This document shows positions 1 to 41,689 of a DNA stretch of 41,689 nucleotides, piece by piece (position 1 is the first letter of the stretch; the number at the start of each line of letters is the position of its first letter). Position numbers and translations under genes: made by a program. The stretch lies in IMG/VR virus record IMGVR_UViG_3300045988_150364, one strand, 5' to 3'. The stretch is from a virus. The notes beneath the pieces were generated by a model, which had not been told where the DNA came from, ran no database searches, and saw nothing but the letters and a program-made list of their open reading frames with translations.

Positions 1-45
1 TGGTACGCCCGAGTGGAATCGAACCACCGCACACGGCTCCGGAGG
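1..45 (-). repeat. attL core: 45-bp direct repeat identical to 41645-41689. Its reverse complement reads as a tRNA T-arm plus acceptor 3' end (GGTGGTTCGATTCCACT CGGGCGT A CCA). This copy is the displaced tRNA 3' fragment.
   Basis: Exact 45-nt identity between window start and end; TTCGATT T-loop with a 5-bp stem and a 7-nt acceptor strand plus CCA on the minus strand; integrase gene immediately adjacent. The repeat may extend beyond the window edges. Confidence 0.8.
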
Positions 46-77
46 GCTTGTTGCAAGCTTTAAAACCATTGATATAA

Positions 78-1196
78 CTAGCTTTGTTGATTTATGGTCG
101 CAGTTTTGGTCGCACTCTTTGTTTTTTTCTTCTGAAAAAGGTCTATTATATGTCTGTTAAATCCTGGCATTGCATGTCCGTACATTTTAAGTGTTGTGTT
201 TGCGTCAGCGTGTCCAAGACACCTTGATACTTCTAAGATGGGTATATCTTTAGTGAGTGCTGCTGTAGCAAATGTATGCCTGAATGTATGGATATTTTTA
301 TTTACTCCGGCCAACTCACATATCTTTACCCAAGCACGTCGGATATTTCCATAGTTAAGGGCTTTACCGCTTTCGGTACAAAATACGAAGCCGTTTATAT
401 AAGTGATTTTACCGCTTGTCTGCATAGCTTTTAGTCTTTCTATGCATGCATCATATACGATCGGGATGTGACGTATACCTGCTTTTGTTTTAGGATCATG
501 GAATATTTGACCAGTACCACTGTCTTTTGCGCGTTGTATACAAATTTCTCTTTTATCAAAATCAATATCTTCCCATTTTATTGCAAGAAGTTCACCTATC
601 CTGCAGCCAAGTACTAGGAGCAAATAAAATAATGTGTAGTATTTTTTATAGTATTTGTTGGTACGTAGTACACGGAAGATGCGAAGCAGTTCACTAAAAG
701 AAAATACTGACATTTCTTTATATTTGATTTTCACCGGTTCAACAGCTTGCATTGGATTATATTGTACCATTCTCAGAGCCACAGCTTTCTTGTAAGCGGC
801 GAAAAGTAACTTATGTATCTTACTTATTGAAGAGGTACTTAAAACACCGTCATAGCTATTATACAGCTTTTGTATTTCTTTGCCGCTGAGCTGGTCAATG
901 GGTATATGTGCAATAGGAGCAAGCTTATTAGCACTTTGTTTTTGCCTTGCAAAACTGTTGCTGCGCAGGTGTGGTTTTTGATATGTTTCTAAAAATTCTA
1001 TTACCCATTCTCCAATGGTAATAGAAGAGGATGTAAGATTTCCTTTATCACGTTCTGCACGAATTTCTTTCTTAAATTCTTTGGCTTCTTTTTCGGTGGC
1101 AAAGCGTTTACGGTGACGTTTGCCGTCGTTGTCACAATAGTCGTAACAATACTTTTTTCGTGCTTTGTCGTACCATATTGTTCCGTCGCCGTACAT
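78..1196 (-). CDS. int: Tyrosine site-specific integrase (phage integrase family)
   Basis: 372 aa. C-terminal catalytic signature ...HTFRHTFATAAL...LGHADANTTLKMYGH (R..HxxR..Y), basic N-terminal arm-binding-like domain, adjacent to the tRNA-derived att repeat. Confidence 0.93.
   Translation of the reverse strand: MYGDGTIWYDKARKKYCYDYCDNDGKRHRKRFATEKEAKEFKKEIRAERDKGNLTSSSITIGEWVIEFLETYQKPHLRSNSFARQKQSANKLAPIAHIPIDQLSGKEIQKLYNSYDGVLSTSSISKIHKLLFAAYKKAVALRMVQYNPMQAVEPVKIKYKEMSVFSFSELLRIFRVLRTNKYYKKYYTLFYLLLVLGCRIGELLAIKWEDIDFDKREICIQRAKDSGTGQIFHDPKTKAGIRHIPIVYDACIERLKAMQTSGKITYINGFVFCTESGKALNYGNIRRAWVKICELAGVNKNIHTFRHTFATAALTKDIPILEVSRCLGHADANTTLKMYGHAMPGFNRHIIDLFQKKKTKSATKTATINQQS
95..116. promoter_or_regulatory. 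22-bp motif TGGTCGCAGTTTTGGTCGCACT (two TGGTCGCA half-repeats) followed by a T-run; repeated at 41508-41529. Candidate integrase arm-type binding sites (P/P' arms).
   Basis: Perfect 22-bp direct repeat located about 50 bp inside attL and about 115 bp inside attR, each followed by a similar T-rich stretch. The left copy overlaps the int 3' end. Confidence 0.45.
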
Positions 1197-1235
1197 TGCT
1201 TCACGTCCTTTTTTATTATATTTTTAGGGATGTTT

Positions 1236-1454
1236 TTACAAACTTATAAGGTAAGACTGTATATCAGACAGCTCACGTTGAATGTAGCGCAAGTCGTCAG
1301 ATACATCATCTATACCAGATTGAATAAGCCAAAGGCTATCAATTTCTTGTGATATTAAATTTATTTGATACGCTTGGAAACAAAGCATACATATGATAAT
1401 TAATAACAAAATGTTAGTAAGATTAATAGTGTTAATTTTAAACTTATTATCCAT
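1236..1454 (-). CDS. Small hypothetical protein with N-terminal TM helix and coiled-coil tail
   Basis: 72-aa ORF between int and the lysogeny genes; hydrophobic segment ILLLIIICMLCF; AT-rich codon usage. Confidence 0.4.
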   Translation of the reverse strand: MDNKFKINTINLTNILLLIIICMLCFQAYQINLISQEIDSLWLIQSGIDDVSDDLRYIQRELSDIQSYLISL

Positions 1455-1516
1455 TATTTAGTGCCTCTCTACTTATAGTTTTTATTAAATTCATTTTTTT
1501 AATGGGGGTTATGAAT

Positions 1517-1930
1517 TTATTTTCGTTGTCGTAGCGTTTTACCAGCGTAAACAATAGAAAACATAAACAAAAGTGCGTATATAATGTCAATAAAAACCCA
1601 CGATGAACGGGTATATTGGACGACAAAAGGAAAAATATGAATTCCTAGAGCAATGTTCAGTAAACTTAAACTAATAATTTTTATTGAAAAGAATTTATAA
1701 GCACTATAAAAGTAACATATAGTTAGAAGCGTACGTGCATAGTAATAGTTTTCCTGACGTGGTAATCCTATAACAAGTGCAGTAAGCATAATAATAGCAG
1801 GAACATAAGCAAATAATATGTTGCTAAAAGCGGTGTGGTCATCCTTTAACGACATAATTCCAACAAAAACAAATACAAATCCTACAAGGATAATAAATAT
1901 TTCTACTAATGCTTGCAGTATATTATCCAT
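1517..1930 (-). CDS. Integral membrane protein (about 4 TM helices), unknown function; possible superinfection-exclusion or Abi-type accessory
   Basis: 137-aa ORF, strongly hydrophobic throughout, sitting in the repressor-int operon on the minus strand. Confidence 0.5.
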   Translation of the reverse strand: MDNILQALVEIFIILVGFVFVFVGIMSLKDDHTAFSNILFAYVPAIIMLTALVIGLPRQENYYYARTLLTICYFYSAYKFFSIKIISLSLLNIALGIHIFPFVVQYTRSSWVFIDIIYALLFMFSIVYAGKTLRQRK

Positions 1931-1982
1931 AATGAGGCCTCTTTTCTAAATTTTAATTTAAGATTTAATAATTCTTATTAAA

Positions 1983-2207
1983 TCATTTATGACTATGACG
2001 TTGAGCTTCAAGTTCGTCAACAAAACAATAGTTATCAAAGTCATTATTTATAATATGCTCCTGCTCATGTAGGAGTGTTTTTTTATTTGTTTCAAAAGTA
2101 AACCTAGAGTTAAGGACACAAATTTTTTCACCTTCAGGAGTACAAAAACAAAAACCTTTTATTGTTAGAGGAAGATCAAATAATATGGTTCGTTCAATCA
2201 TCTTCAT
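1983..2207 (-). CDS. Short ImmA/IrrE-like protein carrying an HExxH (HEQEH) motif; possible truncated anti-repressor metallopeptidase
   Basis: 74 aa; LLHEQEHIINND matches the zincin HExxH helix. Lies immediately downstream of, and overlapping, the XRE repressor gene as in immR-immA modules. Much shorter than canonical ImmA (about 170 aa). Confidence 0.4.
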   Translation of the reverse strand: MKMIERTILFDLPLTIKGFCFCTPEGEKICVLNSRFTFETNKKTLLHEQEHIINNDFDNYCFVDELEAQRHSHK

Positions 2208-2580
2208 TACGTTCCTTTTTTCTCATTCTGCTAACCATATCGGCTACAAATTTTAAATCTTCCGGAGATACATTTTTGGCCGCATCAAATAATATTTTCA
2301 TGTCGGGATTATCATATATTTCTTGCGCCATTTTTGCAGCTTCGGGATTTGTGTAATAGCCTTCTCGTTCAACGGCAGTAATATTTTCTTTGTTACCAAG
2401 TAAATAGTCGGTACTTACACAAAACTTTTGAGCTAATTTCAAAATCATTTCGTTGGACGGCATACGCTGACCGAGTTCATAAAAGGATACTGCTTTTGGT
2501 GTTACTCCCAAGAAGTCTGCCAACTCTTTTTGTGTTATATCATGCTCTTGTCTTAATTGTTTTATTCGTTGACCTAACAT
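2194..2580 (-). CDS. XRE-family HTH transcriptional repressor (CI-like lysogeny repressor)
   Basis: Start re-set to the Met of MLGQRIKQLRQEHDITQKELADFLGVTPKAVSFYELGQRMPS (classic HTH_3), which has a GGGAGGTGA RBS 7 nt upstream. The longer track ORF (to 2679) would start inside the promoter region. Confidence 0.85.
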   Translation of the reverse strand: MLGQRIKQLRQEHDITQKELADFLGVTPKAVSFYELGQRMPSNEMILKLAQKFCVSTDYLLGNKENITAVEREGYYTNPEAAKMAQEIYDNPDMKILFDAAKNVSPEDLKFVADMVSRMRKKERNEDD

Positions 2581-2595
2581 CAAGCTCACCTCCCT

Positions 2596-2684
2596 TTTGT
2601 GTACTGTGTGTTCATTATACAATAAAAATATAAAAAAAGCTATTGACATTCCACATATTGTACAGTACAATATGTACACAGAGA
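2596..2684. promoter_or_regulatory. Genetic switch region: divergent promoters with TGTAC/GTACA operator half-sites
   Basis: Plus strand: TTGACA (2643-2648), 17-bp spacer, TACAAT (2666-2671), feeding the cro-like gene. Minus strand: extended -10 TGTATAAT (complement of 2614-2622), feeding the repressor. Inverted half-sites TGTAC-A-GTACA and GTACA-ATA-TGTAC (2659-2680) overlap the -10, and another TGTAC lies at 2600-2604. Confidence 0.6.
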
Positions 2685-2697
2685 AAGGAGGGGTACA

Positions 2698-2904
2698 ATG
2701 AACAAATTAAAAGAAATTAGAATGAAGAATAATATTAGCCAGGAATTACTCGCTTGTAAAGTGGGCGTTACCGTTAGGTATATTGCATTTCTTGAAAGTG
2801 GGGCTCGAAAACCCTCAATAGATGTCGCTTTTAAAATAGCAAAAGTTTTAAAAAGCACAGTTGATGATATTTTTTTGCCACGTAAATGTACAAAATGTTC
2901 ATAA
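2698..2904 (+). CDS. Cro-like XRE-family HTH regulator
   Basis: 68 aa, ISQELLACKVGVTVRYIAFLESGARKPSIDVAFKIAKVL HTH_3 motif, AAAGGAGGGG RBS, transcribed divergently from the repressor. Confidence 0.85.
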   Translation: MNKLKEIRMKNNISQELLACKVGVTVRYIAFLESGARKPSIDVAFKIAKVLKSTVDDIFLPRKCTKCS

Positions 2905-2939
2905 ACCTAAACAAACAGCGGTGAAAAAGGAGCGTAACA

Positions 2940-3149
2940 ATGTTAGGACTAATGATAGCATTAGCACTTCTTGTTATTGGAAGAATTACTAACAACATAA
3001 TACTCATAGTAATAGGAATGTGTTTTTGCTTTGTTTTTGGACTGTTTACTTCTTATACGATAGGCGGTTACGAATTGATGTATATATTCGTTCTGTCCAT
3101 GATTGTTGTTCTTGCGATATTAGGTTTAATACTGAAGTTATTAAAATAA
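2940..3149 (+). CDS. Small membrane protein (2 TM)
   Basis: 69 aa, almost entirely hydrophobic; AAAGGAG RBS. Confidence 0.5.
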   Translation: MLGLMIALALLVIGRITNNIILIVIGMCFCFVFGLFTSYTIGGYELMYIFVLSMIVVLAILGLILKLLK

Positions 3150-3286
3150 TCCTAATTAAGAAACAAAAAGAAACACCCGCTGCTCTCTGGAAAAGTTTAG
3201 CGAGTGTTTCTTGTGACCAGCCGAAGCTGACGAGAACATTATAACACGCTTCGACTGGTATATCAACTTTGAAAGAGGGATATACC

Positions 3287-3439
3287 ATGAACAAGAAAGA
3301 TGAAGCTTTGGCAAAGTTTGTCGAAGTGGTAAAGAATTTAAGTTCTAAAGAGTTTAAAGAAAAGTATGTTAAGGATAGTAAAGGGCTTGATGAAATTGAA
3401 AGAAAGGAGGATCAGGAAGATGGAGCTTGTGACGTGTGA
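3287..3439 (+). CDS. Small hypothetical protein (50 aa), acidic/lysine-rich
   Basis: ATG with GAAAGAGGGA RBS; not in the ORF track (under 60 aa); its end overlaps the excisionase start by 20 nt. Confidence 0.35.
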   Translation: MNKKDEALAKFVEVVKNLSSKEFKEKYVKDSKGLDEIERKEDQEDGACDV

Positions 3440-3671
3440 CGAGTATGCGAAGAGCAGAGGATTATCGTTGGTTACCATCCGAAGGTATTGCCGTGAAGGA
3501 ATTGTCCCATACCTTCGGATTGGTAAGGTATATAGGTTAGATCCTCCGCTAGTTGATGAAGCTTTAGCACAAGTTATGCGTGAGAATATGGAATATCGAT
3601 CTAATGGGATAAAGCGAAGTCGTAAGCGAAGGAAAAATTTTGATTTTGAAGCAGCGTTAAAGGCTTTATAG
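3420..3671 (+). CDS. xis: Excisionase-like / MerR-type HTH DNA-binding protein
   Basis: Start set at MELVTCDEYAKSRGLSLVTIRRYCREGIVPYLRIGKVYRL (HTH_17/Xis-like) with an AAGGAGGA RBS; basic C-terminus. Confidence 0.6.
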   Translation: MELVTCDEYAKSRGLSLVTIRRYCREGIVPYLRIGKVYRLDPPLVDEALAQVMRENMEYRSNGIKRSRKRRKNFDFEAALKAL

Positions 3672-3682
3672 GAGGTTGAATT

Positions 3683-3841
3683 ATGAAAGCATTAATCAAA
3701 GTAGCAGGAACAGCAGTAGTGATGAAAGAGAGTATTAAGGAGCAACCTTGTGTATGGGCTTTGACCGCTTTGTCTATAGCAACAGTAGTTAAGCTGATAT
3801 ATGACATAGGTTACGCTATGGGGCAGGTGGCAGGCTTATGA
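3683..3841 (+). CDS. Small membrane peptide (52 aa)
   Basis: GGAGG RBS 7 nt upstream of ATG; hydrophobic; not in the track (under 60 aa). Confidence 0.35.
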   Translation: MKALIKVAGTAVVMKESIKEQPCVWALTALSIATVVKLIYDIGYAMGQVAGL

Positions 3842-3933
3842 TTAGAGATTTTACCGTAGCAACTACTGCAATATTTGTCGGAACATACATTGCTATTATG
3901 GCTGCTGTAGTGACTGTAGGGGTGTTGAGATGA
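3838..3933 (+). CDS. Very small hydrophobic peptide (31 aa)
   Basis: ATGA start/stop overlap with the preceding small ORF, suggesting translational coupling; single TM. Speculative. Confidence 0.2.
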   Translation: MIRDFTVATTAIFVGTYIAIMAAVVTVGVLR

Positions 3934-4052
3934 ATAGGCAAAAGAAAAAGAGCTACCGAAGTTGCAGCTTCGATAGCTCAGGGTGGACATGTAAATTTTA
4001 CGAAGTTTAGCGTCCACCTTCATTTTAGCAAAAGAATTGGAGGATTGCAAGT

Positions 4053-4295
4053 ATGGATAAATTTGATGATTTAGTATATTCGCTTCGGTATGAAGCAGAG
4101 GCTATTCTAGAGAATCTGAAGGAAATGGATGATCTGGATGGTGATGAAGCTAAAGTCAGTACATTGCTGAAATGGATCAAAAGTAGTGCAAATAGTATTG
4201 AAAATAAAATTGAAGATTATCAACCTAACCAGGGAATAACAACAGCTGAATTACGTAGCAAGATGATACTAAGCTATCCGGGGAGGGCATTATGA
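4053..4295 (+). CDS. Hypothetical acidic protein
   Basis: 80 aa, GGAGGA RBS, early operon. Confidence 0.5.
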   Translation: MDKFDDLVYSLRYEAEAILENLKEMDDLDGDEAKVSTLLKWIKSSANSIENKIEDYQPNQGITTAELRSKMILSYPGRAL

Positions 4296-4981
4296 TGGAC
4301 GATAGATATACAGCTGTATCTAATCCGCCAAAAGATGCTTTAAAAGAAATAGAATTTGGTGCATTGCGTGGTAAAAGTGATATTAATCCGCAATGGAAAA
4401 TAGAAGCAATGACGGAAAAATATGGGATGTGTGGAATTGGTTGGAAATTTGAAATTGTTGATATACGTACTACTTGTATGCAGGATGACGGAAGAATATT
4501 GCTTTTTATGCAGGTGAATTTGTTCATAAAAGACGGTGAAAATTGGAGTGCTCCTATCCCTGGTTATGGTGGGGATATGATTGTAAAGAAAAATAAGAAT
4601 GGGATTGAACCTAATGATGAAGCTTATAAGATGTGTTTAACAGATGCACTCGGAAATGCTTTGAAGTACGTTGGTGTTGCGGCTTCTGTATATCGCGGTT
4701 TTTATGAAACAAAACATGAAAAACGGCAAGCTGATAAACGTGAAGAAAAGAAACGTCAAGAAGAAAGCCCAATTCAAATTACGTCTACCAGTGCATCTGG
4801 TTATGTAAGATTTATAAATGGTATTCAGTGTCAAGTTAAAAGTACTCGAAATAACGAATGGTATGACGTAGAATATTTAACTCTGAAAAATTTAGAAGAA
4901 ATTCTTGAAGATGAAAAATATTCTGATGCTTATGATGCTATTAGATCAATGATCAATGCTAAGGCAGCTGGGATGAAATGA
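4292..4981 (+). CDS. Putative single-strand annealing protein (ERF/Rad52-like recombinase)
   Basis: 229 aa. DGENWSAPIPGYGGDMIVKK...EAYKMCLTDALGNALKYVGVAASVY resembles the ERF core (P22 Erf DGEN...SYARKY..LFGI), and it sits in the recombination/replication module. Recalled similarity, not searched. Confidence 0.4.
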   Translation: MMDDRYTAVSNPPKDALKEIEFGALRGKSDINPQWKIEAMTEKYGMCGIGWKFEIVDIRTTCMQDDGRILLFMQVNLFIKDGENWSAPIPGYGGDMIVKKNKNGIEPNDEAYKMCLTDALGNALKYVGVAASVYRGFYETKHEKRQADKREEKKRQEESPIQITSTSASGYVRFINGIQCQVKSTRNNEWYDVEYLTLKNLEEILEDEKYSDAYDAIRSMINAKAAGMK

Positions 4982-5529
4982 AGTTCACGGTTAAAGGGTT
5001 ACAGAGATTAAAAGGGATGGGATACATAAATTTAGTAGTACCTGTCCCTTTATCAGAGGAAGAAGAAATCAATAAAATCGATCCTGAAAAGCAGTATGTT
5101 GTAGAGGTCAAGCAATGGCGCAAAGGGCGTTCTAACGACGCTAATAAATACGCTTGGGTATTGTGTCAAAAAATAGCAGAAAAGCTGTCAGAAGAGAGCT
5201 TTCACAGCAAGGAAGATGTTTACAGGAAGGCGATCAGGGAATGTGGTTACGGCAGAATATGGCCAGTGCCAACTGACGCTGTAAACAGAACTATTGAAAT
5301 TTGGCAAAGTAATGGTGTCGGCTGGATAGCTGAATTGGTTGGAGAGTGTCATAACATTAAAGGCTATAGCAATGTAAGAGTATATTATGGCAGCAGCGCT
5401 TATGACACGAAAGAGATGAGCCGATTTATAGATTGTTTAGTATCTATGGCAAAAGAGAATGGTGTAGAGACTAGGCCGCAGGAAGAATTAGATGACCTGA
5501 TCAGGGAGTGGGGCGTTAAAGATGGCTAA
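4978..5529 (+). CDS. Hypothetical protein in the recombination module
   Basis: 183 aa, overlapping start/stop with its neighbours; no recognisable motif. Confidence 0.5.
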   Translation: MKFTVKGLQRLKGMGYINLVVPVPLSEEEEINKIDPEKQYVVEVKQWRKGRSNDANKYAWVLCQKIAEKLSEESFHSKEDVYRKAIRECGYGRIWPVPTDAVNRTIEIWQSNGVGWIAELVGECHNIKGYSNVRVYYGSSAYDTKEMSRFIDCLVSMAKENGVETRPQEELDDLIREWGVKDG

Positions 5530-5806
5530 GAGTATCATACAGAAAGAAAAATATTGTTACCTATCTGGAGCGAAAAATGTGCCACTTGAGGAGCATCATT
5601 GTTTCTTTGGTCCGTTACGCAAAATCAGTGAAAGATACGGCTTTAAAGTTTGGCTTACCCCTGAATATCATAGAGGGAAGAATGGTCCGCATCAGGATAG
5701 GCAAACAGATTTACTGTTGAAAAGGGTATGTCAACGTAAGTTTGAAGAAACTCATAGCAGAGAAGAATTTATGGAGATTATCGGAAGAAATTATTTAGAC
5801 GACTGA
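5522..5806 (+). CDS. HNH-like nuclease family small protein
   Basis: 94 aa; Cys/His pattern C.Y...EEHHCFFG...WLTPEYHRGKNGPH resembles an HH..N..H nuclease motif. Confidence 0.3.
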   Translation: MAKSIIQKEKYCYLSGAKNVPLEEHHCFFGPLRKISERYGFKVWLTPEYHRGKNGPHQDRQTDLLLKRVCQRKFEETHSREEFMEIIGRNYLDD

Positions 5807-5816
5807 AAGGATTATC

Positions 5817-6521
5817 ATGAACTACGTTGCACAGATGAATGCGTTTTGGAGCTGGCGGTTACTCAACCAACTTAATAGTCGAGCTGCTGATTTGTATATG
5901 GCATTATTGCATTTCAACAATTTAGGCGGCTGGCAAAAAGAGTTTACCGTGTCCAGCACGATGCTGCAATCGGTGTGTGGAATTTCTCGGACTGAATTAA
6001 GTAGGCATAGGAATACTCTAATTCAGATGGGGCTGATTTCATACCAGGGCGGCAAAGGTAGTCGATCAGGTTTTTATCAGATATTTGATTTGTGTATCGT
6101 ATACCGAACACAAACTGATACACAACCTGTAACACAACTTGTAACACAAACTGATACACAACCTGTAACACAATCTCGCGCGGAGAAGAAAGTATATATA
6201 AATAATATTATTAATAATAAACAAAACGAAAAGAAACAAGAAGCGCCTGACTGTGAACGGGAAGAATATTTTGCCCGATTCTGGGAAGCATACCCAGTGA
6301 AGGTGAAAAAGCCTGTAGCTAAAATCGAGTGGAACAAGCTGGTTGATCCATGTGTGGAGCTGTATGAAAAAATCATAGCTGCTGTTGAGCAGTATAAGCA
6401 AACAAGCCGTTGGAAAGAAAGCAACGGGGCTTATATTCCATACCCTGAAACCTTCTTGCAGGATAGGCGTTGGGAAGATGAGATACGTGTTACAGAGCAG
6501 AAAAAAGAATGGGCATGGTGA
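5817..6521 (+). CDS. Replisome organizer / DnaD-like replication initiation protein with iterons embedded in its coding sequence
   Basis: 234 aa. The N-terminal winged-helix region (LYMALLHFNNLGGWQKEFTVSSTMLQSVCGISRTELSRHRNTLIQMGLISYQ) is typical of phage replication-initiator N-domains; the repeated TQTDTQPVTQ peptide is encoded by the iterons. Confidence 0.6.
   Translation: MNYVAQMNAFWSWRLLNQLNSRAADLYMALLHFNNLGGWQKEFTVSSTMLQSVCGISRTELSRHRNTLIQMGLISYQGGKGSRSGFYQIFDLCIVYRTQTDTQPVTQLVTQTDTQPVTQSRAEKKVYINNIINNKQNEKKQEAPDCEREEYFARFWEAYPVKVKKPVAKIEWNKLVDPCVELYEKIIAAVEQYKQTSRWKESNGAYIPYPETFLQDRRWEDEIRVTEQKKEWAW
6108..6173. repeat. Candidate origin iterons: a 30-bp unit ACACAAACTGATACACAACCTGTAACACAA occurs twice, giving ACACAA hexamers phased every 12 bp, followed by an AT-rich tract (about 6191-6233)
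   Basis: Direct repeats read directly in the sequence inside the initiator gene, with an adjacent 40-bp stretch that is almost pure A/T (a candidate DNA-unwinding element). Confidence 0.55.
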
Positions 6522-6531
6522 GGTGATTTGA

Positions 6532-7182
6532 ATGCTTGATATCGGCGATATAGAGGCTGCGTTTGTGGTATGGCGGGCAGCTGGCTTAACTCCACCACCG
6601 ATGAATGATGTGCAGCGGGAAAACTTTATGACTAAAACGCTGGAGCAATACAAGTATACACAGGTCAAAGATTGGGCAGAAGCTGTTGAGTGGGTGGCTA
6701 ATAACAATACGCGCTGGGCAACGTGGTTCGACATCAATACAGCGCTGTCGATAGTCCGGCAGAATAAAATTCGCGAAGAAAAGAAAGCGATTGAGCGTAA
6801 TTCTAAAGCGGCGAATGAGTTTGTGAAGAAGCTATTTGCTGACCTTGATGCTGGTAAAACATTTGGTGAGCTACGGCCGCCAATAAGCGATAAAGTTAGA
6901 GCTGCAGCAAAGAGGATTTTTCCTGATGCCGATGATAGCTTTATAAAGCGTAATTACAACGATATCAGCTTTATCGCAGACGTTGAACGAAAATGCGCTG
7001 AATGTATTAACACTGTTGATTGCCCATACAGCGGACATCAACCGTTTTTGAGAGTAGACAAAGAAAGCGGATTTACTTATGTGGTTGCTGATCGTGAGCG
7101 GTGTTATAAATATCATCCGTTAGTGCCTGATGTAGTACCAAAACGGTCAACCTGTCGTCAAGGTGATTTAGCTAAAGTTTAA
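6532..7182 (+). CDS. Hypothetical replication-module protein with C-terminal Cys/His cluster
   Basis: 216 aa; CAECINTVDCPYSGH...CYKYH metal-binding-like cluster; no Walker motifs, so it is not a DnaC-type loader. Confidence 0.5.
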   Translation: MLDIGDIEAAFVVWRAAGLTPPPMNDVQRENFMTKTLEQYKYTQVKDWAEAVEWVANNNTRWATWFDINTALSIVRQNKIREEKKAIERNSKAANEFVKKLFADLDAGKTFGELRPPISDKVRAAAKRIFPDADDSFIKRNYNDISFIADVERKCAECINTVDCPYSGHQPFLRVDKESGFTYVVADRERCYKYHPLVPDVVPKRSTCRQGDLAKV

Positions 7183-7195
7183 AGGAGCGGTAACT

Positions 7196-8035
7196 ATGAA
7201 AAAGTATGAGTTGACAGCAGAGTTTATAGAAAAATGGGGCAAGAAATTATTTAGGATTAAGGCTTTAATTGGCTTTGGAAGTGTTGAAGCTGGTGAACTT
7301 GGTGGATATGTGGAAAAAGAAGATAACTTAGCGCAAAATGGCAACGCTTGGGTGTTCGACGACGCTGAGGTGTACGGCAACGCTAGGGTGTACGGCAACG
7401 CTTGGGTGTTCGACGACGCTGAGGTGTACGGCAACGCTAGGGTGTACGGCAACGCTAGGGTGTGCGGCAACGCTGAGGTGTACGGCAACGCTTGGGTGTA
7501 CGACGACGCTGAGGTGTACGGCAACGCTGAGGTGTACGGCAACGCTAGGGTGTACGACGACGCTGAGGTGTACGGCAACGCTGAGGTGTACGGCAACGCT
7601 AGGGTGTGCGGCAACGCTGAGGTGTACGGCAACGCTTGGGTGTTCGACGACGCTTGGGTGTTCGACGACGCTAGGGTGTACGACGACGCTGAGGTGTACG
7701 GCAACGCTAGGGTGTACGGCAACGCTAGGGTGTACGGCAACGCTAGGGTGTGCGGCAACGCTGAGGTGTACGGCAACGCTGACTATTTATTGATCGGTCG
7801 CATTGGTAGTAGATTTAGTTTTACGACATTTTTCAAAAATAAAGACAAAGGTATAACAGTGTCTTGTGGTTGTTTCTTAGGGACTATTGCCGAATTTAGA
7901 GCTAAGGTTACCGATACACATGGAAATAATAAGCACGCAAAAATGTATAACCTTGCTGCAGATATGGCAGAACTACAGATTTTAGGCGAAGAACATTTTG
8001 ACAAGCTGAACACTAATAAGTCAGAACCGTTTTGA
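7196..8035 (+). CDS. Hexapeptide-repeat (beta-solenoid-like) protein built from about 24 tandem [NAxVxG/D] units
   Basis: 279 aa with AAAGGAGCGG RBS. Residues 50-195 are perfect hexads (NAWVFD DAEVYG NARVYG NARVCG ...), flanked by non-repetitive N- and C-terminal domains. The overlapping ORFs in other frames and strands are repeat artefacts. Confidence 0.6.
   Translation: MKKYELTAEFIEKWGKKLFRIKALIGFGSVEAGELGGYVEKEDNLAQNGNAWVFDDAEVYGNARVYGNAWVFDDAEVYGNARVYGNARVCGNAEVYGNAWVYDDAEVYGNAEVYGNARVYDDAEVYGNAEVYGNARVCGNAEVYGNAWVFDDAWVFDDARVYDDAEVYGNARVYGNARVYGNARVCGNAEVYGNADYLLIGRIGSRFSFTTFFKNKDKGITVSCGCFLGTIAEFRAKVTDTHGNNKHAKMYNLAADMAELQILGEEHFDKLNTNKSEPF
7340..7780. repeat. Tandem array of about 24.5 copies of an 18-bp unit (GGCAACGCTNNGGTGTNC / GACGACGCT...)
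   Basis: Read directly in the sequence; strict 18-bp periodicity with only wobble-level variation. The repetition leaves all six reading frames open across this stretch. Confidence 0.9.
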
Positions 8036-8044
8036 GGTGAGATT

Positions 8045-8242
8045 ATGAATTGCGATATATGCCATAAGGATACAACGGCGGGTAGTCACGTAAACAGAGG
8101 TCGATATTTTGAGGTGCATATTTGCCCGAGCTGCTTGATGTGGTCAGATGATACACGGGCCGTGAAGGCACGGGAGATATTTAATAACTTTAAGAATTTG
8201 AGACTTTTGGAAGATATTAGTATAAGTAGCGAGCAAGAGTGA
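8045..8242 (+). CDS. Small zinc-ribbon protein
   Basis: 65 aa, CDIC...CPSC motifs. Confidence 0.45.
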   Translation: MNCDICHKDTTAGSHVNRGRYFEVHICPSCLMWSDDTRAVKAREIFNNFKNLRLLEDISISSEQE

Positions 8243-8247
8243 GGACA

Positions 8248-8784
8248 ATGAAAATGTTATCGCTATTTAGCGGGGTAGGTATGATTGACCTTGCTGCCAG
8301 CTGGGCGGGAATAGAAACAGTGGCTTTTTGTGAAATCGAGGAATACCCGCAAAAAATATTGCAAAGGAGGTTTCCGGGTGTCCCAATTTACAGAGATATC
8401 AGAGAACTCACGGCAGAAAAACTTAAAGCCGATGGAATATCCAAGATCGATATTATCAGTGGAGGATTTCCCTGCCAAGACGTTAGCACAGCAGGTAAAA
8501 GAACTGGTTTCGTTGATAGTGAAGGGAACGTTACCCGCTCCGGTCTTTGGGGAGAGTATGCCCGGCTTATTTGCGAGCTTAAACCAAGATGGGTTGTGGC
8601 TGAAAACGTGGCAGGGTTACTGTCAATCTCTGCTGCCGGGATTCGTGGAGGAGGATTCGGAACTGTACTCCGAGACCTGGACGAAATGGGGTATCGTGTT
8701 GGATGGTCATGCTATGGAGCTTCCGATGTTGGAGCGCCACATAAACGAGAGCGAGTGTTTATTGTGGCATACTTCGGACTGTAG
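8248..8784 (+). CDS. DNA (cytosine-5)-methyltransferase, N-terminal catalytic part (motifs I-VIII)
   Basis: Motifs LFSGVGM (I), GGFPCQDVS (IV, PC motif), ENV (VI), GAPHKRERVFIVA (VIII); GAGGA RBS. The reading frame stops at 8784, before the target-recognition domain. Confidence 0.85.
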   Translation: MKMLSLFSGVGMIDLAASWAGIETVAFCEIEEYPQKILQRRFPGVPIYRDIRELTAEKLKADGISKIDIISGGFPCQDVSTAGKRTGFVDSEGNVTRSGLWGEYARLICELKPRWVVAENVAGLLSISAAGIRGGGFGTVLRDLDEMGYRVGWSCYGASDVGAPHKRERVFIVAYFGL

Positions 8785-8785
8785 C

Positions 8786-9331
8786 GATCGACGCAGTCCT
8801 AAAAGCAAACAGCAAGGAGTAAATAATCAGGTAAAGGCATATTGGCGAACTCCGCAGTCGCATAATGGTGCACAAGGGCCTAAATCTAAGATGTTTTATG
8901 AAAAGTGTTTAAAAACTGGTCAGTCAGCAATAACACTCGTAGACCAAGTGAAAAACTGGCCAATACCTGCCGCTAGAGATAGTAAAGGAAGTAATTCTGC
9001 AAAACATTTATCAACGGGACATCATATAAATCAGTTGGCAAACAAGGTGAAACTGAATAAAACAGAAGGACAATTAAATGCCGATTGGGTTGAGCTACTA
9101 ATGGGATTGCCTATAGGCTGGACTGACATCAATGTAGCAAAAGAGGATATTGAAAGTTGGCAGGGCTGGCCTGCTGCAATAAATGTAGAGCAATACGCAT
9201 ATGAACCGCCAAGAGTAATAGTTGGGCAAAAAAACAGGGCGAAACGACTAAAGGCGTTAGGTAATGGTTGTGTGCCGCAGCAGGTATATCTTGTGTTGGC
9301 GGCAATTGTGGAGGTAGAAAATGAAGCGTGA
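8786..9331 (+). CDS. DNA (cytosine-5)-methyltransferase C-terminal part (TRD, NWPIPAARDSKG, ELLMGLPIGWTD, LGNGCVPQ = motifs IX/X) in the +1 frame relative to the N-terminal part
   Basis: The frame is open from 8330 but only becomes MTase-like after about 8790, and no RBS/ATG sits at the junction. This is a frameshifted or split MTase. Confidence 0.6.
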   Translation, partial: DRRSPKSKQQGVNNQVKAYWRTPQSHNGAQGPKSKMFYEKCLKTGQSAITLVDQVKNWPIPAARDSKGSNSAKHLSTGHHINQLANKVKLNKTEGQLNADWVELLMGLPIGWTDINVAKEDIESWQGWPAAINVEQYAYEPPRVIVGQKNRAKRLKALGNGCVPQQVYLVLAAIVEVENEA

Positions 9332-9431
9332 AGCAGTATACACATTATTATTTATCTTTGCCGCTGGATTTTTATGGCAGCTCGGCTGTGCGTTGGCAGA
9401 GGTTACTGTAGAGTGGCAGATCTGGCGATAA
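9321..9431 (+). CDS. Small membrane peptide (36 aa)
   Basis: GGAGG RBS 7 nt upstream of an ATG that overlaps the MTase stop; hydrophobic core LLFIFAAGFLWQLGCALA. Confidence 0.35.
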   Translation: MKREAVYTLLFIFAAGFLWQLGCALAEVTVEWQIWR

Positions 9432-9440
9432 GTTAAAACG

Positions 9441-9524
9441 GCCGCGCATACTAACTATATACAAGCATAAAGGGAAGTATACCCCTGCGGAGGTGATTAG
9501 CCCGTAGGGGGCGGCCTTTTAAAT
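9441..9524 (+). terminator. Compound stem-loop with T-tract: outer GGCCGC/GCGGCC, inner CCCCTGCGG/CCGTAGGGG hairpin, then TTTTAAAT
   Basis: Inverted repeats read in the sequence directly downstream of the early operon. The T-run is short, so this may be an attenuator or processing structure instead. Confidence 0.45.
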
Positions 9525-9541
9525 ATAAGGAGTTGGAAACT

Positions 9542-9748
9542 ATGAAACCAATAAATATAAAAATTATGATGGCGTTAATCGAAAAAGAACCAGGCGATCA
9601 GTATATACCAGTATTGAAACCAGTACTTATGCAGATACTGACTGAACTCAAACATCTGCGTCGGAAAAATAGCCAGCTTGGTGGGAAAGTGGCTCGGTAT
9701 CGGAGAAAAAAGGAAGAGCTTGAAGATGCTTTGGCGATGTACCAATGA
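9542..9748 (+). CDS. Hypothetical small protein (basic C-terminus)
   Basis: ATG with AAGGAG RBS; the track ORF begins 9 nt upstream at a TTG. Confidence 0.5.
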   Translation: MKPINIKIMMALIEKEPGDQYIPVLKPVLMQILTELKHLRRKNSQLGGKVARYRRKKEELEDALAMYQ

Positions 9749-10167
9749 CGACGTGGAATGAACTGCCGGCACACCTTGTAAGTAAAATACGTTCTGATAG
9801 CGTAACAGCGCCGGCGAATTTACCCGGGGCTGTACCTGCGCTGAAATATGGTAATGCAATAACTGAGGTTGACGGGATTCGCTTTGATAGCAGGAAAGAA
9901 GCCAAATACTATGAGGACCTACTTTGGCAGCAGCGTACCGGTGCAGTAAAAAGCATTGAATTACAGCCTGAATTCGTTTTACAGCCCGGCTACGAGGTCG
10001 CAGGTAAAAAGATAAGGCCGATTATTTACAAGGCAGATTTCAAGGTAACAGAAGCTGACGGGCATATATATTACGTCGACACGAAAGGGATGCGGACGCA
10101 GGTGTATCTGATCAAAAAGAAGATGCTGCTATATCGTTACCCGGACATTGACTTTAGAGAAGTTTAA
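9745..10167 (+). CDS. DUF1064-like PD-(D/E)xK nuclease fold protein (possible resolvase/nuclease)
   Basis: 140 aa; GIRFDSRKEAKYYEDLL ... ADFKVTEADGHIYYVDTKG fits a D...E.DxK-like active-site arrangement common in phage DUF1064 proteins. Confidence 0.4.
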   Translation: MTTWNELPAHLVSKIRSDSVTAPANLPGAVPALKYGNAITEVDGIRFDSRKEAKYYEDLLWQQRTGAVKSIELQPEFVLQPGYEVAGKKIRPIIYKADFKVTEADGHIYYVDTKGMRTQVYLIKKKMLLYRYPDIDFREV

Positions 10168-10179
10168 GGTGGTGGAGTA

Positions 10180-10602
10180 GTGGAGAAAATTAGAAGTCTT
10201 GTAGGCATGGTATCAAAAAAGAAGTTTTTTTCGGCCTGCAAATGTTATGAAAATAATAAATATGGTGTTGATTATGTCAAACCACAACTTTGCATAGATG
10301 AAGAAAGTCATCTCATATTTTGCGACCGATGCGGTGCAGTTATAGATCCGTTTGCAGCAATGCTCATGGTCGCAATTTTTGAAAAACGGCAAAACCGTGA
10401 ATGGGGTAGATACATGGAAAGTGCTAGACGGTTTTGGAAAATAGCCCACAGCTATAAACCATACAGAGTAGCGCTTAAAGAAATGGAAAAGAATATGGGC
10501 AGGGGTGATAAGACTATGTTGCCCTGCTGTCCAAAATGTGACAGAGCATTTGACCCTGCAGATATCAAAGCGTATGTCAATAAAAAATATGTATGTGACT
10601 AA
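10180..10602 (+). CDS. Cys-rich zinc-finger protein
   Basis: 140 aa with CKC...CDRC...CCPKCDR motifs. Confidence 0.5.
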   Translation: MEKIRSLVGMVSKKKFFSACKCYENNKYGVDYVKPQLCIDEESHLIFCDRCGAVIDPFAAMLMVAIFEKRQNREWGRYMESARRFWKIAHSYKPYRVALKEMEKNMGRGDKTMLPCCPKCDRAFDPADIKAYVNKKYVCD

Positions 10603-10615
10603 GGCGGTGGAGTAA

Positions 10616-10891
10616 ATGACCAAATATTATGTTGGCTCTAGTTTAAAATACCATTGTGTTTTTGAAAAAGCTGGTGACAAAAAGCGAAAGATACTGTTGA
10701 TGTTGAATTGTCGAAGAAATGCAGAGCTTATTGTAGAGATACTAACAAGAGATGATAACGGTAAAGCGCAGACGCCATATGGCATACTTGATGCTATAGA
10801 TGATTTAAAAGATAACATTGGTGGAATCCTGATAGAAAATAAACGTTTAAGGGATTTATGGAACAGACGGGACGATGAAGAAAATGACTAA
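10616..10891 (+). CDS. Hypothetical protein
   Basis: 91 aa, early region, no recognisable motif. Confidence 0.45.
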   Translation: MTKYYVGSSLKYHCVFEKAGDKKRKILLMLNCRRNAELIVEILTRDDNGKAQTPYGILDAIDDLKDNIGGILIENKRLRDLWNRRDDEEND

Positions 10892-11261
10892 TCGTGACTA
10901 CATAATGAATATATCAGTCAAAGATTTTATAAACGAATATTGCTTACTAGTTGGCTACACCGAAAAAGATTTTGTAAGACTAATGATCTTATTTAAAGCA
11001 GATGATGATAGAGTCAACAAATGGCTTAATAGCGAAATGATAGGTTCAAGGATATTGACAAATGCCGAACGCATTAAGTCTAGGAGTATAGAAGAATTGG
11101 CCGATTTTTTTAGCCGTGAAATTTTTAAAAAATGTGAGGATTGCCCTGCTTATATGTATTGCACTGGTGACTGTAGTTGCCAAGAAGCAGTTAAGAAGTG
11201 GCTTGAAAGTGAGGCTAGAACCGATGAACGAAAAATATCGCCATATGACCGTTGCATATAA
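10875..11261 (+). CDS. Hypothetical Cys-rich protein; paralog of the 11483 gene
   Basis: 128 aa; ERIKSRSIEELADFF...CEDCPAYMYCTGDCSCQEAVKKWLESE parallels ERIKAMSLEEMAAFV...CKKMPCETGIKHWLESG in the 11483 product. Confidence 0.5.
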   Translation: MKKMTNRDYIMNISVKDFINEYCLLVGYTEKDFVRLMILFKADDDRVNKWLNSEMIGSRILTNAERIKSRSIEELADFFSREIFKKCEDCPAYMYCTGDCSCQEAVKKWLESEARTDERKISPYDRCI

Positions 11262-11276
11262 GGAGTGTAAAGAACA

Positions 11277-11486
11277 ATGAATAGCATGGATTTTATTTAT
11301 TTACTAATGAATTGTGTCGTTACAGCATCTATTATTGTGGCTATAACGTCAGCTTTTTGGTTTATATTGGTACTTCTGACTGACAGCAGTGACAGACATA
11401 GCCGCTTATATGTCATTACTTGCACTATAGGGGCTGTAACACTTATGTTATTTGGAATAGCATTGCTCACAGGAGGGTTGAAATGA
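11277..11486 (+). CDS. Small membrane protein (2 TM)
   Basis: 69 aa, hydrophobic, RBS AGGAGTG. Confidence 0.45.
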   Translation: MNSMDFIYLLMNCVVTASIIVAITSAFWFILVLLTDSSDRHSRLYVITCTIGAVTLMLFGIALLTGGLK

Positions 11487-11668
11487 CTAACTACGAAAGA
11501 ATTAAAGCTATGAGCCTTGAAGAAATGGCAGCATTTGTTGAGGCAGCAGGCAGAAATACGTTTCATAAAATATGTGTTTACAGACAAGGCGGCGAAAACT
11601 GTAAAAAAATGCCATGTGAAACTGGTATAAAACATTGGCTTGAAAGCGGGGTGCTGGACAATGCGTGA
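11483..11668 (+). CDS. Small Cys-containing protein, paralog of the 10875 C-terminal region
   Basis: Start set at the Met of MTNYERIK with a GGAGGG RBS; shares the WLES motif and Cys spacing with the 10875 product. Confidence 0.45.
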   Translation: MTNYERIKAMSLEEMAAFVEAAGRNTFHKICVYRQGGENCKKMPCETGIKHWLESGVLDNA

Positions 11669-12029
11669 AATATTATTTAGAGGTAAAGGAATAAATGATA
11701 AAGAATGGCGCTACGGCTTTTATACAGAACAGCAGGGATACCCTTACATAACACCGGATGGGGTGGCGATGTATGAAATTGACGCTAATACCGCAGGGCA
11801 GTATACAGGCTTTGTCGATAAAAATGGCAAGAAAATATTTGAGGGCGATATCGTCTGTATGGACGATTGGATACCACCATGTATGCAGGTAGCTTATGCA
11901 CAGGGAGCTTTCTACTTAGCGGAAATTGAAAAACCAGTTAAATATTATGGTGACATTTATTATTTAAACCATGGTGGGAACCCTTGTGCAAAAGTTATCG
12001 GCAATATCTATGATGATTTGAGCTACTAA
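11661..12029 (+). CDS. YopX-family phage protein
   Basis: MREILFRGKGINDKEWRYGFY...YTGFVDKNGKKIFEGDIV matches the YopX signature (ILFRGK...W..G...TGL.DKNGK.I.EGDI). Confidence 0.7.
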   Translation: MREILFRGKGINDKEWRYGFYTEQQGYPYITPDGVAMYEIDANTAGQYTGFVDKNGKKIFEGDIVCMDDWIPPCMQVAYAQGAFYLAEIEKPVKYYGDIYYLNHGGNPCAKVIGNIYDDLSY

Positions 12030-12046
12030 AGGAGCGGTGAATAAAA

Positions 12047-12187
12047 ATGGAAGAAGAACAATGCCCTTGTGATGATTGTGACGCTACCTGTGATTACTGG
12101 GACAGTAAATACTGCTGTATATATTGTCGTTGGCAGTATGGAGACATTGAACCTGACTGTGAGAATTGTGACCCGATGGATATTTGA
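12047..12187 (+). CDS. Small Cys-rich peptide (46 aa)
   Basis: AAAGGAGCGGTGA RBS; CPCDDCDATCDYW...CCIYCRW...CENCD; not in the track (under 60 aa). Confidence 0.4.
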   Translation: MEEEQCPCDDCDATCDYWDSKYCCIYCRWQYGDIEPDCENCDPMDI

Positions 12188-12205
12188 GAGGACGGTGAAT
12201 AGATA

Positions 12206-12460
12206 ATGAGATTAATAGATGCCGACGCCCTGCGTCGGCGGAAAGAGTTGCGATTCGGCTTAATGGCAGCAATCACTACTATTCAATTTTTAATAGACGA
12301 AGCCCCTACAGTAGAAGAACGTAAGCATGGGCATTGGGTAAGACATAATAATATCATTGCTTGCAGCGAGTGTATTTGGGATATGTATTGGGAGGAAGGA
12401 AATACAGAATTAAATTACTGCCCAAATTGCGGGGCTATTATGAACGGTGAACCAGAATGA
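12206..12460 (+). CDS. Hypothetical protein with C-terminal zinc ribbon
   Basis: 84 aa; CSEC...CPNCG. Confidence 0.45.
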   Translation: MRLIDADALRRRKELRFGLMAAITTIQFLIDEAPTVEERKHGHWVRHNNIIACSECIWDMYWEEGNTELNYCPNCGAIMNGEPE

Positions 12461-12702
12461 ACATACTAAAGTTAGAAAGATCAATAGCTTTATTAAAACC
12501 AATCATCTGGAAAATGCACATGAATGAAAAAAGGGATGCTTATATAACTTTATTGACAGCTGCTCAAAAACAGATACCACAGGAATTAAGTCCCTTGTTA
12601 TCAGATGATGGTTTACGTTGGAAATGCCCTGTGTGTGAGAAATTAGTAGATGACGCTGCTCATTATTGTAAATACTGCGGCCAAGCTATATGTAATGATT
12701 AA
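12457..12702 (+). CDS. Hypothetical protein with C-terminal zinc ribbon
   Basis: 81 aa; CPVCEK...CKYCGQ. Confidence 0.45.
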   Translation: MNILKLERSIALLKPIIWKMHMNEKRDAYITLLTAAQKQIPQELSPLLSDDGLRWKCPVCEKLVDDAAHYCKYCGQAICND

Positions 12703-12713
12703 GGAGTGAAGAC

Positions 12714-12878
12714 ATGAATTATCCTGATCTAATAAAATGGATATTTGAATTTGTATATGAACATTGGATATTAACGTTTTTGTTTATATTAGCTTTAAGA
12801 AGGTTTAGTATTTTTACAATAAATCTATCAGAGAAGAAGGGCGATACAAATGTTATTAACAATAGAAAGCAAGTTTAA
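12714..12878 (+). CDS. Small membrane protein (54 aa)
   Basis: AAGGAGTGA RBS; TM segment WILTFLFILAL; its end overlaps the start of the next ORF. Confidence 0.3.
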   Translation: MNYPDLIKWIFEFVYEHWILTFLFILALRRFSIFTINLSEKKGDTNVINNRKQV

Positions 12879-13128
12879 TATAGGTGATAATGTACATTTG
12901 CCTAAGGGAGAACGTAAAGTACTTGGTGTTAAATTAGATTCTAAAGGTATCTTATATTTGCTTGAAAGTGCAGACGGTACGAGAGAATGGGTGCAAGAAT
13001 ATTGGGTTGTTATGGGCGAAGAAGAGCATAAACACGGAGAGTTTGAGGAGGCTATTTTGAACCAACTCATAGAAGACAACATAAATCCTTTTGGAGCATT
13101 ATTTAGGCGATTAAAAAAGAAAAGCTAG
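12850..13128 (+). CDS. Hypothetical protein
   Basis: 92 aa ORF. Confidence 0.45.
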   Translation: MLLTIESKFNIGDNVHLPKGERKVLGVKLDSKGILYLLESADGTREWVQEYWVVMGEEEHKHGEFEEAILNQLIEDNINPFGALFRRLKKKS

Positions 13129-13140
13129 AAGGAGACTGAT

Positions 13141-13623
13141 ATGCTAATAGAACTGTTACGAAAGCATACAGAGTGGTATTTTTTGAATAGGAAATATATT
13201 CAGAAAGCTGTTGATGATGAAAGAGAGCAGCGTACTGCAAAGAAAGGGCATACTGGGGGTGGAGGTCATGCTTTTATCAGTAATCCAACAGAAACATCTG
13301 CACTAAAGAATATTGAACCGATCAAGATGATTTCGTGGGGACAAGGCCCTTATCAAACTATAGTAATAAATCCTGAAGCATGGCTTGAAGTAATAGCTGA
13401 GACATATAAGGTTCATGAGAAACAAGCAGCAGGAGATGCTATGTTCCAGCGTTATGAATATAATAAGTCGCCAGGAGTAATTGCTGGACTAAAAGGTATG
13501 AATAGAGATACTTACTACGAGCTTCGCGAAGAGTTTTTAAACGATGCTGTCGTTTTAGCACTCGAAAAAAATTTATTGAGAATTAAAAATGTATCCGACA
13601 AATTACCTGTTCTGATGAGTTAA
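13141..13623 (+). CDS. Possible late-gene transcriptional activator (ArpU/RinA-like position upstream of the packaging genes)
   Basis: 160 aa, GAAGGAG RBS. Sits just upstream of the tRNA cluster and terS. Its C-terminal helix-rich segment is weakly sigma-region-4-like, so the call rests mainly on position. Confidence 0.3.
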   Translation: MLIELLRKHTEWYFLNRKYIQKAVDDEREQRTAKKGHTGGGGHAFISNPTETSALKNIEPIKMISWGQGPYQTIVINPEAWLEVIAETYKVHEKQAAGDAMFQRYEYNKSPGVIAGLKGMNRDTYYELREEFLNDAVVLALEKNLLRIKNVSDKLPVLMS

Positions 13624-13691
13624 AATAGTATTATAAGTAAGTAGGCTTACAACAAGCTTGGTGAAACGTTCAAGCTTAGCGCTTGGACATT

Positions 13692-13764
13692 ACCCGTGTA
13701 GCTCAGATGGCAAGAGCGATTGACTTTTAATCATTTGTCGCAGGTTCGAGTCCTGCCACGGGTA
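13692..13764 (+). tRNA. tRNA-Lys (anticodon TTT at 13726-13728)
   Basis: Acceptor ACCCGTG/CACGGGT, D-arm GCTC-AGATGGCAA-GAGC, T-arm GCAGG-TTCGAGT-CCTGC. The anticodon stem has one T-T mismatch; no CCA is encoded. Confidence 0.6.
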
Positions 13765-13869
13765 GTTTGGCATAGATGGGGAACACCTATCCACGCTTAA
13801 AGGCGCGTGTGCTGGACAGGTAATCTTCCAGCTGCCGCCCTGCCGTTGGGGTAATACAGCGGCAATAAT

Positions 13870-13961
13870 GGAGCAGTACTCAAACGGCTAAGAGAGCAGT
13901 CTTGAAAACTGATAGGGCGTAGGGATACGCTGTGTGGGTTCGAATCCTACCTGCTCCGCCA
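13870..13961 (+). tRNA. tRNA-Ser (anticodon TGA), type II with long variable arm
   Basis: Acceptor GGAGCAG/CTGCTCC plus G plus CCA; anticodon loop CTTGAAA; variable hairpin GCGTA-GGGA-TACGC; T-arm GTGGG-TTCGAAT-CCTAC; 92 nt. Confidence 0.7.
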
Positions 13962-13964
13962 TAC

Positions 13965-14053
13965 GGAAGGTTGGCGTAATCGGTAACGCAGCGCCCTGCT
14001 AAGGCGTCAGTCGAGCAATCGGCTTACAAGTTCAAGTCTTGTACCTTCCGCCA
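13965..14053 (+). tRNA. tRNA-Ser (anticodon GCT), type II
   Basis: Acceptor GGAAGGT/ACCTTCC plus G plus CCA; D-arm GCGT..ACGC; anticodon stem GCGCC/GGCGT with loop CTGCTAA; T-arm ACAAG-TTCAAGT-CTTGT; 89 nt. Confidence 0.7.
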
Positions 14054-14141
14054 ATTTAATCTACATAAATAATTCGGCATTAAAAAACCGATAAAACACG
14101 GTGATATATATCAAAATTTAGTATATAGAATAAGAGGTGCG

Positions 14142-14462
14142 ATGATGAACGATATTTGTATGGAAACTCCGAATTGTGATTGGGATGTAAAATGTGATGT
14201 AAAAAAGGGTTCGCTGGAAAAACAAATAGAAAATATTGAACGTCTTACTAGGATATTAAATTCAAGTGTTGAGAATACACAGTTGTTCATATTGGGCGAT
14301 CCTAATAGTGGTGGTACTGTCTGTAAAGAAGCAGGTCTCGCTCCAAACGGACTAGAGAGAAGATTAAAGGATATTACTTTTAAATTAGACGAAATCGTAT
14401 CAAAGAGCAATATAGTTAATAACACTTTAAGAGAAAAGTTAGGAACAATGACTATCGAATAA
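14142..14462 (+). CDS. Hypothetical protein (first gene of the late operon)
   Basis: 106 aa, AGAGGTG RBS, followed by a rho-independent terminator. Confidence 0.5.
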   Translation: MMNDICMETPNCDWDVKCDVKKGSLEKQIENIERLTRILNSSVENTQLFILGDPNSGGTVCKEAGLAPNGLERRLKDITFKLDEIVSKSNIVNNTLREKLGTMTIE

Positions 14463-14471
14463 CTTAATACT

Positions 14472-14506
14472 AAGGCACTTAACTTCGGTTAGGTGCTTTT
14501 TTATTT
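14472..14506 (+). terminator. Rho-independent terminator (GGCACTTAAC-TTCG-GTTAGGTGC followed by TTTTTTATTT)
   Basis: Hairpin plus U-tract read in the sequence. Confidence 0.6.
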
Positions 14507-14524
14507 GCAAAGGTGGTGGGATAA

Positions 14525-14905
14525 ATGGCAAGAGGAAGACCTAAGAAGTTTGATAACGTAACTGAAATGCAGAGAAAGATAGACGCATATTTTGAAAGCA
14601 GAGATAAAGACAATCTTGGATACACTATTACTGGGTTAGCATTAGGTTTGGGGATGACGAGAGAAACTCTTTTGCAGTATGAAAAAGAAAGTGAATTTTC
14701 TGACGCTATAAAAAAAGCGAAAACGAAAATAGAAGAATCGCTTGAACAGAGGCTGCTTGACGGAAAGAATGTTGTAGGCGTCATTTTTAATTTAAAAAAT
14801 AACTTTGGGTGGAAAGATCAGCAGCAAGTAGAACATTCCGGAAAAGTAGATATAGTAACAGTGCTTAAGAAAGCCCAGGGACGCGTTGAGGGTGGTAAAT
14901 CATGA
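14525..14905 (+). CDS. terS: Terminase small subunit
   Basis: 126 aa; MARGRPKKF... N-terminus with GYTITGLALGLGMTRETLLQY (HTH) and NLKNNFGWKD, as in Terminase_2-type TerS; immediately upstream of terL. Confidence 0.8.
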   Translation: MARGRPKKFDNVTEMQRKIDAYFESRDKDNLGYTITGLALGLGMTRETLLQYEKESEFSDAIKKAKTKIEESLEQRLLDGKNVVGVIFNLKNNFGWKDQQQVEHSGKVDIVTVLKKAQGRVEGGKS

Positions 14906-16350
14906 TAGAAAAAGAATTAATCGAATTTATTGCACAGTTTGAATATGACCCGGCGGGATTTGTGAAAGCCATGTATCCATGGGGAGAAGGAGAACTGGAG
15001 AATAAATGGCCGCAAAAATGGCAGCTTGAGCTTATGGAAGAGCTTGCAGCCAGTATGAGGGATGACCCGTGCAGGCTTATCCGAAATGCAATATCATCAG
15101 GACACGGGATTGGTAAGAGCGCTGTAGTAGCGTGGCTCATTGAATGGGCTATGTATACCCGGGCAGATACAAGGGTAGTTGTCACAGCAAATACGGACAC
15201 GCAGCTGCGGACTAAAACATGGCCAGAGCTTGGCAAGTGGCACAGGCTTAATATAGCGAGTGAGATGTTTGTATATACTGCAACGTCTATGTATAGCGTA
15301 GTAGAAGGTCACGATAAAAACTGGCGCGCAGACGCTATCCCGTGGAGCAAGAGTAATCCCGCAGCATTTGCAGGCTTGCATAATCAGGGTAATCGAATAC
15401 TGCTTATTTTTGATGAGGCGTCTGAAATAGAAGACGTTATCTGGGAAGTTGCTGAGGGCGCGATGACAGATTCGGACACTGAGCTTTTGTGGCTGGTTTT
15501 TGGCAATCCTACTAAGAACATAGGACGCTTCGCGGATTGTTTAGGCAAAGAGCGTCACCGTTGGCATACGCGGAAAATAGACAGCAGGACAGTAGAGATA
15601 ACGAATAAGCAACTGCTCAATGAGTGGATTGAGACATACGGCCTTGAGAGCGACTTCGTTAAAGTTCGTATCTTGGGTGAGCCGCCGAGTTCGAGCGAGC
15701 TGCAGTTTATTGGACGCAATGTAATAGAAGCTGCGCAGTCAAGAAGCATTACGGGCAAAGACGTAGAGTTTGCACCTGCTATTATCGGCGTTGACCCAGC
15801 TTGGGGCGGTAAGGATGCAGCAGTTATCTATCTGCGTAAGGGGAACCTCAGCAAGCTGCTTTACGAAGAGCCGAAGAGTGACGATAATTTTGCTTTTGCT
15901 GAAAAGGTAGCTCTGTTTGAAGATAAGTATAAAGCTCAGCAGGTCAACATAGATTTTGGTTACGGTCAGGGCATTTATTCTGCTGGTAAATACATGGGGC
16001 GTAATTGGCACTTAGTAAATTCTTCTGCCACTGCTAGTAAAACTCAATATGCTAATAAACGCATGGAAATGTGGGACAGAATGAAGCAATGGCTTATTAA
16101 CGGTGGCTGTTTGGATGAACTGGACAGAGAGATTGCTGCAGAGCTTATGATGCCTGAAGCATATGTCAATGACCGTGGGCAATTACAACTCCAGCGTAAA
16201 AGAGATATGCCATTTAGCCCTAACAGAGCGGATGCCTTGGCGCTGACGTTTGGACGTGAAATGAAAGTTAGCACGCCGGCGCTTGACCTGCTGAAAAGGA
16301 GCAGGCAGCAAGGCAGTGCAAGAAATTATAATCCGCTGGCAAAGCTTTAA
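14902..16350 (+). CDS. terL: Terminase large subunit
   Basis: 482 aa; Walker A SSGHGIGKSAV, Walker B LLIFDEASE; C-terminal nuclease-domain length typical of TerL. Confidence 0.88.
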   Translation: MIEKELIEFIAQFEYDPAGFVKAMYPWGEGELENKWPQKWQLELMEELAASMRDDPCRLIRNAISSGHGIGKSAVVAWLIEWAMYTRADTRVVVTANTDTQLRTKTWPELGKWHRLNIASEMFVYTATSMYSVVEGHDKNWRADAIPWSKSNPAAFAGLHNQGNRILLIFDEASEIEDVIWEVAEGAMTDSDTELLWLVFGNPTKNIGRFADCLGKERHRWHTRKIDSRTVEITNKQLLNEWIETYGLESDFVKVRILGEPPSSSELQFIGRNVIEAAQSRSITGKDVEFAPAIIGVDPAWGGKDAAVIYLRKGNLSKLLYEEPKSDDNFAFAEKVALFEDKYKAQQVNIDFGYGQGIYSAGKYMGRNWHLVNSSATASKTQYANKRMEMWDRMKQWLINGGCLDELDREIAAELMMPEAYVNDRGQLQLQRKRDMPFSPNRADALALTFGREMKVSTPALDLLKRSRQQGSARNYNPLAKL

Positions 16351-16365
16351 AAGGAGGTGAGGGCA

Positions 16366-16557
16366 ATGAGTGGATTAACAAATAAGTTGTTTGGCACACC
16401 TGCAACTGAGGTTCCTAAGGTAGCGGCAGCGGCTACAGATGTAAGCGGCAGGACGGACGGGACAAGCGCACTTGACCAGCAGCGCAAAAACAAGAAGAAA
16501 TTTAACTTCGCAGCAACACAGGGCAGCGTGACCAGCGGCGAAACATTCGGGGTGTAA
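16366..16557 (+). CDS. Small hypothetical protein
   Basis: Start set at the ATG with an AAGGAGGTGA RBS; 63 aa, Ala/Thr-rich. Confidence 0.45.
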   Translation: MSGLTNKLFGTPATEVPKVAAAATDVSGRTDGTSALDQQRKNKKKFNFAATQGSVTSGETFGV

Positions 16558-16560
16558 GCG

Positions 16561-18234
16561 ATGAAAACAGATGTAATGAAACTTGAAGAAGCAAAACGCA
16601 TACACGACGAACTGTTCAACGCTAAGGATTACCAGAACTGTCTTGTAATGTGGCGCCGTATCCAGCAGTATCAAATACCTTTTTTAGGTGAGCTGGACGG
16701 ACGGGACAAGATGATAAAGCGTGATGCAGGGATTATCGACGGGACAGCGTGGAGAGCAGCGCAGATATTTGCCGGAGGTATGACGAACGGATCTGTTCCC
16801 CAAACTGTGGAATGGTTTGATCTGCAGTCACGCTTCGCAGAGGATGACCAGACCCTGAAAGCTATTTTGCAGGACCAAAGGGATACGATTAATAAAGCGC
16901 TTAACGCCAGCAATTTCTATTCATCGATTTACAGCGCTAATCTTGAGCTTTCCTTTGGGCAGTCTCCGCGCGGGAGTTTCTTTATTCCGGAGCGAGGTAT
17001 GGTGTTTGAAAATTATTCTATTGGCTCATACGCTTACGCACTAGATCCTTGGCAGGAAGTAACGCATTTTGCAGTCAAAAAGGAAATGAGCTTATCTAAG
17101 ATAGTAAGTAAGTTTGGGCTTGAAGCGCTGCCTGAAAAGCAACAGCAGGAGTACAAGGACGGCAAAAACAGCGGCCGCCTTATGAAAGTCTACTGGCTTA
17201 TGACTAAGAATCCTGCTTATGACAATAAGGCGTTAGGACCAAAGGGAAAACGCTATGTGTCGCTTTATTGGCTGGACTGCAGCGATAAGGAATTTATCCA
17301 TGTAGGAGGCTTTGAAACCTGTCCGATTACAATAATGCGTTATCTTGCTATTCCTAATAGCGATTATGGCATTGGTCCCGGCTGGTTTGCAGACAGCGAC
17401 AACAGGGTGATGTTTGACTTACTTAAAGCTGCAGCAGGAAATATGGAGCTGTTTTATAATCCGGCACTGCAGGTTCCTACAGGTACTGACACAGATTACA
17501 GGCCTGGTGCTATAACAGATGTAGATATGCAGCTTGGTAAAGTCCAGTCGCTGTTTGACATAGCGCCGGTGTTCGACAAAGTGTATGAGCAGGCGGCAAT
17601 AAGGGAAGATAAAATCAACGCAGCCTATAATACGAATCTGTTTGCGATGCTTGAACAGCAGAAGTTTGATAATACAGGTCGTACAGCTTACGAATGGAGT
17701 TTGAGGCAGCAGGAGAAGATGCAGCAGCTCACACCGGTAGTTACACGTATTAACACAGAGGTACTGAGCCGTGATATAAAACGGGTCTATGGTATTTATA
17801 CGCAAAACGGTGTTTTTGAAATGCCGCCTGAATACGACGGTATGGAGCTGGAAATCGAATATGTATCACCGCTGGCAAAACTGCAGAGGATGAGCGGAGT
17901 ACAAGATTATGAGTCAGCGCTGGCAGCAATAGGCCAGACGGCGCAACTTAAGCCTGGCGTAGTGAATATGCTTAATGAAAGTGTGTTCCTGCGTAAGTGG
18001 ATAGATGATTTGGGCGTGAAGAGTGAGATACTCTACACGGACGAGGAATACGCTGAAATTCAGCAGCAGCAGGCTAAGGCAGCCCAACAGCAGGAACAGA
18101 TGCAGGAAGATATGGCGGTAGCGCAGGCGTTACCTAATGTCACACAGGCAGCGGCCAATCTTCAGGAGATGGCAGACAACGGCAGCGTAGCACCGTTGGA
18201 TAATTTACTCAGCAGTTTGCGGGGTGGCGTATGA
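16561..18234 (+). CDS. Portal protein (candidate)
   Basis: 557 aa ORF directly after terL, in the position and size range of T7-like portals; no motif verified. Confidence 0.6.
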   Translation: MKTDVMKLEEAKRIHDELFNAKDYQNCLVMWRRIQQYQIPFLGELDGRDKMIKRDAGIIDGTAWRAAQIFAGGMTNGSVPQTVEWFDLQSRFAEDDQTLKAILQDQRDTINKALNASNFYSSIYSANLELSFGQSPRGSFFIPERGMVFENYSIGSYAYALDPWQEVTHFAVKKEMSLSKIVSKFGLEALPEKQQQEYKDGKNSGRLMKVYWLMTKNPAYDNKALGPKGKRYVSLYWLDCSDKEFIHVGGFETCPITIMRYLAIPNSDYGIGPGWFADSDNRVMFDLLKAAAGNMELFYNPALQVPTGTDTDYRPGAITDVDMQLGKVQSLFDIAPVFDKVYEQAAIREDKINAAYNTNLFAMLEQQKFDNTGRTAYEWSLRQQEKMQQLTPVVTRINTEVLSRDIKRVYGIYTQNGVFEMPPEYDGMELEIEYVSPLAKLQRMSGVQDYESALAAIGQTAQLKPGVVNMLNESVFLRKWIDDLGVKSEILYTDEEYAEIQQQQAKAAQQQEQMQEDMAVAQALPNVTQAAANLQEMADNGSVAPLDNLLSSLRGGV

Positions 18235-18605
18235 TACCGACAAGAAATGTAGCAAAGATGAAAGAGCTGGATAAAAAGGAAGCCTGTAATGACTTTTTAA
18301 AAGCTGCGGCCAGAGTAAAAGACAAAGAAGCTTATGAGTTTCTGCTCAGTGATGAACGGGGCAGATGGTTTTTAACTAAGCTTATGGTATCAAATTATTA
18401 TTATGCCTCTACCTTTACCGGTAACGCTGATACCTACCGAAAAGAAGGCGCAAGGAAAGCGGTGCTTGTGGTAACGGATGAGATACGCAAAATGGGAGAA
18501 GATGGAGTACTGCAGCTTCTTAGAGCTGAGGGAGAACGCTTCGCCTGGATACGCGAACAAGAAGCAAATTTTGAAAGGAGTTACAAAGATGGAAGAAGTA
18601 AATGA
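18231..18605 (+). CDS. Hypothetical head-module protein
   Basis: 124 aa between portal and scaffold. Confidence 0.45.
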   Translation: MIPTRNVAKMKELDKKEACNDFLKAAARVKDKEAYEFLLSDERGRWFLTKLMVSNYYYASTFTGNADTYRKEGARKAVLVVTDEIRKMGEDGVLQLLRAEGERFAWIREQEANFERSYKDGRSK

Positions 18606-19239
18606 CCTCAACAATAACATGAATGAGGAACAGCCGGCAGAACCTGTACAGGAACAGCAGAAGGAAACAGAGCCAGCACCGGAGATTGAAAAAGAGCCGG
18701 AGCAAGAACCTGCGTCTGAACAGGGGAAGCAACCTGAAAAAGCGGACGATAAGCCTGACCAAACAGTTGATGAGACTTTTGTAAAGTCTGAAATTATTGA
18801 GCGGTTAGGTGATTTGGCGACGCCGGAGATTGTGGCAGAGTGTACAAAAGAATTGAATGCTATCGGGATCACCGATCCGGAGATGGCAAAAAAAGCTCTC
18901 GATTATGTATGTAATGCGAGGGCTAATTTTATGACTGCCAATACCGAAGAAGCATTAAAACATTTCGGAGCCACGTTTGATAACGTAACGCCGGAATACC
19001 AAAAAGCAATCAGTGAGGCCAATGTGACTATGAATGCATTGGAGAGTAAAATCCCCGGCTTAAAGCAGGTCATCGATATGGCAGGCATTCAAGGCAATAT
19101 TAAAATTATTCAGCTCATGCAGGCGCTGCATCCTCTTGTAGGAGAGGACGGTAACCTTATGAGCGGTGGCACTGGAGCTAGTAAAGCGGCTTCCAGTCTG
19201 GCCGACATTATGTTCGGCGACTTAAATAAAAAGGAGTGA
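18589..19239 (+). CDS. Scaffolding protein (candidate)
   Basis: Start set at the Met of MEEVNDL with an AAAGGAG RBS; highly acidic Glu/Pro/Gln-rich N-terminus, helical C-terminus; lies between portal and major capsid. Confidence 0.55.
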   Translation: MEEVNDLNNNMNEEQPAEPVQEQQKETEPAPEIEKEPEQEPASEQGKQPEKADDKPDQTVDETFVKSEIIERLGDLATPEIVAECTKELNAIGITDPEMAKKALDYVCNARANFMTANTEEALKHFGATFDNVTPEYQKAISEANVTMNALESKIPGLKQVIDMAGIQGNIKIIQLMQALHPLVGEDGNLMSGGTGASKAASSLADIMFGDLNKKE

Positions 19240-19244
19240 CTTAA

Positions 19245-20279
19245 ATGGCAGAAGTAGTAGAAAAACTCAATCCAACAATTCATGACGTGATGGCGGTGCT
19301 GTCCCCTGATGGGCAGCTGAAAGAAAACGCTATCGTAAATCTTTTGGCTGAGACCAATGAGATTTTGGAAGATTCTGTAGTAGTAGAAGCTAACAACGGC
19401 GATAGCAACAAAGAAGTAATCAGTACCTCTCTACCCGGTGAAGCACTGCGCTATTACAATGACGTAATTAAACCGGAGCCTGGCAGCTTTGCTGCGATGA
19501 CTGATTTCAGTGCGATGTTCTACCGTCCTGTAGTTATCGATAAGGCACTGTACGAGTTGAATGGAATGCGTAACCGGTTCCTGCTGGCACAATCCCGGCC
19601 GCAAATCGAAGCAATCAATCAGGCTATGGCCCGCAGTATGATTTATGGCGGTACTGCTGACGGTAAAGACCGTATGCTGGGACTGGCAGAACGTTATAGC
19701 ACACTGACCCGTAAGACTGACGGAATCCTGCCGGAAACTTCGGAATATGTATTAGATGCAGGTGGTACAAGTGCTAATCTTACTTCTATCTGGTTCGTGG
19801 TATGGAGCTATGATAACGGCGTATATACTTTCTATCCCAAAGGATCTAAGGCAGGTCTGCAGCAGGGCGCCGTTGTTGAGGACGATACTATGGCAGTAGG
19901 TGCTGGTTATATGCCGGGCATCAAGACTTCTTTCAGCTGGGCTTCCGGCTTAGTTGTAAAAGATCTGCGTCAGGTAGTACGTATCTGTAATATTGATATC
20001 AACACAATTGAAAGCGGCAAACTTATCAACTTGATGATCGAAGCTTCTGAGCGTCTACATAATACCAGCACTGGCCGTCCAGCGATTTATATGAATCGCA
20101 AAGTGAGAACCAAGCTGCGTCAGGATATTGTGTCTAATCGTCAGCTCGGAGCGATGTTTGATTATTCCACTGCCAAGCCGCGTTTGGAAGGTATCGAAGG
20201 TCGCAAGCTAATGACCTTTGATGAAATGCCTATCCGTCGTGTAGATCAGATCCACATGAACGAAGCGCGTGTTATTTAA
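19245..20279 (+). CDS. Major capsid protein (candidate, T7 gp10-like size)
   Basis: 344 aa with AAAGGAGTGA RBS; follows the scaffold gene and is followed by a strong terminator, as expected for a highly expressed capsid gene. Confidence 0.6.
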   Translation: MAEVVEKLNPTIHDVMAVLSPDGQLKENAIVNLLAETNEILEDSVVVEANNGDSNKEVISTSLPGEALRYYNDVIKPEPGSFAAMTDFSAMFYRPVVIDKALYELNGMRNRFLLAQSRPQIEAINQAMARSMIYGGTADGKDRMLGLAERYSTLTRKTDGILPETSEYVLDAGGTSANLTSIWFVVWSYDNGVYTFYPKGSKAGLQQGAVVEDDTMAVGAGYMPGIKTSFSWASGLVVKDLRQVVRICNIDINTIESGKLINLMIEASERLHNTSTGRPAIYMNRKVRTKLRQDIVSNRQLGAMFDYSTAKPRLEGIEGRKLMTFDEMPIRRVDQIHMNEARVI

Positions 20280-20283
20280 TATA

Positions 20284-20310
20284 GGCCGCATTATGCGGCC
20301 TTAACTTTGA
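20284..20310 (+). terminator. Rho-independent terminator (GGCCGCA-TTA-TGCGGCC followed by TTAACTTTG)
   Basis: Perfect 7-bp GC-rich hairpin directly after the capsid gene. Confidence 0.55.
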
Positions 20311-20337
20311 AATTTATTATACGAGGAGTGATAGATT

Positions 20338-20712
20338 ATGAAATATGATGTACAGGCAGCAAATGCAATCGCAGCTGATTATGCGGCAGGCGATTTGCCA
20401 AAGATTATTGATACTGGAGCCTCTTTCTCCAATACTATTTATCCTAATGCCCAATATGGAGTATCTCTTGATGGGTTGGCTACAGCTGACATAACTGTGA
20501 CCGTCAGCGCAGGGAATACCGCAGAGGGCACAGATAAAAAAGAACTTTTTAAAGTTACGGTCAAAAAAGGAAGCCGGCTCGGTTACGCTCCTATTCCGAC
20601 TATTCCGGGGCGTTACATCTTTGCATCTGCAGCAGGCGAGTACAGCGGCAAGATTACAGCAGGCATCGTCTACGGCGTTGCTTCTCCTTTGGGGGTTGGT
20701 TTAAATGTCTAA
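20338..20712 (+). CDS. Hypothetical structural protein (possible capsid decoration / Ig-like)
   Basis: 124 aa, Gly/Ala/Thr-rich beta-rich composition, AGGAGTGA RBS. Confidence 0.4.
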   Translation: MKYDVQAANAIAADYAAGDLPKIIDTGASFSNTIYPNAQYGVSLDGLATADITVTVSAGNTAEGTDKKELFKVTVKKGSRLGYAPIPTIPGRYIFASAAGEYSGKITAGIVYGVASPLGVGLNV

Positions 20713-20875
20713 ATATGTATGCACGAAATACTGTCAGGCAAGAATCAACGGGCAGATCAAGAATTTCAAGCCGGGTGATATGTGCGAATTTGCAGCTAAG
20801 GATATTTTTCCGGATAACTGTTTTAGGTTAATTGCTGGAAGTAAAGTAACTACTTCCAAAAAAGAAGATCAATAA
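20705..20875 (+). CDS. Small Cys-containing protein (56 aa)
   Basis: ATGTCTAA overlaps the previous stop; not in the track (under 60 aa); followed by a terminator hairpin. Confidence 0.3.
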   Translation: MSKYVCTKYCQARINGQIKNFKPGDMCEFAAKDIFPDNCFRLIAGSKVTTSKKEDQ

Positions 20876-20879
20876 GAGT

Positions 20880-20907
20880 GAGCGGGGTAAGTCCCGCTCT
20901 TTCTTCC
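20880..20907 (+). terminator. Terminator-like hairpin GAGCGGG-GTAAGT-CCCGCTC followed by TTTCTTCC (a second hairpin GCAGCA-GAAA-TGCTGC follows)
   Basis: Inverted repeats read in the sequence. Confidence 0.45.
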
Positions 20908-20950
20908 AAAGGCAGCAGAAATGCTGCTTCTGGAAGAGGGAGGTAATAAT

Positions 20951-21598
20951 ATGCAGTATTCGATAGTTGATATATGTAATTTAGCACTGGTACAGCTGAA
21001 AGTACGGCCTATAATCGGTTTGAAAGACGGAACAGAAGAAGCTAGGCAATGTGACAAGATGTTCCCGTTTGCGTTAAGTCAGCTGCTGGCAATGAGTAAC
21101 TGGAGCTTTGCGAAGATCAGAAGAACAATAAGCAGACTGGATGTGAAGACTCTTGATAAGAGCTACTTGCCAAAGGAGAAGCTGAACTATTTCAAATATC
21201 CAAGTGATGCGGTACGGGTCAGGAGCGTTGTGCTTGACGGCAGAGTATTTGAATGGGATAAACCTGAAAATGATAACGGTTATGAGATAATGAGCGTCAA
21301 AATAAAAGCGCCGCAGGAAGATTTATTCGTACAAGTATTTGCAACTAAAGCAAAACATTTGGAGATTGAATATACCAGGTACATAGACAATCCGCAGTTT
21401 TGGCCGCCGCTGTTCACGGAAGCGCTAGTCCGTTATCTAGCCTATATGCTTTCTACTGTAGTCAGTGGATCTTCTGGAAGTGCGGAAACGCAGTATCAGC
21501 TGTTTCAGCTTGCCTATACTAAAGCGTCAGCCGGCAATAATAATGAGCGCAAGCAGACGCTGCGGCCAGAGCCGAAGATTTTTAGGGGGTGCTGGTAG
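20951..21598 (+). CDS. Tail tubular protein A-like (T7 gp11-position) structural protein
   Basis: Start set at the Met of MQYSIVDI with a GGGAGGT RBS; 215 aa, the size and position of gp11 in a T7-like order. Inference only. Confidence 0.4.
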   Translation: MQYSIVDICNLALVQLKVRPIIGLKDGTEEARQCDKMFPFALSQLLAMSNWSFAKIRRTISRLDVKTLDKSYLPKEKLNYFKYPSDAVRVRSVVLDGRVFEWDKPENDNGYEIMSVKIKAPQEDLFVQVFATKAKHLEIEYTRYIDNPQFWPPLFTEALVRYLAYMLSTVVSGSSGSAETQYQLFQLAYTKASAGNNNERKQTLRPEPKIFRGCW

Positions 21599-24366
21599 TG
21601 TATAGGGATTTGCTAAATAATTTTACTGGTGGGATAGCGTCTCCTGATGTGCTGGCCCGACTTGATATGGATAAATATAGAACCTTCTTGAAAGATTGTA
21701 TAAATGGAACGGTAAAGCCTTATGGCAGCATTTATAAGCGGATGGGGACAACCAATAAAGGTACGACGGCAAAGAATCATAAAGCAAGAATAATAGCATT
21801 CAGCCAGCCTACAACAGACTATATGTTGGAATTTACGGATTACTATTTAACAGTAAGATACAAAGGTGAAAAAGTCAGAGAACTTGAAGCTCCTTTTTCA
21901 GAAGCAAACATAAAAAAGCTTAAGTTTATAAAGTCTGCAGATACGATGTTTCTGGTCTGCGGCGACTTACCTATTTATCAGCTGAAAAAGGACGGCGAAG
22001 AGTGGAGCTTTGAAGAATTGAATATCAAGATACCGCCATTTGGTGAATTGGTTGATAATACATCTTCGGTACAGAAATACACGGCTCCGGGCAATTATAT
22101 TTTTAAAGCGAAAGAAACAGGCTTGCATACAGTGACTGTTGCTGGCGGTGGCGGTGGTGGCAGCGGTGTAGCCAGGAAAGCAAGTGATAAGCAAAGTTCG
22201 GGCGGTAATGGTGGCCGTGGTGGTTTGCAAACTTTCGAGATTGAGTTAACCAAAGATGAATCTTTTGACATAATTGTTGGCGCAGGCGGCAAAGGCAGTC
22301 CTGTCCATTATGGAGCTGGCTATGGCAGCCCCGGCGGAGACGGCAGCGATTCAATTGCTTTTGGATACACGGCTAAAGGCGGCGGCGGAGCTACTGCGGC
22401 TTATTCGGCAGACCGTGGCGCAAAGAACGGCTCAGACGGTACAAGCTATGGCTATGGTGGCGAAGGTGGTGCCAAGGGAGTTTCTTATTCAGATGCAGCG
22501 TTAAATGGCAGCGACGGTTCGGACGGATGGGTAATAATCACATATAACTATGATGAGCAGACAGTACTTTATCCGAGCGGAACATCCGGGATCATAACGC
22601 TTACATCGAATCAGCCGTTTTTTGAAGAAAACATGGTTGGTGACAGTATAAAACTGTATCAGGAAATTGCGACTAAAACCGCTGTCAATTCTTCAGGTGG
22701 TGAAGGAACCGGATCAGCTTTGTTTGTTGGTGACAGTTGGAGCTTGCGGACTTCTGGTATATGGAGCGGTACTGTAACGCTGATGCGATCTAAAGATAAT
22801 GTCGAATATATTGATTATGCGACATATGTCTCTAATAACGATGACTATAACGCCAGTGATAGTGGTTCGGTTGACCGCGAAGATGCTTATTATTTCAAAG
22901 TGAAGTTTGCGATTACCAGTGGTACATGTACTGTAACGCTTACTAGCTTCAGCTATACTGCAGAAGGGATAATCAAACTTACAGAGATAACAAGTGATAC
23001 AGAGGCGATAGGTACGCTTATACGTTCACTTGGTTCTACGGACAGTATAGACGAGTTTGCATTGTCTGAATTTAGTTCAACGAAGAAATATCCTTCCTGC
23101 ATAGAATTTTTTCAGGATCGTATGGTGCTGGCCAATACCGACAGCAAGCCTAATGGTCTTTGGTTGAGTAAAAGCAGTGATTATACTAATTTTGATGAGC
23201 AGATAGAAGATGGGACTTTGACCGATGACAGCGCTATTAATACAAGCGTTATAGCCCGAAATGATTATGCAATAAAAAATCTGATTACGTTTCAAGATCT
23301 GTGCATTTTCACAGGTGAAGATGAGCGCATTATTTCAGGCTCAAGCGTGGTAACTCCGGCGCAGATCAGTATCAATACCCAAACAGGTTGGGGCAGCAGT
23401 GAAGCTCATATTCCGTTCGTAGCGGATAATAGAGTTCTGTATATACAGAGCAACGAAGCATATATCAGGGATTTTTCTTATAACTATGCTATGGATCGTT
23501 ATGATGGAACAGAGCTGACTTTGATGGTTCATCATTTGCTGAACGGTAAAAAGATAGCTGATTACACCTATACTAAATATCCGGATAGTTTGATTTATCT
23601 CATCCTTGATGATGGTTCTATGCTTTGCTTGACTTATATGCTGCAGGAAAAAGTTTTCGGTTGGACGAGGTTTAGCACGCAGGGAAATTATATTGCAGTA
23701 GAGACGATAAAAGAAGATGATACAGACGTTATCTATTTCGTGGTAGAGCGTGACGGTACTTACTATATAGAGCGTCAGGAATTGGACCAATATACTGAAG
23801 ATCCAGCCGATTATTGTATGCTGGACAATGCAGAGATATTTGAAAATAACGACGGCTCGAATATAGTTATTGAACGTTTTGCCGGTAAAACTGTATGGGT
23901 AATGACCAGCGGTGATATTTTCAACGTTAAAGAACAGGTCGTTGCCAATGATGGAAAGATAGAGATAGAGCCACCATTAAGCGGTGTGTACTCTAAAATA
24001 ATTGTTGGGCTTGGGTATGAGTTTTCTATGACTATTCCTGAGACACATACAACGATTCAAAAAACAGGCAGCATAGTAGATCAATCACGGTGTTTGAATT
24101 CTACTGTAGTCCGTTATTATCTGAGTTATTCCGGTTATGCATACAGTAGAAGTAAAGATAGAGCTGTTCCTTTGATTAGTACATTGGATGACGGAGGGAA
24201 AAGCCAGCTTGACGAAAATTTCGGTATTAAACTGTTAAGCGGAACTCAGACAGTGACACTTGACCAGAACAGCGCGAGAGCAGATGAGCTGACGATATTC
24301 AGTGAAGAACCGTATCCATTGAGAATAATGTTCGTAGCGCGGGATGTGGATGTGAACATCAGATGA
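21589..24366 (+). CDS. Large tail protein (T7 gp12 tubular B-like position) containing a Gly-rich insert
   Basis: 925 aa; a GGGGGGSG...GGxGG glycine-rich segment (residues about 185-310), then beta-rich domains. Minus-strand ORFs here (22095-22354) are GC-rich artefacts. Confidence 0.4.
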   Translation: MLVVYRDLLNNFTGGIASPDVLARLDMDKYRTFLKDCINGTVKPYGSIYKRMGTTNKGTTAKNHKARIIAFSQPTTDYMLEFTDYYLTVRYKGEKVRELEAPFSEANIKKLKFIKSADTMFLVCGDLPIYQLKKDGEEWSFEELNIKIPPFGELVDNTSSVQKYTAPGNYIFKAKETGLHTVTVAGGGGGGSGVARKASDKQSSGGNGGRGGLQTFEIELTKDESFDIIVGAGGKGSPVHYGAGYGSPGGDGSDSIAFGYTAKGGGGATAAYSADRGAKNGSDGTSYGYGGEGGAKGVSYSDAALNGSDGSDGWVIITYNYDEQTVLYPSGTSGIITLTSNQPFFEENMVGDSIKLYQEIATKTAVNSSGGEGTGSALFVGDSWSLRTSGIWSGTVTLMRSKDNVEYIDYATYVSNNDDYNASDSGSVDREDAYYFKVKFAITSGTCTVTLTSFSYTAEGIIKLTEITSDTEAIGTLIRSLGSTDSIDEFALSEFSSTKKYPSCIEFFQDRMVLANTDSKPNGLWLSKSSDYTNFDEQIEDGTLTDDSAINTSVIARNDYAIKNLITFQDLCIFTGEDERIISGSSVVTPAQISINTQTGWGSSEAHIPFVADNRVLYIQSNEAYIRDFSYNYAMDRYDGTELTLMVHHLLNGKKIADYTYTKYPDSLIYLILDDGSMLCLTYMLQEKVFGWTRFSTQGNYIAVETIKEDDTDVIYFVVERDGTYYIERQELDQYTEDPADYCMLDNAEIFENNDGSNIVIERFAGKTVWVMTSGDIFNVKEQVVANDGKIEIEPPLSGVYSKIIVGLGYEFSMTIPETHTTIQKTGSIVDQSRCLNSTVVRYYLSYSGYAYSRSKDRAVPLISTLDDGGKSQLDENFGIKLLSGTQTVTLDQNSARADELTIFSEEPYPLRIMFVARDVDVNIR

Positions 24367-24803
24367 TAAAGATAGAGCCTTATAGCGAAGATATGTATGA
24401 AGATGTGGTCAGGATATTTGCCAAAGCCCGTGTGAATGACAGGTTGATTTTTGGCAAAGATACTGAAGCGGCAGTACAACTACATATTGAAAAATCATGT
24501 GAGATGAATGTGGTATACATTGATAAAGAACCAGTCGCCATATTTGGGCTAACAGACAGATTGCCGATGGGCGCTTATAGATATCAAGCATATATAGTAG
24601 GTACTGACAAGCTGTTTGAATGCAAAAAAAGCTTTGTAAGCATTGGCAGAGAAAGGATAAAAGGCTGGCTTGAAAAATATGGTCGGCTTTATATTATGAC
24701 TTGGCATTTTTATGAACAAAGCTTTACTATGACAAAAGCGTTCGGGTTCAAGTTAAAAATGAATCTTGGCGATTTTGATATTTATGTGAAGGAGAGTGTG
24801 TGA
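24363..24803 (+). CDS. Internal virion protein (gp13-like size and position), function unknown
   Basis: 146 aa, overlapping start/stop with its neighbours. Confidence 0.35.
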   Translation: MIKIEPYSEDMYEDVVRIFAKARVNDRLIFGKDTEAAVQLHIEKSCEMNVVYIDKEPVAIFGLTDRLPMGAYRYQAYIVGTDKLFECKKSFVSIGRERIKGWLEKYGRLYIMTWHFYEQSFTMTKAFGFKLKMNLGDFDIYVKESV

Positions 24804-25396
24804 TGGGGGCATTAGCGGCGCCATTATTGGCAGTAGGATCAGGAGTGATGACTTATATGTCAGGTAGGCAGCAGGCAGCAGGTTATGATGCTCAGGCACA
24901 GGCACAAGAACAGAATGCGGCTATAGCAGAACGTAACAGGCAGACGGCAGCTGACCAGGCGGCTCGGCAGCAACAGGAAGCTCGGCAGAGGTACAACCTG
25001 ATACAGGGACAGAATACTGCAGCGCTTGCTGCAGGTGGTCTTGAATCCGGGAGCAGTTTAGGCGCAGCATTTGGCCGAGCAAATGCAAATGCTTTTGAAA
25101 GAGACTCTCGAACGATAAATGAAAACCTGGCAAACGTTGACCTTAACTACCGGCAGAATATATATAATGCGCAGGCGGCGGCAGCGAATTATAGGTCTGC
25201 GGCGAAGATGACAAGGAAAATGAGCTTGCTGGGAGGGATTATGACGACCGCACAGGGGCTTTACAGCTCTTCACTTGGAGGCAAAGCAAGTAAAGGCTCT
25301 GATAACTTTAGCCTTGATCCATATACTTTGACTAATGCAGGCCGTGGCAAGTCGATGACATTTGGATTTTATAACAATAAAAGGCAGGGCTTTTAG
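24800..25396 (+). CDS. Internal virion/ejection protein candidate (gp14-like), Gln/Ala-rich
   Basis: 198 aa; N-terminal hydrophobic segment then a QA-rich low-complexity region. Confidence 0.35.
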   Translation: MMGALAAPLLAVGSGVMTYMSGRQQAAGYDAQAQAQEQNAAIAERNRQTAADQAARQQQEARQRYNLIQGQNTAALAAGGLESGSSLGAAFGRANANAFERDSRTINENLANVDLNYRQNIYNAQAAAANYRSAAKMTRKMSLLGGIMTTAQGLYSSSLGGKASKGSDNFSLDPYTLTNAGRGKSMTFGFYNNKRQGF

Positions 25397-25407
25397 GAGG
25401 TGATAAT

Positions 25408-26529
25408 GTGAGCGTAACAACTACGGCAACAAAAATAAGCTATGAGTTTAAACCTGATACCTCATATTCTCTGCCATTTGAATATCAGAGTGCAGATGAC
25501 GTGAAGGTCAGCTATGAAGACGATAAGGGCAGCGAAGTGCTTTTGAATTATGGCACGGATTATACTGTAGAAAACCTTATTGTTACTGTGTCCGCAAGTT
25601 TACCTGAAGGTACTGTTTTAAACTTTTACCGTAATACGGATATAGTACAGCCAACAGTATTTCCGCCGCAGGTGCTGACACAGGCATATGAGACTGCGAT
25701 AGATCGAAATACGATGTGTATTCAGGAAGTTAAAACAGATTTCGGCGAACTTCGTGAAGAGGTTGAAGACTTTGAGAAAAAAACAAATGAAGAGATTGAC
25801 CGCTTCGAATCTGAGGTTACTACTGAAATTGAAAACTTTGAAAAAGAAACGACTGAAAGAATTGAAAAGTTTGAAGAAAATGCCGAGAAAGTAATCGAGC
25901 AGGCGCAGGCGAGTGCAGAATCTGCAAAGAAGTCTGAAACGGCAGCAGCAGAAAGTGCAGAATCTGCAAAAAAAGATGCAGAGAAAGCAGAAGATGCAGC
26001 TGACCGTGCAGAAGATATTTTACTACGTTTTGAGAGCGGAACTATAACAAAAGAGTTTACTGCGACAGATGACAGATGGACTGAAAACAACGGCATGTGG
26101 CGCCTTACAATGGCAATGGGTAACAGCAGGCTTATAGGCGTTTACAAGGAAGTCAAGAAGCCTCAGTATGAAATGGTACTAACCGGCGTTTATATGGACG
26201 CTGAAAATGTGATTATCGAAGTTCCTGAAAAGTTTGCAGGCATCGTTATACTGGCGTCGCTGACAAAAAAGACTGGTGATAAGGTCTATGTCAAAAACTT
26301 TACGGAGGAAGATTTTGCAGAGGTTGGCAGTGATTTCGTACTAACCATATCCGCTGAGGAACACCAGGCAGGAAACAGTCCGGTCATTGTCAGCTTAACA
26401 CAAATAATTGATGGAGTTAGTTATCCTTACTATGCTAATGCCGGAGTAGATAATAACGGTAACGTTGTTATAAATGTGAGCAAAGCGTTCACAGGGAAAA
26501 TAATATTGGATGGAGGTTACTTAGAATGA
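25408..26529 (+). CDS. Tail fibre protein with T7 gp17-type N-terminal adaptor domain
   Basis: 373 aa. ISYEFKPDTSYSLPFEYQSADDVKVSY...LNYGTDYTV...LTQAYETAIDRNTMCIQEV aligns with the T7 gp17 N-terminus (TYQLDGSNRDFNIPFEY...INTDYRF...LRAYDLNVAQIQTMHVAEE). A Glu/Ala-rich coiled coil follows, then a domain containing EKFAGIVIL. Confidence 0.8.
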   Translation: MSVTTTATKISYEFKPDTSYSLPFEYQSADDVKVSYEDDKGSEVLLNYGTDYTVENLIVTVSASLPEGTVLNFYRNTDIVQPTVFPPQVLTQAYETAIDRNTMCIQEVKTDFGELREEVEDFEKKTNEEIDRFESEVTTEIENFEKETTERIEKFEENAEKVIEQAQASAESAKKSETAAAESAESAKKDAEKAEDAADRAEDILLRFESGTITKEFTATDDRWTENNGMWRLTMAMGNSRLIGVYKEVKKPQYEMVLTGVYMDAENVIIEVPEKFAGIVILASLTKKTGDKVYVKNFTEEDFAEVGSDFVLTISAEEHQAGNSPVIVSLTQIIDGVSYPYYANAGVDNNGNVVINVSKAFTGKIILDGGYLE

Positions 26530-27362
26530 GTGTAGAAAAAATTGTCACTGGAACTTTAGCAGAGAGAGACGCTAAGATTAATGCTAATTTTGAAGCGTTG
26601 GATACCGACAAGCTCGGTAAGACCGAAACTGCCGCTGACAGTAGCAAATTAGGTGGCGTAGCGGCTGCTAGTTATGCAAAGACTGCTGATATGAACAGTG
26701 CTATTGAGGCTGCAAAGTCGGCAGTAAAAGATGAGCTGATTGACGGAGCGCCTGGTGCTTACGATACGTTAAAAGAAATTGCCGATTACATTGCAGAAGA
26801 TAAAACGGGTGCGGCAGCTATGAATGAAGCTATAGCAGGTAAACTCGGTAAAACTGAAACTGCAGCTGCTGCCGCTAAACTAACAACTTCTGCCGGCAGT
26901 ACAACACAGCCTGTATATTTTGATGATGGTGTTCCTAAAGCTTGTACTTATGAACTTAACAAAACAGTACCAGCTGATGCTGTATTTACGGATACTGTAT
27001 ATACACTGCCTACTGCATCTGCTAGTGTTCTAGGCGGCGTAAAAACTGGTTCAAATATCACTAACAGCAGCGGGACAATCAGTATTACTAAAGCTAATGT
27101 TGTGGCGGCATTAGGGTATACTCCGCCTACTTCTGCTACTACAGTAACCAAAACTGAATTTACAGCAAGTAGCGCCAACTGGGGAACATTATCAAACGGC
27201 TACTATCCATTTACCTTAGCAGCTTCAGGAAAACACTTCCTTGGTATGTATCGTACTAATAGCAGTACCTATGAGAGTGTTATGGTAGACGTAGTTGAAA
27301 GTAGCAGTAATATCATAATCCAAAGTACGGAGAAGTTTGCCGGCTTTGTTCTGACGATTTGA
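26526..27362 (+). CDS. Tail fibre protein 2 (phage fibre repeat type)
   Basis: 278 aa; repeated KLGKTETAA / KTADMNSAI motifs. Its C-terminal domain (...TEKFAGFVLTI) is paralogous to the EKFAGIVIL domain of the first fibre. Confidence 0.7.
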   Translation: MSVEKIVTGTLAERDAKINANFEALDTDKLGKTETAADSSKLGGVAAASYAKTADMNSAIEAAKSAVKDELIDGAPGAYDTLKEIADYIAEDKTGAAAMNEAIAGKLGKTETAAAAAKLTTSAGSTTQPVYFDDGVPKACTYELNKTVPADAVFTDTVYTLPTASASVLGGVKTGSNITNSSGTISITKANVVAALGYTPPTSATTVTKTEFTASSANWGTLSNGYYPFTLAASGKHFLGMYRTNSSTYESVMVDVVESSSNIIIQSTEKFAGFVLTI

Positions 27363-27373
27363 GGTGAGGAAAA

Positions 27374-27949
27374 ATGGGACTTGAAGGATTAGTAACAGTT
27401 GAAAAAATAAGAGCCGCAATTAACGCATCACTGTCAGGACTGAGTAATTCTGATGCAACGATTACTATAACAAAGAACGATAATACAACGAGTACTATTA
27501 CTATTAACAATGTAGCTAATGCGACTACCGCAACTACAGCAACAAAACTCGGGAGCAGCACGGTAGGCAGTGGCGTCAAGGCAATTTATCTTAATGCTGG
27601 TACAGCAACTGAGAGTAACAGTACTGTAGGTGACAGTACCACGCCGGTGTACTTAAACGCTGGCGCTATAACAGCTTGTGCTGCAAGTATTGGTTCCGGT
27701 TGGACTGTTTCAACAGGATCGGCAGGTTGGGCTCGGGAAAATTCCACTGGATTTACCATCCAGTGGGGCGATCAAACTACATTCCCCCGTACTTTTACAA
27801 CAGCGTTTCAGGTTGTAATGCAAACTAATAACAATAAAGGTGAACAATTATATAAGAACCAAGTAACTGTAACAGCTATCTCTAACAATGGTTTTACCAT
27901 TGGGTCGCCCGGACAAGGACAAAGATATGTAGCGTTTGGTATAAGTTAA
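27374..27949 (+). CDS. Tail fibre / receptor-binding tip protein whose last 60 codons lie inside an invertible segment
   Basis: 191 aa, Thr/Asn/Ser/Gly-rich. Codons 122-131 (ENSTGFTIQW) are encoded exactly by the 30-bp left inverted repeat. Confidence 0.7.
   Translation: MGLEGLVTVEKIRAAINASLSGLSNSDATITITKNDNTTSTITINNVANATTATTATKLGSSTVGSGVKAIYLNAGTATESNSTVGDSTTPVYLNAGAITACAASIGSGWTVSTGSAGWARENSTGFTIQWGDQTTFPRTFTTAFQVVMQTNNNKGEQLYKNQVTVTAISNNGFTIGSPGQGQRYVAFGIS
27737..27766. repeat. IR-L: GAAAATTCCACTGGATTTACCATCCAGTGG, perfect inverted repeat of 28162-28191. Contains the internal palindrome CCACTGGAT-TTACC-ATCCAGTGG.
   Basis: The exact 30-bp reverse complement is found 395 bp downstream. Confidence 0.9.
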
Positions 27950-28161
27950 GTCAAGCCACAAGCATAAAGTCTACAAGGCTGTGAACCACTCCAGCGATCA
28001 TCATTGTAACCATTACATAGGGTAAAACTAATACTGGTATTACTAACACTTGTAACAAATGTTTCGCAGTTGCTGGTTGCTATAACATTCGCATAATACA
28101 AAGTTGAAAAGCTTCTGGGGAAATTAATACTTCTATATGTAGCATCAGTATTGCCTACCCA
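27946..28161 (-). other. Alternative tail-fibre C-terminal cassette (71 codons plus stop, no start codon), read on the minus strand in frame with IR-R
   Basis: Minus-strand translation continuing from the IR reads ENSTGFTIQW|WVGNTDATYRSINFPRSFSTLYYANVIATSNCETFVTSVSNTSISFTLCNGYNDDRWSGSQPCRLYACGLT*. This is homologous but diverged from the current C-terminus (FPRTF/FPRSF, VTVTAISNNGFTI/VTSVSNTSISFTL). It converges tail-to-tail on the fibre stop codon. Confidence 0.7.
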
Positions 28162-28191
28162 CCACTGGATGGTAAATCCAGTGGAATTTTC
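28162..28191. repeat. IR-R: CCACTGGATGGTAAATCCAGTGGAATTTTC (reverse complement of IR-L)
   Basis: Read in the sequence; identity ends exactly at the 30-bp boundary on both sides. Confidence 0.9.
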
Positions 28192-28210
28192 TATAAGGAG
28201 AAATAAAAGT

Positions 28211-28810
28211 ATGACCTATTTAATAAAATTTGACGAAAATGGCAGACGCAGTGACACTTACGTCGCCGAAGAAAAAACACAGGAACAAGTTACAGAACTG
28301 CTTGAAAAAGGGTTTGTATTAATTACAGAGAAAGATTATCAATTATTGATCGGCAATGTGGACGGTAAAGAATATATACGCAACGCTGACGGTACTTATA
28401 GTGAATATGAATTGCCTGAGCCTACATTGGAAGAACTTAAAGCTATCAAGCTGTCAGAGGTAGACGCTTGGACTGAAAGTAAAATCACAGGCGGTTTTAT
28501 ATCTGAATGCACTGGTGAGATAGTAAGATATGATAGCGATAAGGACACGCAGCTTACGATGCAGGGGATTGCGCTGAACGTAAGCACTGAACGATTTAAA
28601 AATGAATATCCTGACGGCTGTCCGGTACGGGGGTATAAAGATGGTGAAACTGTTAAAACAATACAGTATCTTAATGCTTCGCAGGTATATACATGGTGTG
28701 CTGACTTATCGTCCCACGTGGGCGCTTGCAAACAACAAGGTTGGAGTAAGCAGGCAGAGGTAGCCGCAGCATCAAGCAAAGAGGAATTGGACGCTATTAC
28801 CTTAGACTAG
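28211..28810 (+). CDS. Hypothetical protein downstream of the invertible segment (possible tail-fibre assembly/chaperone; not a recombinase)
   Basis: Start set at the Met of MTYLIKFDENG with an AAGGAGAAAT RBS (199 aa). The track ORF start at 28151 would read through IR-R. No serine or tyrosine recombinase motifs. Confidence 0.45.
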   Translation: MTYLIKFDENGRRSDTYVAEEKTQEQVTELLEKGFVLITEKDYQLLIGNVDGKEYIRNADGTYSEYELPEPTLEELKAIKLSEVDAWTESKITGGFISECTGEIVRYDSDKDTQLTMQGIALNVSTERFKNEYPDGCPVRGYKDGETVKTIQYLNASQVYTWCADLSSHVGACKQQGWSKQAEVAAASSKEELDAITLD

Positions 28811-28819
28811 AGGTGTGAA

Positions 28820-29185
28820 ATGGATTTACAAGCAAATGTATTTATGGTGATAAGTCTGTTGGTACAGAGCGGATTTATCGGTGTAGCTTGGAAGATATAT
28901 TCAAACTACAAAAAGCAGGTAGAGGAACGAGGTAAGAAAACAGAAGCCCTTCATAATGCGACACGCAGTCTGCTCAGGACAGAGATCATAGGAATTTATC
29001 ATAAGTCTGAGGAAGATGGATTTATACCGCTATATAACTTGGAAAATATAACTGATATGTATAGCTGTTATAAAGCACTTGGTGGTAATGGAGCAATCAC
29101 AGAGCTGTACCATAAAGCATTACAGCTGCCGCAAAAATCTCCTGATAATGAACGTGGGGAGTGTAATAAATGCTTGAGAAAATAA
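28820..29185 (+). CDS. Putative holin-like membrane protein (one N-terminal TM helix)
   Basis: 121 aa; the N-terminal TM helix (VFMVISLLVQSGFIGVAW) is followed by a charged cytoplasmic tail; first gene of the lysis cluster. Confidence 0.35.
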   Translation: MDLQANVFMVISLLVQSGFIGVAWKIYSNYKKQVEERGKKTEALHNATRSLLRTEIIGIYHKSEEDGFIPLYNLENITDMYSCYKALGGNGAITELYHKALQLPQKSPDNERGECNKCLRK

Positions 29186-29508
29186 AAAACTTAATAGTAG
29201 GTGCTAGAAATAAAGTAGCCTCAATGTCGCCAAAAATAATGGCTGTCATTGTAGGCTATTTTATTGCAGTCGTTTTGCTGGTACTGACCTATTACGCTGC
29301 ATGGATGTATATGTGGTTATGGCTAGATAAGATTATTATGTCTGACCTGCTGGCGCTGATAAGAGAGATCACAGGTCCGGCTATGGTTGCATTTGTGACT
29401 TTCGTAGCTACGAGTTTAGTAGATAAAGACGGGGACGGTGTCCCTGATAAATTTGAACAGGAGGCAGAGAATAATGGGGGCAGTAACAAAAAGAATCACT
29501 TTAGATGA
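29170..29508 (+). CDS. Holin (2-3 TM)
   Basis: 112 aa; TM segments IMAVIVGYFIAVVLLVLTYYAAWMYMWLWL and AMVAFVTFVATSLV with a charged C-terminus; immediately upstream of, and overlapping, the endolysin gene. Confidence 0.5.
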   Translation: MLEKIKNLIVGARNKVASMSPKIMAVIVGYFIAVVLLVLTYYAAWMYMWLWLDKIIMSDLLALIREITGPAMVAFVTFVATSLVDKDGDGVPDKFEQEAENNGGSNKKNHFR

Positions 29509-30019
29509 GCTACGGCAGTTAGCAGCAAGGGCTAGAGGTAATATTGATAAGATCTATCTACACTGGTCAGCTGGTATTTATCACCAGTTTTTTAGTGACT
29601 ATCACCTAAACATTGACAGCGACGGCGCCGTTATGGCGACAACCGATGATTTAACTGAATATAAGGCTCATACATGGCGGCGCAATTCTAGAGCTATTGG
29701 GATTGCTTTAGCGTGCTGTGTAGATGCTGTAGCCTATGCTGATGGAAGTATCGACTTTGGCAACGTGCCACCGACAGAGTTACAGATAGATAGTATGGCG
29801 AAAGTTGTAGCTGTACTGTGTGAGGAGCTTGGATTGGACATTAATGCCGATACCGTAATGACACATGCAGAAGCAGCAGACTTAGACGACTACGGCCCGG
29901 CAACTACTTTTGAACGCTGGGACTTGTGGAAATTGCCAGATGTGCCAGGCGACGGAGAACTGAAACCAGGCGGGCAGGTCATCAGGGGCAAGGCGATCTG
30001 GTGGCATCATAATTGGTAA
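29474..30019 (+). CDS. Endolysin: N-acetylmuramoyl-L-alanine amidase (Amidase_2/PGRP, T7-lysozyme-like), single domain
   Basis: Start set at MGAVTKR with a GGAGGCAGAG RBS; IYLHWSAG...H...NIDSDG...H.WRRNSRAIGIAL...C is the zinc-amidase signature. No cell-wall-binding domain. Confidence 0.8.
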   Translation: MGAVTKRITLDELRQLAARARGNIDKIYLHWSAGIYHQFFSDYHLNIDSDGAVMATTDDLTEYKAHTWRRNSRAIGIALACCVDAVAYADGSIDFGNVPPTELQIDSMAKVVAVLCEELGLDINADTVMTHAEAADLDDYGPATTFERWDLWKLPDVPGDGELKPGGQVIRGKAIWWHHNW

Positions 30020-30043
30020 AGATTATATAAGGAGGTGACTAAT

Positions 30044-30142
30044 ATGGAAAAAGTAAAAGAATATTTAGCGAGCAAAGTTTTTTGGACCGGTATGATTATC
30101 GGCTTTGCTTTAGGTGCGTTGCATAGTTGGTTTGGCCTGTAA
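30044..30142 (+). CDS. Small membrane peptide (32 aa) in the lysis cluster
   Basis: AAGGAGGTGA RBS; WTGMIIGFALGALHSWFGL TM segment. Coordinates derived from the endolysin stop and could be off by 1 nt. Confidence 0.3.
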   Translation: MEKVKEYLASKVFWTGMIIGFALGALHSWFGL

Positions 30143-30289
30143 TATCAGAATAACCTTGTTCATATTTAGCTCGTGCGCCGAGAAAAAACTGTTGTAAAAG
30201 TAAATAGTAAAGCAACGGACTAAAACGGCGCACGTAGCGAATATGGCTGTCAAAATAGGAAAATAATGTACATGGAGTGAAAATCGTGT

Positions 30290-30742
30290 ATGAAAAAATA
30301 TATAATCATCGGTATTGTATTATTGTGGTCGTTATTATTGCTTGTATCACTGCCTGCTATATGTTCGGCAGAGGAACTTCCGGAAACAATAACGATGTCC
30401 AGGGAACAGTTCAACGAATTGCAGACGATAATAAACAGACAGGAAAATCTGTTGATAGGGCTGTCGAACACGTTGGAACTGCAGCAGATGAACTCGAACG
30501 AGCTGAAGAAGCTAATCGAAGAGCAGCGTTTATCTTATCAGAAGATAAGGGGCGAGCTAACGAGTGCGCAGGAATCATTGTCGAACTCCAAAAAAACAAT
30601 AGCAGAGCAAAACAAATCCTTAGAGACGTTGAGCGAACAAATAAAGAAAGAACAATCCAAAAGTGAATTGAAACAAAAACAGAAGGCTTTATGGGGATTT
30701 ATCGGAGGGGTATTAGTTGGGACAATAGCAGCGAGCAGGTGA
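30290..30742 (+). CDS. Spanin-like lysis protein (u-spanin architecture: N-terminal signal/lipobox-like segment, periplasmic coiled coil, C-terminal TM)
   Basis: 150 aa. The N-terminal signal/anchor segment (IIIGIVLLWSLLLLVSLPAICSAEE) is followed by a long coiled coil; the C-terminal segment ALWGFIGGVLVGTIAASR is hydrophobic. Located in the lysis cluster. The overlapping 30277-30666 frame is rejected. Confidence 0.5.
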   Translation: MKKYIIIGIVLLWSLLLLVSLPAICSAEELPETITMSREQFNELQTIINRQENLLIGLSNTLELQQMNSNELKKLIEEQRLSYQKIRGELTSAQESLSNSKKTIAEQNKSLETLSEQIKKEQSKSELKQKQKALWGFIGGVLVGTIAASR

Positions 30743-30747
30743 TTATT

Positions 30748-31014
30748 ATGGAAGCTTGCAGATCGTGGACAAAGAGCTGGTTGCTGACTTCCGGGAAGGC
30801 AGAGTTTCGCATGATCGTAGACGAGGCGAAGCTGACCCCAAGACAGCAAGAAATAATTGAACTGAAATTTATAGACGATCTTAAAAATTATCAGATTGCT
30901 ATGAGAATAAATACGTCGGTACAGACGGTAGAGCGTGACTTGATGCAGGCGTATAATTCCATTTACAGAATACTTGGAGGTATGGCTGATGACAAAAATA
31001 ATAGTAAGAAGTAA
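30748..31014 (+). CDS. Sigma-70 region-4-like HTH small regulator
   Basis: Start set at MEACRSW with an AGGTGA RBS; LTPRQQEIIELKFIDDLKNYQIAMRINTSVQTVERDLMQAYNSI matches the sigma region 4 / ECF-type HTH pattern. Confidence 0.55.
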   Translation: MEACRSWTKSWLLTSGKAEFRMIVDEAKLTPRQQEIIELKFIDDLKNYQIAMRINTSVQTVERDLMQAYNSIYRILGGMADDKNNSKK

Positions 31015-32860
31015 CCAGTCTTCTGTGAACCCTACTGCTAGCGGACAACGTGTAGGTGTAGAATATAACGATGCCGGAAACAGAGCAGCGGCTAATATGT
31101 ATGGTACTATCGGAAAAGCATTCAATGCAGGACTGGATGTTTTGAATAAAGAGCAGGAGCAAAATGAAGCACTGCGTGTGGCAAAAGCTACGAACGAATT
31201 TAATCTTGAACTTGGCAAACTGAAAGTTGACTACATGCAAAAGCGTCAGGGTAGTAATTCAGTTGGTGTGATAAACGACTTTTTAAAAGATGCAAATGTA
31301 TTGTCAGAACGTATTTATGCAAAATCTGGTATCCGCTATAAATTGGGCGAACAGGCCTTTAAACGCATAACAGATAATACCCTTGCTACTGACGGCGTAC
31401 AGCTCTATAAATTCCAGGAACAGGAAACACAAAAATATAAACAAAATGTCTTTGATCAATCTGCAGATAATTTGATAAACGGTGTAATCGATGGCGAGAG
31501 CTTGCTTGAGAATTATCCGATAATGGAAGGCTTGTATAGAAGTATGTTCCCAGATCTACCAAAAGAACAGTACAAACAAGTGGAAACAGAGATGGCAAAC
31601 CGTTATGCAGCTATATTGGTAAATGATGCGGTAAACCAGAACAACTATACTCTTGCCGAAGATAGGCTCAGCTATTTCCGGAACAAAATATCTCCAGAGG
31701 TGCGTACAAAGCTGGAAGCAGCTTTATATAGTGAACAGGAATATGTTGAAAATAGTGAGTTATCAAAACAACTTGTTGATATTCCACCTGATGAATGGGA
31801 TGCGTATCTTGAAAACTATGCTAAGGGAAAAGGAAACATAACCGAAGGTAAGTATACTTTTAACCCCGGTGTAAGCTTTGAAGGAATGCAGGAAAACGCA
31901 GTACAGGGTATAAAAGGCATAACAGGTATACTTAATCAATATGGCATAGATGATGTATATATAACAAGTACAAAGAATGACTACAGCGGCCATGCCCCGG
32001 GGAGCGCTCATTATGAAGGTGTAGGAGTCGATGTTGACAGTACTAAGTTAGGTGAATTGGACGAATCCAGCCGTAATATACTGGCTGATAGGATGGAACG
32101 TGCCTACCCAGGGCTAAAAGTTTTGAATGAGTACGATGATCCGTCTGACTATGCAACAGCTGGGCACTTCCATCTTGACTTCACAAACTACAAAGGCGAA
32201 AGCAGGCTTGGCGCGAGTGGACTGAGTGCTAGAAGAAGAGATCAGATAAAGGCTAAAGCTTCAGCTATATTGAGGGATAAAGATCGTGCACTAAAAGAAC
32301 AGCGACAAAAATACAAAAATGATTTAGCGTTAAAAATAAATACTGCTCCTACGGAAGCTGAAGCTGTTGATATGATAAATAATTCTGATTTGGATAGTGA
32401 AGAAAAAATTAAATTGATAGCAGCTCAAAGACGGGTTAGAAACCCGTCAAATTATATGACTACTGCTGATGCTGAAATGTGGAAATATGTAAACAGTGGA
32501 AATTATAATAAAGATTTAACTTTAATGGAAGAATATAATAATCGTGTTATGGATAGTACTGATGAAATAACTCCTGCTCAGCAAAGAATGTACAATAGAG
32601 CTGCTGTGAAGTTAAATGATTATTATGCATGGGCTAATCATAACTATCAGACCAGAGATTATAAACAGGACTATAGCAATAACCAAGAGTACGAACAAAT
32701 GCTTTCAGATATTGAATATATGGCAGAACGAGGTGCTTCTAAAAACGAAATAACGAAATATGTGCAGGACATAGCTAAAGAAAATGGCTTTGATGAACAA
32801 TATATTCTTAACACTATTATGTGGGATAAATTAGGTAAAATTGAAGGCGGTGTGAAATAA
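30989..32860 (+). CDS. Large virion-associated protein with M15/LAS-type peptidoglycan peptidase motif (candidate ejection protein / structural lysin)
   Basis: 623 aa (ATG with GGAGGT RBS). SAHYEGVGVDVD and GHFHLDF match the S.H..G.A.D ... H.H LAS/peptidase_M15 active-site pattern. Confidence 0.55.
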   Translation: MTKIIVRSNQSSVNPTASGQRVGVEYNDAGNRAAANMYGTIGKAFNAGLDVLNKEQEQNEALRVAKATNEFNLELGKLKVDYMQKRQGSNSVGVINDFLKDANVLSERIYAKSGIRYKLGEQAFKRITDNTLATDGVQLYKFQEQETQKYKQNVFDQSADNLINGVIDGESLLENYPIMEGLYRSMFPDLPKEQYKQVETEMANRYAAILVNDAVNQNNYTLAEDRLSYFRNKISPEVRTKLEAALYSEQEYVENSELSKQLVDIPPDEWDAYLENYAKGKGNITEGKYTFNPGVSFEGMQENAVQGIKGITGILNQYGIDDVYITSTKNDYSGHAPGSAHYEGVGVDVDSTKLGELDESSRNILADRMERAYPGLKVLNEYDDPSDYATAGHFHLDFTNYKGESRLGASGLSARRRDQIKAKASAILRDKDRALKEQRQKYKNDLALKINTAPTEAEAVDMINNSDLDSEEKIKLIAAQRRVRNPSNYMTTADAEMWKYVNSGNYNKDLTLMEEYNNRVMDSTDEITPAQQRMYNRAAVKLNDYYAWANHNYQTRDYKQDYSNNQEYEQMLSDIEYMAERGASKNEITKYVQDIAKENGFDEQYILNTIMWDKLGKIEGGVK

Positions 32861-35800
32861 TGTCGACAGCGAGAGAAAAAATGCTGGCAAAGTTTGCAAA
32901 TAAACCGGTTCTTGAAAATAAAGGATTCTTTCAAAGAGCTGCGGAACGTGTAACTGAGAATTATTTAAATAGTCAGGGAGAAGTTGAACCGTCATTAGAA
33001 GAACAGATGGAAGATGTAACTGCAGAAGAAAGAGGTAAATTTTTTGCGGATGCAGGAACTCGGATAGGAGAGGCAATAGAAAATTTTGCTACAGGAGCTG
33101 TACAAGGCGCACAAGAGGTCGGTAGGCAAGCTAATCGGCTTGCTGCAGCTAATCCACTTGCTTTGACTGGTACACCTATGCAAGAAGGATATACAAATGC
33201 GCCAGTACCTACACAAACAAAAGAACAGGAGAAAGCAGGGGAGCTATATAAGAAGGCTACAGGCAATTTCGCGGAAGAAACTATAGCGCCTGCTGCAATG
33301 GCTACAGCACTGTTAGCCCCAAGTAGTTTTGCTGCACCTGTACTTTCTCCATTTGTTTTGTCCAGTTTACAAACCAATATAAATAAAAGCGGTGCTAAAG
33401 GCGTACTTGATACTGCAACTGAATTTTTACCCGGTGCAGGTGCTTATCAAGTGGCAACACAGGAAGGAGCAACGAAATATGCAAGAGAACGTCCAGGAGC
33501 CTTTGCAGTTGATATAGTAGCCAGTTTATCACCTGATGTGCTGGGATTCAAAGCTGGGAAACACGCTGTAAAAGATAGCGTTCCTAATTACAGGATGTCA
33601 ATGTCCTCTTTGTTAGGGGAAACCGAAAGAAGAACGGCATATACTGCATCAAAAATTTTGCATAATATATATAACAATAGTAAAGAAAATCTACCTGAAT
33701 TTAAAATGCAAGAGGTTACTGTAGAGCCGTTAAAGGATACTCGTAAAGTCCAAGGTATGTTAAGCGAAAATCAAAGTCTGCCAGAGGTAAAATTAGTTAT
33801 TGATGAGCAAAACTTTGCAAAAAATGTTGATGCTATTGTTCAAAATACCTATAAAGGCGACAGTGCTGTCCCTGTTATGTCTACTCCATTAGCTTTAGAA
33901 CTGGCTGGTGCTGAAATATTACCTATTGAAATCAGTCCTAAAAACTTAAAAAAAATAACCATAGGCAAACATAATATTGCTAATGGTGAAGGTATGACTC
34001 CAGAGATTGTTAAACAAATACCACGAGCCTTAACTGATCCAATTATGATTTTTGATGCTGAGTATAGCGGCAAAAAAGGCGAAAAGAGAATAATTGCAGT
34101 ATTAGATTTAAAGGATGAAAATGATACAACGATCGTAACTCCATTTGAATTAAAACAGAGAAATAATAAAAAAGGATACGAAATCAATGAAATGCTTAGT
34201 GCTTTTGGTAAGGAGGATAAAGTTACTAAGCAACAGGCTACTAAATGGTATGAAGATAATGTATTAGCTGGCAGATTGCGGTATATAAACAAAGAAAAAA
34301 CTGCCGAGTGGCTCAAATCCGCAAGGGACGAATACCCAATGTTGGAAAGAGCAGTCGACAGTTCTCTTACTTTAAATATACCTACTGAGAAGGATTTTGT
34401 CAACCTGAAAAATAGAAAGACAGAACAATATTCTTTAGGGAATAAGTCAACTGGAGAAGAAGCTACTTTCGGTCGATCTGGAAAAACAAAAACATGGGGA
34501 GAAATTAAACCGGTTACTAGAAAAGAGGTTGAAGCTGCTTTTAATGCAATCGTTCCAGTTCGTGTCGGAGGTGTTGATGAAAAATATAAAGGGTTGTTTA
34601 AAGTTGGCCCAGAAGTTGTAAGAAGTAGGGCTTTTGCTGATTATGCTACATACTCACATGAAATTGGACATTTTTTAGATAAAAAATTAGAAGTCAAAGG
34701 TAGCGATGCAGAACTTATTGCTGGAGCGGAGAATGTATGGGGGAATAATAGCGTATTTAGAGAATATAATAATGCTGAAAAACGTGCAGAGGGTATTGCT
34801 GAATTTACAAGGCAAATACTTGCTGACCCAGAAATGGCAGAAAGGAATTTCCCTAAATATTACGAGAATTTTATTCAGGCTTTAAGGAACTCTAACAATA
34901 AAGACTTAGCTAAAAAGTTTGATAGGCTTGCTGATGTAATGCGTCGTTATTCTCTGCAAAGCGATCAGGCAAGGGGAAGAGCTTCTATATCTTTTGCTGA
35001 TGATTTAAATTTAAAGAGCATTACCCAAAAGGCAGAAGATGTTTTGGCGGACGCATATAAGTATGCGGTTGATGATAAAGACCCTATAAATAAATTTGTT
35101 GAAGCTGTTATTGACAAGACTGGTAAAGAGTTACCATATGAGGATAATCCTTATTTGCTTGCAAGAAGTGCTGCAAGCAGTGCAAAATCAAGGTCAACAA
35201 TGCTTTTGGATGATAAGGGTAAGCCGACAGATGTTATTGAGGCTTTAAATAAAGTCTATAATAACAAATTAAAGTATGCGGTTACATTGCAGGATATTTT
35301 AAAAGAAGTGGATAGTGTAAAGTTTTCTAAAGATTATCTGCGGAGTAATGGATATAAAGATAATCGGCAGGCATTTTCTACATACTTAGTAGCTAAACGA
35401 CAGCTTGAGTTACAAAGCATTCATAAAGAATATAATGGATCTATGGAGAAGAATATTGCGGCAAGTATTGTAGAAAATGCTCCTAAAGAGTTTATTAGTG
35501 CTTCAGAAAAGGTTCATCAACATTTTGATAATGTGCTGTCAATTTTAGAAGATAGTGGAATTATTAGTAAGGAACAGCATAATACATTAGCAGAAAAGTA
35601 TAAAAATTATGTCCCTATGTATAGAGATAGAAGAATGGAGGATGTGAAAATACCTGGTTATAAACCAAAGTCAGGACTTGCGAATGTTACAAACCCAATA
35701 AAAGGGTTAAATGAATATGGCATTAATAGAAATGTTATTGATCCGTTAGATAGTTTAATTGCCTATACACAGAAGTCTGTGGATGCTGCAGAACGAAATA

Positions 35801-37443
35801 AAGTAGGGCTTGCGTTATCAAGACTAAAAGATGTAGAAGGCATTGGTAGTTATTTAGAGGAGCGACCAGACTTAGAAGGTAAAGGATCTCCAGAGAATTT
35901 TGTGTTTACTGTATGGGAAAATGGTGAAAAGAAATCATATCAAACAGCGCCAGAATTATATGATGCAATGGTTAATTTAAGTTTGCCAACATTTAATACT
36001 GTTGAAAAAGTATTTATGACACCAGCCGAAGTTATGCGTGCTGGTGCAACAGGAACACCTGCTTTTGGTCTTTTTAACCTTGCCAGAGATACTTTGACAT
36101 CTGTTTTGTATTCTAATAATACAACTATTCCTGTCATCGAACCGATTGGTAATACGATGTATGGCCTTTGGGAAGCATTGCGAAGCAATTACCATAAAAA
36201 AAGCAGCCTATATAGGGAGTTTGAAATTGCTGGTGTTCCGATGACGACACGTATTTCTACAGAAAGATCTAGTTTAAAATGGCAAAAATTACAAGAAGCT
36301 CCAGGTGTAAAATTGGGAACAATGCTTTACAAGGGGTTCCAGAAATTAAATCAGTCGCTAGAAGAAGCGGCCAGGTTAGGCGAATTTGCTGCAGGACGCA
36401 GAAAAGGAAAAAGTATTCAGGAAGCTGGATTGGAAGCGAAAGAAATAACTACAGACTTTAGCAGAGGTGGGAGTTTAGCGAGAAAATATAATAGATATGT
36501 TCCGTTCTTTAATGCGGCCATTCAGGGTACTGACAGGCTCATTAGAGAGGTTAAGGCTCATCCTGTGCGTTTAGGTGCCAGAGTAGGGACAGCAATAATA
36601 TTGCCGGCTTTATTTGAATGGGTGGCATTTCATGATGAAGATTGGTATCAGGATGTTCCTCAGGACATTCGAGATAATTATTTTATTGCAAGAATTGGAG
36701 ATGAAATAGTAAAAACTCCATTACCACAGGAAGTTGCGTTTTTAGCAGGCGGATTTAAAAGAAGTCTTAGTAAGTTGCTTGATGATAATCCGGATGCAAT
36801 GAATAAATGGGCTGCAAATACACTTGATACAATGCTGCCGGATTATATACCTGCTTTCATGAAGCCGTTTATAGAATGGCAGTCATCTTATAATTTCTTT
36901 ACGGAAAAGAATATCATACCTGTAAGTTTGCAGAATTTACCAGATAAAGAACAATATGATATTTATACAAGCATGACTGCAATAAAACTTGGTCAGGCTT
37001 TGAATGTCTCTCCGAAGAAAATTGATAACTTGATCCAGAATGTAGGTGCTACCGGGGCTGTTACTTTAAATGCTATGATTGGTGATTATGCTTTGGACCG
37101 TGAAAATGAGTTGCCCGCTAAATATATGAATGAACAGCCTATTGTTGGGCGGTTCGGTTATACGCCTGGTAAACGAAGCCAGAATATAGAGGATTTCTAT
37201 CAGCTTTATAGTGATACCAGTAAAGAGTTTAATGCCTATGGTAAGTTAGGTAAAAATGCTAAAAACTGGAATGGCTTAAAAAATGCAATGAAAAAAGTGC
37301 GTGCGCTTAATAAAAAACGGCAGACAATACTTAATAATCCTAAGTTGTCTGCTCAGGAGAAACGGGCGCAAATGGATAAGTACCAACAGGACATTATAAG
37401 GATTGCTACTATGGCAAACGAAAAGTACAGTTTAAAAGAATAA
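32860..37443 (+). CDS. Giant (1527 aa) probable internal/ejected polyvalent protein with zincin-like HExxH motif
   Basis: Start overlaps the previous stop (TAATG). Contains YSHEIGHFLD (HExxH), an Ala-rich N-terminal segment, and multiple domains; gp16-like size and position. Precise domain identities not verified. Confidence 0.5.
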   Translation: MSTAREKMLAKFANKPVLENKGFFQRAAERVTENYLNSQGEVEPSLEEQMEDVTAEERGKFFADAGTRIGEAIENFATGAVQGAQEVGRQANRLAAANPLALTGTPMQEGYTNAPVPTQTKEQEKAGELYKKATGNFAEETIAPAAMATALLAPSSFAAPVLSPFVLSSLQTNINKSGAKGVLDTATEFLPGAGAYQVATQEGATKYARERPGAFAVDIVASLSPDVLGFKAGKHAVKDSVPNYRMSMSSLLGETERRTAYTASKILHNIYNNSKENLPEFKMQEVTVEPLKDTRKVQGMLSENQSLPEVKLVIDEQNFAKNVDAIVQNTYKGDSAVPVMSTPLALELAGAEILPIEISPKNLKKITIGKHNIANGEGMTPEIVKQIPRALTDPIMIFDAEYSGKKGEKRIIAVLDLKDENDTTIVTPFELKQRNNKKGYEINEMLSAFGKEDKVTKQQATKWYEDNVLAGRLRYINKEKTAEWLKSARDEYPMLERAVDSSLTLNIPTEKDFVNLKNRKTEQYSLGNKSTGEEATFGRSGKTKTWGEIKPVTRKEVEAAFNAIVPVRVGGVDEKYKGLFKVGPEVVRSRAFADYATYSHEIGHFLDKKLEVKGSDAELIAGAENVWGNNSVFREYNNAEKRAEGIAEFTRQILADPEMAERNFPKYYENFIQALRNSNNKDLAKKFDRLADVMRRYSLQSDQARGRASISFADDLNLKSITQKAEDVLADAYKYAVDDKDPINKFVEAVIDKTGKELPYEDNPYLLARSAASSAKSRSTMLLDDKGKPTDVIEALNKVYNNKLKYAVTLQDILKEVDSVKFSKDYLRSNGYKDNRQAFSTYLVAKRQLELQSIHKEYNGSMEKNIAASIVENAPKEFISASEKVHQHFDNVLSILEDSGIISKEQHNTLAEKYKNYVPMYRDRRMEDVKIPGYKPKSGLANVTNPIKGLNEYGINRNVIDPLDSLIAYTQKSVDAAERNKVGLALSRLKDVEGIGSYLEERPDLEGKGSPENFVFTVWENGEKKSYQTAPELYDAMVNLSLPTFNTVEKVFMTPAEVMRAGATGTPAFGLFNLARDTLTSVLYSNNTTIPVIEPIGNTMYGLWEALRSNYHKKSSLYREFEIAGVPMTTRISTERSSLKWQKLQEAPGVKLGTMLYKGFQKLNQSLEEAARLGEFAAGRRKGKSIQEAGLEAKEITTDFSRGGSLARKYNRYVPFFNAAIQGTDRLIREVKAHPVRLGARVGTAIILPALFEWVAFHDEDWYQDVPQDIRDNYFIARIGDEIVKTPLPQEVAFLAGGFKRSLSKLLDDNPDAMNKWAANTLDTMLPDYIPAFMKPFIEWQSSYNFFTEKNIIPVSLQNLPDKEQYDIYTSMTAIKLGQALNVSPKKIDNLIQNVGATGAVTLNAMIGDYALDRENELPAKYMNEQPIVGRFGYTPGKRSQNIEDFYQLYSDTSKEFNAYGKLGKNAKNWNGLKNAMKKVRALNKKRQTILNNPKLSAQEKRAQMDKYQQDIIRIATMANEKYSLKE

Positions 37444-37447
37444 AAAT

Positions 37448-37524
37448 AAAACCGCTAAACTGATTGGAAACGAGAAGCCCGAATGGCTCATGCCGTTTTC
37501 AACAGATAGCGGTTTTATTTTTTG
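37448..37524. terminator. Bidirectional terminator between convergent genes (AAAACCGCTA ... TAGCGGTTTT outer stem, inner imperfect hairpin, A- and T-runs on both sides)
   Basis: 10-bp inverted repeat flanked by AAAAATAAAA and TTATTTTTTG between the end of the giant gene (+) and the end of the J-domain gene (-). Confidence 0.6.
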
Positions 37525-38721
37525 TTAAATATCATTCACAGATATTTCTGTAGTTTTAAAATTACCATAACGTACTTTATATAATGTTACCGACACCACA
37601 GAATAATTAATGCCATTTTCTGTCTCAGTTTCTTCCAAATCAAATGTTTGTGATTTCACACCTTGCGTTGCTTCTGTATTCTCATAAAGACATTTATAAC
37701 GGATTTCATACTTCCCTGCCTCTATATTTCTTAACACAAATTTATCATGTGAATTTATTGTAAATGCACGAACGGGCACTGATGTATCAGCGGTCCAAAG
37801 TCGTCCATAAATTGGTGTGTCATTCTTAGAATTATCTATCGTTAATTCGCAAAGACCATTATTTTTAAGAAGCGGACTGTTAGAAATATACTGTGTTAAA
37901 ATATTTTTCTTTGGTATTAAAACATTATTCTTAGTAATAGAATCTGTTGTATTCTTACTAACCTTTGGTATTGTCTTTTTCTTATCGCCAGAAATATCAA
38001 CAAAAAAATAAAAAGAAACAATAACAATAAGAGCTAATATACTAACTACGTAAAAATTATTAAATGCACTAACTCTTTTAACTGTTTTTTCTTCCGTTAT
38101 TGCTTTTTGTTTTTCAGCCTCTTTGTTAATAATATAATAGTTATCAACAAAATTTTTATTTGCTTCTGTGTTTTCGATCCATGGTCGAGCAATATCCATA
38201 CATCTTTTTGCCGAAACAAAATCATTTCCCCAAGTAAAAGATATGGCAAAATTATACATTACAAAAGCTATTGTTTCCTTTAATTTTGTATCTAAAAGGT
38301 TAGCATCAGATAAAAGTTTATATTCTACTGCTATTTCCTCATTAAATTGCTCAAGCAAAGACTCTGCTATTAGTTGATTTCTCCCAGCAGCTTCTGCTCT
38401 TTTTCTTATTTTAGTATTTAACATTTCATTGTATTTCGCACAATAAAAAAATATATTGTTTATCGCCTTTTCAAACGCATCATCTACTGTAGTATCATTA
38501 AAATGATTATGATTGAAATATTTTTTATCGTAGTCATTACGTCTATTAACATCCGACAACACAGAATAGGCTTCATTTATTTCTTGCATTTTTTCTGTAC
38601 AACTACCAATTTGATCAGATACATCAGGATGATATTTTTTAGCTAATGTCAAATATGCTTTTTTTATGATTTCTTGTGAAGCTTTAGGATGAACTTCCAA
38701 TATTGCATAATAATCTTTCAT
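37525..38721 (-). CDS. Membrane-anchored J-domain (DnaJ-like) protein with TPR-like cytoplasmic region and C-terminal extracytoplasmic beta-rich domain; moron
   Basis: 398 aa. N-terminal DYYAILEV...AS.EIIKKAYLTLAKKYHPD (J domain with HPD); TM helix FYVVSILALIVIVSFYFFV at about residue 215; markedly AT-rich; opposite strand to the late operon with its own extended -10 promoter. Confidence 0.75.
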   Translation of the reverse strand: MKDYYAILEVHPKASQEIIKKAYLTLAKKYHPDVSDQIGSCTEKMQEINEAYSVLSDVNRRNDYDKKYFNHNHFNDTTVDDAFEKAINNIFFYCAKYNEMLNTKIRKRAEAAGRNQLIAESLLEQFNEEIAVEYKLLSDANLLDTKLKETIAFVMYNFAISFTWGNDFVSAKRCMDIARPWIENTEANKNFVDNYYIINKEAEKQKAITEEKTVKRVSAFNNFYVVSILALIVIVSFYFFVDISGDKKKTIPKVSKNTTDSITKNNVLIPKKNILTQYISNSPLLKNNGLCELTIDNSKNDTPIYGRLWTADTSVPVRAFTINSHDKFVLRNIEAGKYEIRYKCLYENTEATQGVKSQTFDLEETETENGINYSVVSVTLYKVRYGNFKTTEISVNDI

Positions 38722-38746
38722 ATAACCTCATTCCTCACTTTTCAAA

Positions 38747-38757
38747 ATTATAACACA
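38747..38757 (-). promoter_or_regulatory. Extended -10 promoter element (TGTGTTATAAT on the minus strand) for the J-domain gene
   Basis: TGnTATAAT about 30 nt upstream of the GAGG RBS and ATG at 38721; -35 is weak. Confidence 0.4.
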
Positions 38758-39068
38758 TTTTATTTTAGAAATAAAACACTCATGAGGAAATTTGCAATCC
38801 GTAAAAAAGTAGTATATAATAAACAAAAAGAGACAGTCAGTGATCGCACGCTGGCTCTCCCTCATAATTGTAAAACGTGAAAGGAAGCCGCGCGCCACTG
38901 GTGTTAGCGGCTTATTTCATGGCTATTTACAGCCTAAAATGACAATAGCTATTAACGTACTAAAAGCAATCATCAAAGACAACGCTTCATAAGTTGACAA
39001 TAGCTATCACCCCCTGTAAGGGAAGCCAACACACTGACTATCTCAAAAAACATTATAACATACAATTA

Positions 39069-39104
39069 TGACGCTTAACAAAATTGTTAAGCGTCTTTTT
39101 TATT
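39069..39104 (+). terminator. Strong orphan rho-independent terminator (GACGCTTAACAA-AA-TTGTTAAGCGTC plus TTTTTTATTTT)
   Basis: Perfect 12-bp stem followed by a 10-nt T-run on the plus strand in an otherwise ORF-free 450-bp region; possibly the 3' end of a small RNA. Confidence 0.6.
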
Positions 39105-39190
39105 TTAGGGAATTATGGGGGAATATTGAGGGATTATAAGGGCCGATTTAACGGATAATATATTTAAGATAAATGAACGGAGGCAAGACT

Positions 39191-39613
39191 ATGAGTGGCA
39201 ATATGAATTTAGGAATTACAAGCAGTTCTGTACTTACTACATATCCACAAACGATGACTTGCATTGTAGATGGAACAAATATTATTCAGGTTGATTTTTA
39301 CGGAAACCGGCAGAGGATCGGAGTTACTCAAAGTGCGTATGATGAGTTAGAAAAAATCAGTAATGAATATTATAACAAGCTTGTTGAACTTAAAGTAATC
39401 ACTCCACCGAAAACGTCGGAAGAGATACAGCAGGAACAGACCCAGCTTATGGCAGATATGTTGAAAGAAATGCAGAATATGAAGCGTGAAATCGAGGTGC
39501 TTAAAAATGATCAATCCACAAGCTGTAGCACAAATGCTGAGACTAAACCAGCAGGACACGAACCGCCTTGCGGAAGCATGGGCGACGGCGATGAATGTAG
39601 CGAACAAGGTTAA
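39191..39613 (+). CDS. Hypothetical protein with coiled-coil and Cys-rich acidic tail
   Basis: Start set at MSGNMNLG with a GGAGG RBS; 140 aa. Confidence 0.5.
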   Translation: MSGNMNLGITSSSVLTTYPQTMTCIVDGTNIIQVDFYGNRQRIGVTQSAYDELEKISNEYYNKLVELKVITPPKTSEEIQQEQTQLMADMLKEMQNMKREIEVLKNDQSTSCSTNAETKPAGHEPPCGSMGDGDECSEQG

Positions 39614-39872
39614 TAGTAAGGGTGATGCGCTAAACGCTTTGGCTAAGAATGGTGTTAGTTCAGACATTGTTACTAAGGTCAATGGATATTTAAATAATCC
39701 TATGGCTGGATTTATTGCTAAGGCTGCTGGTGTAGATCTTAACAAAGTAAAAAATATAGTCGGTGATTTACAGGGAACCGGCGGAACTGTTCAGCCTGAT
39801 ATTAATCAAGGGCAACAGCCAAATGATAATTTAGCAAGGTTACGTGCGGGGTTACAACAGCTTAAACGCTGA
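39507..39872 (+). CDS. Hypothetical Asn/Gln-rich protein
   Basis: Candidate start MINPQAV with a GAGGTG RBS. Overlaps the previous gene by about 107 nt in another frame, so the true start could be an internal Met (MNVANKV). Confidence 0.35.
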   Translation: MINPQAVAQMLRLNQQDTNRLAEAWATAMNVANKVNSKGDALNALAKNGVSSDIVTKVNGYLNNPMAGFIAKAAGVDLNKVKNIVGDLQGTGGTVQPDINQGQQPNDNLARLRAGLQQLKR

Positions 39873-39910
39873 TGTGATAAATAAAATATCAAGAAAGGAG
39901 TTGTTTGCAG

Positions 39911-40417
39911 ATGGACGAAAAATATTATGGCGGTTTTAACACTTGGGGGATTGCTATCTTCTTGATTATCCTGTTTGCTGCTTTTTTAGGCAATCGTGGT
40001 GGTTGGAACAATAACGGTGCTGCTCCTGCATATGGTTGCAATGCTGTATCTAATTGCCAGGTAGAAAAACAGGGAATCATCGACAGCGCGCGTACTCAAT
40101 ATTTGATTGAGAATACTGCTCGTCAAACCCAAGAGCAAACTATGGCTGGCTTCTCTGCACTCGGTACGAAGATTGACTTTTATGAGTATCAAAACCTGCG
40201 TGATCAACTTGCTCAGGAACGTACGAAAAATGTCGTTCTGGAAAACCGCGTATACAGTGATGCTAAATTCAACGCTGTAGAAGCTCAATTGGCTTCTATC
40301 TCTTGCCGTATGCTTCCGAAACCTGAGGTTACTGGTATCGGCGCAGTTTGCCCGAATGCCGGCATTATCAATGGTTTGGGCATTAATAGCCTGAACGGCG
40401 GTTGCAACATGGCTTAA
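39911..40417 (+). CDS. Membrane-anchored extracytoplasmic protein with 6 Cys (possible surface/exclusion protein)
   Basis: 168 aa; N-terminal TM WGIAIFLIILFAAFL then a soluble domain with paired cysteines; AAAGGAG RBS; followed by a terminator. Confidence 0.5.
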   Translation: MDEKYYGGFNTWGIAIFLIILFAAFLGNRGGWNNNGAAPAYGCNAVSNCQVEKQGIIDSARTQYLIENTARQTQEQTMAGFSALGTKIDFYEYQNLRDQLAQERTKNVVLENRVYSDAKFNAVEAQLASISCRMLPKPEVTGIGAVCPNAGIINGLGINSLNGGCNMA

Positions 40418-40456
40418 AGGAGTTTAAAAGTAAGGCTCCGTCGTAAGACGTGATAC

Positions 40457-40485
40457 AGGGCGGAGAAATCCGCCCTATTTTTTAT
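40457..40485 (+). terminator. Rho-independent terminator (AGGGCGGA-GAAA-TCCGCCCT plus ATTTTTTAT)
   Basis: Read in the sequence. Confidence 0.65.
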
Positions 40486-40498
40486 AGGAGATGATAAT

Positions 40499-40897
40499 AT
40501 GTGTGGAAATAATGGATGTAAAGTATGTCCTAATTTAGTTGCCAGTACTGAGGTGGCAGTTGCTGCTAATGAATTGCAAATTACAATTCCGGCGATGACA
40601 ATAAATAATAATGAAAAGATTTGTTTGTTAATTGCCCAGGCAATCCCTGCAGGTGCTGATACACTGCCGGTAGTTATTTTAAATGGCACAGGCGGGACAG
40701 TAATTCAAATGATTAACCGTTGTGGTGACGGAGTAAGAGCAGATCAAATCCGCAGCAGAAAAATTTATAATTTGCGTGTGATGACAGAACCGCCCTTAGC
40801 AGTGGTTCGCAGTAATAATCTTTGCTGCACAGCTTTTGTATGGCCACAAATTACACCGCCTACAGTTACTCCATCGTCTGTTACTTTAAAGAAATGA
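40499..40897 (+). CDS. Hypothetical Cys-rich protein
   Basis: 132 aa; N-terminal CGNNGCKVC, later CC pair; TAGGAGATGA RBS. Confidence 0.5.
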   Translation: MCGNNGCKVCPNLVASTEVAVAANELQITIPAMTINNNEKICLLIAQAIPAGADTLPVVILNGTGGTVIQMINRCGDGVRADQIRSRKIYNLRVMTEPPLAVVRSNNLCCTAFVWPQITPPTVTPSSVTLKK

Positions 40898-40907
40898 GGC
40901 GTTGGCA

Positions 40908-41048
40908 ATGGGCAATTTATTGATTGGCTTTACAATAGCCTTTCTTTCAAGTAGAGAAGGTCAGGAAATAGCTAAAAAGGTTGCAAAGAAAGTGCTTGAA
41001 AATCTTTCGGAAAAACCTAAAAAGAAGGACGGTGAAGATAATGCATAA
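40908..41048 (+). CDS. Small membrane-anchored peptide (46 aa)
   Basis: ATG with a weak RBS; hydrophobic N-terminus then Lys-rich tail; its stop overlaps the next start (ATGCATAA). Speculative. Confidence 0.25.
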   Translation: MGNLLIGFTIAFLSSREGQEIAKKVAKKVLENLSEKPKKKDGEDNA

Positions 41049-41496
41049 GTACGATCATTATGCAGAGCATATTGACGGTGACAAATTAAAAGAAGAACAG
41101 GTTGATTATATTGTTTGCTGTGCATTAGAAAAAATCAAAGTCATCGATGAGGAAGATTACGAAGCTATAATGATGAAAATTCATTGTATAGCTTATGGTC
41201 CGCACTTTGACGAACACCTGGCCAAAAAGGCAGTCTCTGAAATGAAAAACGTCGATGGTACAAGTGGCGAGCATTGGACAGTAGAAGAAACAACCCGTGT
41301 CATGGATCAGAACGGTGTACATGCCAATAAGTACGACTGGTATTATTTAATGAATATGCTGCATAGCGATTATTCGAATCTCTGGGGAGAAGATGTTGCG
41401 CAGTATGTAAAATTTGCCAAGGCATACATCAACGATCCTGATGCTGGAGCAGGTAAAGTTTTTTATCTGTGGAGAGCTGGGAAGCATCATCATTAA
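41041..41496 (+). CDS. Hypothetical protein (151 aa), last gene before attR
   Basis: Start set at the Met of MHKYDHYAEH; the track ORF extends to 40981 from an upstream ATG. His/Asp-rich; no motif recognised. Confidence 0.45.
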   Translation: MHKYDHYAEHIDGDKLKEEQVDYIVCCALEKIKVIDEEDYEAIMMKIHCIAYGPHFDEHLAKKAVSEMKNVDGTSGEHWTVEETTRVMDQNGVHANKYDWYYLMNMLHSDYSNLWGEDVAQYVKFAKAYINDPDAGAGKVFYLWRAGKHHH

Positions 41497-41507
41497 TATG
41501 TAAAAAG

Positions 41508-41529
41508 TGGTCGCAGTTTTGGTCGCACT
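41508..41529. promoter_or_regulatory. Second copy of the 22-bp TGGTCGCAGTTTTGGTCGCACT motif (candidate arm-type integrase site, attR arm)
   Basis: Identical to 95-116 and in the same orientation. Confidence 0.45.
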
Positions 41530-41600
41530 TTAGTGTTTTTTAATGCCATTTCACGACTTCTTACGGCACTATCAAGAATATGATTCACAAAAAACAAAAA

Positions 41601-41642
41601 CCGTCAAAGCCCTTGAAAACTAGGCTTTGACGGTACTTTTTT
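41601..41642 (+). terminator. Terminator hairpin CCGTCAAAGCC-loop-GGCTTTGACGG flanked by A-run and T-run (bidirectional), abutting the tRNA 3' end at attR
   Basis: 11-bp perfect stem; AAAAACAAAAA upstream, TACTTTTTT downstream. Confidence 0.6.
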
Positions 41643-41644
41643 GC

Positions 41645-41689
41645 TGGTACGCCCGAGTGGAATCGAACCACCGCACACGGCTCCGGAGG
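41645..41689 (-). repeat. attR core: 45-bp direct repeat (tRNA 3' end on the minus strand, continuing into the tRNA body beyond the window)
   Basis: Identical to 1-45; the window ends inside the tRNA. Confidence 0.8.

Follow-up and report, generated by a model that had tools for sequence, protein, structure and literature searches.

A recurrently inverted tail-fiber tip cassette with no recombinase gene alongside it in prophages of Phascolarctobacterium faecium

Introduction

In the Mu G, P1 C and p15B Min systems, the serine invertases Gin, Cin and Min invert a segment that encodes C-terminal receptor-binding parts of a tail fiber, while the N-terminal part of the fiber remains constant and the repeats encode the junction. 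Alternative host range is the outcome. Segments of the Mu/P1 type are approximately 3 kb long, and their cassettes carry chaperone genes. The gix/hix sites measure 26 bp and have a 12-2-12 arrangement, with two 12-bp inverted half-sites around a 2-bp core.

Other invertible segments have no recombinase gene next to them. Mpi of B. fragilis and RecV of C. difficile are global recombinases that flip invertons in trans (also PMC6109161); in those systems the enzyme has been identified, and the targets are host loci, mostly promoters. Bifidobacterium prophages carry the Rin shufflon, in which the gene for an armless tyrosine invertase lies beside several cassettes and the rix sites are asymmetric and only 11 bp long (Mavrich et al., 2018, PMC6109161). 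In two further Bifidobacterium prophages integrated at tRNA-Met (689b-1 and Bb423phi2), about 500 bp spanning a small gene plus the adjacent gene's 3' end are inverted with no flanking recombinase, and the authors proposed an invertase acting in trans, "not previously reported in phage genomes" (PMC6109161). An invertible phage locus without a flanking recombinase already has, in this Bifidobacterium case, a published precedent (PMC6109161).

Here, we describe an invertible tail-fiber locus in a virus sequence of 41,689 nucleotides (IMG/VR record IMGVR_UViG_3300045988_150364), referred to below as the window. It shares the fiber architecture and the outcome of the Mu, P1 and p15B systems, but the segment measures only 395 bp, the cassettes carry no chaperone genes, a single DUF4376 gene lies outside the segment, and the prophage has neither an adjacent nor a resident serine invertase; moreover, the phage is podovirus-like and its host belongs to the Negativicutes. 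As with Rin, the C-terminus of a receptor-binding protein is exchanged by inversion in a prophage of a gut bacterium, and a non-serine mechanism is proposed. In contrast to Rin, the present locus has two cassettes and lacks an adjacent recombinase, its perfect repeats are 30 bp long and contain a palindromic core, and the several cassettes with short repeats in both orientations that characterize the Rci/R64 and Rin shufflons are absent. The 689b-1/Bb423phi2 case comprises two genomes, an 8-bp repeat and genes without known function, whereas the present repeats are palindromic and 30 bp long, the exchanged parts are receptor-binding domains, and recurrence, selection and spread over three phage backbones are documented. 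Like the Mpi and RecV invertons, the segment has no adjacent recombinase and one type of site is reused at several places (here, several prophages); however, the inverted DNA is phage coding sequence.

Results

Anatomy of the invertible locus

The features of the window considered below are the following.

1 to 45, plus strand: attL, a 45-bp direct repeat that coincides with a tRNA gene's 3' end and is paired with attR at 41645-41689 (100% identity)
78 to 1196, minus strand: tyrosine integrase (lambda-type), 26.5 kb from the switch (PF00589, E=2e-23; phrog_1, E=2e-68)
27374 to 27736, plus strand: constant N-terminal part of the fiber ORF, residues 1-121; the N-terminal 131 residues are identical in proteins P0001 (G form) and P0014 (W form)
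27488 to 28557, no strand assigned: portable module common to an unrelated P2-like myovirus prophage (blastn of the window against locus L029)
27737 to 27766, plus strand: left arm (IRL), in frame, encoding ENSTGFTIQW; palindromic core CCACTGGAT-TTACC-ATCCAGTGG at 27744-27766
27767 to 27949, plus strand: G tip cassette, 60 codons and stop, fused to the constant part and therefore the expressed form; most of a gp53/R-pyocin-like foot domain
27946 to 28161, minus strand: W tip cassette, 71 codons and stop, silent here and without a start codon of its own; the expressed tip in proteins P0014-P0018
28162 to 28191, minus strand: right arm (IRR), reverse-complementary to IRL at every position, with its outer part in non-coding DNA and 19 nt ahead of the next gene
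28211 to 28810, plus strand: DUF4376 fiber-associated gene (PF14301, E=4.9e-9; phrog_1348 "tail fiber protein", E=3e-16)

The window is, as judged from its ends, one complete podovirus-like prophage of 41.7 kb, because the attL and attR repeats bound it on both sides. The two arms of the inverted repeat are 30 nt each, 100% complementary and spaced by 395 nt; no other inverted repeat found across the window is perfect or as long. The tail-fiber ORF (27374-27949, plus strand, 191 aa) reaches residue 122 at 27737, and the left arm is read exactly in frame as residues 122-131. On the minus strand, reading from 28191 gives the same ENSTGFTIQW, after which 71 aa (WVGNTDATYRSINFPRSF...) precede a stop. 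The G and W cassettes are homologous and convergent, and they have in common the 4-nt sequence TTAA (27946-27949), which provides a TAA stop on both strands. The first-pass annotation had described perfect, in-frame 30-bp repeats 395 bp apart, two C-termini arranged tail to tail with a startless one on the minus strand, and a constant N-terminal part with alternative inverted tips; re-derivation of the coordinates and of the ENSTGFTIQW frame led to the same architecture. Each locus contained exactly two cassettes and two arms, and none contained more.

The segment is found in both orientations

Among 57 copies of the module in P. faecium prophages from public assemblies, G was the expressed tip in 22 and W in 35. 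Both forms occurred with both arm types (type 1: 20 G and 25 W; type 2: 2 G and 10 W). IMG/VR contigs comprised 6 G and 10 W, with several segments identical at 395/395 positions in each orientation. The conclusions on orientation rest on contigs that by their names come from MEGAHIT (k119-k141) or SPAdes-style assemblies, on IMG/VR contigs and on the NCBI genome. Logan contigs are reportedly assembled at k=31, and their orientation across a 30-bp repeat may be unreliable. Locus L024, which possibly starts at a contig end, was left out of the evidence.

It had been anticipated that inversion would fuse residues 1-131 to the other tip, and exactly such a protein exists: P0014 (202 aa) consists of residues 1-131 of the window's fiber followed by the minus-strand tip. 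Precise inversions were also seen in the DNA. The left flanks of loci L001, L002 and L003 are identical to the window over 915/915, 802/802 and 697/697 positions, and the segment between the arms is reverse-complemented at 394/395; the right flank of L001 matches the window at 2998/3000 positions. Three further loci, L074 (W), L075 (G) and L076 (W), differ in their flanks by 1/3000 and 7-10/5000 mismatches, and the myovirus pair L023/L029 represents an exact inversion over 479/479 positions. A neighbor-joining tree of the flanks only, built from 18 unique sequences, implied at least five orientation changes, compared with a mean of 5.8 under random assignment (P=0.35). Literature searches returned nothing on this locus in Phascolarctobacterium, and a DNA search of a phage collection with positions 26500-29200 gave no match.

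Both cassettes appear to be maintained. Stop codons were absent from both tips in all 57 copies, and pN/pS was 0.09-0.18 across the two cassettes (0.16-0.18 for W); on the basis of these ratios, both cassettes are under purifying selection. Disruption of the minus-strand cassette in relatives, which had been put forward as one observation that would speak against a switch, was not encountered in these copies (57/57 intact). These data also bear on the possibility that the locus is a fossil or the product of a one-off rearrangement, that is, the leftover of an ancient duplication or inversion whose switch is defunct. The missing invertase agrees with this explanation, as does the single SNP (T to I) that unites the three contigs with the window's exact haplotype in W form, which is compatible with one event in that sub-lineage. 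Nevertheless, it is contradicted by recurrent inversion together with intact, selected cassettes: the independent changes on the flank tree are joined by further near-identical opposite pairs, identical segments are known in both orientations, pN/pS is well below 1, and a genuinely locked copy does decay (see below). We therefore consider this explanation highly improbable.

The W form of the window's haplotype was represented by 3 short contigs only, versus 158 collection blocks for the G form. The contig of L066 breaks off precisely at IRL's inner edge, and those of L002 and L003 stop at IRR or shortly before it. Contig breaks at the arms suggest that the minor orientation may be present within samples at an assembly-visible frequency. 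Taken as a whole, the locus is very probably an active, reversible host-range switch.

The exchanged tips resemble R-pyocin and gp53 foot domains

A profile built from seven tips matched the fiber foot of the R1 pyocin (6cxb, E=1.8e-4; 6cl5, 7e-4). In Foldseek, the top five matches were pyocin R1/R2 fibers and AP22 gp53, with a probability of 1.00. Against the Pfam family PF21882 (Gp53-like_C), the sister tips P0023 and P0058 scored above the cutoff, and the G and W forms alone scored below it. According to these profile and fold comparisons, the tips are receptor-binding foot domains of the R-pyocin/gp53 type.

The DUF4376 gene always follows IRR and lies outside the invertible segment. The first-pass annotation had reported that 28211-28810 lacks recombinase motifs, and the assignment to DUF4376 and phrog_1348 agrees with this. 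The AlphaFold model of its product (pLDDT 83) had no fold match in the PDB, and its BFVD matches were DUF4376 proteins of many phages. The protein was considered as a cryptic recombinase and rejected, given a confident model without a recombinase fold and a family spread over many phages. The product is probably an assembly protein or a chaperone/cap protein and, being encoded outside the segment, would serve both tips.

Search for a recombinase

The integrase was the only recombinase found in the window, using Pfam and PHROG scans of approximately 40 ORFs and six-frame tblastn searches with Hin, gamma-delta resolvase and XerD as probes. No PF00239 serine recombinase was present among these ORFs, and the Hin and gamma-delta resolvase probes were likewise blank. 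No tyrosine invertase was found beside the cassettes, the distant integrase being the sole PF00589 protein in the window. The earlier statement that the prophage carries no invertase and a single recombinase thus holds for the complete, att-bounded element. Gene tables extending up to 10 kb on either side of the podovirus and myovirus modules listed no recombinase family except in L072, where the integrase of a neighboring tandem prophage lies about 5.4 kb from the module. In loci fetched by DNA pattern, which were searched with the tblastn probes alone, no recombinase was detected except in L048. This XerD-like match, a 409-aa tyrosine recombinase on a contig of 3x coverage, was judged to be an assembly chimera; the DUF4376 gene there jumps abruptly into unrelated sequence. 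A collection of species-representative genomes returned nothing for the fiber protein or the palindromic core. A diversity-generating retroelement was also rejected: the scanned ORFs included no reverse-transcriptase family, the repeats are inverted and perfect, and no adenine-specific variation was seen. The locus is accordingly an orphan inverton, a repeat-bounded segment that occurs in both orientations with no recombinase in cis.

As the only recombinase of the element, the integrase could double as an invertase that uses the repeats as secondary core-type sites. An 8-7-8 reading of the repeat core (see below) is compatible with a tyrosine recombinase, and the 8-mer AGTGGAAT is common to the att core and the repeat, with an estimated random chance of about 0.04. 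However, the half-sites are arranged differently in the att core, which lies in the tRNA T-arm, and in the repeat core, and the presumed arm-type sites TGGTCGCA (95-114 and 41508-41527) are paired only at the att ends and absent near the module. Neither the att core nor these sites resemble the repeat, and the att core is likewise absent from its vicinity. The module also flips in a P2-like myovirus and is located in a third backbone, neither of which shares other DNA with this prophage, and tblastn with the integrase gave no related sequence in any of the fetched loci, which do not extend to the other phages' integrase regions. A second role for the integrase is improbable.

Palindromic core and evolution of the repeat arms

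The internal 9-5-9 palindrome that had been noticed in each repeat is real and was found at the two arms only, against a chance expectation of 0.02 matches at up to 3 mismatches. Shuffling produced palindrome arms of at least 9 nt in about 0.1% of cases, and synonymous recoding of the peptide, weighted by codon usage, did so in 0.14%. The core is 23 bp long, an odd length that leaves no central dinucleotide, and can alternatively be read as 8-7-8, namely CCACTGGA-TTTACCA-TCCAGTGG. The likeness to gix/hix sites suggested in the first-pass annotation is retained for the palindromic core as such, but not for the geometry, which is an odd 9-5-9 or 8-7-8 and not the 12-2-12 of the gix/hix consensus; nor is there a serine recombinase nearby. 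Such a core would suit a site of the tyrosine-recombinase type at least as well as a gix/hix site.

When the arms were compared among loci, all 54 loci with matching arms were identical from AAAATTCC inward, and in 54 of 58 paired loci the two arms matched from end to end without a difference. Both boundaries of the repeat, inner and outer, were the same in all lineages, and the outer 7 nt of IRR were conserved although they are never translatable. Type 2 arms differ from type 1 at positions 7, 15 and 18 of 30, with all three differences in both arms. The two arm-to-arm mismatches observed are both inside the 7-bp center. One of them, a C-to-T change in the central spacer, is carried by L041, L042 and L057, the only loci with a decayed silent cassette, so that this mismatch coincides with a locked cassette. 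Two candidates were set aside: L051 (type 1 left arm and type 2 right arm on a 1.9-kb contig) is possibly an assembly hybrid of two co-occurring lineages, and L047, where an unrelated contig carries a lone core-like palindrome, was taken to match a degenerate pattern by chance.

Concerted evolution of the arms extends along their entire length. Gene conversion, a homology-driven process acting on the repeats, is the process indicated, because a reciprocal crossover limited to a 7-bp overlap cannot homogenize positions outside that overlap. Inversion itself might then be driven by homology, with RecA or the phage's exonuclease and NinB-like functions acting on the 30-bp repeats during replication and no site-specific enzyme involved; rare inversions would be amplified since each new lysogen inherits the orientation of the adsorbing particle. 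The full-length identity of the arms and the covariation at three scattered positions are the signature expected of gene conversion, and the coincidence of one arm mismatch with the decayed, locked cassette fits as well. The window has genes for an exonuclease (4292-4981) and for a protein with weak similarity to NinB (4978-5529), no invertase was found in it or in the sequence examined around the other copies, and the pattern between samples does not by itself need a high rate. On the other hand, in E. coli about 30 bp is near the minimum length for efficient RecA-dependent recombination, so that rates would be very low, and the contig breaks exactly at the arms suggest a minor orientation visible to assembly within samples. 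Homology also leaves the palindrome (P of about 0.001) unexplained, and does not account for why the repeat has failed to grow longer into the non-coding flank of IRR or why its boundaries are identical in three backbones. We regard purely homology-driven inversion as unlikely, although it deserves serious consideration.

The module is shared by unrelated phages

When the window was compared by blastn with L029, the pieces of the module were 94.6%, 100% and 98% identical, and no other DNA was common to the two. The shared pieces were the C-terminal part of the constant fiber region, both arms, the W cassette and the 5' part of the DUF4376 gene. Nucleotide diversity dips across the same interval (27488-28557). 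The podovirus, the P2-like myovirus and a third phage backbone all have the same core, and the sequence examined around the copies of the module in these three backbones yielded no credible recombinase gene. The portable unit of about 1 kb contains the fiber junction, two tips, two 30-bp sites that include the palindrome, and the 5' part of the fiber-associated gene.

Discussion

We propose that the locus is an active tail-fiber tip switch whose enzyme is supplied in trans and acts site-specifically at the palindromic core, a reading to which we assign a probability of roughly 0.6. Reciprocal recombination between the arms would flip the 395-bp segment and fuse the other tip in frame, so that a piece of 60 or 71 residues completes the receptor-binding foot domain on constant residues 1-131, with ENSTGFTIQW, supplied by the repeats, as the common junction peptide. 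The crossover is envisaged as a conservative site-specific reaction at the 8-7-8 core with tyrosine-recombinase-like geometry, and the enzyme would come from the P. faecium host or from another resident element. From the sequence data, we lean slightly towards a trans-acting site-specific recombinase for this step. An enzyme acting in trans would account for one site serving three unrelated phage backbones. Another possibility is a recombinase-independent mechanism, which the site itself would program and which would depend on a hairpin or on short homology. Of the three outcomes left by the first-pass annotation, the fossil was rejected in view of at least five inversions and intact cassettes, and an enzyme in trans or an uncharacterized mechanism still stands.

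With the trans-acting switch as the preferred reading, the spread of the module can be considered. It is an even question whether a portable, enzyme-less switch of approximately 1 kb moves among unrelated phages of one host and outsources the receptor-switching enzyme to the host or a resident element.

Textbook fiber switches carry their own invertase, whereas this compact two-tip switch has none. Its activity in nature is clear, in prophages of a bacterium abundant in the human gut, and it is a mobile module common to phages of different morphotypes. The locked, decayed natural variant already marks the central spacer as critical. Because the site is short and defined and this variant points to the spacer, it offers an attractive handle both on the search for the recombinase and on efforts to engineer the host range of Negativicutes phages. 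Should the enzyme be host-encoded, phage host range would be set in part by a host function, a new kind of phage-host dependency, and the orphan invertons that are being catalogued in gut microbiomes would gain a concrete example open to testing.

Inverted repeats and alternative tips of the tail fiber

A repeat search identified two arms of 30 nt, 100% complementary and separated by 395 nt, and a whole-window scan revealed no other perfect inverted repeat of 30 nt in the window. The features of this locus were as follows:

27374-27949, plus strand: tail-fiber open reading frame, 191 aa
27737-27766, plus strand: left arm, encoding ENSTGFTIQW in frame from codon 122 onward
28162-28191, minus strand: right arm, exact reverse complement of the left arm, with the same ten residues read from 28191
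28211-28810: DUF4376 / phrog_1348 "tail fiber protein" gene, always next after the right arm

The perfect inverted repeat reported at 27737-28191 by the first-pass annotation was confirmed, and translation of the open reading frame agreed with its placement of the left arm at fiber residues 122-131. Past the left arm, the plus strand encodes 60 residues (tip G), and the minus strand, read from 28191, encodes 71 residues past the right arm (tip W), followed by a stop. The two C-termini converge tail to tail on one stop region, as had been described, and overlap in the tetranucleotide TTAA (27946-27949), which gives a TAA stop on either strand.

Each arm contains the palindrome CCACTGGAT-TTACC-ATCCAGTGG, which in the window is confined to the two arms. 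A palindrome with arms of at least 9 nt turned up in about 0.1% of shuffled versions of the 30-mer and, when the peptide was recoded synonymously with codon-usage weighting, in 0.14% of cases; therefore, coding constraints do not account for the palindrome. The 9-5-9 element had been compared with gix/hix; the palindrome itself stands, but the comparison was downgraded, as no gix/hix-type site is present.

Seven tip types (G, W, GNG, A, GNPS, and two non-invertible sister tips) align on TGxTxQW...FPRxF...AxG(I/V)S. Their profile matched the C-terminal foot domain of R1-type pyocin fibers (6cxb, E=1.8e-4; 6cl5, 7e-4) and AP22 gp53 (4mtm, E=0.015). The AlphaFold model of the window fiber protein was confident over about residues 110-191, and its five best Foldseek matches were R1/R2 pyocin fibers and AP22 gp53, with a probability of 1.00. 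The sister tips, represented by proteins P0023 and P0058, passed the Pfam cutoff for PF21882 (Gp53-like_C), which neither the G nor the W form reached by itself. The first strands of this foot domain are encoded within the repeat, and inversion therefore swaps out most of a receptor-binding domain.

Inversion of the segment in natural populations

The 395-bp segment is invertible. The expected inversion product, in which the constant 131 residues are fused to the other tip, exists in the protein database as P0014 (202 aa), which corresponds to window fiber residues 1-131 plus the minus-strand tip with one substitution. In the contigs coding for P0014 (L001, L002, and L003), the left flanks were identical to the window at 915/915, 802/802, and 697/697 positions, the right flank of L001 was identical at 2998/3000, and the segment was reverse-complemented relative to the window with a 394/395 match each. 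Scanning IMG/VR with the 30-mer yielded 18 contigs, 6 expressing G and 10 expressing W, and several contigs of each class carried a segment 395/395 identical to that of the window. Scanning metagenomes for the core brought in another 27 loci, and additional look-ups contributed others; the 395-bp module was then counted in 20 G and 25 W orientations with arm type 1, and in 2 G and 10 W with arm type 2, the variant of the repeat in another lineage. A neighbor-joining tree based solely on the flanking sequence (900 nt per side, 18 unique sequences) required at least five orientation changes, no fewer than with random assignment (mean 5.8, P=0.35). Three loci in a common chromosomal context, L074 (W), L075 (G), and L076 (W), had flank mismatches of 1/3000 and 7-10/5000.

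Orientation was read from arm-spanning k-mers when the word size exceeded the repeat. Logan contigs are assembled at k=31, and the 30-bp repeat may therefore be unresolved in them; conclusions were based on contigs with MEGAHIT (k119-k141) or SPAdes-style names, IMG/VR contigs, and an NCBI genome.

Two loci (L071 and L072) were found on one scaffold, 41.5 kb apart, and L038 and L070-L078 were tandem or composite prophages at a single chromosomal site. These carry a second fiber module in a shortened element after the MuF gene of the full prophage, so four 30-bp sites are possible on one chromosome. A 1,867-bp contig (L051) combined a type 1 left arm with a type 2 right arm, resulting in three arm mismatches, with both cassettes intact; either the two lineages have genuinely recombined here or the contig is a hybrid created by assembly.

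A module shared by three phage backbones

The same arms and W cassette were present in three backbones: the podovirus of the window, a P2-like myovirus prophage (baseplate J, gpI, gpU, and PAAR genes; fiber of 254 or 274 aa), and a third one (L056) with a 487-aa fiber and a third arm variant. The myovirus segment is 479 bp long and holds W and the GNG tip; L029-L032 express W; in L023 the GNG tip is expressed and the segment is the exact inverse (479/479), with flanking sequences 98-99.5% identical. Across phages, the partner of W was G, GNG, A, or GNPS. The DNA shared by podovirus and myovirus was limited to window positions 27488-28557, where identity was 94.6% for the last stretch of the constant part, 100% for the W cassette, and 98% for the 5' portion of the DUF4376 gene. 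Across arms and segment, nucleotide diversity was 0.03, versus 0.16-0.21 in the 900-nt flanks.

Prophage context

The window is exactly one prophage, and its host is Phascolarctobacterium faecium, based on the source names of homologues and on locus L073, an NCBI genome of that species. The features considered here were:

1-45 and 41645-41689: 45-bp att direct repeats bounding the prophage, identical to the 3' end of a tRNA gene
78-1196, minus strand: tyrosine integrase
8239-8784: methylase ORF 1, matching PF00145 positions 1-161
8330-9331: methylase ORF 2, matching the C-terminal part of a phage methyltransferase family

The late region resembles that of podoviruses (portal, GP7-type capsid protein, nozzle protein, and T7 gp14-like protein), with two fiber-like genes upstream of the switching one. 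The C5 cytosine DNA methylase at 8239-9331 is broken up into two ORFs that overlap in different reading frames, owing to a frameshift, pseudogene formation, or an error in sequencing. In the early region, ORF 7196-8035 contains a long 18-nt tandem-repeat array (7254-7865) encoding YdcK-type beta-solenoid repeats. Four 12-nt iteron-like direct repeats (AACACAAACTGATACACAACCTGT...) at 6107-6173 lie inside ORF 5817-6521, which weakly matches replication initiators (Phage_rep_O, RP-C), and may represent the origin of replication of the phage. Region 13691-14053 holds three tRNA genes (Lys-TTT, Ser-TGA, and Ser-GCT). After the lysis genes, 30691-37443 encodes, in order, a small Sigma70_r4-like protein, a 628-aa protein without a family match, and a 1527-aa polyvalent protein with MuF_C and LPD38, which exceeds 2,000 aa in relatives L006, L008, L036, L037, L070, L077, and L079.

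Candidate agents of inversion

The integrase had been called the only recombinase of the element, and this held: Pfam and PHROG scans of the approximately 40 window ORFs and a six-frame search with Hin, gamma-delta resolvase, and XerD probes found no second one. The downstream gene at 28211-28810, rightly described as lacking recombinase motifs, encodes the DUF4376 protein; its AlphaFold model was confident (pLDDT 83) and matched no solved fold, recombinase folds included, and its BFVD matches were DUF4376 proteins from podo-, sipho-, and myoviruses. Inversion by the integrase itself is very improbable, since the att core is the tRNA T-arm region, the arm-type sites flank the att ends only, and the module also flips in a phage sharing no other DNA with the window prophage. 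These sites are presumably the TGGTCGCA motifs paired just inside both prophage ends (regions 1-128 and 41508-41689); an isolated extra copy occurs at 10367.

Gene tables reaching up to 10 kb on either side of the module in podovirus and myovirus loci contained no recombinase families, except in L072, where the integrase of the neighboring tandem prophage lies about 5.4 kb away. Loci fetched by DNA pattern were searched by tblastn probes alone, with no recombinase match except in L048. In this 3x-coverage contig, the fiber module is joined to a tyrosine recombinase of 409 aa and to a tRNA-like stretch (124-1353, 2193-2630), and the DUF4376 gene shifts abruptly into unrelated sequence at the join; the contig is probably an assembly chimera, and this recombinase was dropped as a candidate.

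We infer, with a probability of about 0.55-0.6, that a site-specific recombinase supplied in trans would act on the arms and flip the segment. Favoring it are the palindromic core, boundaries identical in all lineages, the reuse of one site in three phages of one host, and the conservation of the right arm's outer 7 nt, which are never translatable. Both observed arm-to-arm mismatches are located within the central 7 bp, and one belongs to the locked loci. In addition, contigs end at the arms (L066 exactly at the left arm's inner edge, L002 and L003 at or just before the right arm), and the W form of the window's haplotype was found on short contigs only. The odd 9-5-9 (or 8-7-8) geometry would fit a tyrosine-recombinase core better than the 12-2-12 crossover site of serine invertases.

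Short-homology recombination between the arms is possible but unlikely. Counting for it, and against the site-specific enzyme, arm type 2 departs from type 1 at three positions over 12 nt, with all three changes present in both arms; such co-variation calls for gene conversion and would not follow from a crossover limited to a short overlap. The phage also codes for an exonuclease and a NinB-like protein; however, the palindromic core, fixed boundaries, and conserved outer 7 nt favor the site-specific enzyme.

Selection on both cassettes and locked loci

No stop codons were found in either cassette across 57 module copies, and pN/pS between the two arm lineages was 0.09-0.18 for G and 0.16-0.18 for W, regardless of which cassette is silent; therefore, both tips must be expressed often enough for selection. 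Among 58 paired loci, 54 had matching arms, with both cassettes open in 54/54; in L049, with perfect type 2 arms, the silent G cassette has an in-frame 42-nt (14-codon) deletion, leaving 46 instead of 60 residues. A disrupted silent cassette in relatives, which the first-pass annotation had regarded as evidence against a working switch, occurred only in arm-mismatched L041, L042, and L057, myovirus loci expressing a different tip. In these three loci, T replaces C in the central spacer of the left arm (TTTACT vs TTTACC), and the W cassette carries an internal deletion and a premature stop, so that, judged from these changes, they appear as a locked switch should. The intact copies elsewhere are thus not fossils, and a dead switch, the other option left by the annotation, is scarcely credible given repeated inversions, selection on both cassettes, and decay confined to locked loci. 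Between its tail genes, the P2-like myovirus of L041 also carries NA37 (nucleoid-associated) and RelA_SpoT genes (1626-3701), possible moron or defense cargo.

Relation to known systems

The proposed Mu G / P1 C / p15B Min architecture was retained as the same functional idea, but membership in that family fails, as the window has no serine invertase, no gix/hix-type site, and no chaperones carried by the cassettes. Unlike Rin- or Rci-type shufflons, it has no adjacent tyrosine invertase, just two cassettes, and long perfect arms. The nearest precedent is a second inverted locus in two Bifidobacterium prophages, a ~500-bp segment that has an 8-bp repeat and lacks a recombinase at its flanks, for which a trans-supplied invertase was proposed (Mavrich et al. 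2018, PMC6109161). Surveys of intragenic invertons left most enzymes unassigned (bioRxiv 10.1101/2023.03.11.532203), and literature searches found no description of the Phascolarctobacterium module.

Overall, the first-pass interpretation was supported, and the element is an active, compact, portable tail-fiber tip switch without its own invertase. Fiber inversion is classical biology; with its missing enzyme, its transfer between phage types, and its clean natural genetics, this module poses a specific question that is directly testable.
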